A DNA stretch of 64,000 bases from an uncultured Bacilli bacterium (GTDB taxonomy: Bacteria; Bacillota_I; Bacilli_A; RF39; UBA660): the NCBI GenBank assembly GCA_910578855.1, contig CAJTRV010000004.1:5551-69550 (forward strand). Reading direction: 5' to 3'. Below the pieces are notes generated by a model that made no database searches, had not been told where the DNA came from, and saw nothing but the letters and a program-made list of their open reading frames with translations. The translations under genes were made by a program, and so were the position numbers. Within the stretch, counting starts at the first letter, position 1. Every line of letters begins with the position of its first letter. Shown in pieces: positions 1 to 64,000 of the stretch.

Positions 1-796
1 TTAAACGATCCCGATATTTAATATGAATTTGTTCTCCAAATTTTTCTTTTAATCCATGAATACATAACTGTTTTAAATAGGTATAACTATCTATGCCATC
101 TGGACATTTATAAATCGGTAATAAATTTCCACCAGTTTCAATGGTTACATTACATAACTGATTGATCTTAAGGTTATTATCCCAATCCTCAGGAAACTGA
201 TCCTTAACTTCATCTGGCAAGCGAAATGGTTTGGGAACATCTTTAATCTTATGATCAGTGATTGTTTTTCCATCACGAATATCAGTTAAAATGGTCAGAT
301 ATTTACTATCATCAGCTTCAAAATAACGAATCTCATCCATATAAACACAATGTTCTCCGCGGTAAGAACGGCGTTCTTCTAGTGAAGTATATCCGTGGAA
401 AACATATTGATATATTTTATTAACCTGATCAATCAGTTCCATACTAGCAAATGGTAAGATAGCCAGTAACCCTTTACTATGTGTTTCTAAATCACATAAA
501 GTAAGAGCCCGTTCACTCATAAGGGTCGCCAATTTCATTAAATTATGATACCCATCACTATCCATACAATATAAAATAATATGTTTTTGATTAAAAGTAA
601 TATCTAACCCAATGATTGGTTTGATATCATGTTTCCGACAAGCTTCATAAAATTCCATGACACCAAACATATTATTATCGGTAATTGTGAGGGTGTCTAA
701 TTGATTAGCCTCGGCAAATTTAATCAATTGAGGAATCTTGATTAAACTATAAAGTAAAGAATATTCTGTTTTTAAATTTAGTGGTACGTATTTCAT
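1..796 (-). CDS. dnaE: DNA polymerase III alpha subunit (DnaE-type), N-terminal PHP-domain portion; the gene continues beyond the window start
   Basis: The reverse-strand ORF starts at ATG 794-796, preceded by an AGAGGAGG RBS. Its translation MKYVPLNLKTEYSLLYS...GLDITF matches the DnaE N-terminal PHP motif (HxHxEYSLLD-like). It is not in the ORF track because it is truncated by the window edge. Confidence 0.65.
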   Translation of the reverse strand, partial: MKYVPLNLKTEYSLLYSLIKIPQLIKFAEANQLDTLTITDNNMFGVMEFYEACRKHDIKPIIGLDITFNQKHIILYCMDSDGYHNLMKLATLMSERALTLCDLETHSKGLLAILPFASMELIDQVNKIYQYVFHGYTSLEERRSYRGEHCVYMDEIRYFEADDSKYLTILTDIRDGKTITDHKIKDVPKPFRLPDEVKDQFPEDWDNNLKINQLCNVTIETGGNLLPIYKCPDGIDSYTYLKQLCIHGLKEKFGEQIHIKYRDRL

Positions 797-891
797 AGAA
801 TCCTCCTCTACCTTATTATAACATGTATCATATTATTTTTGACAATTTCCTTATGATTGTGTTAGAATAACCATAAGAGTGAGGAGTATAT

Positions 892-1794
892 ATGAACGCA
901 ATTTTTTTTACAAATAGACAATTGAAAAAACTACAGAACTGTAGTTTGCAAAAAAGTATTGATCATACCGAATCAAAACTATATATTGTTGAAAATAATG
1001 GAAAATGGCAGCATAAAAAAATGATATTAAAATATTTTTATAATAATAGTGGCGAATACTTTAAAAACAAATTATTTACCATTAATAATCTTATTGATAG
1101 TACTAGTACTATCAATATCAGGGCCCTGATATTGCCCCAAAAATTAGCAATTGCTGGAGGGCAAATAATCGGATATATAATGCCATTTATTGAAAATACT
1201 AATTTATTAACTTTATTACAAGATTTCAAACTCAATACAGAAAAGAAAAAAGAGTATTTAACACAAGTTGGCCAAATTATTTCTCAAGTCCATGACCTAA
1301 ATAAATTTCAAAGCGAGTTATTTATTGGTGACATTCACGAAGCCAACTTCATTGTTGGAAAAGAAGATGATCAAGTATATGTAGTTGATAGTGATAGTTT
1401 TAAAACCAAAAATAATCTTCCTTTTGCTGCCAAATATTTAGCAACCAATCCTAATATATTAAATATGACACATAAATATCCCATCAATACCGAAGGGATT
1501 CATATTCCAAATGAAAATAGTGATCTTCTTTGTTATGTTTTTATCATATTAAACACAATTGCTCGAAAAGAAATGCAGAAAGTTTCTATTGATGAATATT
1601 ATAATTACCTTGATTATTTATTATCACTTGGATTTGGAGACGATTTTATTAAAACATGTGGCAAAATTTATACCAATGCCAAAAATACCTCTCCATTGCC
1701 ATATTTAGAACAAATTCCTAATAATATTTATCAAGCTACCTATCAAGTATTTAAACAGCGTCAATATATAAGTAATAATAACCGAACAAAATAA
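892..1794 (+). CDS. Phosphotransferase-family protein (APH/CotS/choline-kinase-like fold)
   Basis: 300 aa ORF with a GAGGAG RBS. The motifs IGDIHEANFIV and VVDSDSF resemble the HGDxHxxN catalytic loop and the IDxE/DFG-like motif of CotS/APH kinases. Confidence 0.45.
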   Translation: MNAIFFTNRQLKKLQNCSLQKSIDHTESKLYIVENNGKWQHKKMILKYFYNNSGEYFKNKLFTINNLIDSTSTINIRALILPQKLAIAGGQIIGYIMPFIENTNLLTLLQDFKLNTEKKKEYLTQVGQIISQVHDLNKFQSELFIGDIHEANFIVGKEDDQVYVVDSDSFKTKNNLPFAAKYLATNPNILNMTHKYPINTEGIHIPNENSDLLCYVFIILNTIARKEMQKVSIDEYYNYLDYLLSLGFGDDFIKTCGKIYTNAKNTSPLPYLEQIPNNIYQATYQVFKQRQYISNNNRTK

Positions 1795-1841
1795 ACATTT
1801 TTCATATAAAAATTGTTGATTACTCAACAATTTTTTGTTCT

Positions 1842-2615
1842 TTATTTAGCTATCATTTTATCGACAATTATCTTAATATCCCGTTCATTAAACGGCTTTT
1901 GTAAGACATCGATAATCGGATATTGAAATGCCTTCTTTACTTCATCATCATTGCCAATTCCAGTAATAATTGAAACCGGAATTTTCGTAAACAATTGTTG
2001 CCTCTGAAAATAATCTAATACCGTAAACCCATCGACATGGGGCATATTTAAGTCTAGTAACATTCCAACAATATCATATTGATTGGATTCAACAATAATT
2101 CGTAATGCTTCTTCCCCATCACTAGCCGTTACAACTTGATATTGATCCATAAATAGCTTCTGAATAAACTTTTGGATAATATCAGAATCATCGACCACCA
2201 AAATAGTTTTATCAGTTGCGACGGTAACTTTCTCATGATCAATTGCAACCTCTCGCTGTTTTCCTAAATACGTTAATCCAATTTGAATCATCTGTTTAAA
2301 TTCCTTGATTAACTCATCATAGTGTTCATACACATAATAAATATCATTTGCACGACTCTTTTCTTCGTGTTGATAACACATATCCCCTAGTACATCAAAC
2401 CCAAAATACCGAGCATCACTTTTTAAGGCATGAACTAAAATAGAGTAATTTCCCATATCAGCGATCTCTTTAAACGCTTTTAATTGTTGAAGACGCTCCT
2501 CAATATCTTGAAGAAAATCCGCCAATGTCTCATCATATGTCTCCATATCTCCAAATAATTCCAAACTCTTTTGAACATTTACTCCATGTTGAAGCAATAA
2601 ATTTACATCTTTCAT
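1842..2615 (-). CDS. Hpt-domain + receiver-domain phosphorelay protein
   Basis: The N-terminus has an HALKSDARYFG Hpt signature. The C-terminus has a receiver-domain signature (VVDDSD...DLNMP). Confidence 0.7.
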   Translation of the reverse strand: MKDVNLLLQHGVNVQKSLELFGDMETYDETLADFLQDIEERLQQLKAFKEIADMGNYSILVHALKSDARYFGFDVLGDMCYQHEEKSRANDIYYVYEHYDELIKEFKQMIQIGLTYLGKQREVAIDHEKVTVATDKTILVVDDSDIIQKFIQKLFMDQYQVVTASDGEEALRIIVESNQYDIVGMLLDLNMPHVDGFTVLDYFQRQQLFTKIPVSIITGIGNDDEVKKAFQYPIIDVLQKPFNERDIKIIVDKMIAK

Positions 2616-2643
2616 ATCAATTCTCCTATTTTCTAATCTTTTC

Positions 2644-4485
2644 CTATAAAAATTTCCGCAATACTCTATCTAATTCAGCTCGATCAATTGGTTTTGAAAG
2701 ATAATCATCAAACCCATCTTGCAAATACTTCTCCTTCATTCCGGTAATCGCATTGGCAGTTAAAACAACCGTTGGAATCATAAAACCAGGTATTTTCTTT
2801 AATGATTTTAATGTTTCAACACCACTCATTCCTGGCATCATATCATCTAATAATATCAAATCATACTGTTCACCATTATTAATACGTGTAAGACATTCTG
2901 CTCCTGATGATAAACAAACAGTCTCAACCTCATAATTTAATAATAAGCGCGCAGCTACTTTTAAATTAATACGATTATCATCCACCAATAATACCTTCTT
3001 ACCCTTAGCAACAAACGGTTTTTGGTCCGCGCTTATTAATTTTTCTTGAGCAACTTTTCGCTCCTCTGTAATCGGGATAATTTTCTGATCGATTGCCACC
3101 GTAAAACAAGATCCCTCTCCATAGGTACTCTGAACGACAATTCGGCCATGCATTAATTCAACCAATTTTTTGGTAATTGCTAGCCCAAGTCCCGTTCCTT
3201 CAATGGTTACATTTTTCTCAACATCAAAACGCTCAAACTTGGTAAATAACTTCTGAATATTCTCTGGCTTAATTCCGATTCCAGTATCTTTTACTGATAT
3301 AATTAAGCGACAGATATCATCTTGAATCACCGAACTCATCTGCAACTCGATGGATCCATCTTTCGTATATTTAACCGAATTGGTCAGTAGATTAACCATA
3401 ATCTGCTTTAAGCGCATACTGTCACCATATAATATGGGCGGCATATCGGCAGCCAAATGAAAGTGGAACGCCAAAAACTTATTTCCAATCCGGACTTTCG
3501 TTAACGAGACAACTTCATCAAAGATTTGCCGCGGATGATATTCCGTATTTACAATCTCTAATTTACCAGCTTCAATCTTAGAAATATCCAAAATACCGTT
3601 GACAATTTCTAACAGATTATTAGAGGCGATCAAGATATCTTGAATTTCATCTTGAGTATGTTCAGGTAAATTCTCTTCTAGTAAGACTTGACTGAATCCG
3701 ACAATCGAATTTAATGGTGTTCGAATCTCATGTGACATATTAGATAAAAACTCTGATTTTGCTTCGTTAGCGCGGACCGCCTGTTCCCGCGCTAGTTTCA
3801 GTTCATGAATTAATTTCAAATCAGGATTCTCAATAGTAAAATACATTAAGAATGTTACAAATGTCTCCATCGATGTAATAAGTAATAAACTAGGATTATA
3901 TTTTTGTAATAGCATAATTACCGTTCCAAACGTTAATAGAAAAAATAATGGTAAATATTTCTTGGAACGAATATTTTTTAAATTCGCAATTAAACTAACA
4001 ATACTGATTATAATACAAATGATCGACACCAAATAAACCAAATCAATACTAGGACCATAAGAATATATCTGTCCAGCAGTATTAACAAATGATATTGGTA
4101 AAAAAATTAATAATACAATAATAATCCAATAACTTATAGTAACAAAATTCATTACTTTCCTAATATTTGTACTAATATCATAGTGAATTTTATCTTCTTT
4201 ACTAAAGGAAATAATAAAAATATAAACAGTAAAAATTAAAATCCATGTTAATAAATAAACCAAATATAATTTTGAAATAACTAAATTATAAAGGGGATAA
4301 GAATTCATATTTAACACAGAATAATAATTTAATAATTCGATCATTAAACCGAGAAAATTAACGACAATCAAAATAGAAAAAATTTTATTTTCAACACTTT
4401 TCACTTTATCTTTTCTAAAAAAAACCGTCATTAATGAAATACTATAAAATAAACTTCCGACGATTAAGATAACACTTCCTATCAT
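2644..4485 (-). CDS. Hybrid sensor histidine kinase (multi-TM sensor, HisKA, HATPase, C-terminal receiver)
   Basis: N-terminal polytopic membrane region. H-box [10 protein letters not shown]-box GTGLGLAI. C-terminal [11 protein letters not shown]...[10 protein letters not shown] receiver. Confidence 0.8.
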
Positions 4486-4603
4486 GAAACATCATCCTTT
4501 ACTATCTGTCAATATTATAGCATAGAAAAAGAGAAAAAGTAAACACACTTTTCCCTTTCACTATTTAGTAAAAAATACTAATTGTTAACATCCATTTATT
4601 TCT

Positions 4604-6496
4604 TTAGCGTTTATAACAATACACCTTTGAATTTTCCTTTTTATATTGATTAGCCGTTAATAACTGGCCTGTCTCTATACTAGGTTTCACCATAAAATCA
4701 CCATCATACCCTTCAGCCTTTAACAAGGGTTGACTACGCTTTCCGCAACCGCTTAACGGAAATGACTCTTTCATACCACGAATTCGATAATACAAACAAT
4801 TTAACACTTCATCAGAAAAAACATTCTTACATCTTTTTTCAGCTCCCATTAAAACATTCGTGACATTAATCTTTACTCCTGGTTGAAACTCAATATGCAC
4901 AACAATCTTATCATCATTTTTATCATCTTTTACCATGACTAACTCGCATGACAAAATATGTTTGGTATCTTTTAATATCTCATCGCTTATTAAAAATAAG
5001 GGAATTTTTTCGCCATTACTACTAATAAATTCATTTCCTATTCTTCCTTTGATATGAATAGATCCAAATTGATCAATATATCCATAAACTTGACAATCTC
5101 CCCATCTTTTTCCTGTATTATCATAAATAAAAAATTGCCTCGTCGCTTCCGGATTATTTTTATATCCTTTCATTGTACAATTAGAATTGGCAACTAATCT
5201 CCCTAGTTCATTGACTCCACATCGCTTCCCGTTCTGATCCAAGATAGCATACTCAGCCAAAGCAAATGGTTTTAAACCAAATGATTTTTTCCGTAGCCAA
5301 CATGATAATCGCTTTTCTTGTAATGCCTTATAGAGAGTAAAAAATAATCCACCGTGTTCACAATCTCCCCCACCAATCGAAAGGCAAACTGGCGTATAAG
5401 GTAAATGAAACAGATCCTTTCCCGCTTTAGTAGTTTTCAAAGCTTTATTAATAAACTTTTCTTCATTAGGTGCGACCGGCTCACCTACCGCAGTTGGTAT
5501 TATCAAGAATGGCAATTGTAAATTTCGGTATGACTCATCAAATCTAATTTTCTTCGCCGCATTTAACCAAAAACTTGTAGTAGCTGGAACAAAATTAGGT
5601 TTGTTAATCATCAAACTAGTCAAAAAGAAATTTTGATCATAGATTGGCTCTAAGGCAACCGTCCCATGCTGCGATAATACATCAGAAATACTCGTAATTA
5701 AATCCGTATTCGAATGAGCTGGAATATGCGCTAATCCTCTAATATTTTTCATTGCTGGTAATCCTGAAACATCAGAATCATGAATCCGCGCCATGGTAAC
5801 AAAACTTCTAATTCGATGAACAATTGCCTTGGGTCTTGTTGAATGGGTAGAACCACTACTATATGTAATGGTGAATTCATCATCTAAATTGGTATTGGCA
5901 GGAACAATATCCTCCATATCATCACCAAAAGCTGCAAACTCTTTCACATCGATGATTTTATCATTTTCACATTGAAATTCTGGAATTTTATTCCTAAATT
6001 CGCAAAAAATCTTATCTACCTCATCATAAGGATCTATCCCGTCCTTCAATGAACTAGTCAACGAAACCAAAACAATCTTTTCAATGCTACTTTCTAAAGT
6101 TATATTCTTAATATCTTCATATTGACAGTCAGTCGCAAAGAATACTTTTGAACTACAATCATCGATAATCTTTTTTATATAATCCTGATCAAACTGACTT
6201 CCAAAAAGATTAATTTTAGCTCCAAGCATACTAATAGCCAATAAAAGATAAATAAGTTCTGGTGTATTAGATAAGCATGCTGATACTTCATCACCTTGTT
6301 TTATTCCTAGTTTTCGTAATGACTTTGCATACCTATTTGCTTCTTTCAACATCTCTTGATAAGAGATGTTGGTACCGCGGTACCATAGGGATGGCGCATC
6401 TAAATTATCTTTGTTTCGCTCATAAATGTCTTGAAACCACGACTCGTTATGTTGTTCTATTTCACTTAGTACTTCTTTGATATCAGATTCTTTCAT
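4604..6496 (-). CDS. AMP-binding (adenylate-forming) enzyme family protein, acyl-CoA ligase-like
   Basis: The ITYSSGSTHSTRPKAIV motif matches the AMP-binding TSGTTGxPKG core. 630 aa. Confidence 0.6.
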   Translation of the reverse strand: MKESDIKEVLSEIEQHNESWFQDIYERNKDNLDAPSLWYRGTNISYQEMLKEANRYAKSLRKLGIKQGDEVSACLSNTPELIYLLLAISMLGAKINLFGSQFDQDYIKKIIDDCSSKVFFATDCQYEDIKNITLESSIEKIVLVSLTSSLKDGIDPYDEVDKIFCEFRNKIPEFQCENDKIIDVKEFAAFGDDMEDIVPANTNLDDEFTITYSSGSTHSTRPKAIVHRIRSFVTMARIHDSDVSGLPAMKNIRGLAHIPAHSNTDLITSISDVLSQHGTVALEPIYDQNFFLTSLMINKPNFVPATTSFWLNAAKKIRFDESYRNLQLPFLIIPTAVGEPVAPNEEKFINKALKTTKAGKDLFHLPYTPVCLSIGGGDCEHGGLFFTLYKALQEKRLSCWLRKKSFGLKPFALAEYAILDQNGKRCGVNELGRLVANSNCTMKGYKNNPEATRQFFIYDNTGKRWGDCQVYGYIDQFGSIHIKGRIGNEFISSNGEKIPLFLISDEILKDTKHILSCELVMVKDDKNDDKIVVHIEFQPGVKINVTNVLMGAEKRCKNVFSDEVLNCLYYRIRGMKESFPLSGCGKRSQPLLKAEGYDGDFMVKPSIETGQLLTANQYKKENSKVYCYKR

Positions 6497-6580
6497 AATA
6501 CCTCCATCAAACTTTACTACTCACTCTTATCATAACACAGTTAAATGAAATATAGAACTACTTTAATCATAAATATCTTC

Positions 6581-7672
6581 TTATTTTTGATAACGACTAA
6601 TATTTAAAATAATTCCAATACTAGACATCGTAATAAGCAAGCTAGAGCCTCCATAACTTAGAAATGGAAGTGTAACCCCAGTTACGGGAATTAAGCCAGT
6701 TACAACCATTAAATTTAAAATCGCTTGGAAGCCAATTTGAAAGGCAATCCCAAATGTCAAATACTTCGCAAACATATCTTGACTCTTTCTAGCAATCTTA
6801 AACGCACGCGTAAGAATAATAAGAAACAAACCAACGACAATAATGACCCCTAGAAAACCAAACTCTTCACTGATAATGGAGAATATAAAATCAGTCTGTG
6901 GTTCTGGTAGATAGAAATGCTTTTGTCGCGAATTTAAAAAGCCATAGCCAAATAATCCTCCAGGACCAATCGCATATAACGATTGAATGATCTGGAAGCC
7001 ACTACCAAGTGGATCCTTCCATGGATTTAAAAAGGATAATATCCGTTCTAACCGATAGGGAGCTACAGCAATCAAGCCAACAATCCCGGCCATTCCAAGC
7101 ATTCCCATGCGTAAGAAAAATTTGAAAGGAACACCGCCAACAAAGATAAGCCCCATAATACTCATCACGATAATCATTCCGGTTCCAAAGTCAGGTTGTA
7201 ACATAATAATTCCAAAGACAAGTAAGGTAAGGCTTAGAATCGGTAAAACCCCTTTTTTGATATCAGTCATCTGCTTTTCATTCTTAACCAGATACTTCGC
7301 TGTAAAAATGATAAGTGCCAATTTCATGAACTCACTTGGTTGAATCCCAAATGAGCCAATTCCAAACCAGCTACGACTTCCATTCCGAACCGTTCCAATC
7401 CCAGGAATTAAGACCAACACCAATAAAATAAAACAGGTAATAACCAAAGGTGTAGCCTTCTCATAATAAAGTCGATAATCAATTTTACTAATAACATACA
7501 TAAAAACTAGTCCCAAGAGAAAGAAGACACCTTGATTAATGACAAATTTAAATGGATTATGAAACTTATATTCAGCCCATACATAAGAAGCGGAATAAAT
7601 CATGATAATTCCAAAGATGGAAATCAAGATCACACTAATCAGAAGTCCATAATCAATATTCCCTTTTTTCAT
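6581..7672 (-). CDS. ftsW: SEDS-family peptidoglycan glycosyltransferase (FtsW/SpoVE/RodA)
   Basis: 10-TM protein with the N-terminus IDYGLLISVILISIFGIIMIYSAS typical of FtsW/RodA. It sits after mraY in the dcw cluster. Confidence 0.8.
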   Translation of the reverse strand: MKKGNIDYGLLISVILISIFGIIMIYSASYVWAEYKFHNPFKFVINQGVFFLLGLVFMYVISKIDYRLYYEKATPLVITCFILLVLVLIPGIGTVRNGSRSWFGIGSFGIQPSEFMKLALIIFTAKYLVKNEKQMTDIKKGVLPILSLTLLVFGIIMLQPDFGTGMIIVMSIMGLIFVGGVPFKFFLRMGMLGMAGIVGLIAVAPYRLERILSFLNPWKDPLGSGFQIIQSLYAIGPGGLFGYGFLNSRQKHFYLPEPQTDFIFSIISEEFGFLGVIIVVGLFLIILTRAFKIARKSQDMFAKYLTFGIAFQIGFQAILNLMVVTGLIPVTGVTLPFLSYGGSSLLITMSSIGIILNISRYQK

Positions 7673-7684
7673 TCTATCACCCTT

Positions 7685-8677
7685 TTAAAACCATACTCCA
7701 AATGCCAGCGCAACCATTGCCCCCAATAGTCCGATAATCCAAAATAACTTCACAATATCATTTTCCTTCCAGCCCCATTTTTCAAAAGTATGATGAATCG
7801 GTGCCATAGGAAAAAGGCGTTTTTTCGTTAGTTTATAATAATAACGTTGTAAAATACAACTCATCGTTTCTAGAACAAAGACAATCCCGATGATCACTAG
7901 TAGCAATTCATGACGCGTCAAAATGGCTAGTGTTCCTAATGTTGCCCCAAGAGCGAGCGAACCGGTATCACCCATAAATATTTTAGCTGGTTTGGTATTA
8001 AACACAAGAAACCCTAGTAGTGATCCAATCAGAATAAAACAAAATAAGCCAAGATCCGTATACCCCTCTAACCAACCAGTATTATAACTAATTAAACCAA
8101 AAGCAAGAAAAGCAATAACGGAAAGACCGCCAGCAAGACCATCTAAGCCATCGGTTAAGTTAACCGCATTACTACTGGCAAGGAGCAAAAAGAGAATAAA
8201 TAAACCATAGAAGAACCCGATGTTACAGCGAATATTAAATGTATGAATCCAGATTAGTGGCTCGTTCCCAGCTTTCATAAATAAATAGAAAAAGACAATC
8301 GCAATGATCAATTGTAATAATAATTTTTGTCCCTCCGATAATCCTTTATTATTATGTCTTAACACAATTAGATAGTCATCGATAAACCCAATCATTGCAT
8401 AACCAATAAACGATAATAAAACGATTGCTAGCGTATAAGTCATCACCATCTTGCCTGTAAGAATTAAGATCGTCACCGTAAATAACGTTGGAAGTAGGAA
8501 AATAAGTCCGCCCATCGTCGGTGTATGCGACTTACTCTGGTGGGCCTCCCGAAGATAAATACTGAGATTTTGATCAACCTTAAATTTCTTTAAAATAGGA
8601 ATGAGAATCGCAGCGGTAATCACCGATAAAATAAATCCGATCATCATTGCTAGTACTGATTTTGTCATTAGTAACAT
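7685..8677 (-). CDS. mraY: Phospho-N-acetylmuramoyl-pentapeptide transferase
   Basis: Translation includes the NAVNLTDGLDGLA and MGDTGSLALG MraY motifs. Confidence 0.9.
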   Translation of the reverse strand: MLLMTKSVLAMMIGFILSVITAAILIPILKKFKVDQNLSIYLREAHQSKSHTPTMGGLIFLLPTLFTVTILILTGKMVMTYTLAIVLLSFIGYAMIGFIDDYLIVLRHNNKGLSEGQKLLLQLIIAIVFFYLFMKAGNEPLIWIHTFNIRCNIGFFYGLFILFLLLASSNAVNLTDGLDGLAGGLSVIAFLAFGLISYNTGWLEGYTDLGLFCFILIGSLLGFLVFNTKPAKIFMGDTGSLALGATLGTLAILTRHELLLVIIGIVFVLETMSCILQRYYYKLTKKRLFPMAPIHHTFEKWGWKENDIVKLFWIIGLLGAMVALAFGVWF

Positions 8678-8687
8678 ACCATTCCTC

Positions 8688-10604
8688 CTACTGTTTTAAT
8701 AACAATCTTACTACGTCACCCTCGTAAATTTTCTCGCCTGCTTTAGGTGATTGATAGGCGATTGTCTCCCCAGTTCCAGAAAATTCTACCTTGAAGCTGG
8801 TAAGCTCCTTCATCGCCTCACTGGTACTCTTGCCAACAACATTTGGAACCTTGGCATATTTCTTATCCCCATAGTTATAGCGTTTCTCGCTACTTCCTTT
8901 TCGTTTGGGAATATTAAGAGCAGTAATCGAATCTTGTAAAATAGTCTTAGCAATCGGTGCCGCAACAGTTCCACCATACTGGGTAATGCCCTTGGCATTG
9001 TCAATTGCTACATAGACAACAACCTGAGGATCATCAGCTGGTAAAAAACCAATAAACGAGGTAATATAGTTTCCTACCATATAACGACCATCCTTTACCT
9101 TTTGCGCTGTCCCAGTCTTTCCACCAACCCGGTACCCATCAATAAAGGCTGGGCGTCCTGTTCCATTGGTTACAACACTTTCTAGCGTCATTCGTACTTG
9201 CTCAGATGTTTTCGAACTGATGACTTTGCGGACCACTTTCTTCTTCGTCTCTTTAATTACACCATTGGTTTCCGGTTCATTTAAACTCTTAACAATATAG
9301 GGTTGATATAAGTATCCCCCATTGATGGCTGCACTAACTGCTGTAATCTGTTGAATTGGTGTAACTGATACCCCTTGCCCAAATGACGTCGTTGCAAGTT
9401 CAACAGGCCCTACTTTATCGAGTGGAAACAAGATACCAGATCCTTCTCCATTTAAATCAATTCCGGTTTTCGTTCCAAAACCAAAATTATGAATGTACTG
9501 GAACAATTTTTCCTTACCGATTCGCTGCCCCAGTACAACGAATCCTGGGTTGCATGAATTTTCAACAACCTGTAAAAAAGTTTGTTCCCCATGACCTCCA
9601 TGCTTCCAACACTTAATCTTGGCATTCTCAACCCGAATTGATCCCCCATCGGTAAACTTATCTTTATTAAGATCAACAAGCTTCTCTTCTAAAGCCGTTG
9701 CAAGGGTAATAATTTTAAATGTCGATCCTGGCTCATAGGTCATCCAAATTGGTAAATTTCGATTGATTTCCTCGATGGTATAATCTTGATAATTACTTGG
9801 TGAAAAATTAGGACGCGAAGACATTGCTAATATCTCCCCACTCTTAGGATCCATCACAATTCCAAGAGCTTGATCAGGATTATACTTTAACATCGCATTA
9901 TCTAGTTCCCGTTCTAGTGAGGATTGAATATCATAATTAATTGTTAACGTCATATTCATTCCATCCTGTGGTTTTTCATAGACCTCATTTAATTCTAACT
10001 TGTTTCCCTTGGCATCACTAAAATATTTAATTGCTCCATATTCTCCCGTTAAATACTGATCATACATGAGTTCCAATCCTGATAATCCTTGGTTATCAAT
10101 TCCAACAAATCCAATCGTATGTGATAAATACCGATCGTTAGGATAATTGCGTTTTGACTCTTTTACGAGATAAACCCCTGGTAATTCTAAAGCAGCAATT
10201 TTATCGGCAACATCATATGACAAACGGCGTCCTTCAGGGTGAACCCGTTCAATCGACTCCTTCTTGGTAACATGCTGATAAATAGTCTGATATGAAACAC
10301 CTAAAATCGCACTGATCTCTTTGGCTGTCTTTTCCTTATCTTTAATTTGATTGGGAATAAAGACCAATGACGATGTTGTTAGATTATCAGCGAGAACAAC
10401 CCCATTACGGTCATAGATATTACCACGACTCGCCTCGATAGGAAGATTACGACTCCATAAACCAGCTGCATATTGATTAAGACGTTTATAATCGATTACT
10501 TGAATATAAAAGACTTTCCCAATGATCATCAAAAATAATAGAAGCATGATCAATAAAACAATCCGAATACGATAGTGAATATTTTTAAAGAACATGGTAA
10601 TCAC
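8688..10604 (-). CDS. Class B penicillin-binding protein (SpoVD/PBP2B-like, single PASTA)
   Basis: STFK (SxxK) active site, SCN, KTGT motifs. One C-terminal PASTA domain. Confidence 0.8.
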   Translation of the reverse strand: MITMFFKNIHYRIRIVLLIMLLLFLMIIGKVFYIQVIDYKRLNQYAAGLWSRNLPIEASRGNIYDRNGVVLADNLTTSSLVFIPNQIKDKEKTAKEISAILGVSYQTIYQHVTKKESIERVHPEGRRLSYDVADKIAALELPGVYLVKESKRNYPNDRYLSHTIGFVGIDNQGLSGLELMYDQYLTGEYGAIKYFSDAKGNKLELNEVYEKPQDGMNMTLTINYDIQSSLERELDNAMLKYNPDQALGIVMDPKSGEILAMSSRPNFSPSNYQDYTIEEINRNLPIWMTYEPGSTFKIITLATALEEKLVDLNKDKFTDGGSIRVENAKIKCWKHGGHGEQTFLQVVENSCNPGFVVLGQRIGKEKLFQYIHNFGFGTKTGIDLNGEGSGILFPLDKVGPVELATTSFGQGVSVTPIQQITAVSAAINGGYLYQPYIVKSLNEPETNGVIKETKKKVVRKVISSKTSEQVRMTLESVVTNGTGRPAFIDGYRVGGKTGTAQKVKDGRYMVGNYITSFIGFLPADDPQVVVYVAIDNAKGITQYGGTVAAPIAKTILQDSITALNIPKRKGSSEKRYNYGDKKYAKVPNVVGKSTSEAMKELTSFKVEFSGTGETIAYQSPKAGEKIYEGDVVRLLLKQ

Positions 10605-10630
10605 CTCTAATAATGTATATGTACAAGCAC

Positions 10631-10659
10631 AAAAAAAAGAACAACATCACGATTGTTCT
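10631..10659 (-). terminator. Rho-independent terminator downstream of the deacetylase gene
   Basis: On the minus strand, AGAACAA-tcgtgatg-TTGTTCT hairpin followed by a T8 run. Confidence 0.5.
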
Positions 10660-10839
10660 TAGCGTTCTTTATGTGCATAAATATAAAGTGAGATAGGGTA
10701 ACCAATCTAATGATCATTGCGGTCATCAACCAGTAACAAAGTCCCTGGATGCGCAAAAAATATTTCAAATAATACTACACCAATGGGAAGATTATGCTTC
10801 CAGATTTTCCAAAAAGTTCTCCAGTAAGACAACTAAATC

Positions 10840-12042
10840 TTAATTGTTCACTCCATGATGGATGGGCTTAGTCCCAGCTGTAATCCGATCAAACTGATAG
10901 CCATTCTGTTTGCCATAGGTAATAATACGGTCTAAAGCATCCGCTGTTTGTTGGTTTGCTGCATAATCATGCATCAATACAACATATGTGGACTCATTAC
11001 CTAAACTAGACGTTACATTTTTGACAATCGCATCGCTCCCAATTCGCCCAGTATCTCCGCTATCAATATTCCAATCAAAATAATGAAATCCTCGGCGCAT
11101 TACTTCGGTTGTCAGAGTACTCATAATGCCTGGTTGAAACTTACTAACAGTATTCGAACTTCCTCCTGGAAAACGAATAATATTAGCATCTTCCCCAGTA
11201 ATCGTTTTTAAGCGAGCTCGTAATTCATAAAGATCTTTAAAATAAGTATCCACTGATTGATAAATATAACGATAATTATGCGTATTGCTATGAATTGCCA
11301 CCGTATGACCTTCATCATGTACTCGTTTCGTGATAGCATTGTAACTAGAATCTTTCCCGATCATAAAAAATGTTGCTTTGACCCCATGCTGCTTTAAAAC
11401 ATCCAATATGGCAGGTGTAACCTGCGATGGACCGTCATCAAATGTTAAATAAATAGTTTTTAAATTTGGATCTTTCTTAGGAACCACTCGAATTGTTCGG
11501 ATTTCCGTCACTTCATTCCCCGCTTGATCCTTACTATAATATTGTAATCGATATTCCCCCTGTTTCTTTGGATTGACTTGCCCCGTTACCCGAACAGATT
11601 TGGTAATATCTCCATCATTATTATCGATTGCCTGATAACCAGGCTCGGTATAGTTTGTCCCCTCTTCTACAAACATCTCTTTGGCTCCATGTAGGACAAG
11701 TCGGGGTTTATCACGGTCTATAACAATCACTGTTCGTGATTTACGAATCGTTCCATTTAGATAAGAAATACGATATTGAATTTGATACCTACCAGCTCTC
11801 TTCATATTTAAATTACTTTTAACGATAACCCGTGGTGACTTCATTCCAAGTATCACTGAAACCTTCGTTCCAGGATCAACATAGTTCTCCCCCATAGGAA
11901 TAGTCATTGTCTTTGGACCCTTCAATTGGATCCTTGGACGATATAATACCAGTCCCGTAATTAAAATAAATAAAAAACTCCAAAAAACAACGAGAAACTG
12001 CATTCTTCGCGTCCATTTTTTTATCGCTTGTTGCTTCATCAA
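10840..12042 (-). CDS. Polysaccharide deacetylase (NodB homology) with N-terminal TM and Ig-like domains
   Basis: TFDDGP motif and a HSNTH-containing catalytic region. N-terminal TM helix. Confidence 0.75.
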   Translation of the reverse strand: MMKQQAIKKWTRRMQFLVVFWSFLFILITGLVLYRPRIQLKGPKTMTIPMGENYVDPGTKVSVILGMKSPRVIVKSNLNMKRAGRYQIQYRISYLNGTIRKSRTVIVIDRDKPRLVLHGAKEMFVEEGTNYTEPGYQAIDNNDGDITKSVRVTGQVNPKKQGEYRLQYYSKDQAGNEVTEIRTIRVVPKKDPNLKTIYLTFDDGPSQVTPAILDVLKQHGVKATFFMIGKDSSYNAITKRVHDEGHTVAIHSNTHNYRYIYQSVDTYFKDLYELRARLKTITGEDANIIRFPGGSSNTVSKFQPGIMSTLTTEVMRRGFHYFDWNIDSGDTGRIGSDAIVKNVTSSLGNESTYVVLMHDYAANQQTADALDRIITYGKQNGYQFDRITAGTKPIHHGVNN

Positions 12043-12178
12043 TAATCACATCCTACATCCTCATCATTAGTATAACTAATTTTAATCAAAATACTCTTTT
12101 TATCATAACACACCCAAATCTTTTTGTATAGCAAGTTCTAACTTATTTTAGCAAAAAAACATAGTCATTTTTTCATGT

Positions 12179-14377
12179 CTATGTTTCTTTTTTAGAATCT
12201 TGTTCCTCTACATATTTATCATTTAAAATAATTTTAATCGTTTCTTTTCCAGTAATTACCGTTCCTGGTTTGATACTCTGGTTAGTAATATATCCATGTC
12301 CTTCTGTTTCATACGCAATTCCTAATAAGGTAAACAGGTGAATGGCATCACCACTCGACCAACCAGTTAAATCAATCATTTTTTTATTGGCATCATTGGT
12401 TAATAGAATTACTTTATCTCCTGACATAACGGTTGTTCCACGAGAAGGATATTGACTAATAATTTTTGCACCCTCTCCAATGACGATTGGCGTAATTTTT
12501 TGATTGGTTAACTCTTTTACCACCGTCTCCTTTGTTTTGTTGATATAGGATGGCAACACATAAGTAACAATCGCCGTCTTATCTAATGTTTCACCAAACA
12601 TATTTCTATATTTGGCAATACTAGTAATCACACTCTTAACCGCGGTATATAGGCCTTTACTTTCACCCCAGCTTGGTTTTCGCATGGCACCATAAATAAT
12701 AATTTCCGGCTCATCTTTGGGATACATCCCAGCAAACGAGAAAATATAATCATTTTTCCCACTCAAATATAGACCTGTTTCATTGTCAAAAATTTGGGCA
12801 GTTCCGGTTTTTCCAATAATATCAAAACCATCAATTTTATATGTTGTTCCGGTCGTTCCAAGATCTTTTCCGTGAATGGTATTCCACATCAATTCTTTCA
12901 TCTTATCAACCGTCGATTGTTTGACTAGTTGTTCTGATTCTTCCCGCTTCGCCTTATACGTAACTTTTTTGGTATTAGGATCGACGATTTTATCAACAAT
13001 ATGTGGTTTCAACATCTTTCCATTATTCGATAGAATTGTAAGGGCTTGTAAATTTTGAATTTGCGTTGTTGTAATCCCTTGCCCAAATCCCGCATTGGCA
13101 ACTTCAATGGGATATGTGAATGAAATATCACCAGTTTGTTCCCGAGGAAGTTCAATTCCCGTCTTCGCCCCAAAACCATATTTTTTAAGACAAGTCCGTA
13201 AATCTTCTTTATTGATAAACCGCGATAGCATATTGGTAATACCAACATTTGAAGAATACTCATACCCTTTATCAAAGGTGATGTTTCCCCAACCTTTTCG
13301 GTTCCAATCATATACCGTATTCTCACCTACAGCAATCGATCCCGATTTAAACGAAGCTTGACCATCATAAGTACCTTTTTCAAGCGCACACATATAGGTA
13401 AATGTCTTCATCGTCGATCCTGGTTCATAGACATATGAGACTAAAGGATTCTCATAGTTTTCAATATCTCGTAAATTAGGATCAAATGAAGGAATCGAGG
13501 AAGTACCAAGTATTTTCCCAGTCTTTGCATCCATAGCTGTTAAAATTAGCCATTCTGGATCATAAACGTTTTCACTTTCTTTCACCGCACTTTCGATAAA
13601 GCGCTGAATATTAGAGTCAAGTGTAAGATAGATATTTGCCCCATCCAAGGCTGGAGTCTTATATTCTTTCGTATCAGGTATTTGATATCCATTTCGGTCC
13701 TGTTGTTGCCTAAGACTCCCATTACTTCCTTTCAGTAAATCATCATACATACTCTCGATACCAAGCTCTCCAACAATATAGCTTTGAATGGTACTAATAC
13801 CATTATCTTCAATTGTTTTATCATACTGTTTGGCATATCCAACGACATAAGAAGCAAAATTTCCATTTGGATAGTAGCGTTTCTTATTCTCAGTAAAACC
13901 AATTCCTGGTAGCTCCAACTGTTCAATCTCTTCTTTTTTTAGCTCCGTAATTCCCCGACCACCAGGTCCAAGCTCAACCTGATAGGCATTGCTACTAAGT
14001 AGCCGCTCTAAATATTCTACAGTCATCCCAAGAACGGGCGCTAATTTTTCGGCTGTCTTCTTTTTATCGACAACATGACGTGGCTTTTTCGAATTGGTGG
14101 TTCGGCTCTCACTTAGATAAGCAACCACCGTATACGAGTAAACATTTAAAGCGAGCGTATTTCCATCTTTATCATAGATATTTCCCCGCTTCGCATATAA
14201 TGTTTTCGTTACTGTATTTCGAGCCTTAGCAAATTTCTCCATATTAATTCCATAAATAATTGGTGACAATGATAAATAACACAATTGCACATACAAAAGA
14301 ACCATAAAAAAAAGGAAGCATTTTAAAATCAAATTTGGAAATTTCCAAGCTTTTAATTTTACACTTCTCTTCTTCAT
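12179..14377 (-). CDS. Class B penicillin-binding protein (PBP2B/FtsI-type) with two PASTA domains
   Basis: STMK, SSN, KTGT motifs. Two C-terminal PASTA repeats. Follows ftsL. Confidence 0.8.
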   Translation of the reverse strand: MKKRSVKLKAWKFPNLILKCFLFFMVLLYVQLCYLSLSPIIYGINMEKFAKARNTVTKTLYAKRGNIYDKDGNTLALNVYSYTVVAYLSESRTTNSKKPRHVVDKKKTAEKLAPVLGMTVEYLERLLSSNAYQVELGPGGRGITELKKEEIEQLELPGIGFTENKKRYYPNGNFASYVVGYAKQYDKTIEDNGISTIQSYIVGELGIESMYDDLLKGSNGSLRQQQDRNGYQIPDTKEYKTPALDGANIYLTLDSNIQRFIESAVKESENVYDPEWLILTAMDAKTGKILGTSSIPSFDPNLRDIENYENPLVSYVYEPGSTMKTFTYMCALEKGTYDGQASFKSGSIAVGENTVYDWNRKGWGNITFDKGYEYSSNVGITNMLSRFINKEDLRTCLKKYGFGAKTGIELPREQTGDISFTYPIEVANAGFGQGITTTQIQNLQALTILSNNGKMLKPHIVDKIVDPNTKKVTYKAKREESEQLVKQSTVDKMKELMWNTIHGKDLGTTGTTYKIDGFDIIGKTGTAQIFDNETGLYLSGKNDYIFSFAGMYPKDEPEIIIYGAMRKPSWGESKGLYTAVKSVITSIAKYRNMFGETLDKTAIVTYVLPSYINKTKETVVKELTNQKITPIVIGEGAKIISQYPSRGTTVMSGDKVILLTNDANKKMIDLTGWSSGDAIHLFTLLGIAYETEGHGYITNQSIKPGTVITGKETIKIILNDKYVEEQDSKKET

Positions 14378-14390
14378 AGGTTCACCTCGA

Positions 14391-14687
14391 TTATTTATTA
14401 ATTATTACAATATTATCATTATTATACTCTAAACCCATTTCCTTGGCAACATCTTTCACTTTATCAAAAGATGTTAACTCATTGACTTTCATCGTTAAAC
14501 TCTCATTCTTTTTTTCTTGTTGGGTAATATCATATTTTAACTTTTCAACATTCATTTTTAAATTTCCAATATTGGCTCCACAAAAAATAGAGGAAGCAAA
14601 AGAAAGCACAGCACAAAGAACTGCTGCTGTATATAATATTTTCTCACCCTTAGTAATACGTAGTCTTCTCACTTTTCTCGTTCTCAC
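14391..14687 (-). CDS. ftsL: Cell division protein FtsL
   Basis: 98 aa, single TM, coiled coil. Located between rsmH and the PBP gene. Confidence 0.7.
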   Translation of the reverse strand: MRTRKVRRLRITKGEKILYTAAVLCAVLSFASSIFCGANIGNLKMNVEKLKYDITQQEKKNESLTMKVNELTSFDKVKDVAKEMGLEYNNDNIVIINK

Positions 14688-14701
14688 ACTGAACCCTCGC
14701 T

Positions 14702-15619
14702 TTATTTTATTCTTTCAATGACTCTAAGTCGCGCACTACGAGCCCGATTGTTTTCTTCTAATTCCTCAGTACTTGGACAAATATTAGCAATGATTTGATA
14801 CTTTGGCAAGTATTCCTCCGGAACTACCGGCAATTGCCGCAAGCTAGCATCCATTGTACTATGTGCTTTAAAGATCGTCTTTACCAACCGATCTTCTAAG
14901 GAATGAAAGGTAATTACACAGACTCTTCCCCCTACTTTGACAAGCTCCAGTGCTTGTCTTACCGCTTCTTCACAGACTGCTAATTCCTGATTCACTTCAA
15001 TTCGAATTGCCTGAAACACTTTGCGTGCAGGATGTTTTAAACGACGATATTTTTCAGGAACATGATTCTTAATAATCTCAACCAGCTCTAATGTCGTGGC
15101 AATTGGTTGTACTTCTCTTGCTTGAACAATTCCCCGGGCAATTTGATAAGCAAATTTTTCTTCTCCATATTCTTTAAAAATACGGGTTAAATCAGAAATC
15201 GTATAAGTATTAACCACTTGATAAGCAGATAACGCTTGATCCTGATCCATGCGCATATCAAGCGGTGCATCCTGATGAAAACTAAACCCCCGATCTTTTT
15301 CATCTAATTGTGGACTTGAAACCCCAAGGTCAAACAAGATCCCATCGACCTCTTGGATTCCCCGCTTCTGTAATTCTTCTGTCATATGACAAAAATTACT
15401 CTTGATAATTTCAAAATTAGGCGCTATTTCACTAAGCCGTTTCTGACTATGAGAAATAGCATCGCGATCTTGGTCAAAGGCGAATAGAAACCCCTTTTTA
15501 ATTTCTTTTAAAATGGCACTACTGTGCCCGCCATATCCCAAGGTGGCGTCGACGATAATACTATCGTCGTGTATTTTTAAATAGGATAGACTCTCTTCTA
15601 ATAAAACACTTTTATGCAT
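14702..15619 (-). CDS. rsmH: 16S rRNA (cytosine1402-N4)-methyltransferase
   Basis: N-terminus VLLEESLSYL...VDATLGYGGHS is the MraW signature. Confidence 0.9.
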   Translation of the reverse strand: MHKSVLLEESLSYLKIHDDSIIVDATLGYGGHSSAILKEIKKGFLFAFDQDRDAISHSQKRLSEIAPNFEIIKSNFCHMTEELQKRGIQEVDGILFDLGVSSPQLDEKDRGFSFHQDAPLDMRMDQDQALSAYQVVNTYTISDLTRIFKEYGEEKFAYQIARGIVQAREVQPIATTLELVEIIKNHVPEKYRRLKHPARKVFQAIRIEVNQELAVCEEAVRQALELVKVGGRVCVITFHSLEDRLVKTIFKAHSTMDASLRQLPVVPEEYLPKYQIIANICPSTEELEENNRARSARLRVIERIK

Positions 15620-15627
15620 AGTCCCTC

Positions 15628-16059
15628 CTAATTAAAACTTGTAGAAAATAGATTATCAGCAATTGCTGATAAGTTGCTCTCATTTTCATCAATAAACGCT
15701 TCCCAACGATCTTTACTCCAGATTTCCAAACGATCATTGACGCCAATAATAATACAGTCTTTCACTAGACCGGCAAATTTCATCAGTGGTGGTGTTAATT
15801 TTAAACGTCCTTGTTTATCAAATTCACAAGTGGTCGCACCCGATAAAAAGAAGCGCATGAAATTACGAGCATCTTTCGTATTGGGTAATTCTTTGTACTT
15901 CTCAATAATGGAATTCCATTCTTTCATCGGATAGACAAATAGACAGTTATCAAGACCTCGCGTCACGACAAAAGTTTCTCCTAGGTCATAACGGACTTTC
16001 GACGGAATGGTTAATCGGCCTTTGTCATCAACCGAATGATGATATTCCCCCATCAACAT
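15628..16059 (-). CDS. mraZ: Transcriptional regulator MraZ
   Basis: MLMGEYHHSVDDKGRLTIPSK...: two DxxxR repeats. The start was moved to an internal Met to give the ~143 aa typical of MraZ. Confidence 0.85.
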   Translation of the reverse strand: MLMGEYHHSVDDKGRLTIPSKVRYDLGETFVVTRGLDNCLFVYPMKEWNSIIEKYKELPNTKDARNFMRFFLSGATTCEFDKQGRLKLTPPLMKFAGLVKDCIIIGVNDRLEIWSKDRWEAFIDENESNLSAIADNLFSTSFN

Positions 16060-16189
16060 GAAATCACCCACTTTGCTCCACTTTATTCCACTAGATACCA
16101 CTATTTTACTCCATAACACCCACTTTGTAAATAGGTCCTTTCGATTTTTTCATAAAAAGTGAAGCAAGAAAACAAATTAGAAATCAATT

Positions 16190-16206
16190 ATGACAAGTAA
16201 ATTGTC
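16190..16206. promoter_or_regulatory. Perfect inverted repeat TGACAA-N5-TTGTCA upstream of mraZ (candidate operator overlapping a -35-like TTGACA)
   Basis: Sequence tgacaagtaaattgtca, about 130 nt upstream of the mraZ start. Confidence 0.3.
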
Positions 16207-16336
16207 AAGAAATAAGAATGGCCAACCATAAGACACAAAAAAAGACAATCAAAAATTCGATTGTCGAGACCATTATCAGAAATTGTGAATAGTATTTGAT
16301 AAATCGGTATTCCCAATTTAAAATCAATTCTATCAA

Positions 16337-16795
16337 TTACCAACGTCTTACTTTATTATTTTTTACTCTTTGAATATTTTGAATATTAAGCTGATTGTAA
16401 TTTTGTTCTGCACCACAGAGATTCAATATATCTTCATCAGAGTTTAATTCAAAGAATCTTTTTAACGACTCCTCTAAAGTGATATTTTTACCTTCCATTC
16501 GCTGCTTCATTAGCCATATTTGCATATCACCATAATTCATAATATTTTTCAGAAGCAGTAGGAATTCATCATACTCCATCTTTTCTTGTCTTTTATCTTC
16601 AATAGCTGCTTTTATTATCCAAAGTCTTTGTAACACTTCATCATCCCGAATACCGTATACTAACTTCATATCTTCTAATGTTTCATTTATAATAAGAATG
16701 TCTGTACAACAAAGTTTGCTCGGTTCCGTACCACATCCCTTTTTCTGCTTCCTCTTTAAACTTTCACTCAATTTTTTAAATATGTTTTCACCCAT
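16337..16795 (-). CDS. Hypothetical protein
   Basis: ORF with a GGGAGGAAG RBS before MGENIF. No recognisable domain. Confidence 0.5.
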   Translation of the reverse strand: MGENIFKKLSESLKRKQKKGCGTEPSKLCCTDILIINETLEDMKLVYGIRDDEVLQRLWIIKAAIEDKRQEKMEYDEFLLLLKNIMNYGDMQIWLMKQRMEGKNITLEESLKRFFELNSDEDILNLCGAEQNYNQLNIQNIQRVKNNKVRRW

Positions 16796-16888
16796 ATATA
16801 CTTCCTCCCAGAAGTAGTATAACATATTTTAGATATTATTGTTATTATCTACTAATATTATTTAAAATAACTGTATAAAATTTTATAT

Positions 16889-16918
16889 AAAAAAGAAAAG
16901 AGGACTACTCTCCTCTTT
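16889..16918 (-). terminator. Rho-independent terminator after the YjcZ-like gene pair
   Basis: AAAGAGGA-gagtag-TCCTCTTT hairpin followed by TCTTTTTT on the minus strand. Confidence 0.55.
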
Positions 16919-17057
16919 AAAAGAAACAAGAACCTAAAATAATTGCTAATAAGATGTATAATACGATAATGCAAACATAATTATTTCCGGTGTTGCATCC
17001 ACATCCACATCCACAATTAGTTGGTTCTGGACGACTGCAATTGTTTCCACATGCCAT
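16917..17057 (-). CDS. YjcZ-family tiny Cys/Gly-rich transmembrane (sporulation-type) protein
   Basis: Not in the ORF track (<60 aa). A GGAGGTG RBS precedes MACGNNCSRPEPTNCGCGCGCNTGNNYVCIIVLYILLAIILGSCFF. Confidence 0.6.
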   Translation of the reverse strand: MACGNNCSRPEPTNCGCGCGCNTGNNYVCIIVLYILLAIILGSCFF

Positions 17058-17073
17058 ACGATTCACCTCCTGC

Positions 17074-17157
17074 CTAAATGTACGCTCCAAGTATGATTAT
17101 TAAAAGAATAAATAATACTAAAACGATAGCAGCGCCTGATACTCCTGTGTTACACAT
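17074..17157 (-). CDS. YjcZ-family tiny transmembrane protein (27 aa)
   Basis: AAGGAGGA RBS, then MCNTGVSGAAIVLVLFILLIIILGAYI, which matches the YjcZ GFALIVVLFILLIIVG core. Confidence 0.6.
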   Translation of the reverse strand: MCNTGVSGAAIVLVLFILLIIILGAYI

Positions 17158-17303
17158 AAAAATCATTCCTCCTTTTTTTGTCTTTTCAAGAGTATTTTAT
17201 GGCAATCAGAGTAATTTGTGATTACTTATAACCAAAATATTGTAATTTTTATATTTTTTTGATAATATAGTACATGTATAATTGAAAGGAGTTCATAAAA
17301 CAT

Positions 17304-18299
17304 ATGAATAAAAACAGAAATAAAAAACTAGGTTTGATTGCCCTTGTAGCAGTTGTACTGTTAACAGCTGGATGTGGAAAGGTATCAAAACTAAAAAATG
17401 GTGAAGAATTAGTTGCTAGTATCAATGGAAAGAAAATTACAACCGAAGATTTATACAAGGAATTAAAAAAACAGGGAGGATCTAGTGTTCTGATTAATTT
17501 AATTGACGAATATATCGCCAATAAAGAAGTAAAAACCGATGATACAACCAAAGAATATGCCAATGCACAATTAGAACAAATGAAAACACAATATACCCAA
17601 GCTGGACAAGACTTTAATGCAGCTCTTATCAATGCTGGTTATAAAAATGAAGCGGCATTTAAAGACGTATTAATTCTCGACTATAAAAAACAACAAGTAG
17701 TTAAGAAATTCTTAGAGAAAGAATTGAAAGATGAAGAAATTGACAAATACTATAAAGATGAAATCTTTGGAGCCATGACAGCTCGCCATATCTTAATTAA
17801 ACCTGATGTCAAAGATGATGCTAGTGATGAAGACAAAGAGAAAGCGGAAGAAGCAGCAAAGAAAAAAGCCGAAGAGCTCATAAAAAAATTAGAAGATAGC
17901 AAAGATGTTGAAAAAACATTCAAGGAACTAGCTGAGAAAAATTCTGACGATGAAGCTACAGCCAAAGAAGGTGGACTATTTAGTGACTTTGAAAAAAGTG
18001 AAGTCGTAACTGAATTCTGGGATGCAAGTGCCAAATTAAAAGATGGAAAATATACCAAAGAGCCAGTAAAAAGTGACTATGGATATCATATCATTTATCG
18101 TGTTAGCCAAAAAAGCAAACCAAAATTAAAAGATGTCAAAGACGAAATTAAAGAAACCCTTGTTTCTAATAAATTAACAAATGACGCTAACTTATCTAGT
18201 AAAACTTGGGATCGTATTCGTCGGGAAAAGTATAAATTAAAAATTGAAGACAGTGAACTAAATGATTCTTATAAGAGCATTGTTGATAATATTAAATAA
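17304..18299 (+). CDS. prsA: Foldase lipoprotein PrsA (parvulin-type PPIase)
   Basis: LTAGC lipobox. Parvulin motifs ARHILIK, GGLFSDF, GYHIIY. Confidence 0.85.
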   Translation: MNKNRNKKLGLIALVAVVLLTAGCGKVSKLKNGEELVASINGKKITTEDLYKELKKQGGSSVLINLIDEYIANKEVKTDDTTKEYANAQLEQMKTQYTQAGQDFNAALINAGYKNEAAFKDVLILDYKKQQVVKKFLEKELKDEEIDKYYKDEIFGAMTARHILIKPDVKDDASDEDKEKAEEAAKKKAEELIKKLEDSKDVEKTFKELAEKNSDDEATAKEGGLFSDFEKSEVVTEFWDASAKLKDGKYTKEPVKSDYGYHIIYRVSQKSKPKLKDVKDEIKETLVSNKLTNDANLSSKTWDRIRREKYKLKIEDSELNDSYKSIVDNIK

Positions 18300-18321
18300 A
18301 AAGAGCAACTGCTCTTTTTTT
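18298..18321 (+). terminator. Rho-independent terminator of prsA
   Basis: AAGAGC-aact-GCTCTT hairpin followed by T7. Confidence 0.6.
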
Positions 18322-18327
18322 GATCTT

Positions 18328-19188
18328 CTAAAACATAATCCGTGGTTTAAAGTGTCCTGGTTCATATTGTTCATATATCCCAATCGGTGAGCCATCAGGA
18401 TTAATAAATAAAATCTTATCAACATCATAATAAGCTTCTATTTTATTACCATTCCGGATCCGGGTTGCATTTTCATCACCAACGACCATCTGTTTGACAT
18501 CGACTAATGCTTCGGGAATCGAAATACAACGATAATTGCCATTTTCAAGCGCGGTTAAGCGAATTGCCGATGCCAAGGTATAATTTCCCTGTCTCGTCCG
18601 TTCTAACCGCAGCATCGTTCCAATCGTTCCCAACTGAGCAGCCAAGTCCCGGATGAGACTACGAATATAAGTCCCCTTACTTACCGTTGTTCGAATCGTA
18701 AACCGAATTTTTCCATCGCTAACAGTAAGTGGGGAAATCCGTTTTAAAGAGGCAATTGTCACCTCTTTTTTTGGTAATGTTACTGCCTCATGATGACGAG
18801 CATACTCATATAATTTTTTTCCCCGAACCTTAACCGCTGAATAAATTGGTACTTCTTGCAGATACGTCCCAATCATTTGCGCTAAGGCATGATCAATCTC
18901 AGTCTCTGATTTCCTTACTGTTTCCGAAGCGAGAATCTTACCCGTAATATCTAAAGTATCAGTCAACGTTCCCAATTCTATTTCGGCAATATATTCTTTC
19001 TCCTTATTGGTAATATAATCCACTAATTTCGTTGCTTTCCCAACGGCTAAAACCAACACCCCGGTAGCCATGGGATCAAGAGTTCCCGTATGGCCGATTT
19101 TCTTCGTCTTTAGGGCCTTGCAGGCAATGTTTACAACATCACGACTTGTATACCCTGTTTCCTTATTAATCACAATAAACCCATTCAT
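18328..19188 (-). CDS. truB: tRNA pseudouridine(55) synthase
   Basis: GHTGTLDPMATGVL catalytic motif. Confidence 0.9.
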   Translation of the reverse strand: MNGFIVINKETGYTSRDVVNIACKALKTKKIGHTGTLDPMATGVLVLAVGKATKLVDYITNKEKEYIAEIELGTLTDTLDITGKILASETVRKSETEIDHALAQMIGTYLQEVPIYSAVKVRGKKLYEYARHHEAVTLPKKEVTIASLKRISPLTVSDGKIRFTIRTTVSKGTYIRSLIRDLAAQLGTIGTMLRLERTRQGNYTLASAIRLTALENGNYRCISIPEALVDVKQMVVGDENATRIRNGNKIEAYYDVDKILFINPDGSPIGIYEQYEPGHFKPRIMF

Positions 19189-19253
19189 ATCATCACCACT
19201 CGTCTTACAGTATAAAGAAAATTATTGAAAAAGGCAAGAAAAAAAAATCCAGG

Positions 19254-19715
19254 TTATGAATTCTTACAGGTAAGACCATCATCTTCCATCTGTTTTTGAT
19301 ACTTTTTCACATCAATCGTTTTCTTGTTTGCATCATACTTAGGCATAAACTTTTGAATATCTGCTTCCGAAGCCTTGGCAAAATCTAGCTCTAATAACAC
19401 GACAAGATTGTTATCCTTCTGTTTAACCGAAGCTTCGACTCCGGTAGCATTATATGATTCATAGGCTTTTTTTAATGCCTCATAGGCAGCGGTTCTAACA
19501 CTCTCTTGCTGCTTAGAAACATCCATATCAACCGATATCGTCATTTGTTGAATCGCATTTCGCTTGGTCTTTAAAACCATTTTTTGCTCGGTTGGAATCC
19601 CAGAATCTTCCGTATGCTCCGTACAAGTTAAGGTCTTCGTTCCCCCGAAACATCCCGTTACCATGCTTACCATTAAAACAGTAACAACAATGGCAACTCC
19701 TTTTTTCTTTATCAT
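19254..19715 (-). CDS. Lipoprotein of unknown function
   Basis: Signal peptide plus a VTGC lipobox. No recognisable domain. Confidence 0.55.
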   Translation of the reverse strand: MIKKKGVAIVVTVLMVSMVTGCFGGTKTLTCTEHTEDSGIPTEQKMVLKTKRNAIQQMTISVDMDVSKQQESVRTAAYEALKKAYESYNATGVEASVKQKDNNLVVLLELDFAKASEADIQKFMPKYDANKKTIDVKKYQKQMEDDGLTCKNS

Positions 19716-19790
19716 TTCCTCACTCCTCCTATTTCAATTATAACATAATTTGACTTTTTTCACCAATGTTTCACATTCAAAAAAACAAGA

Positions 19791-20489
19791 TCAATCACGA
19801 TCTTGCATCATTATAATAATTCGCAAAATATTTAGAATATTCGATACCAAACTCGCCACATAAGTCATCGCTGCTGCTTTCAACATATCAGCGATCCCTT
19901 GTTTTTCGTCTGGTTCGATTAACATTAACTGTTCTAACTGAACTCCAGCTCGTTTAGAAGCATCAAATTCAACTGGCAATGTCACTAGCTGAAATAACAA
20001 TGTCGCACATAACACCAAGATAGAAACCATGAAATATCCTGTCAGTCCACTAAATAAAGAAATGATAATTCCAAAATATCCAAGGTAAGAAACAAGATTT
20101 ACAAATGGTACTAAAGCTGAACGGATTTTCATCATGGAATACCCTTCTTTATCCTGAATCGCATGCCCTACTTCATGGGCAGCAATTGCTAAGGCAGCAA
20201 TCGTTTCCCCATGGAAAATCTGTGACGACAGACGAATCACTTTTCTACTAGGATCGTAGTGATCAGTCAATTCTCCTTTGGTTTCCACCACATAAATCTC
20301 TTGTAACCCATTGGCATCTAGAATAACGCGAGCAGCTTCTGCTCCACTCATCGTTTTCTTATTCTTGATCACTCTAAATCGTCGGTAGGCGCTGCTTATT
20401 TTTGACTGTGCAACAACTACAATGATAATTGCAATAATTGATAATAATATGGTTAAGGGCGTCTCATAGCCCCATGTTAAATAATTCAT
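19791..20489 (-). CDS. Membrane zinc metallopeptidase (Zn_peptidase_2-like)
   Basis: HEVGHAIQ HExxH motif flanked by TM helices. Confidence 0.65.
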   Translation of the reverse strand: MNYLTWGYETPLTILLSIIAIIIVVVAQSKISSAYRRFRVIKNKKTMSGAEAARVILDANGLQEIYVVETKGELTDHYDPSRKVIRLSSQIFHGETIAALAIAAHEVGHAIQDKEGYSMMKIRSALVPFVNLVSYLGYFGIIISLFSGLTGYFMVSILVLCATLLFQLVTLPVEFDASKRAGVQLEQLMLIEPDEKQGIADMLKAAAMTYVASLVSNILNILRIIIMMQDRD

Positions 20490-21890
20490 TTATTTCTCCT
20501 CTATTTCATATGTCGTACCAACTCTTGTATCTCGAAGCACAATTCCTTGTTTTAAGAGCTCTGATCGAATTCGATCGGCAGTTGCAAAGTCTTTTTGCTC
20601 TTTGGCTTCTTGACGTTTGGCTATTTGTTCTAAAATATATTGTTCTAAATTTTTATCAACTTCAACTGTTTCTAACAATGACAATGATAAAACAGAATCG
20701 AACTTACGTATCAAATCAAGTTTGGTCGCATTGTTACAATCCAATTTCAAGACATCATATAAAACAGTACAAGCATTGGCAGTATTTAAGTCATCCATTA
20801 ACGCTTCCTGAAATTGCCTGTCATACTGAAAAACGATTTTAGAATCAACTTCTCCACTAGAATCTAATAATAAACCTCGTACCCGCTGTTTTAGTTTTTG
20901 ATATGCCTTCGCCGCACTTTCTAATGATTCATAATGAAACAATAACTGTTTACGATAATGCGAACCAAGACAGAAAAAGCGGTAACTAAGTGGATCAAAG
21001 CCTTTTTCTTCTAAGGTTGCCACCGTAATAAATTCCCCAGTTGACTTACTCATCTTCCCACTTGCTATATTCAAGTGTTCATTATGAACCCAATAGTTAC
21101 ACCATTTATGCCCCAAATAGGCCTCACTTTGGGCAATTTCGTTGGTATGATGGGGAAAAATATTATCAACTCCGCCACAGTGAATATCCAATGTTTCCCC
21201 AAGATGACACATCGAGATACAGGAACATTCAATGTGCCAGCCAGGATAACCAATTCCCCATGGACTATCCCACTTCAGCTCCTGATCATCAAACTTTGAC
21301 TTAGTAAACCACAAAACAAAGTCGGCCTGATTTCGCTTACTATCATCATACTCTACCCCAGCCCGTGCTCCTACTACCAAGTCATCTTCCTGATGATTGG
21401 TCAGTTGATAATAATCATCTAGCTTAGATGTATCAAAATAAATATTACCTTGACTCTCATAGGCATACCCTTTGGCTAGTAACGTCTCAATCATTTTAAT
21501 ATAATCAGCAATATGGCTCGTTGCTGGGGAAACAATATCAGGGTATTTAATATTTAATTTTTCACAGTCTTGAAAAAATGCTTTCGTATATAAATCAGCA
21601 ATTTCTAATACCGTTTTATGTTCCCGTTTGGCCCCCTTTAACATTTTATCTTCACCAGTATCTGCATCACTACTAAGATGTCCAACATCGGTAATATTCA
21701 TCACTCTCGTAACCTCGTATCCGATATACCGTAAAGTCTTTTCTAAAATATCTTCCATAATATAATTACGAAGATTTCCAATATGTGCATAGTGATATAC
21801 CGTCGGACCACAAGTATACATTTTTACTTTTCCTTCTTCAAGGGGAACAAATGGTTCGATCTTTCCAGACAATGTGTTATATAATTTCAT
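20490..21890 (-). CDS. cysS: Cysteine--tRNA ligase
   Basis: CGPTVY HIGH region and a KMSKS motif. The start was set to MKLYNTL, which has a GGAGGG RBS. The track ORF begins 15 nt earlier, inside that RBS. Confidence 0.9.
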   Translation of the reverse strand: MKLYNTLSGKIEPFVPLEEGKVKMYTCGPTVYHYAHIGNLRNYIMEDILEKTLRYIGYEVTRVMNITDVGHLSSDADTGEDKMLKGAKREHKTVLEIADLYTKAFFQDCEKLNIKYPDIVSPATSHIADYIKMIETLLAKGYAYESQGNIYFDTSKLDDYYQLTNHQEDDLVVGARAGVEYDDSKRNQADFVLWFTKSKFDDQELKWDSPWGIGYPGWHIECSCISMCHLGETLDIHCGGVDNIFPHHTNEIAQSEAYLGHKWCNYWVHNEHLNIASGKMSKSTGEFITVATLEEKGFDPLSYRFFCLGSHYRKQLLFHYESLESAAKAYQKLKQRVRGLLLDSSGEVDSKIVFQYDRQFQEALMDDLNTANACTVLYDVLKLDCNNATKLDLIRKFDSVLSLSLLETVEVDKNLEQYILEQIAKRQEAKEQKDFATADRIRSELLKQGIVLRDTRVGTTYEIEEK

Positions 21891-21910
21891 AGTTTCCCTC
21901 CACACTATTT

Positions 21911-21943
21911 ATTATATCATATCTCATTTACTTTGGAAATATG
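21911..21943 (-). promoter_or_regulatory. Candidate cysS promoter (TTCCAA-16-TGaTATAAT, extended -10)
   Basis: Read on the minus strand immediately upstream of the cysS RBS. It leaves only a ~15-20 nt leader. Confidence 0.35.
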
Positions 21944-22030
21944 TTCGACATCTCTATATTCCGCTATATTTATGGTACCTAGACCAAAAAGATTTAAAAC
22001 TATTTTTACATCTTCTTAAAGTAAGTATTT

Positions 22031-22059
22031 GAATATTCATCCCCAACATGTTATAATAC
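22031..22059 (+). promoter_or_regulatory. Sigma-A-like promoter TTGAAT-17-TATAAT
   Basis: Sequence ttgaatattcatccccaacatgttataat upstream of the ORF at 22155. Confidence 0.45.
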
Positions 22060-22154
22060 AACCATTCCAAGTCACGCTTTTAAATACCATAAAAAGAAGT
22101 GAGGAAAATATAATATATATATCTTACTATTTATGTATATTATATTACTTTATA

Positions 22155-22907
22155 ATGAAATATAATTTAGACAAAGAGGCGGCGCTATTTATCGATAGAA
22201 TTAATCATGGTTTTTTCTACCAAGATTACCTAAAAAACGGGGCAAAAAGTTATCACGATACCGGAAAAGCAGACCAAGATGTCCAGACGTTCCTTGATTG
22301 TATGCTTTTAGATTTTCCTGATTTATTCGCCCAGGAAACCCCTTATACAATTAATGTCAAATACAGCGAATTATTAGATCCAATTTATTTTGAAACAATG
22401 AAAAATAGATATAAAATGATTCTAGAAGAAATGATAGCTTTCATTGAAAAAGGTAATCATGAAAATAATTTAATTATAAATACCAATCTTTTAAGTCAGG
22501 CTATTTTGGATTACTTTCTTAATATTCAACATTTAAAGAGTATTTATAATGTTTACAATGTTAACACCGATATCATCTATGCTGATACAGCATTCTGGCT
22601 CTTACGAAAGAAGCCTATTCAAGTTATCCCTACTTTGAATCATGATGAAATAACAATTCCAAACCAAAAGGAAGCAATCAATCAATTCCTATTTATCAAT
22701 GAAGAGTTTGTTGCTTTCCAAATGATAAGTAATCTTTTATCAGACTTAGAAATTAATCCATTCTTATTAAAAACGGAAGAAACACATCTTACTGAGTTTT
22801 ATAATCATTTATTATACTATTTTAAAAATTATGATTTCACATCATTCCATTTAGAGTTAATGGTGAAGGGATTTAGATCCGGCTATACATTCGGTAAAAG
22901 AAAATAA
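22155..22907 (+). CDS. Hypothetical protein
   Basis: The track ORF 22029-22907 begins inside the promoter. The in-frame Met at 22155 (MKYNLDKE) was taken as the start. No recognisable domain. Confidence 0.45.
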   Translation: MKYNLDKEAALFIDRINHGFFYQDYLKNGAKSYHDTGKADQDVQTFLDCMLLDFPDLFAQETPYTINVKYSELLDPIYFETMKNRYKMILEEMIAFIEKGNHENNLIINTNLLSQAILDYFLNIQHLKSIYNVYNVNTDIIYADTAFWLLRKKPIQVIPTLNHDEITIPNQKEAINQFLFINEEFVAFQMISNLLSDLEINPFLLKTEETHLTEFYNHLLYYFKNYDFTSFHLELMVKGFRSGYTFGKRK

Positions 22908-22944
22908 TTTTAATACCTTTCATGCCAAAATAAAAGACTAAATA

Positions 22945-22978
22945 GCAAAGTTGATTTTCAAAACCGCCTTTGCTACTA
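22945..22978 (+). terminator. Terminator hairpin between convergent genes
   Basis: TAGCAAAG...CTTTGCTA stem. A second palindrome aataaaccggtttatt lies at 22997-23012. Confidence 0.4.
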
Positions 22979-23061
22979 GCCTATAAAATTTTAAAATAAA
23001 CCGGTTTATTACAATTGGGAACTTTTCTAAAGTTGCCAGGATCGATTATATATCCCATTGT

Positions 23062-24021
23062 TTAAGAAATTATCTCATAATCTAACAATTCAATTTGATT
23101 AGATAAATAAGCTGCATCAGAATTGATCTCATCGGCATACGAAGTAGATAAATATTTTTTATTATCATCAGGAAAAACGGTTGCAACTACTCCAGGATAA
23201 TCAGCTTGTTCTAAGACAGCTGCTAAAAAATTAGCACCCGAAGAAATTCCTACGCCAAGTCCAAGTTTGGCTGCTAAGAGCCTTGCCATATTAACTGCAT
23301 CATCATCATTAATTAATCGAACATCATCTAATAATGATTGATCGACTAATTCAGGAATAAAATCATCGCCAATTCCCTCAATTTTATGTTGACCGAGTAT
23401 CGCTCCATTTGTCAGCATTGGCATCTTATCAGGTTCTAAAGCTACAACCCGAATACGAGGGTTATTCTCTTTGAGATAAGAGCCAATCCCCATTAATGTT
23501 CCACCCGTTCCAATCCCTGATACAAAACTCGTAACACCAGGAAGCGATTTATATATCTCTAAAGCGGTACTTTTATAATGGGCCTTTCGATTATCAGAAT
23601 TTGAAAATTGATCAGGTCGATATCCACCAAGTGTTTTCGCTAAGGCATCTGCTTTTGCAATACACCCAGCAAACCCACCTTCTGCTTTAGATACCAGTGT
23701 AAGATGGGCGCCATATCGCTTCATCATAAGTTGTCGTTCTTTGCTACACCAATCTGGCATAAAAATATAAACTGAGTGATGATAACGAGCTCCTAACGCT
23801 GCAATCGATATTCCTGTATTCCCACTCGTTGCTTCGATAATCGGCATACCATCTTTTAACATTCCCGTTTGTTTGGCATTCGTTAATATATAATCGACCA
23901 TTCGGTCTTTAATGCTACCTGATAAATTATAGTACTCTAATTTGGTATAACATGAGCCCATCACTCCTTGATATCGATAGTTTATTTTGATCATTGGGGT
24001 ATTTCCAATTAATGTTGTCAT
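23062..24021 (-). CDS. PLP-dependent cysteine synthase / O-acetylserine sulfhydrylase family protein
   Basis: GNTPM...SGSIKDR (PLP lysine) and SGNTGIS motifs. The start was set to MTTLIGNTPM, which has a GAGGAAA RBS. Confidence 0.8.
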   Translation of the reverse strand: MTTLIGNTPMIKINYRYQGVMGSCYTKLEYYNLSGSIKDRMVDYILTNAKQTGMLKDGMPIIEATSGNTGISIAALGARYHHSVYIFMPDWCSKERQLMMKRYGAHLTLVSKAEGGFAGCIAKADALAKTLGGYRPDQFSNSDNRKAHYKSTALEIYKSLPGVTSFVSGIGTGGTLMGIGSYLKENNPRIRVVALEPDKMPMLTNGAILGQHKIEGIGDDFIPELVDQSLLDDVRLINDDDAVNMARLLAAKLGLGVGISSGANFLAAVLEQADYPGVVATVFPDDNKKYLSTSYADEINSDAAYLSNQIELLDYEIIS

Positions 24022-24092
24022 CTTTTTCCTCACTTTCACATATATTATTATAGCCAATTTTTAAATAATTGCCCTCTTTTTTAGAAATAATG

Positions 24093-24121
24093 TTGCAAAA
24101 TCATCAAACTTATGATATTAT
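24093..24121 (+). promoter_or_regulatory. Promoter TTGCAA-17-TATTAT for the tRNA pair
   Basis: Lies 20 nt upstream of the first tRNA. Confidence 0.5.
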
Positions 24122-24139
24122 TAAATAGCGATGTATCTT

Positions 24140-24216
24140 GGACCTTTAGCTCAGTTGGTTAGAGCATCCGGCTCATAACCGGACGGTCGATGGTTCGAGT
24201 CCATCAAGGTCCACCA
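24140..24216 (+). tRNA. tRNA with anticodon CAU; the GGACC... acceptor stem suggests tRNA-Ile2 (lysidine) rather than elongator Met
   Basis: 77 nt cloverleaf. Acceptor GGACCTT/AAGGTCC. Anticodon loop CTCATAA. Encoded CCA. Confidence 0.8.
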
Positions 24217-24222
24217 TTACTT

Positions 24223-24307
24223 GCGAGTGTGGCGAAATTGGCAGACGCACTAGACTTAGGATCTAGCGCCTTATGGCATGGGGGTTCAAGTCCCTTCACT
24301 CGCACCA
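24223..24307 (+). tRNA. tRNA-Leu (anticodon UAG)
   Basis: 85 nt. Acceptor GCGAGTG/CACTCGC. Anticodon loop CTTAGGA. Long variable arm. Encoded CCA. Confidence 0.8.
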
Positions 24308-24672
24308 TCGATGAATCTGTTCGAACTATTCGAACTTCATATATAAATATCAACTCAATTTGGGTTGATTTTTTCGTTATATGGAAAATCATCCTACTAA
24401 GAAAAGCTAGTGTCTATGATAAACATTATTAAGCAAGAAATAACTTTTGATGAATCTTTAAAATAAAAATTAGAGTTTATCTATAGTTTTTGCAATACTA
24501 CATCTACTATTTATAATGAATTTATCATATTTCTTCATTATTCTTATCTCCAATGATATCATACTAAGATGTATCACAAGGGTAAATTTTTCATTAAAAA
24601 ACGTCTATACCCAAAACTGCACCAGCGTATTTTGACCAAGTTACTTTAAATTCACTTTGGACTACTTTTAGA

Positions 24673-25110
24673 TTAGCAGTAAATTTTATAGTCTTTACTT
24701 GGAACATATTTTAAGAAATTTCTAATTAAACGTACAATACATCTTTGTACAATAACACCTTTAAAGATTCCTTTTGCACCATCCTCAATACCACTGACTT
24801 CATCCATAGAAATAAAGAATATGTCTTCAACACCACGAGTTTTTATCTCATCAAATATTTGCACCCAAGAATGCTTCGATTCTGTCTCATTTAACCAGAT
24901 ACCAGTGAGATCCCTATGACTATCATCATATCCAAGTATTATATAAACAGCACTTTCCGTACGTTCAGATTCATAACACATCATAACATACACATTTCAC
25001 CCTGTAGCATCACCTCAAACATAGGAACAAATACATCTTTTAATACATCCGGCACTTCTTTAGTAGTTTCTGGTTGATAAACACCTAACATTGATTGAAA
25101 TAGCTCATTT
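24673..25110 (-). pseudogene. IS256-family (mutator-type) transposase remnant, truncated at both ends and frameshifted
   Basis: AVYIILGYDDSHRDLTGIWLNETESKHSWVQIFDEIKTRGVEDIFFISMDEVSGIEDGAK...CIVRLIRNFLKYV matches the IS256 Tnp core. An upstream out-of-frame segment NELFQSMLGVYQPETTKEVPDVLKD continues the homology. Confidence 0.6.
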
Positions 25111-25210
25111 TACTTCTCATACTTTTACCTCTTTCATTTATTTTATCACACTATAAAAGTGCGTAGCTTTTACTAGACTACACACTTTATTTTACGCACT
25201 CTCGACTTAA

Positions 25211-25558
25211 TTATAATTTGATGCTAATATTTTTAGTTGCTCCCTGATTACCAGTTGCAAATACTTTTATACTTTCTGGATCTGTTAAAAAGTACATGTT
25301 GTAAACTACTTTTTCCCTTATTAATTGTAACCATTTATTATCATCATCAACCATAGATCTACCAAACCTTGAAATTAGAACTAAATCGTCACCAATTTCA
25401 GTTATGTTTCTTTTTATTGTATCAACGTCATTGTGAATAAATCCACATGCATCTGAACAAGCTAAAAGATAATCTAGCGCCTGAAAATCTTCTAAACTTT
25501 GAAGTCGATTCCAAAGCCTACCACTTTTTAAAGTCGTCAAACTTGCTAAACTTATCAA
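25211..25558 (-). CDS. Hypothetical ORF, probably a gene fragment (TTG start in track)
   Basis: The frame stays open ~60 nt upstream of the called start. No recognisable domain. Confidence 0.3.
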   Translation of the reverse strand: MISLASLTTLKSGRLWNRLQSLEDFQALDYLLACSDACGFIHNDVDTIKRNITEIGDDLVLISRFGRSMVDDDNKWLQLIREKVVYNMYFLTDPESIKVFATGNQGATKNISIKL

Positions 25559-25645
25559 TAGATGTTCATCAATCCCTAACTCTTGTAAGATAAATGTCGT
25601 CAGTATTGATATATAATATCTCTAAAGTTTAAAAATAACTAAAAA

Positions 25646-26650
25646 TTATAATAGCGTTTTTAATACTAAGTCAATTAAAAAAGAGATCGTTTTAGATTTT
25701 CCATAAAATTGATAAAAAAAGTTTCTAATATAGGTATTATAAATTAAGAATTTTGATATTCTATGATTAAAAATTATAAATCTATCCTTCCACATTCGAA
25801 CTTTATAAAACCAATTCATTGATTTTGATAAATTATAAGAAGATGATACAGCATAATAAATTCCCTCACCACTTACTGGAGAAATAAGACCTGCGGCATC
25901 TCCTACAAAAAATATATCCCCTTTTCTCAGAAAAATATTATTCCCTGTTGGCAAAAAGGCTCCCCTCATAGGAATATCATTCTTTAAATAAAAATGATTT
26001 AAAAATATATTTTGAATATCCGTATTTTGAGAAACATCTCCCAACCCCCTCAAATTAGTTTTATTATTTGAAATAGTCCAAGCATATCCTTTGAAATGAT
26101 TAAAAAAATCTATTTGAATTATTTCGTTTTTTATGGCATTTTCACTTTCAATAGCAAAATTCATTTTCTGACGTTTACCTGTCAAATCATTTCTTACTTT
26201 ACTAAAAACCCCGTCTGCCCCAACTAAATGATTATATTTAAAAGCTTTCTCAGAAGTATATATAATTTTATTTTTAAAATCTATTTTTTCATAACTAGTG
26301 TTATCAATAACTTTCCCACCACATTGTTTAAACTGATTAACTACAAAATCGTCCAAATCTTTTCTATCTATTGTATATATCGAATGCATCTTTATTTCTT
26401 TTGTAATTCCATTATTATTAACCTTAAAAGTATCAAATTTTTTAAAATCTATTTTTGCAAGTTCTGTTCCATATATTTTAAATAAAAGTTTATATGCCTT
26501 CGTTGTAACGATCCCCCCACATAATTTGTTTTTCTTTTTTAAATCTTGACTTTCAACAATCATTACAGTTTGTTTTTTATTTAGAAGAAGATTACCCAAA
26601 GTGCATCCTGCTAATCCCGCTCCTATTATTATAGTATCAAAATACTCCAT
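25646..26650 (-). CDS. FAD-dependent oxidoreductase, geranylgeranyl-reductase-like family
   Basis: IIGAGLAGC (GxGxxG), CGGIV and GDAAGLISPVSGEGI motifs. The gene is extremely AT-rich. Confidence 0.65.
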   Translation of the reverse strand: MEYFDTIIIGAGLAGCTLGNLLLNKKQTVMIVESQDLKKKNKLCGGIVTTKAYKLLFKIYGTELAKIDFKKFDTFKVNNNGITKEIKMHSIYTIDRKDLDDFVVNQFKQCGGKVIDNTSYEKIDFKNKIIYTSEKAFKYNHLVGADGVFSKVRNDLTGKRQKMNFAIESENAIKNEIIQIDFFNHFKGYAWTISNNKTNLRGLGDVSQNTDIQNIFLNHFYLKNDIPMRGAFLPTGNNIFLRKGDIFFVGDAAGLISPVSGEGIYYAVSSSYNLSKSMNWFYKVRMWKDRFIIFNHRISKFLIYNTYIRNFFYQFYGKSKTISFLIDLVLKTLL

Positions 26651-26894
26651 TTTAACCTCCGATATTTAAATTTTTCCTTTTGATAATTATACCATTTTTT
26701 ATAAATTTATAATAGAATACTAAAATCTTTTTATATGCTTTTTATTTAACCAAAAGTTACATAATTATAATCGATATCGTAAATATAGTATTAAATCAAT
26801 ATAGCTCCATCTTATCCTATTGTATACAACTCTATCTAATTACCGATCCCTGTCCCCTAACCTCATCAAAAATACACGTTATTCATAAAAAATA

Positions 26895-26903
26895 TGCTAT
26901 AAT
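26895..26903 (+). promoter_or_regulatory. Extended -10 (TGcTATAAT) upstream of the WYL regulator
   Basis: About 35 nt upstream of the GGAGGTG RBS and TTG start. Confidence 0.3.
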
Positions 26904-26937
26904 AGTTATAATCATTTTAACCATTGGAGGTGTTGGA

Positions 26938-27537
26938 TTGTCAAAGATATCAAATGTTATAACAATGCTTAATCTTCTAGCAACTGGTAAAAAATATGGC
27001 ATTAAAGAACTCGCTAATCTGCTAGAAGTATCACCAAGAATGATTAGAATATATAAAGAAGAGTTAGAAAAAGCAGGAATCTATATTGATTCTATTATGG
27101 GACCATATGGAGGATATGTCTTAAATCAAACAATTAGAATTCCAAAACGTAAATTTAAACAAGAAGATTATCTATTACTCGATCAACTACTAACGAATCA
27201 TATTTCTAATCTAGAAAAAGAAAAACTAGAACTATTAAAAGATAAAATTAGAGGTATCTACATTGGAAGTACCCAAGAAAGAGTCGAATTAAATTTGGAC
27301 GATTACAATTTAAAAAAATATAATATTTTAACACGAGCCATTAAAGAAAGACAAAAAGTAAATACCTTATATTATTCTTATAACAAAGGTGAACATGAAA
27401 GAGTAATCTGTCCAGCTGAAATGTTTTTATTTAAAGATGGCTGGTATTGTGCCGCCTATTGCACCCTTAAACACGATATGAGACACTTTGAATTAAAACG
27501 AATTAGAAATATAGAACTTTTAGATGATAAATTTTAG
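26938..27537 (+). CDS. HTH + WYL-domain transcriptional regulator
   Basis: N-terminal DeoR-type HTH (YGIKELANLLEVSPRMIRIY). C-terminal WYL region (LFKDGWYCAAYCTLKHDMRHFELKRI). TTG start with a GGAGGTG RBS. Confidence 0.75.
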   Translation: MSKISNVITMLNLLATGKKYGIKELANLLEVSPRMIRIYKEELEKAGIYIDSIMGPYGGYVLNQTIRIPKRKFKQEDYLLLDQLLTNHISNLEKEKLELLKDKIRGIYIGSTQERVELNLDDYNLKKYNILTRAIKERQKVNTLYYSYNKGEHERVICPAEMFLFKDGWYCAAYCTLKHDMRHFELKRIRNIELLDDKF

Positions 27538-27549
27538 AGTAGACCATAT

Positions 27550-27592
27550 ATTACCTCCTTACGTGATAAGATTCATGTAGGAGGTAATTTTA
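27550..27592 (+). terminator. Terminator-like hairpin whose 3' arm is the SD of the next gene
   Basis: 10-bp perfect stem ATTACCTCCT / AGGAGGTAAT, 19-nt loop, then TTTTAATT and an ATG at 27596. Confidence 0.5.
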
Positions 27593-27595
27593 ATT

Positions 27596-28510
27596 ATGAA
27601 AGACAATATGAATGATAATTTTTCTAAATTACAAGCAAGAGTCTTCGATTCTATAGGCAAAACAGATTTACTAGCAATACGAAATATTTTATCTACAATA
27701 AAGGACCCTACACTGGTAAGTGGGGTCGGTGGTTCATCCGTAGTGAGTTTATTTTTATCCAAAGTATTAAGTGCTAAAAATAATATTATATGTGAAGATG
27801 TGACCCCAAGAGACTTAAATTATAAAAATTTACAAGGTTTTAAAAATATCATCGTCTGTAGTTATGGAGGGCTTAACTATGGTGTTACAACAGCCTTTAA
27901 TCATGATTTAACAAAATATTTATTGGCTAGGAACACCAAAGACGAAATCATCAATCTTCAATATCAAAACGATGATCTAGAAAAAAGTTTTATTTCACTG
28001 GCGGCAACTTTAATCCCAATGACTATTTCCTTGATGTATTATTTGGACAATGATCCTACGATTATCTATGAAATTTTGAATTCATCACCTCAGTTTGATT
28101 TTATCGATCATGATATCTATGAAATATTGACTGGATACGAAACGAGCACAGCCGCAAGATTCATGGAATCAACCCTAGTCGAAGCAGGGCTTGCAATTCC
28201 TATCCTCCACGATAAATATGACTATTGTCATGGAAGAACAACATTAGGCTTTCAACAAGATCATGGTTTACTATTCTTTAATAATCATAATGAGTTAGAC
28301 CAACTATATAGCGAGATACTAAATCATGCCTATCACAACATCATCACAATCGATCGAAAATATGATGATCATATTATTAACGATTATTATTTTACCTATA
28401 TAAGTATGCTATTATGTAAGAAAATTGCCGAACAAAAAGGAAAAGATTTATCAAATGTAAGTTATTCGCCACTCGTCAAAAAACTATATTTTTATAAAGG
28501 AGAAATGTAA
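27596..28510 (+). CDS. Hypothetical protein with an N-terminal SIS-like (sugar isomerase/phosphosugar-binding) fold
   Basis: LVSGVGGSSVVSLFLSKVL resembles the SIS GxGxS nucleotide/sugar-phosphate loop. The remainder is unassigned. Confidence 0.4.
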   Translation: MKDNMNDNFSKLQARVFDSIGKTDLLAIRNILSTIKDPTLVSGVGGSSVVSLFLSKVLSAKNNIICEDVTPRDLNYKNLQGFKNIIVCSYGGLNYGVTTAFNHDLTKYLLARNTKDEIINLQYQNDDLEKSFISLAATLIPMTISLMYYLDNDPTIIYEILNSSPQFDFIDHDIYEILTGYETSTAARFMESTLVEAGLAIPILHDKYDYCHGRTTLGFQQDHGLLFFNNHNELDQLYSEILNHAYHNIITIDRKYDDHIINDYYFTYISMLLCKKIAEQKGKDLSNVSYSPLVKKLYFYKGEM

Positions 28511-28523
28511 AAAAAGTCTACAA

Positions 28524-29480
28524 TTAAATAGACTTTTTGATTTCATTCTTCTCAGGATAGATCGCAAATAAAACAATTTCCGTTGGAAAAATATTACTAC
28601 CATAAAATCTTAAATAAAATTCATATCCGGGACAAATCTCCTCGATCATTTTAGGAATTTTCCACAAATCCTCATGGTTATGGTAAACAGATAGTAATAA
28701 TTTAGGATGATCTTCTACAATATGTCGCCGACACCCTAATAATGCTTTCGTCTCTGCCCCTTCAATATCCATTTTCACCATTGTAATTGGTTCACTAATA
28801 TCATCATCCAAGGTTACCGTTTCGACAAATGTATTCCCATTGTCTACTAACACATTGGCAGAAGCATTGACCCTATTCGTATCCATCGAGACAACTTCTT
28901 GTCGATCAGTCACAGCTTTTTTACGACATACAATATTGGGATAATCTTTGACATTTGTTTGGAGATTTAAAAATGTCTCATCCGTCATTTCGTAACAATA
29001 AATTTTTTGATAAGCATCCAAGCCATAACTATGAATAAAGTCTAAGGTCGAATCACCAATATAAGCTCCAACATCAACCAATATTTCTTGATCACAAGTC
29101 ACAATATCTAAATCAAAATAGTGACAATAAGTTTGATCCATTAACTCCTTTAAAGTTGTAAAATCGTAATCATACCAATTATATAATATAGCAAATAATA
29201 ATTTTTTTGAACGATAATCTTTTAAGTGTTGATATAACCAGCGATAATCATCAATATGATCATGAAGTGATTCTGCTTTATTATGAATCTCTTCATATAC
29301 TTTCTTCTGATCATCTAATACACCCCAATAAGGAAAATCAGATAAGAATTGTTCCATTGACTGTTTCACTGCTAGTGGAAGTAGCTGGTACTTCTTCTTG
29401 ATATGTTCAAATACTTCTATCTTCGTTTTTCCTTTTATTTCCGAAGTTAACCATTCAAAATTGCGATCCACATAATTCAT
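28524..29480 (-). CDS. FkbM-family methyltransferase
   Basis: VDVGAYIGDST...MVKMDIEGAE signature. Confidence 0.7.
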   Translation of the reverse strand: MNYVDRNFEWLTSEIKGKTKIEVFEHIKKKYQLLPLAVKQSMEQFLSDFPYWGVLDDQKKVYEEIHNKAESLHDHIDDYRWLYQHLKDYRSKKLLFAILYNWYDYDFTTLKELMDQTYCHYFDLDIVTCDQEILVDVGAYIGDSTLDFIHSYGLDAYQKIYCYEMTDETFLNLQTNVKDYPNIVCRKKAVTDRQEVVSMDTNRVNASANVLVDNGNTFVETVTLDDDISEPITMVKMDIEGAETKALLGCRRHIVEDHPKLLLSVYHNHEDLWKIPKMIEEICPGYEFYLRFYGSNIFPTEIVLFAIYPEKNEIKKSI

Positions 29481-29586
29481 CTTCTCACATCCTATTTCTT
29501 TACATCATATTCTAAACTTGAAAAATGATACCAATAATTGATTAAAGAATCGGAAACGTCCATAAATAATATTATGAACGTTTTTT

Positions 29587-30819
29587 TTATTCATTAAAAA
29601 TTCCTTTTAACATATTGGATACCGCAACAAAAATAGCTGATATTCGATACCAAGTAGCAAAGTTAACAATTCCTGTAACTGGTAGATTAAAAACACGTTG
29701 AAATACCTTTACGGCCTCGATCGTATCTGGGCCATATATTCCATTGGCCTTTTGAATGGAAGGAATAGCAGGATAACTCCCTCTAATTTTATTCAATGCA
29801 TTTTGTAATAGTTGAACTTCTTCACCACATGCCCCTTCTGTCAAATTATAACCTGGAAACGAAGTTGGCAACCCTGGGACAATTTCAGCTGTAACAAGCT
29901 CGATGGTATTTCCATAATAATAACGAACAATTTGTAGAGAATTATAACCTTGGTCCCCTAGTGACTTAGACCCCCACTGACTAAGCCAACCTTCTCGCAC
30001 TACATTAATTCCATCACTATATTGGGCAAAAAAAGGATAAGAACGTCCAGGAAATTTTAAATATTCCATAAATACTTCATCGACTACATTAGATATGGTA
30101 TCAAAAATTGTTCGATTATGAGAATATTTTTGATCATATGCAGTCGAAGAGGTAATCGTAAAATTATACCCTTTAGAGTAATACCATTCCGTATAGACCC
30201 GATTTAAAGTAAATGATACAATCGCATGGACATTGGCCTTTAGTGTTTCTCTAGGCCAACTAGGATAAATTTCTGACGATGTGACATTCTTGATATAATC
30301 TGAAAATGATACATAATAATTTGGAGCATAAGTATCCGTAGGAATTCCATCATGAACAATAATATATTCGGGAATGACAACCCGGGGTAATACCTTAGAT
30401 TCCAATGATCCTATCTCTGGATGTTCAACAATTTTGGGAACTTCATTGTCCCATATCGTTGGTGGTGGGACAATTGTTGTTATCTTTCCTGATCCCCCTG
30501 TTGTTGTACTGAGATATACATCCTGAATCGATGTAATACCAGCATAAACTTGAACCCCGAGAACGGTTCCGGTTCCAAGGCCATCTTTGGTTACGGTAAC
30601 ATTATACGTCTCCCAAGGTTGAACTATCGTCTGTGGTTCTAAAGAGTATTCGATATTAGGTGCTTCAAGAGCAATCGCCTCCGTCCTTCCAGATTCATCA
30701 GTAACAACATTAATATTGGTATTATTTCCACTAATATTCACTCTGGCCCCCATTAATGGTTGCGCAACATTATCTACAAACACATTCACAACCAAATGTC
30801 CAATTGCCATAACACTCAA
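29587..30819 (-). CDS. Cell-wall hydrolase-like protein with a C-terminal peptidoglycan-binding domain (SleC/cortex-lytic-like)
   Basis: C-terminal PG_binding_1 (GEEVQLLQNALN...GIYGPDTIEAVKVFQ). N-terminal carboxypeptidase-regulatory-like region. Confidence 0.45.
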   Translation of the reverse strand: MSVMAIGHLVVNVFVDNVAQPLMGARVNISGNNTNINVVTDESGRTEAIALEAPNIEYSLEPQTIVQPWETYNVTVTKDGLGTGTVLGVQVYAGITSIQDVYLSTTTGGSGKITTIVPPPTIWDNEVPKIVEHPEIGSLESKVLPRVVIPEYIIVHDGIPTDTYAPNYYVSFSDYIKNVTSSEIYPSWPRETLKANVHAIVSFTLNRVYTEWYYSKGYNFTITSSTAYDQKYSHNRTIFDTISNVVDEVFMEYLKFPGRSYPFFAQYSDGINVVREGWLSQWGSKSLGDQGYNSLQIVRYYYGNTIELVTAEIVPGLPTSFPGYNLTEGACGEEVQLLQNALNKIRGSYPAIPSIQKANGIYGPDTIEAVKVFQRVFNLPVTGIVNFATWYRISAIFVAVSNMLKGIFNE

Positions 30820-30928
30820 ATCCTTTCTTTCTATAATTCAATATATGTTTTTTAACAACTAATATCATTAAAAGACAACATTTTTCATCTTTCTAATATA
30901 ATACAAGTAATAGAGATGGGGTTATAAA

Positions 30929-31942
30929 ATGAATGATAACAAAAAATACTTTGTTCACCAAGAAACGGTTTCATCACTAGAAAATATGTATTTTAATGAT
31001 GTAATTACGATGATTCAACATCAACTTAAAACATTAGGTTATTATGATGTCAGCATTACCGGTAGCTACGACCACAATACCAAAACAGCAATCAAAAATT
31101 TTCAGACAGATCACCATTTAAAAAACGATGGTACGCTCAATGATCAAACCTGGGATACACTTTACTCTAACAGAAATAATTTAGAGCGCCAAGTAGCGGA
31201 ACGCCAAACAAGACCGGTTCTTAGACTCGGTAGTACTGGCCCATATGTAACGGAGTTACAAACAATTTTAAAAAATCTTCTTTACTATACTGGTACCATT
31301 GATGGTAATTTCGGAAATACTACTGCTCTCGCAGTCAAAACATTTCAGACGAATAATCACTTAACACCAGATGGTGTTGTCGGTCGAGATACTTGGAGTG
31401 CCCTTTCGACGCTATATTCACCACTGGCTATCTGTGATGACAACGAAAATGGAAATGGGAATAATCCAATTTCTTATACAGTGGTGGCCGGGGACTCCTT
31501 ATGGAGTATTGCCAAACGATTTAATACTACCGTTGAGGCAATTAAACAATTAAATCAATTAACGAGTGATGTTATTTATGTTGGTCAGCAACTTCTCATC
31601 CCGAGCGGCAATGATAATGGAACACCGCCAACTTATACCCTATATACGGTGGTAGCTGGTGATTCTCTATGGAATATTGCCAAACGATTTAATACCACCG
31701 TTGAAGAGATTAAAAGCCTCAATAATCTGACAAGTAACCTATTAACTATCGGTCAACAATTAAAGATCCCATCAGATACTTCAAATGTCATCACCTATAC
31801 AGTAATTGCTGGGGATACATTATGGAAAATAGCTCAAAAATTTAATACTACTGTAAATACATTAAAAAGCTTTAACAATCTTACCAATGACACTTTAAAT
31901 ATTGGTCAGCAATTAAGAATCCCAATCAATCGTAACGAATAA
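30929..31942 (+). CDS. Protein with two peptidoglycan-binding domains and three LysM domains
   Basis: 2x PG_binding_1 (LKNDG/LTPDG, TWDTL/TWSAL). 3x LysM (YTVVAGDSLWSIAKRFNTTV...). Confidence 0.75.
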   Translation: MNDNKKYFVHQETVSSLENMYFNDVITMIQHQLKTLGYYDVSITGSYDHNTKTAIKNFQTDHHLKNDGTLNDQTWDTLYSNRNNLERQVAERQTRPVLRLGSTGPYVTELQTILKNLLYYTGTIDGNFGNTTALAVKTFQTNNHLTPDGVVGRDTWSALSTLYSPLAICDDNENGNGNNPISYTVVAGDSLWSIAKRFNTTVEAIKQLNQLTSDVIYVGQQLLIPSGNDNGTPPTYTLYTVVAGDSLWNIAKRFNTTVEEIKSLNNLTSNLLTIGQQLKIPSDTSNVITYTVIAGDTLWKIAQKFNTTVNTLKSFNNLTNDTLNIGQQLRIPINRNE

Positions 31943-31973
31943 AAAATACCATCGAAATGGTATTTTTTGTTTC

Positions 31974-32942
31974 TTATATAATTAATCGTTGGCCTGGATA
32001 AATTCTATTGGGATTATCTCCAATCGTTGCTTTATTCTTATTATAAATAGTCTGCCATGTCGTCCCAAATTGTTTGGCAATTTTAGATAAATTATCGCCT
32101 TTTTTTACAATATAAACAGTTGGTTCAACTGCAGTAGATGGCAAGATTAGTACTTGACCTGGATAGATTAGATTGGGATTTTTAATATGATTCAATGCTA
32201 CTAATGTCGCAACAGTTGTTTGGTACCTACTTGCAATCGTCGATAAGTTATCACCAGCTTTTACGACATATGTTTTCTGATTAGTTGGTGGTTCATCTGG
32301 ATCAGTTGGTTCTGTTGATTCATCTAGGTGGTTTAATCCTCGTTCTTTTATGATCATAGGATAATCTAGATAAGCAATATCACGATCGACTCGACCATTA
32401 ATTCCGGAAATACTTCCATCACTCGTATACTGCCACATACCAAATGGTTTATCATAAGTAGGAAGATTACTCCATTGTGCCAACCACTTATCATAGCGAT
32501 CTAATTTAGGTGAATTTAATTTTGATTGAAAAAAGGCTTTGCTCGAATATATTCCTACATAGTATCCAGCCTGCTCTATTTTATCACAAAATGTTTGACA
32601 CATTTTTACCAGCATTTCATTACTATTTTGGTCGGTATAAGAGTTAGCCTCAATATCATAATAAATCGGATATTCTAGTCGGTAATTCTTAGCCAATCGT
32701 AAAGCATGATCTGCTTCACTACTCGCTTCAGCTGTTCCCCTGGCGTAACTAAATAAATAGATTCCAAAGGGAATCCCTAACCGAGTACATTCTGAAGCAT
32801 TACGGTGGAACTTTGTATCATCTTGACTAGTACGATCAACACCATAACCACATCTTAAAATAGCAAAATCAACTTGATCTTTAACTTTTTCCCAATCGAT
32901 ATCACCTTGGTAATAAGAAACATCAATTCCTTGCTTTTCCAT
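31974..32942 (-). CDS. GH25 muramidase with two C-terminal LysM domains
   Basis: [11 protein letters not shown]25 N-terminus. 2x LysM. AAAGGAG RBS before MEKQGI. Confidence 0.8.
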
Positions 32943-33025
32943 ATACAACTCCTTTCGTTATTATAGTATACGAATGAAATAATATAAGAGTAAGGAAGTC
33001 AAACTAAAAAAGAAGGAATAACCTT

Positions 33026-33445
33026 CTATTTTTGAATCATGTTTAATAAATTGATTTTAAAAATGTCTTTTTCCGCATGTTCTTTCGAAACCATAACACC
33101 CTTGTAAGTAACCAATTCCGATTGATGACCTTCTGCTAAAATATCTTCCGGTGTAATCGTATCTAACATAATAATATGATCTGCTTCATAAACGTGATAA
33201 TGTAATTTAATATCACCATGGACTTTAGAAAACATGGAATCCGTTGGCAATTTTAATTCATAAGTTACAGTTCCTTTGCTTTGATTGGTAGAAACAATTT
33301 CTCCTAGAAAAATACCAGTTTTTAGTTTTGGATAAAATTCGAAATATAATTTTTTATAGGCTAACATATTATACTTTTTTAAAGAACGTTCAAGCTTCTT
33401 AAATTCATTTTCATTGACATAGTCAAATACGTAAGCACCCTTCAT
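33026..33445 (-). CDS. Hypothetical protein
   Basis: 139 aa. No confident domain assignment. Confidence 0.45.
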   Translation of the reverse strand: MKGAYVFDYVNENEFKKLERSLKKYNMLAYKKLYFEFYPKLKTGIFLGEIVSTNQSKGTVTYELKLPTDSMFSKVHGDIKLHYHVYEADHIIMLDTITPEDILAEGHQSELVTYKGVMVSKEHAEKDIFKINLLNMIQK

Positions 33446-33565
33446 TATATTTCACCTTCCCCATGCATCTACTATTTTCTATCGTACTTAAATGATAACA
33501 TGATTACTGGTTTTTGTCAAACAAAAAAAGGAAAGATTCCTTTCCTTTAGAAACTTGAATAACAA

Positions 33566-35239
33566 CTATCGTGACATTCCACCAGTAGATGCTTCTACTT
33601 GAACAGGAGTGCCATCAGATAAATACCAGTTACCATCAGCACCCATAATCAAGTCACTATAATAAACTTCCTCAGTCGTCGTTGTAGTAGTTGCACTATT
33701 ACTATTTTCATTTGGTTGCGACTGTCCACCATTATTTGGAAGCACATTACCACTATCGAAACCTGGATAATAGTTGTCTTGTGTATCTTGATTATTATCT
33801 ATAACATTATCGTCCTCAGGTGGCGTTATGTTATTTTTAACAGAATTATATCCTAACATATAATTAGAATCACTTGATTGTGGTGGCAACCCTGCAAGTG
33901 CATCATTTGCCCCACGTTGAACTAATTGTTCAACTGTTTCTTTATTTGACTGTTGATTGTTTTCATCATGAAAACCGGTATCCACTTCTTGACCTTTATG
34001 TTCATTATAATCAGCTACACCTGCATTAATCGTCGTTTTTCCAGTCTTTGGATCAGTTCGCAAATTTTTATAATCCTCCGCTGTCATCTGACTACCTTTT
34101 TGTTTTTTCATTGCTTCTGTATATTCATGTGAATCACTTGCTTGCGAAGCAATTTCACTAGCATTTTTCTTATTTTCAACTTTTACTTTACTAATTTCAA
34201 TCGCGATTTCTTTTAAAGATTTACCACCATCAGACTTTGATTCATCAGTTGCTTTTTCAATTTCAATCATCTCAGTAATATTTTCTAATATTGATGTGAA
34301 AGCACTGGAATAACTAGAATGATTTTCTTCAATAAAATCCGTATTTTCTGTTCTTTCAGCACATGCTTTATCGAGATGATCAATGAAAGTATTTCGAACA
34401 GTTTGATTAATATCCTTATAGCTATGAAAATACTGAGCGTAACTTGTTGCAACGAACATAGCCATTTCACTATAACCAGCTGATCCATTTTGAATTTTAT
34501 CTAAGGTCTTTACCAATTCATCACGATTTTCATTACTTCGTTCTGTATTCAATTTTTGATACAATGCTTGTAACTCATTTAACATCTTCGCATCATATTT
34601 TTTCGGAAATATACTAGACCAATCCACTTTGAATTGATTAGTCATCAACCCAGTATTCAATGATTGTCTATATTCCTCAAGGTATTTCAACGCATCCGCT
34701 CTATTAGATACAAACTCAGAAATATTTAATGATTTAATTCTAGCATCAGTTTTTGCTTCAAAACCAGCTAATATTGAATAAAATGCTAACTTATCATTAG
34801 AAAACCGTCCCTCTTCTAACAATCCATTTTCACCTAATAACTTCTTAATACTAATTCCTTGATCAATTAGCGTTTGGTCTGCTAAAGCATTACGGCTCCA
34901 ATAATCCTCATCAAACAAAACAATATTATTTTTATCTGAACCTGGTTCTTTATCTTTACTATCATTTCCACAACCAGTCAAGGAAACCGCAATTGCTCCA
35001 ATTAGTCCCACTGGAACTAGTATTTTTACAAGTACTCCATACTTTTCTTTAATTTTACTGACAATATTTTCCCGAACACCCTGTTGCTTTTTATAGTCCT
35101 TCACAATTTTATTAATTTTAGTTAATGCTCCATTCGAAAAATCATTTAGTTCAAGTTTCGAAAAGGCTTCCAACACATTTTCCCCGCGATCGAGTGTTCG
35201 TTGTAAAGCTGCAATTATGGACATTTCATATGCATTCAT
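33566..35239 (-). CDS. Membrane-anchored protein with a Q/N/D-rich C-terminus
   Basis: Internal TM helix plus a lipobox-like LTGC. Low-complexity tail. Confidence 0.5.
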   Translation of the reverse strand: MNAYEMSIIAALQRTLDRGENVLEAFSKLELNDFSNGALTKINKIVKDYKKQQGVRENIVSKIKEKYGVLVKILVPVGLIGAIAVSLTGCGNDSKDKEPGSDKNNIVLFDEDYWSRNALADQTLIDQGISIKKLLGENGLLEEGRFSNDKLAFYSILAGFEAKTDARIKSLNISEFVSNRADALKYLEEYRQSLNTGLMTNQFKVDWSSIFPKKYDAKMLNELQALYQKLNTERSNENRDELVKTLDKIQNGSAGYSEMAMFVATSYAQYFHSYKDINQTVRNTFIDHLDKACAERTENTDFIEENHSSYSSAFTSILENITEMIEIEKATDESKSDGGKSLKEIAIEISKVKVENKKNASEIASQASDSHEYTEAMKKQKGSQMTAEDYKNLRTDPKTGKTTINAGVADYNEHKGQEVDTGFHDENNQQSNKETVEQLVQRGANDALAGLPPQSSDSNYMLGYNSVKNNITPPEDDNVIDNNQDTQDNYYPGFDSGNVLPNNGGQSQPNENSNSATTTTTTEEVYYSDLIMGADGNWYLSDGTPVQVEASTGGMSR

Positions 35240-35253
35240 CTAAACCCCTCCTT

Positions 35254-36606
35254 CTATTTTTCTTTCTTCTCGCCGGTCCATTCATAACCGTCGTTGATTA
35301 AATTTTTATCGTCACACTTGCTCCATTTTTCATCACGCCATCCGCTCTTAATAGATCGTGTTCGGTAACGATAATACTTTGTATTAACAGGAACTTTGAC
35401 CGTTCCATAAATTGGTTCGGTTGTTTTTTCGACCCGTTGTGATGTACCATAATCTACAATCACCTTAATGGTTGTATAAACAGGTGTTGACTTCGTCTCC
35501 CATTTTGTACATACCGTTTGCGTTTTAGTAACTTCGTACTTTTGACATGTTTTTTGAGCCCATATCTGATATTCTCCAAAAGAACAATTACCACAATGCT
35601 CTGGGACATCTGAAATCCAATACCAATACTCAGTATCACTAAAAGTTAACTCGTCTCTACTTCCAACCTTTTTTCTAACCCCTGTATCAGTAAATTTTGT
35701 ATATTTATACTCACCAGTTCCCACTTCCTGAGTTTTCGTTGCTGTACATACTTTTTTCTGTTCAGTACCAATTTGAATTTGTTTATCACCATAAATTGGC
35801 TTATTTTTATCTTTATATGTAATGGTCTTGGTGATAATTCGTTCTCCAATTTTAACCGTCTCATTTTTATAAGTAACTTCGTTTTTCGTTTCAACATCAG
35901 TTAAATCATCTTCATACTTTGGTGATGTTGACCAGCTTGACCAGTTACCCCAATCAGTATAGGAAGCCTTTACCGTCTTAACATACTTACAAATAAATTC
36001 TTTTTGACCTGGTGTTGGCGTTGGTTTTGGTTTATTTGTCGGAGTTGGTGTCGGTTTTGGTTTACTAGTTGGCGTTGGTGTTTTACTAGGCTTACTGGTT
36101 GGTGCTGGAGTTGCCTTTGATGGTAAGATCGCTGGTGTTTTCACATCCTTTTCATCTTTTTCACAGATGGTCGTCTTACAATAATCATAACATCCCATGT
36201 AAACTAATAAATAATTTTCTTGTTCAGTACATTTCAAGTTGACCTTCATGATATACTCTTCATCCATCTTCGTAATTTCTACATAAGAAGCCGTATTATC
36301 ACATGATCTTCCTTTACTATCGGTAAATGGTAACACAATTTTCTTGTCTAACATTTCACCTAATGTCATCGACACTTTATCCCCAACTTTTTGTGGCAAT
36401 CGCGGCGTCGTATAATAACTCTTTGCTGAATCTTTCATCATTAAAATGTTTTCATTAAAGATTCGATCATATAAAGGTGTTAACGCATCCTTTACAAATT
36501 GTTTTGATGGAAATAAATAAATTAAAATAAATACAAACAGTACTACAAATAAAATCTGTAATACAATATCCTTAATTGAAAAACTATCTTTACGTTCTTG
36601 ATACAT
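35254..36606 (-). CDS. Membrane protein with a Pro/Thr-rich linker and a Cys-rich ectodomain
   Basis: The start was set to MYQERK, which has a GGGGGAG RBS. Single TM helix. PTPTSKPKPTPTPTNKPKPTPTP linker. Confidence 0.5.
   Translation of the reverse strand: MYQERKDSFSIKDIVLQILFVVLFVFILIYLFPSKQFVKDALTPLYDRIFNENILMMKDSAKSYYTTPRLPQKVGDKVSMTLGEMLDKKIVLPFTDSKGRSCDNTASYVEITKMDEEYIMKVNLKCTEQENYLLVYMGCYDYCKTTICEKDEKDVKTPAILPSKATPAPTSKPSKTPTPTSKPKPTPTPTNKPKPTPTPGQKEFICKYVKTVKASYTDWGNWSSWSTSPKYEDDLTDVETKNEVTYKNETVKIGERIITKTITYKDKNKPIYGDKQIQIGTEQKKVCTATKTQEVGTGEYKYTKFTDTGVRKKVGSRDELTFSDTEYWYWISDVPEHCGNCSFGEYQIWAQKTCQKYEVTKTQTVCTKWETKSTPVYTTIKVIVDYGTSQRVEKTTEPIYGTVKVPVNTKYYRYRTRSIKSGWRDEKWSKCDDKNLINDGYEWTGEKKEK
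35990..36115. repeat. Degenerate tandem ~24-nt repeats encoding the (PTPTxKPK) linker
   Basis: Repeated ggtgttggcgttggttttggttt-type units. Confidence 0.55.
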
Positions 36607-36742
36607 AAAAACTCCCCCTCTTCTCAAATTATGTTCGCTATGATAACACAACCGTCTATTCTTGTCAAGTGCCACACAATTCCAATTTTTTCTTATTTTT
36701 CAAACCATCACTTGTTAATAAATTATACCATATTTTAGGCTG

Positions 36743-37012
36743 TTAGTCAATTTTGATTTGGACAATTGTACAACCATGATTATAGTAAAAACTCTTGTAA
36801 TCGATTACCATTTTATGACTTCTTAATACTTCGTTGGTCGTGCTTCTTAAAATTCCATATCCAATTCCATGAATGATAACGATAATTGGTTGTTTTAACG
36901 TTCTTTGATCACGAATAAAATCCTGAATGGCTACTCTCGCCGTTTCCCGATCATAACCATGTAAATCTAGTTTAGGAAAGCGATCAATAAAAATAACATC
37001 ATTTAAATTCAT
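36743..37012 (-). CDS. Smr-domain protein
   Basis: LDLHGYDRETARVAIQDFI...IIHGIGYGILR Smr signature. An internal Met was taken as the start. Confidence 0.6.
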   Translation of the reverse strand: MNLNDVIFIDRFPKLDLHGYDRETARVAIQDFIRDQRTLKQPIIVIIHGIGYGILRSTTNEVLRSHKMVIDYKSFYYNHGCTIVQIKID

Positions 37013-37898
37013 AAAAATACTTCCGCATTTCTTCTTTTTCGGGCATCGAAGGCTTACTGCCAATGCGGGTTGCCGAAATGGCCCCAGCTAAATTACCGAT
37101 TCTGAGGCAATCTTCAAACGGATAATGTTTGGCAATCGCATAAGTAAATGCCCCATGAAAAATATCACCTGCTCCAGTTGTATCTTTGGCCTCAACCGTA
37201 ATAGATGGCATGATTTTGATCATTCCGTCATATTCATAAAGACAACCATGTGCTTCTAAAGTAATAACAATATTGGTTTGAAATCGTTGTTGTAAATAAC
37301 GGAGATTATCAATTAACGTTTGATGATTTTCGTAATCAATAGTAATCCCACTTACTTGCTCAGCAAAATCATGAGAACAAACAACATAGTCAACCAACGA
37401 ACATAATTCCTGAATCTCAGGAGTGGACCTACCCGCATCGATAATTCCAATTGCCTTCGGATACTGCTTTAACACCATCTTCGCATAGGCATATTCCTGA
37501 CCATCAATTAAAATAATATCAGGTTCCACAGGATAACACGGTGCCTGGTATTCTAACTGATCAGAGCGATATGTCAAAATTGTCCGTGACCCTGTTTCCG
37601 TATTGACAATTACCGTTGATGATGTTGTCGCCCCTGTCTCACTAAACGCTAAATAATCCGTATTGACATGGGCTTCCGTTAATTCCTGCTTAATCTTCTC
37701 TCCAAAACGGTCTTTTCCAACCACCCCAGCAAAGGCGACATCTAAGCCCCATTTTCCTAGTAAATAGGCAGCATTACATGCCGGACCACCGCCACATTCA
37801 ATTTGCTGTTTCACTCTATTTTTGGTATTTTCCTTAGGATAACCATCAACGGGAATGGTCGTATCATAGGCAGCATGTCCAATTGCTAAAATTTTCAT
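36999..37898 (-). CDS. PfkB-family carbohydrate kinase
   Basis: DTTGAGDIFHGAF motif and an N-terminal GG motif. Confidence 0.8.
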   Translation of the reverse strand: MKILAIGHAAYDTTIPVDGYPKENTKNRVKQQIECGGGPACNAAYLLGKWGLDVAFAGVVGKDRFGEKIKQELTEAHVNTDYLAFSETGATTSSTVIVNTETGSRTILTYRSDQLEYQAPCYPVEPDIILIDGQEYAYAKMVLKQYPKAIGIIDAGRSTPEIQELCSLVDYVVCSHDFAEQVSGITIDYENHQTLIDNLRYLQQRFQTNIVITLEAHGCLYEYDGMIKIMPSITVEAKDTTGAGDIFHGAFTYAIAKHYPFEDCLRIGNLAGAISATRIGSKPSMPEKEEMRKYFYEFK

Positions 37899-37971
37899 TG
37901 ATCCACCTCATCTTGTGTATCGTACTATTTACGATCTACTATTATTATTCTACCACAAAACTAATTATTAC

Positions 37972-38006
37972 AGAAAAAAAGTGATCAAAATCATCACTTT
38001 TTTACA
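37972..38006 (-). terminator. Terminator hairpin downstream of ppdK
   Basis: AAAAAGTGAT...ATCACTTTTTT palindrome. Confidence 0.45.
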
Positions 38007-38009
38007 ACT

Positions 38010-40637
38010 TTACATCATTTCTTTTACTTTGGCCTGTGCTGCCGCTAAACGAGCAACCGGAACACGGAATGGACTACAAGACACATATGTAAGGCCAATG
38101 TTATGGCAGAACTCGACGGTTGCTGGTTCTCCACCATGCTCTCCACAGATTCCCATTTTCATATTTGGTCTTGTTTCACGACCTTTTTCCACAGCCATTT
38201 TCACAAGCACTCCCACACCTGTTTGATCTAATTTAGCAAATGGATCAGCCTCGAAAATTCCTTTGGCATAATAATCTTCTAAGAATTTACCAGCATCATC
38301 ACGACTAAATCCATATGTTAGTTGTGTTAAATCATTGGTTCCAAAACTAAAGAACTCAGCCTGTTCGGCAATCTTATCAGCTAAAAGCGCTGCTCTTGGA
38401 ATCTCGATCATCGTTCCAACACTATAACGAAGTTTTACACCAGATTCAGCAATAATTGCATCGGCTGTTTTAGTGACAATATCTTTTACAAATTGCAATT
38501 CCTTTTCATCACCAATCAATGGGATCATAATCTCAGGTTCAACATTCATACCATCTTTATTAACATTGATGGCCGCTTCAATCACCGCTTGTGTCTGCAT
38601 TCTTGCAATTTCTGGATATGTTACAGCAAGCCTGCAACCACGATGTCCCATCATCGGATTAAATTCTTTTAATGATTCAACCCGCACCTTTAATGCTTCA
38701 AAAGTCATCCCAAGACTTTCAGCAAGTGGTTTTATCTCTTCATCTGTATGAGGCAAGAATTCGTGAAGTGGTGGGTCTAAGTAACGAATGGTAACACTAT
38801 ATCCATCCATTGCTCTAAATAAGCCTTCGAAATCGTCACGTTGATAAGGAAGAATTTTTTCTAAGGCTTCTTCACGTGCTTCTACTGTTTCTGCGGTAAT
38901 CATTCGGCGGAAATTAAAAATTCGCTCTTCTTCAAAAAACATATGCTCCGTTCGACAAAGTCCAATTCCCTCAGCACCATATTTACGAGCATTGATCGCA
39001 TCTTTTGGGGTATCCGCATTCGTTCTGACCTTTAATGTACGAATATCATCAGCCCAAGCCATAAACACTTCGAAATCCCCAACAATTTCTGGATCAACAG
39101 TTTCAATCTTTTCCCCATAAACATTACCAGTAGTTCCATCTAAACTAAACCAATCACCCTCATGGTACTCATGACCATCTTTGGTTCTAACAATTTTAGC
39201 TGTTTCATCGATTTGTAATTCACCACAGCCACATACACAGCAAGTTCCCATTCCTCGGGCAACCACAGCAGCATGACTGGTCATTCCCCCACGCGTTGTC
39301 AAAATACCATGGGCGAGGTTCATCCCTTCGATGTCTTCCGGTGATGTTTCTAATCGAACAAGAAGAATATCTTCAATCCCTTCTTTATGTGCCTTAATTA
39401 CATCAGGAGCTGTAAAATAAATATGTCCCGTAGCTGCTCCAGGAGAAGCTGCAAGTCCTTTGGCAATGACCGCCCCATTCTTCAACGATTCACTATCAAA
39501 ATTAGGATGAAGCAATTGATCTAATTGCTTTGGTTCTACTTTTAACAAAGCCTCTTCTTTGGTACACATTCCTTCATTGACTAAGTCAACCGCAATTTTT
39601 AATGCTGCTGGCGCTGTTCGTTTCCCATTTCGAGTTTGTAGCATAAATAGTTTTCCATCTTCAATCGTAAACTCCATATCTTGCATATCACGATAATGAT
39701 TTTCTAAAATACCACAGATTTTTACAAATTCGTTATAACAATCAGGCATAACCTCTTTTAACGTATCAATTGATTGTGGTGTTCGAATTCCGGCAACCAC
39801 ATCTTCTCCTTGGGCATTCATGAGGTATTCTCCGTATAACTTCTTTTCACCTGTCGCTGGATTACGTGTAAAAGCTACTCCGGTTCCTGAGGTTTCCCCA
39901 CGGTTACCATAAACCATCTCTTGGACGTTAACAGCTGTTCCCCAACTTCCTGGGATATCATTTAAACGGCGATAAGTAATTGCCCGGTCATTGTTCCAAC
40001 TACGGAATACTGCTTTGACCGATTCTAATAGTTGTACCTTAGGATCTTGAGGAAAATCAGTTCCTGCATGATTGCGATATTCATTTTTATAGATTTCCAC
40101 CACTTCTATTAAATCTTCAGCAGTTAAATCAGTATCAAACTCAACTCCCTTAGCTTCCTTGATACGATCAAACTGATGTTCAAATGAACTTTTAGGAAAT
40201 CCCATCACCACATCAGCAAACATCTGGATAAAACGACGATAACTATCATAAACAAACCGGGGATTATTGGTGATTTCGATAAATCCTTTGGCAACTTCAT
40301 CATTTAGTCCCAAGTTGAGAACCGTATCCATCATTCCTGGCATACTCGTTCTTGCCCCACTACGAACTGATACCAATAATGGATTCTTAGGATCGCCCAT
40401 TTTCTTACCCGTCATCACTTCGAGCGCCGAAAGCTGTTCAAAGATTTCCTTTTCAACTTCCTCGCTAATTCGTTTCCCATCTTCATAGTACTTGGTACAA
40501 GCTTCGGTCGTAACAGTAAATCCTTGAGGAACTGGTAGTCCTAATCCCGTCATTTCTGCAAGATTGGCGCCTTTTCCTCCTAACAAATTCTTCATTTCTT
40601 TATTTCCCTCTTTAAAGAGGTAAACGTACTTTGTCAT
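38010..40637 (-). CDS. ppdK: Pyruvate, phosphate dikinase
   Basis: 875 aa. GGKGANLAEM N-terminus, TRGGMTSHAAVVARG phosphohistidine region, C-terminal PEP-utilising domain. Confidence 0.9.
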   Translation of the reverse strand: MTKYVYLFKEGNKEMKNLLGGKGANLAEMTGLGLPVPQGFTVTTEACTKYYEDGKRISEEVEKEIFEQLSALEVMTGKKMGDPKNPLLVSVRSGARTSMPGMMDTVLNLGLNDEVAKGFIEITNNPRFVYDSYRRFIQMFADVVMGFPKSSFEHQFDRIKEAKGVEFDTDLTAEDLIEVVEIYKNEYRNHAGTDFPQDPKVQLLESVKAVFRSWNNDRAITYRRLNDIPGSWGTAVNVQEMVYGNRGETSGTGVAFTRNPATGEKKLYGEYLMNAQGEDVVAGIRTPQSIDTLKEVMPDCYNEFVKICGILENHYRDMQDMEFTIEDGKLFMLQTRNGKRTAPAALKIAVDLVNEGMCTKEEALLKVEPKQLDQLLHPNFDSESLKNGAVIAKGLAASPGAATGHIYFTAPDVIKAHKEGIEDILLVRLETSPEDIEGMNLAHGILTTRGGMTSHAAVVARGMGTCCVCGCGELQIDETAKIVRTKDGHEYHEGDWFSLDGTTGNVYGEKIETVDPEIVGDFEVFMAWADDIRTLKVRTNADTPKDAINARKYGAEGIGLCRTEHMFFEEERIFNFRRMITAETVEAREEALEKILPYQRDDFEGLFRAMDGYSVTIRYLDPPLHEFLPHTDEEIKPLAESLGMTFEALKVRVESLKEFNPMMGHRGCRLAVTYPEIARMQTQAVIEAAINVNKDGMNVEPEIMIPLIGDEKELQFVKDIVTKTADAIIAESGVKLRYSVGTMIEIPRAALLADKIAEQAEFFSFGTNDLTQLTYGFSRDDAGKFLEDYYAKGIFEADPFAKLDQTGVGVLVKMAVEKGRETRPNMKMGICGEHGGEPATVEFCHNIGLTYVSCSPFRVPVARLAAAQAKVKEMM

Positions 40638-40751
40638 AACTCTTCCTCCTTTATGTTATACATCCACATTATAACACATTTTATTTTGTTTGTAACAAAG
40701 TATGTAAAAACACAATGATTCGACAAAAAAAGAATGTCACTTGACAATCAT

Positions 40752-41648
40752 TCACTTCTCATGGGCCCGGGGATGGGTGTGGAGATAAACACTTCGAAGT
40801 CGTTCATTCGAAACATGGGTATAAATTTGGGTTGTACTTAAGTTTTCATGTCCCAATAATTCTTGAACACTCTTTAAATCCGCCCCATTATTTAAAAGAT
40901 GGGTGGCAAAGGTATGGCGCAGCGTATGGGGAGAAACATGGAGTTTTAATCCACTTTGCTTCAATAGTTTATTTATGATATAACGAACTCCGGCAGTCGA
41001 TAATTGATTCCCATCTTTATTTAAAAATAAATATGATGTCGGTTTCTGGTGAAGCAACTTCTTTCGACCATCTTGCAAGTATAATTCTAATAATTTAGCA
41101 CATTGACGACCATATAATACATAGCGTTCCTTGTTTCCTTTTCCGCAAATTTTAATATTCCGCTCAGTGTATTTAATGTGTTTTAACTGAATAGAAACCA
41201 GCTCACTAACCCGAATGCCGCTAGCATACAGTAATTCCAAAATTAAGGCATCACGCTGCCCAAATGGATCTTTCAAATCAGGAAGTCCTAAAATTGTCTC
41301 AATTTCTGTATCATTGAGATAATTTGGTAACTTTTTATCCTGTTTTGGATTACTAATCAAAGTCATAGGGTTAACCGTAATCTGCTCTTCCTGAAGCAAA
41401 TACTTAAAAAAAGAGCGTAGTGTACTAATATGTCTTGCAATCGTCTTTTTAGCATATTGTTTTTCATACATCATTTTTAGAAAAGAACGAATATCTTGAT
41501 ATGTCACTTGTGAAAACGAATGCATCTTCTGCTGCCTCAAAAATTCACTAAAATGACATAAATCTTCTTCGTAACTCAAAATGGTATCATCCGCATACTG
41601 TTTTTCAAATGTCAAATAATCTAAAAAAGCTTGTTTGTTTCTATCCAT
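40752..41648 (-). CDS. Tyrosine recombinase XerC/XerD family
   Basis: R...HTLRHTFATHLL...LGHENLSTTQIYTHV catalytic motifs. Confidence 0.85.
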   Translation of the reverse strand: MDRNKQAFLDYLTFEKQYADDTILSYEEDLCHFSEFLRQQKMHSFSQVTYQDIRSFLKMMYEKQYAKKTIARHISTLRSFFKYLLQEEQITVNPMTLISNPKQDKKLPNYLNDTEIETILGLPDLKDPFGQRDALILELLYASGIRVSELVSIQLKHIKYTERNIKICGKGNKERYVLYGRQCAKLLELYLQDGRKKLLHQKPTSYLFLNKDGNQLSTAGVRYIINKLLKQSGLKLHVSPHTLRHTFATHLLNNGADLKSVQELLGHENLSTTQIYTHVSNERLRSVYLHTHPRAHEK

Positions 41649-41718
41649 ACTATCATCTCTATTTTTAGCATAACAAATTTTAAAAGAAAGAGCAAATAAA
41701 AATGACTATGAAAGTCAT

Positions 41719-42705
41719 TTAACGTCTTATTGTGCATCCATTATAATTATCTTGGGGACGATAGTATCCAGGTTGAGTCAAACGATCGATAAGATCAAAA
41801 ATCTCACCCGCAAGGTCAGCACGTTCTTGGCGTAAAACATCAAATTGCATCATCATCTCCAGCATTGCTTTTACCCTATCATAATCATTTCGTCTACGAA
41901 AAGGAATCTTTGAAAGATCAACCGTTCCATTAATAATTGATTGATAAAATTTCCAAACCACTTCATTTCCTTGATAACGAAGAGAATCAATATAACTCAA
42001 ATTTTCACTTCCGAAAGAAGCGGCCGTTATTTCATCAGGCTTTTCGCAATGATAAAGCCACCAATCGCGTTGTGTTACTTTTTGTTCCTTTAATTCCTTA
42101 AAATAATGACTTGCAGCTATATAGGTTCCGCGTAATACAGGATAAGAACTCATCAACTGAAAGACATTATAAATTGAGACGTGATTCCCATTATAGTGTT
42201 GTAATGCCTGTTTCATCTTAGTTCCAATATAAGGACCTTCCATCAAATGATTCCGGTAAGCTGCTTGATCGATATCATTCATAAATTGTTCTTTATAATG
42301 CAAAAACGAATCAGCAAGCATAGGGATTGTTTCATTCTTCGAATCCATACTTTCGAGAATTTCTTCCATCATATAATCATGATAAAGTGGCTCGATATCG
42401 ATTCGTTGCTTCTGTTTCTTTTTAAATAATTCAATCCGTACAAAAGCTTTGTACTGATCTTCAAATGGATCATATGATGTAAAATACTGATCAATAAAGT
42501 GTTCCATGCAATCGTACTTTAACAATTCACGATCAATATCACTAAGCCGATTCCCAATCTCTTCAGGACAAAATGTATAGATATGATCAAAACGGGTATA
42601 ATGATTGATCGTTAAATGAAATAAACTAGGATCTTTTGGCTTTATTTGATCTCCCATAGTTTCAACGATAAGAAAATACTGATTATTTCGTTTTCTTACT
42701 TTCAT
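41719..42705 (-). CDS. Hypothetical protein
   Basis: The start was set to MKVRKR, which has a GAGGGA RBS. Confidence 0.45.
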   Translation of the reverse strand: MKVRKRNNQYFLIVETMGDQIKPKDPSLFHLTINHYTRFDHIYTFCPEEIGNRLSDIDRELLKYDCMEHFIDQYFTSYDPFEDQYKAFVRIELFKKKQKQRIDIEPLYHDYMMEEILESMDSKNETIPMLADSFLHYKEQFMNDIDQAAYRNHLMEGPYIGTKMKQALQHYNGNHVSIYNVFQLMSSYPVLRGTYIAASHYFKELKEQKVTQRDWWLYHCEKPDEITAASFGSENLSYIDSLRYQGNEVVWKFYQSIINGTVDLSKIPFRRRNDYDRVKAMLEMMMQFDVLRQERADLAGEIFDLIDRLTQPGYYRPQDNYNGCTIRR

Positions 42706-42792
42706 ACTATCCCTCACTTCTTTCATTATATCCAATCTTGGGCCAAACGTCAATTGCATCTTTATCCTTTTTCCTACAAAAAAAGGGAAAGC

Positions 42793-43212
42793 TTATTTCC
42801 CTTCGCTTTCCAAACGTGTTAACACTTCTTTGGTCGTTGTAATCGCTTTTTCCCGAATTGAGTTTGCTGTTTTTTCTAACACTGGTGTCCCTTTTTCTAC
42901 CGTATATTCAACCAATTCTTCCACAGCATCTTGAATTTGTTTTGCTTTTTTCTTGGCAATCTTAAGAACTTTCTCTTTGTCTAAGTCTTCTAGTTCTTCT
43001 TTGATCTCATACAACTTTTCTTCAAACTCTACTTTTACTTCTTCAACATCAATATCTTTAATTTTAAGAATCATATCATCGATCGCTTTTTTTAAATCTT
43101 CTCTTGTTTCACTTCCTTTTTTCGGTGCGAACAAAATTCCAAGTCCAGCCCCAAGTGCTGCTCCAGCTAAAAATTTTCCAAAACCACTATGCTTTTTACT
43201 CTTTTTACTCAT
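42793..43212 (-). CDS. YtxH-like general stress protein
   Basis: GFGKFLAGAALGAGLGILFAPKKGSETR N-terminus. Confidence 0.65.
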   Translation of the reverse strand: MSKKSKKHSGFGKFLAGAALGAGLGILFAPKKGSETREDLKKAIDDMILKIKDIDVEEVKVEFEEKLYEIKEELEDLDKEKVLKIAKKKAKQIQDAVEELVEYTVEKGTPVLEKTANSIREKAITTTKEVLTRLESEGK

Positions 43213-43492
43213 AATTGTTATCCTCTTTTCTTTTTCTATTCATGATACGACTCACGGTTCGTGTAATATATCCAACCGCCATATCACTTACCGATGCTAA
43301 AGCATCAGCAGTATGATCAACAATATCAAACACACCATTTAACTTACTCGCTTTTAAATTAACATCATCAATTAGCGTATCCACTCGATTCAACGTCTGA
43401 ATCAATCGGACACCTAATACAATCATGACAATTAATAATATGCTACCTAACATATAAAGTATGATTGGAAATAATTCATTTATACAGATCAT
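43205..43492 (-). CDS. DUF948-like membrane protein
   Basis: N-terminal TM helix plus a helical region. Adjacent to the ytxH-like gene. Confidence 0.55.
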   Translation of the reverse strand: MICINELFPIILYMLGSILLIVMIVLGVRLIQTLNRVDTLIDDVNLKASKLNGVFDIVDHTADALASVSDMAVGYITRTVSRIMNRKRKEDNNYE

Positions 43493-44292
43493 TATTCTTC
43501 ATCTCTCTTTTCATACATCGAATCAATCAAATGAAACAAATCATTTTCATCTAATTCTTGGTCTTCTACTTCTTGATTTAACGCTTCTTCAACCATATTA
43601 TCAGATTCGATCGCGTGGGCCATTGCTGGCGATTCTTCCACATTACCAATTGTAATATCATCCGTCTGATCAATCACTGGTTCGGTAAGATGATCGACAC
43701 TCATTTCCTCAAAAATATCATTTTCTAATGACTCTTCACCAAATTGATTTTCTAAGACAAGATCATCATCTTGCAAAGCAGATTCGGTATGCAAATTCAA
43801 ATCTATATCATCTTCTAGAGTGCCAAATGCCTTTTTTCGTACTTCATCTACCGTTAATTCTCTTGTTGTCTCATGGTAATAGGATGATACAAAATCTTCT
43901 CCTTTATTCACAATATCTTCTTTTTTATAATTTTTATCTAAAATACCATACACTGGAGAAATAATTGGCGAAGGCTCGAATACATGCTTTTCCCGACGGT
44001 CTTTTTGATGATACGTTGGCCGTTCCGTTCGCTTAGCAGGTACTTCCTCTTTCCGTTTTGGCTTTGGTTTTGGTTGTTCCAAATTGACAAAATCCTTGTC
44101 ATCAAAGAACACTGGTCCCGATGTTTTCATTTCTTCTAATGGGGCAATGACATGATCCACTTCAGGTACTCGTACAGTTTCCTTCTTCGGTACTGGGGCC
44201 TTAATCTCCACCTGCATCACTTCTTTTTTAACGGGTTCAATGATTTCCTCTTCCTCTGTGAATAAATTCTTCATTTTTTCCATAAATCCCAT
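43492..44292 (-). CDS. Acidic hypothetical protein
   Basis: E/D-rich 266 aa. Confidence 0.45.
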   Translation of the reverse strand: MGFMEKMKNLFTEEEEIIEPVKKEVMQVEIKAPVPKKETVRVPEVDHVIAPLEEMKTSGPVFFDDKDFVNLEQPKPKPKRKEEVPAKRTERPTYHQKDRREKHVFEPSPIISPVYGILDKNYKKEDIVNKGEDFVSSYYHETTRELTVDEVRKKAFGTLEDDIDLNLHTESALQDDDLVLENQFGEESLENDIFEEMSVDHLTEPVIDQTDDITIGNVEESPAMAHAIESDNMVEEALNQEVEDQELDENDLFHLIDSMYEKRDEE

Positions 44293-44293
44293 C

Positions 44294-44944
44294 TTATTTC
44301 ACCTCTTCGTTTTTCTTTGCTTCTGCTTCCAGGCGTTTTGCTTCTTCTTCATCATACTGTAAAAAATTGTTATCAGTATCCTTCTTAGTCGTGTCAAAAA
44401 TATCATATTTTTCCTCTTTATTGACAAAACTATTTTCATTCATCATAAGTTTAATTACATTATGATTAAATTTAACTGTTGACAAGATATAGGAAGCATT
44501 TAAGACTGTTTCGTTGATATCTTGTTTATCAACCAACGCTTCAATCTTAGAATAGTTATACATGAATTCAATGAGATATTTTCCATCCATCTCGTTAATC
44601 TCCAAATAGCCTGTCTTACCATTCATATTTAGCGCTCTAGAATAATAAGCATCCGGATTTTCTTGATAATTACTCTTGGCTTTATGATAATACCGAATTG
44701 CGTCAATATATAAATAATAATAAGTACCATTGGAATACAGCTTTTCATTTAATTCATTGGTATCAATATAAGTTACACCTCGTGGTACATAATACTTATA
44801 TCCCTTACCTACGCGATTATATAATGTATTGTTCTTCGATAATATTACATTGATAGTATTATCTATACTTGCTGTATCTATTCTCACAACAGTACATCCT
44901 GATAGAAAGACTACAGTAAGCATTATCCATATGAGTTTTTTCAT
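44294..44944 (-). CDS. Lipoprotein of unknown function
   Basis: LSGC lipobox. Confidence 0.55.
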   Translation of the reverse strand: MKKLIWIMLTVVFLSGCTVVRIDTASIDNTINVILSKNNTLYNRVGKGYKYYVPRGVTYIDTNELNEKLYSNGTYYYLYIDAIRYYHKAKSNYQENPDAYYSRALNMNGKTGYLEINEMDGKYLIEFMYNYSKIEALVDKQDINETVLNASYILSTVKFNHNVIKLMMNENSFVNKEEKYDIFDTTKKDTDNNFLQYDEEEAKRLEAEAKKNEEVK

Positions 44945-45023
44945 ATATCACCACTCTTTCTAAATTATATCAGATTTTAATGACTTGCAAAAGTCCTTTT
45001 GTTTTTTAGTGTATATCAAATGT

Positions 45024-45662
45024 CTAATCATGCTTTTTGGCAACTAGTTTATAGATTGGAAAACCTTGATTGGCAAACCTTTCTTCATATTCAGTTGGAA
45101 TATTATCCTTTACATTATCTTGATATAAATCGAGAGATAATTCCGTTAGTTGGTATCCATAATTAGCAATACTCATTATGGAATATGCAAATAAAGATCG
45201 ATTATCTGTTTTCATAACAATTTGTTTTTCTTGACAAAATAAGGAATCATATTTTTGAAGAAATAACGGACTACTTAATCGACGATTCTGATGCCGTTTC
45301 TTAGGCCATGGATCAGAAAAATTCAAATATACAGTCGTAATTTCATGATCAAATACCTCCATAATATGAAGCGCATCCATACGAATTAGTTTTAGATTTT
45401 GTAGTGGTTCTTCCACTTCCAACTTCTCAATCGCCCGAACAATCACACTATCAAATTTTTCAATTCCAATAAAATTGATCTCAGGATAACGTTTGGCATT
45501 TTCAATAATAAAATTTCCTTTTCCCATTCCAATTTCAACATGGATTGGATTATGATTTTGAAAGACTTGGTTCCAGGCTCCAAAATGGTCCTTAGGATCT
45601 AAGACCATATAGGGGGAGTTATAAATCTTCTCCTCTGCCCCTTTCACTTTTTTTAATCTCAT
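45024..45662 (-). CDS. trmB: tRNA (guanine46-N7)-methyltransferase
   Basis: VEIGMGKG, LNFSDPWPKKRH motifs. Confidence 0.85.
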   Translation of the reverse strand: MRLKKVKGAEEKIYNSPYMVLDPKDHFGAWNQVFQNHNPIHVEIGMGKGNFIIENAKRYPEINFIGIEKFDSVIVRAIEKLEVEEPLQNLKLIRMDALHIMEVFDHEITTVYLNFSDPWPKKRHQNRRLSSPLFLQKYDSLFCQEKQIVMKTDNRSLFAYSIMSIANYGYQLTELSLDLYQDNVKDNIPTEYEERFANQGFPIYKLVAKKHD

Positions 45663-45757
45663 ATTATCACCACAGACATTATATCATATTTTTAAATTTG
45701 ACACCATTTTATTCTAGATGCATATAATGAATTAGAGAAATAAAAGGAGTGTGTAAT

Positions 45758-46126
45758 GTGAAGAAAGATAGAAACTGTGGTTGTCCTGGAAACATGGCAA
45801 TGCCCTATGGTGGTATGCCCGTAATGCCAGGTGCTCCAATGCCAGGAGGAATGCCAGGAGGAATGCCTGTATATCCAATGGGTCCAGGAATGGCATACCC
45901 AATGCCAAATGATATGAATACCATGCCAACACCTAGTACAGGAAGTACGATGAATTCTAATTCAGGCATCACGACCAACCAAGCTGTAACAGCCGTTGAA
46001 CAGTTACAAGCCCAGATCAATAATATTGATCGCCGAGTTAGTCGCTTAGAGTCAATGATTCAAGATACTAAATCAACATCATTCTCTAGTAACAAATATA
46101 CTGATTCAAATTATCATATGATGTAA
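45758..46126 (+). CDS. Met/Pro/Gly-rich protein with a C-terminal coiled coil
   Basis: A GTG at 45758 lies 8 nt after the AAGGAG RBS, so it is the likely start (the track start at 45749 sits inside the SD). MPGGMPGGMPVYPMGPGMAYPMP repeats. Confidence 0.45.
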   Translation: MKKDRNCGCPGNMAMPYGGMPVMPGAPMPGGMPGGMPVYPMGPGMAYPMPNDMNTMPTPSTGSTMNSNSGITTNQAVTAVEQLQAQINNIDRRVSRLESMIQDTKSTSFSSNKYTDSNYHMM

Positions 46127-46162
46127 CAAAAAACTTCACAAATCGTGAAGCTTTTTTTAGTA

Positions 46163-48073
46163 TTAGAAACGGCCACCACCACCGCCGCCACCGAAAGATC
46201 CACCACCACTAGAAAATCCTCCGCCAAATCCGCCACCAGATGAGTTGGACGACTGAGCAGCACTTTTGGTTGAAATCGCATTCGATACAGCCCGACTCAT
46301 TCCCTGATTAATTGCTCGGTTAAATGAAACCATAAAATAGAAATCATATGAACTATCTGGGTAAATCGAATGGTCACCAGAATAATATTCCTGAGCCTTG
46401 ATCTCCATCGTTTTCGCTAGCTTATTAGCACATCCTAGAACGACAGCATAAACAAGATATTTTTCCCATAGAACAATCTCTGGTAATTCTTTTTGACTAA
46501 AATTCCCAAAGTCTAATAAGAAATTTTTAAACGCTTTCCAGCGAACATATAATTCATTTCCTTGAATCGTTCGTTTTTGAAATGATAATAGATAGATTAT
46601 ACTACCAATTGTCAGTACCAAAATAGAGGCTATAACAATATTATTTACCTCTAAATTAACAAGCATAAAGACAAGAATAAATCCTAGTAAAGCATAGAAA
46701 ACAGTTCCTATTTTTTGACGCGTAAAATTGTAGAAAAAATTACGTTGTTCAGCCTCTTTTTTCACAATATTTTTCCAATCCTCATAGCCACTTAAAAAGG
46801 TATCATAGTTGCGTTTGGCATCCTTTTGCAATTCTGATAACAAGATACTTTCCTCTTTTGAAGCATCATGATGACTTTTCTGAAATAACCATCCTATCAA
46901 AATTCGATCAGTTGGTGATAACGTCTCATTGGCAATTTGATCTGGTTGATAAAGAAAACGATAGTCATCTTTTTTCTTTCCTTGAACTTTTTCAACCTTA
47001 ATTGCTTTCCGATAAACAAGATCTAAAATGGTTGCCGATAATGCCTTAGTTCCAATTTTTTGTTCCATCAAATATTCAATTGTTGACGGCGAATCCTCAC
47101 TCGGAAACTCTCGATAATACTTACCTGTAAAATTACCTCGATATTCTTTATCATACTTGAAATAAACCCAGATCACGATTGCGATCATTCCCAGTGACCA
47201 TAATCCACTAAGCATTAAAACTCCATAGTATTTTACCCGAGCTTGCTTACGAATTTGATTGGCTTCATCGGCCATTTTCTCCTCATACTTCAGAATCTTA
47301 TCTAAAGCTATCACATCTGTTTTTTTCGTACTTTCTTTAATCACTTCTTGATCAAAAGCGAGCCGAACATCAAAGGCAGTATTTGCTGATAAATGATCGA
47401 TGGTCACTTTGACTGTTTCAGAATCAATTATTTCACTCTTTCCATTCAATGGACCATGCGCCCAAATTCGCATCAAAGTTTTATTATCCGGAAGATGAAC
47501 CATTAGTTCAAAATAACCAACTGATTCTTTTAATTCGTCACTAAAAATATTCCAACCAATTTCTGCCATATCCTGATGTAGAATGGCTGCATTTTTGACA
47601 ATATATTCTAAATAAAATGATTTGTTTCGCTCACTTGGATTATAAATTCGGTACCGATAACCATTTGCTTTACTTATTGTTGTGTAATCCCCATAATCAC
47701 TTCCAATATTGGTAGCAGTAAAGACTTCGATATCACGATCTGTAAGTGTTTCTAAACGTTTCCCACGATCAACTGCCCCTACTCTTACTAGTACAATATC
47801 ATCAGCATTATGAATGTCACTCCCACCATAATAATTTTGATTTGCGTCAAAAGATGAAGCAAGGGAGTTCTTATAATTAATAATACGATCATACCCATTA
47901 TAATCCCCATTCACGGTAAATAATTCCTTTATGAGAATATCCCCGTTAGCCTGTACAGTTGCATCCATATAATAATGCTTAATGCCATCATCACTTGCCA
48001 TTACATAATCAGGCGCAACATTCAATGCCAAAACAAAGAAAAATGCAATGATAAGACTTTTTATTTTTTTCAC
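46163..48073 (-). CDS. DUF2207-family membrane protein with a Gly-rich C-terminal tail
   Basis: Signal peptide, internal TM helices, C-terminal GGGFGGGFSSGGGSFGGGGGGGRF. Confidence 0.65.
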   Translation of the reverse strand: MKKIKSLIIAFFFVLALNVAPDYVMASDDGIKHYYMDATVQANGDILIKELFTVNGDYNGYDRIINYKNSLASSFDANQNYYGGSDIHNADDIVLVRVGAVDRGKRLETLTDRDIEVFTATNIGSDYGDYTTISKANGYRYRIYNPSERNKSFYLEYIVKNAAILHQDMAEIGWNIFSDELKESVGYFELMVHLPDNKTLMRIWAHGPLNGKSEIIDSETVKVTIDHLSANTAFDVRLAFDQEVIKESTKKTDVIALDKILKYEEKMADEANQIRKQARVKYYGVLMLSGLWSLGMIAIVIWVYFKYDKEYRGNFTGKYYREFPSEDSPSTIEYLMEQKIGTKALSATILDLVYRKAIKVEKVQGKKKDDYRFLYQPDQIANETLSPTDRILIGWLFQKSHHDASKEESILLSELQKDAKRNYDTFLSGYEDWKNIVKKEAEQRNFFYNFTRQKIGTVFYALLGFILVFMLVNLEVNNIVIASILVLTIGSIIYLLSFQKRTIQGNELYVRWKAFKNFLLDFGNFSQKELPEIVLWEKYLVYAVVLGCANKLAKTMEIKAQEYYSGDHSIYPDSSYDFYFMVSFNRAINQGMSRAVSNAISTKSAAQSSNSSGGGFGGGFSSGGGSFGGGGGGGRF

Positions 48074-48115
48074 TCTAACACTCCTTCATTATAAAAAAGG
48101 GCTTACTTTGTAAGC

Positions 48116-48679
48116 CTAAAATTTTACTTGTGGCACTTCTTTATCCGCTTCAGATGCTTCAAAGAATGCTTCCTGTTTAAATCCAAACATTCCGGCGATA
48201 ATATTAGATGGGAACATTTCTAATTTATTTTTATAGGCAAGTACCGTATCATTATAAAATTGTCTTGCAAATGTTATTTTATCTTCGGTATCCTGTAATG
48301 AAGCTTGTAATTCCATAAAATTGGTATTGGCTTTTAAATCAGGGTAACTTTCCGTAAGAGCAAATAAACGACTCAAGGCACCACTGAGTTCTCCATTAGC
48401 GGCCATTTCATCAACAGGGGTAGTCGCACTCACCGCTTTATTCCGCGCGTTGATCACCGCATCTAATGTTTCTTTTTCATGACCAGCATATCCTTTGACA
48501 GTTTCCACTAAATTAGGGATTAAATCAGCCCGTCTTTTTAAGACAACATCCACTTGTGCCCATTGATCTTTCACTCGATTCCTTAAACGAACTAAGGAAT
48601 TGTAAACTCCCATCGCCCATAGGGCAATTAAGACGATTAAGACAACGATAACAATAACACCAACCATAATTCCATTCAT
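48116..48679 (-). CDS. lemA: LemA-family protein
   Basis: TM helix plus GVYNSLVRLRNRVKDQWAQVDVVLKRRADLIPNLV. The start was set after the GAAGGAGGA RBS. Confidence 0.8.
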   Translation of the reverse strand: MNGIMVGVIVIVVLIVLIALWAMGVYNSLVRLRNRVKDQWAQVDVVLKRRADLIPNLVETVKGYAGHEKETLDAVINARNKAVSATTPVDEMAANGELSGALSRLFALTESYPDLKANTNFMELQASLQDTEDKITFARQFYNDTVLAYKNKLEMFPSNIIAGMFGFKQEAFFEASEADKEVPQVKF

Positions 48680-48786
48680 AACAAATCCTCCTTCTATTTT
48701 CATTATATAATAATTTTCTAAAAAAATATAGATAAATTGAATAAAATTGAATTATTTCATCACTATAACTTAGAAAGGATGGTTAT

Positions 48787-48990
48787 ATGAATATCGATAT
48801 TAGAAAAAACATCATCGACAATTTTAAAGGATCAGATATTGAGGAGATTAAAACATCGATTGTCTCTTCAATTTCAGAACATCAAGAAATTACATTACCT
48901 GGACTTGGTGTCTTCTTTGAATTACTATGGAACAATAGCGATGAATCAAATCAAACCGAGATATTAAATACCATCAAAAAAGGACTTTAA
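48787..48990 (+). CDS. sspI: Small acid-soluble spore protein I
   Basis: LPGLGVFFELLWNNSDESNQTEILNTIKKGL matches the SspI core LPGLGVLFEVIW...E.EML.TLE.GL. Confidence 0.8.
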   Translation: MNIDIRKNIIDNFKGSDIEEIKTSIVSSISEHQEITLPGLGVFFELLWNNSDESNQTEILNTIKKGL

Positions 48991-51900
48991 CAGTCTTTTT
49001 TTGATGCTAATTCTTGATAAGATTGAAAGCGTCGCATCGCATCTTGTTTATTTTGTTCAAACAATTCTTTCGCATGATCAGGATTAACTGTTTCTAACAT
49101 TTGATAGCGAAGCTGACTTCGTAAATAGTTCTCATACTGATCAAAATCGACATTTTTATAATCTAGAAGGAATTTTCCGGTCTCAGGATGCCGATGAAAG
49201 ATTGGGAAATAGCCACAAGTAACCGCCAGTTTTTCACTCGCAATACTCTCCTGCATTCCCCCAATTAGTCCATGGGCAATACATGGGGCATAAGCAATGA
49301 TAATAGATGGCCCATCATAATTAGCAGCCTCCCTCATCACCCGAATTACCTGTTGCATATTGCCACCCAGTGATACTTGGGCAACATAAACATGAGGATA
49401 CATAAGCGCAATTGCTGCCAAATCTTTCTTAGCTAGTTTCTTTCCACTCGAAGTAAATGAGGCAATCGTTCCTTTGGGACTTGCTTTACTAGACTGCCCG
49501 CCAGTATTAGAATAAACTTCAGTATCTAAAACGAGAATGTTGATATTATCACTCCGTGATAAAACATGATCAATCCCACTATATCCAATGTCGTAGGCCC
49601 AACCATCCCCGCCGATACACCAAACTGTCTTGGTCAAAAAATCACTTCGATAATTTTCTAACTCACTTGGTAACTTCATAGTACTTAACGTATGATATAA
49701 TTCTTTTACTTGATCCAAATCATGATGTTGTTCAAGCCATGTTTCAAAAATAGGATATTCCCTTTGATATTTCGCTACCAGTGCTCGCATCCGTTCTTGT
49801 TTTAGCTGTTCTGACAATAAAATTCCATACCCATATTCAGCATTGTCTTCAAACAATGACGATCCCCAGGATACTTGATATGGTAATGTCGGAACACTGG
49901 CTCCATAAATAGACGAGCACCCAGTCGCATTGGCAATCACGAGTTGCTCCCCAAATAACTGTGTTAATAATTTAATATAGGCTGGTTCCCCACAGCCAGC
50001 ACAAGCCCCACAGAATTCAAATTTAGGCTTGCGAAATTGACTTCCCTTGATCGTATATTTATTCCCTACAGGTTTTTCTGTAACATGTTGATTTACATAA
50101 TCAAATATTTCCTGCTCATGATTTCGCTTGCTATCGTCTAAACTAATTTCAGTAAGAGCTTTCGGAATCGCAGGACATGTTTTAATACATAACCCACACC
50201 CGGTACAGTTTTGAATCGATACAGCCAACAAATAGTAATAGTCGGATAAATCTGGTGTTTTGGCCTTTATTGCACGCTGTTTTACAATATCTGGAGCTTC
50301 TTGATACTCTGCCTCTGTTAATAGAAAAGGTCGAATGACACTATGCGGACAGACAAAGGAACATTGATTACATTGAATACAATTGCTGCTGATCCACTCG
50401 GGAACCAAGGCACTGATTCCCCGTTTCATCGTCTCCTTTTCATCATAGTAGAATTTTCCATCGGCCCCTTTAAGAAATGCGCTAGTTGGAAGAAGATTGG
50501 CAGTTCTATTTTGGAGAGCGTTGATCACACTCTTATTGGCAAGATCTAATATTTCAGCATCATCAGTGTCATATATACTAATTCTTGTGATATAGCTAAG
50601 GGCTTGATCAAGCGCTTGAATATTGGCCTCGACAACTTTATGACCTTTTTTATAAAAGTGATGTTGAATATACTGGATTAATTCCTGTTTCATCTCTTCA
50701 TGAGAAAAATCTTCTAATAAAGACAGAATTGCACTTTCCATAATCATACTAATTTTATCTTTTAGACCTAACTTTCGAGCTAGTGCATAAGCATGAATGG
50801 TGTAGCAAGTAATATTTTGATCCCGTAATAACTGCTTATCTTTTGGTGTTAATAAATGATTCAATTCTTCTTCCGTCTTAGCCGTATTAATTAAGACAAT
50901 TCCATTTTTACAAATTCCATGAAAACAATCAAAGTCATCAAGGTAAGTATCTTTACTAATAACCACAATCCGTGGATGTTCAACATAATAAGTTGATCGA
51001 ATAGGATGCTCACTAATTCGTAGATGACTAATCGTTACCCCACCTGATTTTTTAGAATCATATTGGAAATAGCCTTGAATATACTGATTTTTACTAGTTC
51101 CGATTAATTTTAACAAGGACTTACTAGCGCTGATCATTCCGTCACTACCATATCCATAAATGCGCATTTCATGCGATGATGAAATATAAAAATGATGATC
51201 AACTGGCAAACTCAAATGGGTCACATCATCGATAATCCCCACCGTAAAGTTATGAAATGGTTGCTTTCGTAAAAAATCATAGACCGCCTTGATATCAGCC
51301 GGAGTTGTATTTTTACTAGATAATCCATAACGTCCTCCATAAACAGAAATGTTATCTCCTAAGACACTCTTAATATCTAAATATAACGGTTCCCCTACAC
51401 TTCCACTTTCTTTGGTACGATCTAAGACTGCAATTCTTTGAACTGTGGTCGGCAATACTTGTAATAGATACTTCGGACTAAATGGGCGATATAGGTGAAC
51501 GATGATCAACCCTACTTGATATCCTTGTTCATTTAAGACATCAATCGTTTCCTTGATCGTCTCTGTCACCGACCCCATTGCCACGATAATATGCTCAGCA
51601 ACACTCGATCCATAGTATTCAAATGGCTGATAATGCGTCCCCTTAATCCGATTGATTTTAGTCATGTAATCGTTAACTATATCAGGAATTGCATCATATG
51701 CTTGATTTCGTGCTTCCGTAGCTTGGAAGTAAATATCATCATTCTGATTGGTTCCAATAGTATAAGGGGTCTCTCCTAATAAAGAATGAGTTCTAAATTT
51801 CTCTACCTTTTTCTTATTCAATAATGGAGCTAGATCATCACGTTCTAATAAAGTCACAGTAGATAATTCATGACTGGTTCGAAAGCCATCAAAAAAGTGA

Positions 51901-52397
51901 AGAAAGGGCATCCCCGCCTCGATCGCCGCTAAATGACTAACCGCCGCCATATCGCCTGCTTCTTCTGGATTAGATGAAGAAAGCATGGCAAAGCCAGTCA
52001 TTCTTGTCGCATAGACATCTTGATGATCCCCTAAAATACTAAGAGCATGAGTCGATAAACTACGGGCTGCTACATGCATTACACAAGGTAGCATTTCCCC
52101 GGCTATCTTATACATGTTGGGTATCATCAACAATAGACCTTGACTTGCTGTATAGGTAACTCCTAAAGTACCAGCTTGTAAAGCCCCATGCAAAACCCCG
52201 GCAGCCCCTGCTTCACTTTGCATCTCGACTACATGGACCTCGGTATCAAACAAATTTTTCATATTCTGACTGGCAAACGCCTCGACATGCTCGGCCATCG
52301 GACTCGACGGTGTAATCGGATATATGCTAGCAAGTTCTGTAAATAAATAAGAGACCCTTGCTACCGCCTCATTACCATCTATCATTAATTTTTTCAT
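48987..52397 (-). CDS. nifJ: Pyruvate:ferredoxin (flavodoxin) oxidoreductase
   Basis: 1136 aa. 2x4Fe-4S CxxCxxCxxxCP motifs and a TPP domain. Confidence 0.9.
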   Translation of the reverse strand: MKKLMIDGNEAVARVSYLFTELASIYPITPSSPMAEHVEAFASQNMKNLFDTEVHVVEMQSEAGAAGVLHGALQAGTLGVTYTASQGLLLMIPNMYKIAGEMLPCVMHVAARSLSTHALSILGDHQDVYATRMTGFAMLSSSNPEEAGDMAAVSHLAAIEAGMPFLHFFDGFRTSHELSTVTLLERDDLAPLLNKKKVEKFRTHSLLGETPYTIGTNQNDDIYFQATEARNQAYDAIPDIVNDYMTKINRIKGTHYQPFEYYGSSVAEHIIVAMGSVTETIKETIDVLNEQGYQVGLIIVHLYRPFSPKYLLQVLPTTVQRIAVLDRTKESGSVGEPLYLDIKSVLGDNISVYGGRYGLSSKNTTPADIKAVYDFLRKQPFHNFTVGIIDDVTHLSLPVDHHFYISSSHEMRIYGYGSDGMISASKSLLKLIGTSKNQYIQGYFQYDSKKSGGVTISHLRISEHPIRSTYYVEHPRIVVISKDTYLDDFDCFHGICKNGIVLINTAKTEEELNHLLTPKDKQLLRDQNITCYTIHAYALARKLGLKDKISMIMESAILSLLEDFSHEEMKQELIQYIQHHFYKKGHKVVEANIQALDQALSYITRISIYDTDDAEILDLANKSVINALQNRTANLLPTSAFLKGADGKFYYDEKETMKRGISALVPEWISSNCIQCNQCSFVCPHSVIRPFLLTEAEYQEAPDIVKQRAIKAKTPDLSDYYYLLAVSIQNCTGCGLCIKTCPAIPKALTEISLDDSKRNHEQEIFDYVNQHVTEKPVGNKYTIKGSQFRKPKFEFCGACAGCGEPAYIKLLTQLFGEQLVIANATGCSSIYGASVPTLPYQVSWGSSLFEDNAEYGYGILLSEQLKQERMRALVAKYQREYPIFETWLEQHHDLDQVKELYHTLSTMKLPSELENYRSDFLTKTVWCIGGDGWAYDIGYSGIDHVLSRSDNINILVLDTEVYSNTGGQSSKASPKGTIASFTSSGKKLAKKDLAAIALMYPHVYVAQVSLGGNMQQVIRVMREAANYDGPSIIIAYAPCIAHGLIGGMQESIASEKLAVTCGYFPIFHRHPETGKFLLDYKNVDFDQYENYLRSQLRYQMLETVNPDHAKELFEQNKQDAMRRFQSYQELASKKDC

Positions 52398-52524
52398 AAG
52401 ATCCTCCTTTTAAGCATACGAAAGAAACATTCTATCTATTAATATTTTATCACAAAATTCTATATTATGGGCCCTGGAAACAAGATTTACCAAAAAAGAG
52501 TAGCATCATCGCTACTTTCAATAA

Positions 52525-53151
52525 TTACTTTGTATCTAATTCATCTAAAATATTACGCATTTTCCCTTTGATCCGTTGTAAAGCATTATCGATAGACTTC
52601 GTATTCTTATCTAAAATGCTGGCAATTTCATCATAGGAAAAATGGTTAAGTTTTAATTCAAATACCTGCAATTCAAGATCAGTTAACTGATCTTTGATTA
52701 AATTGGATAAGATATGTTCCCGTTCACTATTTAATAAAACATGTTCTGGATCCGTAGTTTCATCACGTAATAGATAATCAGCATAGACCATTTCATTATC
52801 ATCACCACGCACTTCAAAAGGAACTGATTCATTGAGAATTTTATGTTTCATTCGACGGGTGCTAACAGCTGCAGTAATGATTTTCCGTTCAATACACGTT
52901 TTAGCAAACGTATAAAAAGTAATATTCTTTTTTTCATTAAAGTGATCAATCGCTTTCGATAGACCTAACATCCCTTCTTGAATCAAATCATTGAGTTCGA
53001 GGCCACCATTTTCACAATAAGGAAGCATTTTCTTCGCAAAATTAACAATTAATGGTTTATATTTATCGTATAAAAGAGTTTCTGCTTCATCACTATGTTC
53101 TGCAATCGCATAATTTACCAACTCATAATCATTAAGATCTTTATAATTCAT
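52525..53151 (-). CDS. sigH: RNA polymerase sporulation/stationary-phase sigma factor SigH
   Basis: KSIDNALQR region-4 motif. Operon context rbgA-mrnC-rlmB-sigH. Confidence 0.8.
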   Translation of the reverse strand: MNYKDLNDYELVNYAIAEHSDEAETLLYDKYKPLIVNFAKKMLPYCENGGLELNDLIQEGMLGLSKAIDHFNEKKNITFYTFAKTCIERKIITAAVSTRRMKHKILNESVPFEVRGDDNEMVYADYLLRDETTDPEHVLLNSEREHILSNLIKDQLTDLELQVFELKLNHFSYDEIASILDKNTKSIDNALQRIKGKMRNILDELDTK

Positions 53152-53157
53152 AAGAAC

Positions 53158-53853
53158 CTACTTTCTAAGTCTTACTGCTTCATAAATAATAATCCCGGCA
53201 GCCACCGAGGCATTTAGACTATTGGTCTTACCCTTCATAGGAATACTGGCAATAAAATCACAGTTTTCTCTGACCATTCGCGCCAAACCGTCACCTTCAT
53301 TTCCTATCACAATCGCACATTTTCCACGATAATCAATATCGCTATAGTCTTCACCCTCCATATCTGTTCCAACAATCCAAAACCCCTGTTTCTTTAAATA
53401 ACGCATCGTATTATTTAGATTGGTTACCTGGGCTATTTTCATATAATCAATCGCCCCCGTACTCACTTTAATAACCGTTGGGGTTACCCCAACAGATCGA
53501 TGTTCTGGAATAATAATTCCATCCACTCCAGCCGCTTCACAAGTACGAATAATCGCACCTAAGTTATGAGGATCTTCTAAATGATCGAGAATGACAATGA
53601 GTGGGTTGTCCCCTTGAATTAGGGTTTCTATTTCATCATACTGAAAATCAGGAACTTGCAAAACAATTCCTTGATGATTTCCTTTAACCATTTGATCCAA
53701 CTGTCTTTTTTCGACATAGCGAATTGGAGCTGCAGTCGTGGCAAGGGCACCTATGACTTCGTTATCCCGAAATTGTTTGGATAAGTAAACCCGTTTTATT
53801 TTCTTGTTCGTCTTAATTGTTTCTAATGCGACATTTTTTCCATAGATATACAT
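53158..53853 (-). CDS. rlmB: 23S rRNA (guanosine-2'-O)-methyltransferase RlmB (SpoU family)
   Basis: SpoU motifs GNEGDGL, SLNASVAAGI. Confidence 0.85.
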   Translation of the reverse strand: MYIYGKNVALETIKTNKKIKRVYLSKQFRDNEVIGALATTAAPIRYVEKRQLDQMVKGNHQGIVLQVPDFQYDEIETLIQGDNPLIVILDHLEDPHNLGAIIRTCEAAGVDGIIIPEHRSVGVTPTVIKVSTGAIDYMKIAQVTNLNNTMRYLKKQGFWIVGTDMEGEDYSDIDYRGKCAIVIGNEGDGLARMVRENCDFIASIPMKGKTNSLNASVAAGIIIYEAVRLRK

Positions 53854-54230
53854 AATTTTTCTCCTAACATTATTTCCATAATTTCTTGAATTCGATTAAA
53901 GTGACCATTTAGATAATGATACCCAATTAATGCTTCTAAACCAGTTGATTCTTTATAAGTTACAATGTCAGTATGCTTAGGATGACGAGATCCTTTATGA
54001 TTCCTGGCACGTTTCACAATCTGAATCTCTTCGGTTGTTAATGATTCCTGATCTAGTAACATTTTTAAATAACGACTTTGGGCTTTGGCACTAACATATT
54101 GAACAGCTTCTTTCTGAAGATCATTCACTTTACAAAGACCTTTTTTTAATAACAGAGTCCGAATAACAACTTCATAAATACTATCACCAACATAAGCCAA
54201 CGCCAAAACATTTAGGCAATCTGTTTTCAT
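53823..54230 (-). CDS. mrnC: Mini-ribonuclease 3
   Basis: LALAYVGDSIYE RNase III-like motif. 135 aa. Confidence 0.8.
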   Translation of the reverse strand: MKTDCLNVLALAYVGDSIYEVVIRTLLLKKGLCKVNDLQKEAVQYVSAKAQSRYLKMLLDQESLTTEEIQIVKRARNHKGSRHPKHTDIVTYKESTGLEALIGYHYLNGHFNRIQEIMEIMLGEKLCISMEKMSH

Positions 54231-55108
54231 ACAAGTTCCTCAATTCGATCAAAGGTAATTCCTTTTATTAGACCACTTTTCATATCGTTTAAAATGAGAT
54301 TCATCACGCGGTCATAATCAATTTCCCCACCCTGAATCATACATCCTCGACGTTTACCAATGATATCCAACGTGTTAACCATATCTTCTTCATCAATAGT
54401 CGTAATTCCATAACGTGATTCTAACTCCTGAGGATAATAAGTATATAGCATGTTCAAAATGTAACAGACCACATCATAAATAGGCAATACTTCCTCTTTA
54501 ATTGCCGTTAAACTTGCGAGATTAAGGGCAATAGTTTGATCATCAAACTTCGGCCATAGTACCCCTGGTGAGTCTAACAATTCAAGACGCTGATTGATGC
54601 GAATCCAATCCAATGACTTCGTCACTCCAGGACGGTTTCCAACATTGGCAACCTTTTTTCCAACTAAGCGATTGATCAATGTGCTCTTTCCAACATTGGG
54701 AATCCCGACAACAAGGACCCGAATACGTCTTGATTTCATTCCTCTAGCAATCATATCATCCATCTTATCTTGCATCATCGCTTCAGTCTTTTTCACTATT
54801 CCGGTTGTACTTTGTTGATGCTCTAAATCAACCCCCATTACTTGATAACCTAGTTGTTCATAATACCGAATCCAGCGCTCTGTTTCTTTTTTATCACATA
54901 GATCCATCTTGGTCATAATTAACAACTTCGGCTTATTTCCAATAATCGATTCAATATCTTGAATCTTTGATGAGTATGGCATCCGAGCATCGATTACTTC
55001 ATAAACAACATCAATAACACTCATTTTTTCCTTCATAATTCGCTTGGCTTTCGCCATGTGACCGGGATACCAGTTGATTGTCGTATTTTGTCCTTTATTG
55101 TCGTTCAT
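54227..55108 (-). CDS. rbgA: Ribosome biogenesis GTPase A
   Basis: WYPGHMAKAKR, DARMP and NVGKSTLINRL circularly permuted GTPase motifs. The start MNDNKG has an AGGAAGTG RBS. Confidence 0.85.
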   Translation of the reverse strand: MNDNKGQNTTINWYPGHMAKAKRIMKEKMSVIDVVYEVIDARMPYSSKIQDIESIIGNKPKLLIMTKMDLCDKKETERWIRYYEQLGYQVMGVDLEHQQSTTGIVKKTEAMMQDKMDDMIARGMKSRRIRVLVVGIPNVGKSTLINRLVGKKVANVGNRPGVTKSLDWIRINQRLELLDSPGVLWPKFDDQTIALNLASLTAIKEEVLPIYDVVCYILNMLYTYYPQELESRYGITTIDEEDMVNTLDIIGKRRGCMIQGGEIDYDRVMNLILNDMKSGLIKGITFDRIEELV

Positions 55109-55559
55109 TTGTTTCACTTCCTTTAGATTTATTTTTATATTTAACATATTCTTCAATTTTTTTATTATAGTTCTTTAAATCTTCTACAAATTGAGGCTTA
55201 AATTGATTTAAATAATCAATGATTAAATCAGCATATTCATCAATATTTTCATCATCAACTATATCTATGAGATATTTATTGATTCCTTTTTTAGTATTTA
55301 TTCTTTCTACATAAAAGGCTAACAAATTAGTTGGACCTATTTTTTCTTTTGCTGATAAAACAATAGAAATCAAATTTTCTCTTGATGCATAATATCTCGG
55401 TTTAAATCCATTTGACCTAGAAAATAATATCAAAGTACAACCAATAAATAATTTATCTGAACCATTTTTAGGAAATGTTTTGTTTGCAAATTCAATTAAA
55501 CTTTCTGTATTACCCTGTTCGTAATCATCATATAGTTCCATTAAAATTCTATTTATCAT
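55095..55559 (-). CDS. Hypothetical protein (cassette 1 variable partner B1); its stop overlaps the rbgA start by 14 nt
   Basis: 154 aa. The C-terminal residues KSKGSETNERQ are encoded by the rbgA RBS region. Confidence 0.5.
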   Translation of the reverse strand: MINRILMELYDDYEQGNTESLIEFANKTFPKNGSDKLFIGCTLILFSRSNGFKPRYYASRENLISIVLSAKEKIGPTNLLAFYVERINTKKGINKYLIDIVDDENIDEYADLIIDYLNQFKPQFVEDLKNYNKKIEEYVKYKNKSKGSETNERQ

Positions 55560-55569
55560 TTTATCTCCT

Positions 55570-55845
55570 CTATTTATATAGACTTTTTATAACTCTATTA
55601 ATGCAATCTTTGGCACTTCTGTTATTATTTGAAAAACTAATTTTTACTAATGTCCCATTTACTTTAAAAGCATATGGATTCTTTGTGGAAGCAATAAAAT
55701 CCAATATTCTTTCATTACTAGGTTTTCTTCTATCTATTTTTATATTTGTTATTTCATCCACATCTTCTAATTTTACATCATCAAGATTTACATTTCTACA
55801 TCTTTCTAATTTTTCTGCTAATTCTTTAATATTATATTTATTCAT
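55570..55845 (-). CDS. Small conserved protein A1 (paralogue of 57697-57996)
   Basis: MNKYNIKELAEKLERCRNVNLDDVKLEDVDEI...: 47 of the first 49 aa are identical to A2. Confidence 0.55.
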   Translation of the reverse strand: MNKYNIKELAEKLERCRNVNLDDVKLEDVDEITNIKIDRRKPSNERILDFIASTKNPYAFKVNGTLVKISFSNNNRSAKDCINRVIKSLYK

Positions 55846-55927
55846 AAAATCACACTCCATATTAATTATAAAATCAAATACAATTAATGTTAAATGTGCA
55901 ATTTTTTATTATAAATGATAATCTTTA

Positions 55928-56953
55928 CTAATCTTTATTATTTTCTGAAGTTTCTAATAATTTTGTACTTTCAATAAATTTATCGAAGTCAGAAATATAT
56001 AATTGGTCTTGTTTTTCCTTAAACTTATCATACTCTTTATATGCAAGTTCTTGAGCCACTTTATGAGATATTTTTCCTGCATCATGCAGTATTTCTTGCC
56101 CATTAAATTGTAAAAACGCATCCAATTTTTCTACCCAATCTTTCATTGTCATCGCATTATGATTTTCTGCTTGTAATTCAGCATAATCTAAATACATAGT
56201 AACTATTCTATTTAAGTTTTTTAATTCTTTTTCTGTCAAATAATTTTTAGCAATATCAACATCATATTTATAAATCGTTCCATCAGGAGAACCTGTCCAA
56301 TTTGTTAAACCCATATTGTCTTTTTCTGAATCAACTCTATTATAAATAATCTCTGCAGCAGTATTACCAGTGACTGAATAATGAAGTTTATTCTGCACAG
56401 TTTTAAAAAAAGTTTTAGTGATTTCTGAATCTTTATCATAATCAACACTACAAGATGAATATATATCTGTTATCTTTTGGTAAAATCTTCTTTCACTAGA
56501 ACGAATATTTCTAATTCTTTCTAGTGTTCTTTCAAAATAATCTTCTCCAAAAATATAATTTGGATTTTTTAATCTCTCGTCATCCATAACAACGCCAGTA
56601 ATTAAGTATTCTTTTAGAACTTTTGTTGCCCATATTCTAAATTGCGTTGCTTTTTTGGAATTAACTCTATAACCTACAGCAATAATCATATCTAAATTGT
56701 ATATTTTAGATTTTCTTCCACCTGTACTTTCGTCGGAAATTCCGACAGAAGTTTCTTCCTTAAGTTCACCACTATTTAATATATTATTAATATGTTCTGT
56801 TATGGTACTTCTACCTACTCCAAATAATTCAGCAATCAAATTTTGCGTCAACCAAATATCATTATTAATTAATAATACATTCACTTTGATATCATTATTA
56901 TCATCACGATATATTAAAAAGTCGTGGGTAGTTATTTGTAAATTATTTTTCAT
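55928..56953 (-). CDS. RhuM-family (virulence protein RhuM / Bro-N-like) protein
   Basis: WLTQ..IAELFG...TI.EHI.NI...GEL...S...YNLDMIIAVGYRVNSKKATQFRIWATKVLKEYL...DDERLKN matches the RhuM family core. Confidence 0.7.
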   Translation of the reverse strand: MKNNLQITTHDFLIYRDDNNDIKVNVLLINNDIWLTQNLIAELFGVGRSTITEHINNILNSGELKEETSVGISDESTGGRKSKIYNLDMIIAVGYRVNSKKATQFRIWATKVLKEYLITGVVMDDERLKNPNYIFGEDYFERTLERIRNIRSSERRFYQKITDIYSSCSVDYDKDSEITKTFFKTVQNKLHYSVTGNTAAEIIYNRVDSEKDNMGLTNWTGSPDGTIYKYDVDIAKNYLTEKELKNLNRIVTMYLDYAELQAENHNAMTMKDWVEKLDAFLQFNGQEILHDAGKISHKVAQELAYKEYDKFKEKQDQLYISDFDKFIESTKLLETSENNKD

Positions 56954-57215
56954 TTATTTTCACCGCTTTCTTATGTTCTTAAATGTCGTAATCACCTATC
57001 TAATTTCTATTATAAATAGCGCAAAAATTACTATATTTTTATGAATTTTTATTGTTTTTTATCATTTTTTAATGAAAACATGCAAGATATAAATTGGATA
57101 GTTTCCTTTATTTATAAGGGTTTAAGGGTGTTCTTAATTAAATCGTAATCAACCAGTTTATGTTTGCCTGATTTTGTCGATTTTCATTATTCATTTATTT
57201 CACTTCCTTCAATTC
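56954..57215. repeat. Inter-cassette repeat R1 with a leader/promoter region plus a pseudo-copy of the rbgA RBS + 18 codons (MNNENRQNQANINWLITI*)
   Basis: About 85% identical to 58900-59160. The pseudo-rbgA start lies at 57138-57194 on the minus strand. Confidence 0.7.
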
Positions 57216-57704
57216 AATATTATTTTCTAATAAAACGCTTTCTAATGTTTCATTTTCGTTTATAATATATAAGTTCTCATAATTTCTTTGCAAACAATCC
57301 TCATAGAATGGAACAAATACATTTCCCAAGCCACTAATAAAACTTTCATTATTACCTCGATTTATACACTTTCTCTTTACATCTTCCCAATTATTAATAT
57401 TAGGATATGCTATACTGTATTTAATATTATTTTTATCGAAATAATCGAAGTGTTCTGGTTTTAATTGAACTAAAACAACATCATATTCCTTTATAGCCAT
57501 TCGAATGGCTTTATAGTAATTCTTTGGCCATTCACTATTTACTTCTCTTTTCGTTCCTTTTCTTGCTTCAACAGGTACATTTTCAAGATTAGTATTAATA
57601 TATTTAAAATTACTCGATTCTAAATCAATTACATTCCTATATTTTTTACCCAAAATGCTTTTTCCACACGTTGCAAATCCTGCAATTATTATTCCCTTAG
57701 CCAT
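57195..57704 (-). CDS. Small P-loop NTPase/kinase (zeta-toxin/AAA_33-like)
   Basis: GFATCGKS Walker A. 169 aa. The C-terminal LKEVK* is encoded by the RBS copy of R1. Confidence 0.6.
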   Translation of the reverse strand: MAKGIIIAGFATCGKSILGKKYRNVIDLESSNFKYINTNLENVPVEARKGTKREVNSEWPKNYYKAIRMAIKEYDVVLVQLKPEHFDYFDKNNIKYSIAYPNINNWEDVKRKCINRGNNESFISGLGNVFVPFYEDCLQRNYENLYIINENETLESVLLENNIELKEVK

Positions 57705-57996
57705 TATTTACCTCTTGTCTATATAAATTTTCTAAAATTTTAGTTAAACAATCATCTGCAGTTAAATTACTATTTTCTGAAAATCTTATTCTAACTAATT
57801 TCCCATTGACTTTAAATATATATGGGTTCTTTTTCTTCATTACAAACGCTAATATTCTTTCATTACTAGGTTTTCTTCTATCTATTTTTATATCTGTTAT
57901 TTCATCCACATCTTCTAATTTTACATCGTCAAGATTTACATTTCTACATCTCTCTAATTTTTCTGCTAATTCTTTAATATTATGTTTATTCATATT
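57697..57996 (-). CDS. Small conserved protein A2 (paralogue of A1); overlaps the downstream kinase gene by 8 nt
   Basis: MNKHNIKELAEKLERCRNV...: the 5' half is ~95% identical to A1 at the nucleotide level. The C-terminal third is divergent. Confidence 0.55.
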   Translation of the reverse strand, partial: NMNKHNIKELAEKLERCRNVNLDDVKLEDVDEITDIKIDRRKPSNERILAFVMKKKNPYIFKVNGKLVRIRFSENSNLTADDCLTKILENLYRQEVNNG

Positions 57997-58056
57997 ATAC
58001 CTTCTTTCTATAATAATTTTATTATTTAGAAAGAAATAACACAAATGTGCAAAATA

Positions 58057-58899
58057 CTAGATATTATCTTTTTCTCCTAATAGTTTTATCTTTTCTGCAT
58101 TATTAAGTATATCAAGTTGATACTTAGCAATGCTACTTAATATTTCAAATCTTTCTTCTTTGCTTTTTCCTTCTTTAATTAGTTCTGCATTATGTGATTC
58201 TAAATTAGATAATACTGTTAATTCATTTATCGATGCATAATCTCTAACATTTGAGTTTTTTGCTAAATTCGGATTAAGTTCTCTCCATCTTTTAGCAGTT
58301 GTGTTAAATAAGGCAACATTTAAAATATCTGCTTCTTCTGCATACTTTAACCATTCTCTATCTTTATAATAATCATTATCAGGTAATATATAATTTTTAA
58401 TTGCATCTGTATGAATAAGATAATTATTTTTGGTTAAGATTCTTTTTATATCCCATTCCCTATTTTGATTTTCTAACTCTTTTAGTCTTTCAAATTCTTT
58501 TATCAAATATAGTTTAAAAACCGGACTAATAGAAGATGCAAATTCAAAAGCAATGTCTTTATGAGCATAAGTTCCACCATATTTTCCACGCTTCGAATAT
58601 ATCCCAATTGCATTTGTTTTACTACACCATTCTGTAACACTTAGTGTAAAAGTATGAAGTCCTGCCTCACTTTTAAACCCGTCGAATTCGACGGAATTAA
58701 AATTTGGATTGTAAATTGACTCCCAAGTACCTAAAAATTCTAAAGTAATTCTATTTCTTAACCAATTTCTGATAACATCATCTGATGTAGATTTTCCTTC
58801 TTTAAACTTGGTAAAATCAGAAATACAAATATAATCGCTATCATTTATATTTGTTATGTTCACTTTAATATTTTGAACTTCAATTATTTTGTTTGGCAT
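58057..58899 (-). CDS. KilA-N domain protein
   Basis: IRNWLRNRITLEFLGTWESIYNPNF...GGTYAHKDIAFEFASSISPVFKLYLIKEFERLKE matches the KilA-N family. Confidence 0.7.
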   Translation of the reverse strand: MPNKIIEVQNIKVNITNINDSDYICISDFTKFKEGKSTSDDVIRNWLRNRITLEFLGTWESIYNPNFNSVEFDGFKSEAGLHTFTLSVTEWCSKTNAIGIYSKRGKYGGTYAHKDIAFEFASSISPVFKLYLIKEFERLKELENQNREWDIKRILTKNNYLIHTDAIKNYILPDNDYYKDREWLKYAEEADILNVALFNTTAKRWRELNPNLAKNSNVRDYASINELTVLSNLESHNAELIKEGKSKEERFEILSSIAKYQLDILNNAEKIKLLGEKDNI

Positions 58900-59160
58900 A
58901 TATTCGCCTCTTTTCCATGTCCTTAAAATTCGTAATCACCTATCTAATTCTTATAATAAATAATACCAAAATTATTAGTTTTTATATTTTTAATTATTTT
59001 TTAATGAAAATATGCAAGATCTAATCTAGATAATTTTCTTTATTTATAAGGGTTTAATGGTATTCTTAATTAAATCGTAATCAGCCAGTTTATGTTTGCC
59101 TGATTTTGTCGATTTTCATTATTCATTTGTTTCACTTCCTTTATTATTTAACATTGAGAA
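58900..59160. repeat. Inter-cassette repeat R2 (pseudo-rbgA start at 59070-59126 on the minus strand)
   Basis: Homologous to R1. Ends with cattattcatttgtttcacttccttta, identical to the real rbgA RBS region. Confidence 0.7.
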
Positions 59161-59312
59161 TTTAAAAAATTTGCAATTTGTTCTAAATTTTTAAATATTT
59201 TTCCATCATTTCTTATAACTATTCCTCTTGCACCATATCTCATTCTAGGCTCATTCATTTCAATCATACTTTCGCCTAAATCTTCATCAGTTATTTTACA
59301 TATTAATTTCAT
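59148..59312 (-). pseudogene. 54-aa ORF, probable truncated remnant (NUDIX-like N-terminus?)
   Basis: MKLICKITDEDLGESMIEMNEPRMRYGARGIVIRNDGKIF...: it terminates inside R2. Confidence 0.25.
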
Positions 59313-59338
59313 TAATATCATCTCGCTTTCATTTTATA

Positions 59339-59863
59339 TTACAACTTGTATTCTTTTATCTCACAATTCTTCAATCCACGATTTAAAAACCAACCATCAT
59401 TAATGCCATCAAAATATGCACTAAAAGCTTTTGAAACACCACTATGTGCAACAATTAAAACACTTTTATAATTTTGAGTTTTAAGTTCATCTAAAAAATT
59501 ATATATTCTATCAAAAAAGTCTTTTATATTTTCAGAGGTTCCATATTGAATTGTTGTATTATAATTCCAATATTCATCACGATTAGTTATTTCAAGAGGT
59601 TTACCACTTAAATCTCCACAACTTCTTTCTTGAATTCTATCATCAATAATAATTTCATTATTATTAGCATTAATAATATTAGCTGTGTGTTTTGCCCTAA
59701 TTAAAGGTGAAGAAATTATAATATCAAAGTTTATATCTTTAATTTTGTCTCTTAATTCTTCTGCTTGACTTATTCCAAGTTCAGTTAAATCTTCATCTTT
59801 TGTATTATATTGTTTCAATGCATTATGAGGTACTTCACCATGTCTTACTATATATATTTTCAT
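59339..59863 (-). CDS. Histidine phosphatase family (phosphoglycerate-mutase-like) protein
   Basis: IVRHGE catalytic motif and AHSG. Confidence 0.7.
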   Translation of the reverse strand: MKIYIVRHGEVPHNALKQYNTKDEDLTELGISQAEELRDKIKDINFDIIISSPLIRAKHTANIINANNNEIIIDDRIQERSCGDLSGKPLEITNRDEYWNYNTTIQYGTSENIKDFFDRIYNFLDELKTQNYKSVLIVAHSGVSKAFSAYFDGINDGWFLNRGLKNCEIKEYKL

Positions 59864-60084
59864 TTATTGACTCCTTTTTTATAGAATTTTTATAGTAACA
59901 TTTTATCATCGAGGATATATATTTATTTTATTATTGATACCATTATATTAAAATCATACTCATTTTTACTATTTTTATCTGTTTCTAAGGTTATATGATT
60001 ATTCTCTGTTTTTCCTTTAAAATAAAGCAAATCAGCTATTTTAAATTGTCGTGTCATTTCGCGTACACAAGCCAGGAAGTCAGG

Positions 60085-60710
60085 CCCATATGTTCTTTAT
60101 TTGAATCAACTCTATTATATATAATTTCTGCTGTTTGTTTTGATACAGCAAAATGCATTTTGTTTTGTACTTTTTTAAAAAATTCAATTGATATTGGAGA
60201 TTTAAAATCATAGTCAATACTTGTAGCATATATATCTGTTATTTTTTGATAAAATCGCCTTTCTGATAACCTTATTTCTCTAATTTCTTCTAATAATTTT
60301 TCAAAATAATCTTCTCCAAAAATATAATTTGGATTTTTTTATCTTTCGTCATCCATAACAGCATCATTAATTAGATATTCTTTTAAAACCTTTGTTGCCC
60401 ATATTTTAAATTCTGTTGCTTTTTTAGAATTGATCCTGTATCCAACTACAATAATTACATCTAAATTATATATTTTGGTTTTATATTTTTTACCATCAGA
60501 GGCAGTTATCGAGGATTCCTCGATAACTGAATCCTGATTTAATGCATTATCTTTAGAAATTGCAGATTTTTTTATTTCCTTTTCATATAAATCTCTAGCA
60601 CCTTTAGCAACTCCTCCGCCTCTTTTTGCTACATTTAAATTTTCTTTTAAACCTTGCGGATGTTCTTCTCTTGCAATATCTCGTGTTGCAATCTCTCCTA
60701 TATTTGTTCA
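60085..60710 (-). pseudogene. Degenerate second copy of a RhuM-family gene (middle/C-terminal part, frameshifted)
   Basis: Nucleotide similarity to 56230-56760 (shared strings such as tcttctccaaaaatataatttggattttt, tgttgcccatatt). Absent from the ORF track because of stops. Confidence 0.55.
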
Positions 60711-60717
60711 CTAGCTT

Positions 60718-61263
60718 TCATTCCAGACCACCCCTTATAGATTTCATTGGTTTGGTTATGCCTCCTTCTTTCCAAACATCTGTAAGTTTAAATCTATCTA
60801 CAACCCCCATTAGTCTTGCCTTAATCCATTCATCAGAGTACCCTTTATTACGATAATAATTTACTGCTCTATTTATTGCAATTTCAGGATCAAATACTTC
60901 ATCAATCCTCTCACTACCAAGACTCGCTAACCAAACTTTAAATGGTTCGGCCTTAGGGCTAGAAACTGATTCAATTAATCTTAATATTCCATTTGTATCT
61001 AAAGTATCAGTTATACGATTTTTACCATCCCGGGCCTCCATTTTCAACTGCACGATTTCTTCGTGCAGTTCACTTCCTTCATAAATTAATCTTCTTTTTA
61101 AACCGCTCCAATAATTTCTTGGGATTTTTGCTTCAGTTAATACACTTATTACATCAGCAACGCTAAAATAATACTCTTCTTTTTCACTATCCCAAATGCT
61201 TCTTATTTCTTTACCTTCAAATAAATTTGATATTGTTTCTAATTTGTTGTTCAAATATAACAC
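60718..61263 (-). CDS. DinD/Bro-N-like protein (truncated relative to ~270 aa family members)
   Basis: FEGKEIRSIWDSEKEEYYFSVADVISVL resembles the DinD N-terminus (FEEIRHYGTEGQEFWSARELAPLL). Confidence 0.5.
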   Translation of the reverse strand: MLYLNNKLETISNLFEGKEIRSIWDSEKEEYYFSVADVISVLTEAKIPRNYWSGLKRRLIYEGSELHEEIVQLKMEARDGKNRITDTLDTNGILRLIESVSSPKAEPFKVWLASLGSERIDEVFDPEIAINRAVNYYRNKGYSDEWIKARLMGVVDRFKLTDVWKEGGITKPMKSIRGGLE

Positions 61264-61440
61264 CTCTTTTCTATGGTCTTAAATGCCGTAATCATCTTTC
61301 TAATTCTTAAATAAAAATATGGAAAATTTAAAATCGTACAACCTCCTTATTTATAGGGATTTACTTAAGAGTGCAATAAATCGTAATCAAACAGTTAATT
61401 CTGACTGATGAAAAACTTTTTTGATTACTTTCGCTATTCT
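61264..61440. repeat. Inter-cassette repeat R3 (diverged copy; pseudo-rbgA start decayed)
   Basis: Shares ttaaatg(t/c)cgtaatca, tttaag.accat and ttgattacgattta blocks with R1/R2. Confidence 0.5.
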
Positions 61441-61503
61441 TTTTTCTTGTCTCATTTTTCCCTTTTGATATATATCCATATTTTTCACTTTCTTTTCAAT
61501 AGT

Positions 61504-62064
61504 TTAAAGTTTTTTACCCATTACAATGGGTCTATCATCATAAATATGAATTCTGTTATTTATATCACTAATTAATGCAACAAGTTTTCTAGGATTTTCT
61601 ACTCCTTCAAAACTCATTCCATTTTTTATTTGTTCAATTAAATTATTAGCATAAAAATTAAAAGATATATCTCCATAATTATTTTTTTCTCTTGCAATTC
61701 CAATATGTTCTATATCAGATATATTTTCTATCCTAAATCCATTTTTAGAATTATATAGAGCTATCCTTTTATTGGTAATAAAATATTCATTATTTTTCTT
61801 TTTATATTTTAAGAATATATTATAAACTAATCCATAAATTAAACAAATTGTTAATATGCCCAAAGTAAGAAAAATTATCAAAATTTCAAAATTTAGTATT
61901 TCCCCACTTTTTATACCTATTATAATTAATATCCAAAATAATAACAATACGGCAAAACCTAATAAAAATCTACCATATTGTTTACTAGTCTTACTAACGT
62001 TTGAAACACCATAGAATAATATTTTTTCATTCTCTTCCAATTTATTTATAAACTCATTTTTCAT
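61504..62064 (-). CDS. Membrane protein with a bacterial PH (bPH_2-like) domain
   Basis: Two TM helices then a YFITNKRIALY motif. Confidence 0.5.
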   Translation of the reverse strand: MKNEFINKLEENEKILFYGVSNVSKTSKQYGRFLLGFAVLLLFWILIIIGIKSGEILNFEILIIFLTLGILTICLIYGLVYNIFLKYKKKNNEYFITNKRIALYNSKNGFRIENISDIEHIGIAREKNNYGDISFNFYANNLIEQIKNGMSFEGVENPRKLVALISDINNRIHIYDDRPIVMGKKL

Positions 62065-62201
62065 TTATCTCTCTCCTTACAATTTATTAAATATAATACC
62101 ATTTAATAAAAGAGAATTCCTTTATTAAAATCATTCTAGTTTTATCCACTATAGATTCCTCATAAGATAACCATTTATTCATTTCGAAAATGCATTTATT
62201 T

Positions 62202-62840
62202 TTATTTAAAGATTACATATGGAATGCCCATTTTATGATAAACATCATAAGCTCGTGGCCACGAGAACATTCGGGCAATTAATAAATTATAAAGTTCATC
62301 AAACATGATGATAGAACACAATGTAATTGAAAGCATTAAAAATAATTTTTTATTCATCCGTTTCGCAAGAAAAAAACACATAGGAATTATGACATACATC
62401 AACAATAAACTAGATAACCCAAAGAACATAACACTTCTTAAACAAACAAAACCATGAATGTTTCCAAAGTTTAAAATTTCCGAATTATAATCCCAACAAC
62501 GCATTCCATTTCCAATGATATACATGCCCAAACCTGATATATATTCGAGAATCCCAGTTGCAAAAAAACTAATTAAAAATACCCAGAATGGTTTTTTTCG
62601 ATGCTTGTAAGTTAATAGATAAATCATAATTGAACCTGTCGCATATATATTAATCCATGGTAAGAAATTACCACCTCGCCAATAAAATTGTTTCATACCA
62701 CCATTAAAATAATAAAATATAAATTCATAGATCCAACCAAAAATTCCGGTGATAACGATTAACAGACAACAAATTCCTAGCATCGTCCATTTATCAAACG
62801 AATGATTATTTTCTATATAATGTTTATACCATTTCTTCAT
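62202..62840 (-). CDS. Polytopic membrane protein (possibly the putative ABC-transporter type IV / DUF1113 family)
   Basis: 6 predicted TM helices. Family assignment is from memory only. Confidence 0.4.
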   Translation of the reverse strand: MKKWYKHYIENNHSFDKWTMLGICCLLIVITGIFGWIYEFIFYYFNGGMKQFYWRGGNFLPWINIYATGSIMIYLLTYKHRKKPFWVFLISFFATGILEYISGLGMYIIGNGMRCWDYNSEILNFGNIHGFVCLRSVMFFGLSSLLLMYVIIPMCFFLAKRMNKKLFLMLSITLCSIIMFDELYNLLIARMFSWPRAYDVYHKMGIPYVIFK

Positions 62841-62896
62841 ACTACTAAACTCCTACCTCATTATATCGTAAACAAAATATTAACTTAACAATTGTC

Positions 62897-64000
62897 CTAC
62901 TTTCGTTCTTCCATTTTCAATATTTTTTGTTTTCCTTTTTCATAACTGCTATCTAACACTTGCTGCTGCTTTAATAACTGTTCTTGTTGAGCCATAACCG
63001 TTTCTTCTAACGATTGTAATTCCTCTAAAAATTGTTCCACTTCAGGACTTCGATCATAAGCGAACTGTCCCATAAACTCCATCTTTAACGATTGAAGTTG
63101 ATCAAGTGAATCAGCGCAAAAATCAATCGACATCATCAAAGCATCTTTCTCTGTTTTTAATTGTTTCATTATCTTTTTTAAATCAAAATAAGCAATATCC
63201 TCGTTTCGGTCTTTGACCATATTGCGCATACCGCGAATTCCATGGTTCGTAAGCAATATCCCAGTTAGTAAGCCAAAGGCATTCTTGCGACTCTTTAATA
63301 ACGTAAAAACCCCCAGACTAGCAAACATTGTATGTTTAATTAACGATCCTAATCGAAAGAGACGACCACGTTTTCTCTTATGTTGTGGCAGTTTCCAAAG
63401 ACTCGCCTGTAATGACTCAATCATAATCCGTTGTTTGGTAATTTCTTGACTCATTTTTTTCTTTTCCAGAGTAATATCGACCATTTTCTCTTTTTGTTTA
63501 TTCAATACTTGTTTCTCTTTTTCTTTTTTTACCACTTGCTGCTTCTGCTTCACTTGCAATTGGTGAGTTCGCTCTTGACACTTCTTCAATCTTGATGCAA
63601 AGATAAGATCGGATGTTAAAAAATGTTCCTTATCTATCTTTTTTAATGTCTTATCAGAGGCAAACTTTGAAAAACGATATTGCTTTCGCATCGATAATTC
63701 TGACATATGACAAGAAAATATTTTATCATAAAGATTCGATAATTGAAGCAGAACCATTCCTATTTCCTTGTCATCAATTGATCCAGTATATTTTGCAAGT
63801 TCCCGGTCAAATTCTTTTAGTTTTTCATGACTTTCTTCTAAATATTGAGCAAGTACCACGATCGCTGGATCTTTACCCTCACCGACTTTTTTTCGTTGTG
63901 GAGAAACCAAGACCATTTCCGTGGCTTCTGCTAGCGCTATTTCTTTTTGTTCTAATTGTTCACTTACCGCATCGATCGTATCAAGTGTTTCCTCAAGTTG
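62897..64000 (-). CDS. Coiled-coil protein, C-terminal part (the frame stays open upstream to the window end)
   Basis: K/E/Q-rich heptad-like sequence. No stop between 63917 and 64000 in frame. Confidence 0.45.
   Translation of the reverse strand, partial: QLEETLDTIDAVSEQLEQKEIALAEATEMVLVSPQRKKVGEGKDPAIVVLAQYLEESHEKLKEFDRELAKYTGSIDDKEIGMVLLQLSNLYDKIFSCHMSELSMRKQYRFSKFASDKTLKKIDKEHFLTSDLIFASRLKKCQERTHQLQVKQKQQVVKKEKEKQVLNKQKEKMVDITLEKKKMSQEITKQRIMIESLQASLWKLPQHKRKRGRLFRLGSLIKHTMFASLGVFTLLKSRKNAFGLLTGILLTNHGIRGMRNMVKDRNEDIAYFDLKKIMKQLKTEKDALMMSIDFCADSLDQLQSLKMEFMGQFAYDRSPEVEQFLEELQSLEETVMAQQEQLLKQQQVLDSSYEKGKQKILKMEERK

Follow-up and report, generated by a model that had tools for sequence, protein, structure and literature searches.

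A probable tandem array of small integrative cassettes with a conserved end module in the rbgA gene of an uncultured Bacilli bacterium

Three small cassettes of 2.3, 1.9 and 2.1 kb (from the distal to the rbgA-proximal one) are stacked, all on the minus strand, at codons 12-13 (Asn-Trp) of rbgA (ylqF), an essential GTPase gene for ribosome assembly, in a 64-kb stretch of DNA from an uncultured Bacilli bacterium (the window), and every one supplies rbgA with a replacement 5′ end. We consider it likely that they form a tandem array of integrative elements that entered this gene by site-specific recombination. The target gene (54227..55108, minus strand) matches TIGR03596 from residue 11 onwards, with 344 bits against a cut-off of 208.

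A sequence-only reading of the region had proposed that a shared regulatory leader drives three different sensor-like head genes. The 33-nt motif on which it was based, AATTAGAWAGRTGATTACGRNNTTTAAGRMCAT, has exactly three matches in the window, where 0 are expected, each of them perfect and on the minus strand (57005-56973, 58949-58917 and 61305-61273). Tolerating 3 mismatches brought no fourth match in the window, and 100 shuffles gave none at all. A purine-rich RBS and a start codon come after every site, and the genes that they open are RhuM, KilA-N and a truncated Bro-N, one per site. Formal alignment of the upstream regions upheld the similarity and showed that the conserved sequence far exceeds the motif: the three intergenic regions align over ~240 nt, and the motif is the tail of a module of ~205 bp. 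Each region opens with a displaced copy of the rbgA start, consisting of an RBS, an ATG and ~13 codons, which ends in the dyad ATnAAC-TG-GTTGATTACGA. A profile built on 61 homologues of the module (60 from other genomes and that of cassette 1 of this window) matched at 57163-56955 (E 3e-47), 59095-58900 (E 2e-33) and, split into two pieces, at 61402-61260; the 64 kb contain no other match. The proposed modular organisation is thereby borne out, with a single conserved upstream module and exchangeable first genes. The module itself, however, appears to be the conserved left end of a cassette, from the crossover on, with a duplicated recombination half-site, rather than primarily a leader that drives sensors.

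At the distal edge of the array lies a decayed, displaced rbgA 5′ arm (61394..61495, minus strand; rbgA frame ...NQKSFSSVRINC), which lacks an ATG, has its W changed to C, and is similar to MKKKNNNEKSFTSVGVNW, the live N-terminus in strain L134; its sequence is identical in L172 and L174. Cassette 3 begins there with the crossover dyad, C1 (61381..61399; ATTAAC-TG-TTTGATTACGA, central TG 61393-61392). The 33-nt motif, here called C2 (61273..61305), lies 95 bp from C1, that is 157 bp minus ~6 helical turns. The truncated Bro-N head (60718..61263) is fused to a RhuM pseudogene fragment with an in-frame stop (60080..60560), 79% identical to the RhuM gene of cassette 1 over 282 nt; this remnant is called as a 34-aa ORF in L001. 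A histidine-phosphatase gene follows (59339..59863; PF00300, E 3.5e-36), and then a last ORF of 57 aa (59148..59321) for which Pfam, PADLOC and phrog searches gave no family. Decay is evident in cassette 3, which is chimeric and whose module is shortened. The cassette bears a relic rbgA start (59070..59126; RBS, ATG and codons MNNENRQNQANINW) that continues into the next module as LITI and a stop.

Cassette 2 has its C1 at 59075..59093 (ATAAAC-TG-GCTGATTACGA, central TG 59087-59086) and its C2 at 58917..58949, 145 bp from C1 or 157 bp minus ~1 helical turn. The KilA-N head (58057..58899) is followed in the conserved second slot by a DUF6870 gene (57697..57993; PF21757), and in the third by a 169-aa gene (57195..57704) with a P-loop-like GFATCGKS motif, which belongs to phrog_4182, of unknown function, and to no Pfam family. 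The relic rbgA start of this cassette (57138..57194) reads MNNENRQNQANINWLITI and a stop. In cassette 1, C1 (57143..57161; ATAAAC-TG-GTTGATTACGA, central TG 57155-57154) and C2 (56973..57005) are 157 bp apart, with four A-tracts at an exact 10-nt spacing between them (57036..57072). The RhuM head (55928..56953), a DUF6870 gene (55570..55860; PF21757; likely start ATG 55845, giving 91 aa) and a 154-aa third-slot ORF without a family in Pfam, PADLOC or phrog searches (55095..55559) follow. Cassette 1 also provides the live rbgA start (55055..55108; ATG 55108, MNDNKGQNTTINW), where an attB-like junction, ATCAAC-TG-GTATCCCGGTCAC, has its central TG at 55072-55071.

The heads had been described as all of the Bro-N/KilA-N type. 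This holds for the KilA-N gene (PF04383, E 4e-19; phrog_2657) and the Bro-N gene (PF02498, E 3e-8; phrog_15286); the RhuM protein (PF13310, E 4e-109) has no Bro-N or KilA-N match at E<=0.01, so that formally only two of the three heads belong there. In line with the suggested link to defence, all three fall into PADLOC families of phage-defence candidates: RhuM in PDC-S05 (E 5e-140), KilA-N in PDC-S22 (E 7e-116) and Bro-N in PDC-S13 (E 6e-69). By family membership they are candidates for an anti-phage role. The Bro-N gene covers positions 8-167 of the 286-position PADLOC profile, its relatives elsewhere being ~290 aa long, and it probably starts at TTG 61254 rather than GTG 61263. Cassettes 1 and 2 have kept their head and DUF6870 ORFs intact, and the two DUF6870 genes are 74% identical to each other; that of cassette 1 has 518 homologues, the best 120 of which are 69-84% identical to it. 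YhcG also occurs among the heads of cassettes in other genomes. The heads are cargo from candidate-defence families, usually accompanied by DUF6870 and a small enzyme gene.

Other genomes were searched with an exact 19-mer of the junction, which was found in at least 118 loci. About 100 of these are AT-rich gut Bacilli-type MAGs with an rbgA-like arm before the junction. Conserved genes upstream are lepB (18 loci), rplS (14 loci), trmD and rimM. Downstream of the junction, rbgA is found in 33 loci; wherever the fetched stretch includes this gene the junction lies upstream of it, with the W(Y/F)PGHM signature 0.7-4 kb past the junction. Two or more junctions occur within 8 kb in 31 of 104 loci, and cassettes measure 0.5-5.5 kb.

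The junction is a 6-7-bp inverted repeat centred on TG, and the ATG of the head gene lies ~205 nt 3′ of it. It can also be read as a dyad with 5-bp arms, a 6-bp spacer and 7 bp (AACTGGT) common to both partners, a reading that suits a tyrosine recombinase. Of 83 units, 50 have the second site exactly 157 nt from the junction and 72 have it at 155-158 nt, with minor modes shorter by ~1, ~4 and ~6 helical turns. Where the crossover half-site is non-canonical (at least 15 units, representing seven core variants), the site 146-158 nt downstream copies the unit's own half-site and not the canonical one. Judged by its sequence, C2 duplicates the half-site specific to its element, at a distance of 157 bp (15 helical turns) from the crossover. 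Gene conversion, and not function, could keep C1 and C2 alike. The phasing of the A-tracts is kept in the 61 modules (periodogram peak 10.5), and an intrinsic DNA bend is predicted between C1 and C2.

These features suggest how the array may have been assembled. The crossovers bounding each cassette would fall at the TG of the dyad. The right end carries a replacement RBS, an ATG and 10-17 N-terminal codons, and because it brings a new start, rbgA remains intact after insertion; the former start is displaced upstream and persists as the relic mini-ORF that heads the next “leader”. The left end of ~205 bp holds, in order, C1, the four phased A-tracts, C2, the RBS and the first gene. A large serine recombinase, encoded by few sister cassettes and serving the others in trans, would join the attP-like junction with the rbgA site; new cassettes would therefore arrive on the rbgA side and old ones decay at the far end. 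The recombinase may also bind C2, a non-recombining copy of the half-site, which would then have an accessory or regulatory function and could be an operator where the cassette transcript begins. We infer these roles of C2 and of the central TG; against an accessory function, no need for such sites is known in large serine recombinases.

The only recurrent recombinase is a protein of ~410 aa with Resolvase, Recombinase and Zn_ribbon_recom domains, encoded within cassettes in 7 of 104 loci and always in cassette orientation. Its best NCBIfam match is CcrB, at 96.6 bits and thus far below the cut-off of 900. Two such genes (569 and 528 aa) lie directly upstream of rbgA in the sister strains L129 and L130, close metagenomic relatives adjoin rbgA (L141) or a junction (L139), and a divergent one (46% identical) belongs to an element with a different end type. 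No recombinase gene was found in the 64-kb window by tblastn; since only ~7% of the 8-kb loci carry one, supply in trans is assumed. We infer that this serine recombinase moves the cassettes. It is unlikely, though worth weighing, that a Tn5252/Tn5253-type tyrosine integrase or another remote recombinase does so, the cassettes being CIME-like ICE relics and the serine recombinase genes mere cargo. The ~240-bp module with its distal second site and bent DNA resembles lambda-type attP arms. The attP-like and attB-like sites share 7 bp, and ICEs with tyrosine integrases use the same target point in rbgA (PMC8571831, PMC4701971). However, the 104 loci show no recurrent tyrosine integrase family, and their sole other transposase-like cluster has two members that look IS110-like by eye; serine recombinase genes occupy the att-proximal end of the element in L096, L141, L129 and L130; and the second site copies the core half-site instead of being a distinct arm-type site.

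A regulatory role of the motif is possible, given its position directly upstream of the RBS, and this part of the original proposal stands, although regulation of sensors does not seem to be its primary function. It seems improbable to us that the motif serves transcription alone, as an operator or promoter element at which a host or cassette regulator unrelated to recombination would bind and co-regulate the different defence-like heads, in the sense of the earlier reading, its likeness to the crossover being incidental. Its location 20-30 nt 5′ of the RBS, its dyad symmetry (AATTA-N6-TGATT), a TATAAT (57014-57009) just 5′ of C2 in cassette 1 together with the phased A-tracts, and its conservation before unrelated first genes would all fit. 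Yet the motif shifts with the element-specific crossover half-site in the seven core variants, its distance from the crossover is helically phased, no conserved regulator gene accompanies it, and a consensus promoter scan of the modules found no promoter. An operator would in any case be compatible with recombined cassettes, because the recombinase could itself be the repressor.

Among strains of the same species, sequences are ~99% identical from ...AAC/TGG onward and unrelated before it; identity with the window begins at 55075-55079, which is AAC/TGG. At least five different contents are found upstream of rbgA among contigs with an identical mini-RNase III gene, and one sample has an identical distal junction but a different element on its rbgA-proximal contig. 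Horizontal spread is shown by the KilA-N and DUF6870 cassette, which is 95% identical in L103, where rbgA is 65% identical; for the RhuM cassette the identity reaches 91-93% in L042, L065 and L080. Circular forms, empty sites and excision products were not observed, nor was any transfer function or oriT recognised. It is quite improbable that the array is an inert fossil, in which ancient insertions and local duplications became fixed, repeats were homogenised by homologous recombination and nothing moves now. The decayed chimeric cassette 3 with its shortened module, the window without a recombinase, and the presence of the same three-cassette array in several assemblies that represent at least two metagenome samples speak for such a fossil; the five rbgA-proximal contents in one species with a fixed breakpoint, the near-identity of one cassette between species with divergent rbgA genes, and the intact head and DUF6870 ORFs of cassettes 1 and 2 speak against it. 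Satellite or prophage remnants had been offered as an alternative origin; the mobile-element part of that suggestion comes nearer the truth, but strain polymorphism and cross-species identity argue for cassettes that are live or recently live, and not dead prophage debris. Finally, a cis-regulatory RNA common to the cassettes (riboswitch, attenuator or sRNA target) would fit a conserved sequence within a likely 5′ UTR and a small 5-bp hairpin predicted in 3/3 copies, but is close to refuted, as the RNA structure prediction that had been recommended gave nothing in favour of a riboregulator (no Rfam match at E<=1, no RNAalifold consensus structure on the 61 modules, leader fold energies no better than shuffles with z-scores of -0.4 to +0.3) and the spacing constraint tracks the DNA helical repeat.

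The closest analogues of these cassettes include SCC/SCCmec, tandem SCC-like defence cassettes (PMC11470126) and the Enterococcus cassette chromosome (PMC6222049). Defence-bearing SCC-like cassettes that lack a recombinase are moved in tandem by Ccr enzymes (PMC11470126). Common to SCC and the present array are site-specific insertion into a conserved housekeeping gene, tandem arrays between att repeats with many cassettes devoid of their own recombinase, an enzyme of the large serine recombinase family (here putative, with CcrB as best NCBIfam match), and a cargo enriched in defence or candidate-defence genes. The target differs: SCC uses the 3′ end of rlmH, whereas here it is the 5′ end of rbgA, whose N-terminal codons are swapped. 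SCC elements measure tens of kb, far more than the cassettes described here, and they are not known to possess a conserved ~205-bp end module that holds a duplicated half-site.

Tn5253 inserts behind nucleotide 20 of rbgA, whose CDS it restores (PMC8571831), and streptococcal elements that target rbgA use tyrosine integrases (PMC4701971). Like Tn5253/Tn5252, our cassettes enter this gene at virtually the same position, immediately 5′ of the codons for the conserved W-(F/Y)-P-G-H-M, and restore the essential CDS with a replacement 5′ end. In contrast to these elements, they change the N-terminal peptide with each insertion, are gene-cassette-sized units in a stack whereas Tn5253 is large and conjugative, and are associated with a serine recombinase. 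Related systems also include integrons, among them sedentary chromosomal ones that store defence cassettes (bioRxiv 10.1101/2024.07.02.601686), and the tycheposons of Prochlorococcus (bioRxiv 10.1101/2020.12.28.424599). As in integrons, cassettes of 1-3 genes form arrays at a fixed chromosomal site, with the newest nearest the insertion point, defence-related cargo and, putatively, a recombinase acting in trans; unlike integrons, they show no IntI tyrosine recombinase and no attC hairpins, their sites are double-strand dyads, and they insert inside an essential gene instead of attI. Tycheposons are likewise small integrative elements, some of them cargo-only, that accrete in tandem at the end of a conserved gene, but they target tRNA genes, mostly use tyrosine recombinases and belong to another phylum and habitat. 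In Tn3/gamma-delta res and Sin resH, bent DNA separates a crossover site from a further site for the same protein, at a constant and phased spacing; such res-type sites overlap a promoter, so that the small serine recombinase doubles as repressor. A crossover with a second site at phased spacing and a predicted bend would make the rbgA cassettes analogous. However, res and resH measure ~90-120 bp and serve small resolvases in resolution, whereas a recombinase of the large serine type, a spacing of 157 bp and both integration and excision would be involved here. The cassette platform described here is present in ~100 gut Bacilli species and bears candidate anti-phage genes.

All genes between 54 and 62 kb of the window lie on the minus strand, and three cassettes are stacked there upstream of rbgA, cassette 1 being the closest to it. 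The sequence-only reading had described a conserved leader in front of their first genes (heads), and a formal search confirmed it: a 33-nt motif is present without mismatch at 57005-56973, 58949-58917 and 61305-61273, where no copy is expected by chance, and an RBS rich in purines and then a start codon come after each copy. The 64-kb window contains no further copy, even with up to three mismatches permitted. The heads had been assigned to Bro-N/KilA-N-type families. Profile searches found a KilA-N domain in the head of cassette 2 (PF04383, E 4e-19, 68.9 bits vs a gathering score of 23.8, residues 7-140) and a Bro-N domain in that of cassette 3 (PF02498, E 3e-8, 34.5 bits vs a gathering score of 25.6), whereas the head of cassette 1 is a RhuM protein (PF13310, Virulence_RhuM, E 4e-109, 364.2 bits vs a gathering score of 33.7, residues 77-316) without a match to either domain. 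The cassette 3 head, called DinD-like, does carry Bro-N but clusters with the common ~290-aa Bro-N heads, outside a separate cluster labelled DinD by eye. It is truncated, spanning positions 8-167 of a 286-position PADLOC profile, and TTG 61254 is its more likely start. PADLOC gave candidate-defence matches for the three heads (RhuM, PDC-S05; KilA-N, PDC-S22; Bro-N, PDC-S13). Cassette 3 is chimeric at 60080-61263: its Bro-N gene is cut at about residue 170 and runs into a RhuM pseudogene fragment with an in-frame stop.

The array is flanked by a membrane protein gene on one side and on the other by rbgA/ylqF (TIGR03596, 344 bits vs a cut-off of 208). Over ~240 nt the three intergenic regions can be aligned with one another, each opening with a copy of the rbgA RBS, ATG and first ~13 codons. 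The live rbgA start reads AAAGGAAGTGAAACAAATGAACGACAATAAAGGACAAAATACGACAATCAAC-TGG-TATCCCGGTCACATG and the two internal copies ...ATGAATAATGAAAATCGACAAAATCAGGCAAACATAAAC-TGG-(T/C)TGATTACGATTTAA; in the outermost copy the ATG is lost and TGT replaces TGG. Every leader therefore opens with a displaced rbgA start (the arm), joined at AAC-TG-G (the junction) to a conserved module, of which a profile search detected only these three copies in the 64-kb window. From crossover to crossover, cassettes 3, 2 and 1 measure about 2306, 1932 and 2083 nt. The YlqF family profile starts no earlier than residue 11 (the I of I-N-W), so the exchanged peptide is not part of RbgA's conserved core. No exact match is on record for an RbgA protein starting at ATG 55108, because gene callers took an upstream ATG. 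The relic starts at 59070-59126 and 57138-57194 form two identical 18-codon mini-ORFs (MNNENRQNQANINWLITI*) with good RBSs. The interval from lepB to the array (61504-63916, and 4289-9561 of the compared contig L170) encodes an Ig-like surface protein, a 552-aa protein, a CmpB-like membrane protein and a 186-aa membrane protein, which break the usual rplS-lepB-rbgA order; a profile search found no module relic in it.

We then surveyed junctions with an exact 19-mer search, using one genome per species. At least 118 loci were obtained, about 20 genome matches from GC-richer or unrelated genomes being left out as chance. The survey set (103 fetched loci plus the window's own array, n=104) consists of AT-rich MAGs labelled Bacilli, Tenericutes, Erysipelotrichaceae, Clostridium sp. 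CAG:1193 or CAG:594 and Ca. Caccosoma. An rbgA-like arm (RBS, ATG, 10-17 codons) precedes the junction in all 104, and the head-gene ATG follows ~205 nt past it. rbgA lies downstream of the junction in 33 of the 104 loci, with the W-(Y/F)-P-G-H-M signature of RbgA 0.7-4 kb past the junction; the conserved upstream genes are lepB (18 loci), rplS (14 loci), trmD and rimM. Two to four junctions occur inside 8 kb in 31 of the 104. Among six viral contigs with junction matches, five matched by chance in unrelated sequence. The real one, L122:1-7594 (IMG/VR UViG_3300006149_000131), carries a tape-measure/tail gene block, a RhuM C-terminal fragment, a 300-aa kinase that by eye looked aminoglycoside-phosphotransferase-like, and a canonical arm and junction at 7362, an order that points to a prophage-like block inside such an array.

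Contigs from mouse and other gut samples that share an identical mini-RNase III, and hence belong to the same species, differ in the DNA upstream of rbgA, which contains the three-cassette array, an element that ends in two genes for large serine recombinases (L129, L130), a histidine-phosphatase cassette (L133) or a RhuM cassette (L134). Strain contigs are 99.5-99.8% similar to the window from 55075-55079 on, that is from AAC-TGG, and the N-terminal arms before that point are unrelated. The KilA-N and DUF6870 cassette recurs with 95% identity over 1188 nt in a locus whose rbgA is 65% identical (L103), and the RhuM cassette is 91-93% identical in three other loci (L042, L065, L080). The units are thus very likely site-specific mobile cassettes, with the 'leader' as their conserved end. 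In sample SRR28738930, the window's outermost junction recurs unchanged, as does the start of cassette 3, and the rbgA-proximal contig carries the two-recombinase element. This pattern fits an entry of new units beside rbgA and a decay of old ones distally, but the two contigs could come from different strains. The arm of L134 suggested an empty site, but this contig contains another RhuM cassette; a look-up of the upstream 186-aa gene, also seeking an empty site, returned only arrays with the same distal junction. In two loci (L139:1-3600, L029:6300-8000) UDG, recombinase and KilA-N genes lie in one cassette. In L020:1-3500 an arm, junction and module separate the recombinase from a diverged UDG gene (71% identical). 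Comparison of these gene orders suggests fusion or splitting of cassettes at junctions.

When all locus ORFs were clustered, the sole recurrent recombinase was a ~410-aa protein with Resolvase, Recombinase and Zn_ribbon_recom domains. It is present in 7 of the 104 loci, always within cassettes and in cassette orientation, and is the last gene before the rbgA arm in L096, L141, L129 and L130. Its best NCBIfam match is CcrB (96.6 bits vs a cut-off of 900), followed by XisF. Metagenomic relatives with 59-95% identity again adjoin rbgA or a junction. The window itself has no such gene by tblastn with the cassette recombinases. The junction dyad is AT-n-AAC-TG-GTTGAT and its rbgA partner ATCAAC-TG-GTATCC. 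To judge from these letters, it has the form predicted for a serine-recombinase att site, namely an imperfect dyad with a central non-palindromic dinucleotide common to both partners. Less probably, the same dyad could be a tyrosine-recombinase site; the 104 loci hold no recurring tyrosine integrase cluster. We consider that a large serine recombinase probably drives the cassettes. As an rbgA arm supplies the left half-site in donor and target alike, an internal junction resembles attP and the rbgA junction resembles attB. On this reading, excision would be the same reaction as insertion. A precise cassette deletion would leave the upstream arm joined directly to TGGTATCCCGG.

At least three further end families join the same rbgA arm at ...AAC-TG-G: family B with GATATGGGGAT...AAAACCATAG, family C with TTGnCTGTATTTATGGCGAC and family D with TATAAACCGACTTATGGAAAAC. 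These, together with variants of the canonical end, were found in twenty loci (L007, L017, L022, L032, L036, L043, L044, L047, L052, L056, L069, L080, L087, L088, L097, L098, L099, L105, L113 and L114). The use of one rbgA point by several end families indicates that the site is a hotspot common to several element lineages.

The 33-nt motif proved to contain a second copy of the half-site of the crossover dyad. With the dyad called C1 and the motif C2, C1 reads AT-n-A-ACTGGT-TGATTACGA...TTAAGAAC and C2 reads AATTA-GAAAGG-TGATTACGA...TTAAGAAC, the two having equal length and outer positions and a different centre. In half of the units or more (50 of 83) the distance from the first TGATTACG to the second is exactly 157 nt, and in 72 of 83 it is 155-158 nt; outlier spacings of 145-147, 114 and 95 nt are about one, four and six helical turns shorter. 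Variants of the half-site core occur at the same rbgA point (TGATTACAA, TGATAACAA, TGAGAACAA, TGATATTGA, TGATACCGA, TGGTGTTTA), and in at least 15 variant-end units the site 146-158 nt downstream is closer to the unit's own half-site than to the canonical one. Examples of such C1/C2 pairs are TGATACCGA/TGATACCGA at 157 nt, TGGTGTTTA/TGGTGTTTA at 148 nt and TGATTACGT/TGATTACGT at 156 nt. C1 and C2 therefore co-vary, implying that one protein reads both. Four A-tracts ~10 nt apart lie between C1 and C2 (57072 to 57036 in the window) and are kept in ~70% of the 61 modules, whose periodogram peaks at 10.5. Such phasing is predicted to bend the DNA and place C1 and C2 on one face. The cassette 3 module is without ~62 nt of this A-tract region. 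We tentatively propose that the recombinase binds C2 and that C2 is a putative accessory or regulatory site.

The leader had also been read as regulatory, and a prediction of RNA structure had been proposed as one check. At the RNA level this explanation fails: the RNAalifold consensus is empty over 61 modules, single-sequence folds of the three leaders are no better than shuffles, and an Rfam scan of 54500-62500 gave no match at E<=1. A candidate hairpin after C1 (TTGC...GCAA) gained no support from the alignment fold. Consensus scans found fewer promoter-like sites than in shuffles, with none within modules, and no terminators on the strand that carries the genes. In this region the best promoter-like match (55893..55865, 11 of 12) is upstream of DUF6870, outside the leader. 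C2 sits just downstream of a TATAAT (57014-57009) and may thus double as an operator, which would rescue part of the regulatory proposal.

A census of first genes at 116 junctions gave the ~290-aa Bro-N protein at 21, RhuM at 15, KilA-N at about 12 (the merged KilA-N/DUF6870 cluster counts 14, at least two being DUF6870-first cassettes), YhcG (DUF1016_N + PDDEXK) at 9 and a ParB-like protein at 3, the remaining junctions having another first gene or none. The commonest architecture among 84 complete cassettes is a head, DUF6870 and a small enzyme (ASCH, GNAT, histidine phosphatase or HAD); other repeatedly seen cassette genes encode UDG and a nucleoside-deoxyribosyltransferase-like protein. 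For RhuM, a role as a toxin domain associated with restriction-modification loci has been proposed (PMC3710099), and a proven abortive-infection protein, BstA, contains a KilA-N-like domain (PMC8585504). By such family resemblance the candidate-defence heads could act in phage defence, a possibility that we hold with some doubt.

DUF6870 is the most conserved cassette gene, with 518 homologues and 69-84% identity among the 120 listed. Together with ~70 nt upstream (shared TTGCACATTT), it shows 76-91% nucleotide identity across cassettes with different heads (55570-55929 and 57697-58056 in the window; L129:4843-5118). In L129 and L130 it lies between a small resolvase and the two large serine recombinases. 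Its AlphaFold2 model has a mean pLDDT of 70, Foldseek found no PDB match below E 3.7, and literature searches returned nothing on DUF6870. Long antisense ORFs overlap the DUF6870 genes of the window at 55475-55918 (+) and 57806-58039 (+) and have counterparts in other loci (cluster 4); most probably the AT-rich sequence produces them as artefacts and they are not genes.

Among known systems, SCC elements follow a similar logic: they use the serine-recombinase family, as is probable here, and form tandem cassettes, many of them non-autonomous, with defence cargo (PMC11470126). In both, tandem cassettes, three of them here, lie between direct att repeats and some lack a recombinase. Unlike SCC, which targets the 3' end of rlmH (orfX), the cassettes target the 5' end of rbgA, and their candidate recombinase falls far below the Ccr cut-off. 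Tn5253 integrates behind nucleotide 20 of rbgA, with the CDS restored (PMC8571831), and streptococcal rbgA-targeting ICEs encode tyrosine integrases (PMC4701971). The cassettes also integrate in the first rbgA codons and restore the CDS, but their genes include neither a conjugation module nor a tyrosine integrase. In contrast to integrons, there is no IntI with an adjacent attI, no recurring tyrosine recombinase cluster in the loci and no attC-type hairpin, the 61 modules being without consensus structure. Satellite or prophage remnants were the alternative raised by the sequence-only reading; unlike PICI-like phage satellites, the cassettes have two to four genes without integrase, repressor, replication or packaging-interference functions.

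Literature searches returned no paper that describes cassette arrays at rbgA in these bacteria. The widest reading, which taken as a whole we consider rather unlikely, is that of a previously undescribed integron-like platform that uses large serine recombinases and is widespread among uncultured Bacilli of the gut. Inside the essential rbgA, cassettes of gene size would be swapped at one dinucleotide, each bringing a new GTPase N-terminus. Insertion and excision would be one attP-like x attB-like reaction, for which we propose that no directionality factor is needed because donor and target have the same left half-site. C2, helically phased, would loop to the crossover site and gate both recombination and cassette expression, and the platform would store candidate defence genes (RhuM, KilA-N, Bro-N, YhcG), paired with DUF6870, and pass them between species.

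The att sites, compact and paired by nature, and the serine recombinases of only ~410 aa are possible tools, and on the arrays one could test a large serine recombinase site that has a putative second binding site built in. DUF6870 gains a defined genomic setting for functional work, and these single-gene defence candidates would gain a concrete route for crossing species. The arrays show mobile DNA repeatedly rewriting the N-terminus of an essential GTPase, and they would make a third kind of cassette array beside integrons and SCC, in a large branch of gut bacteria that has received little study.
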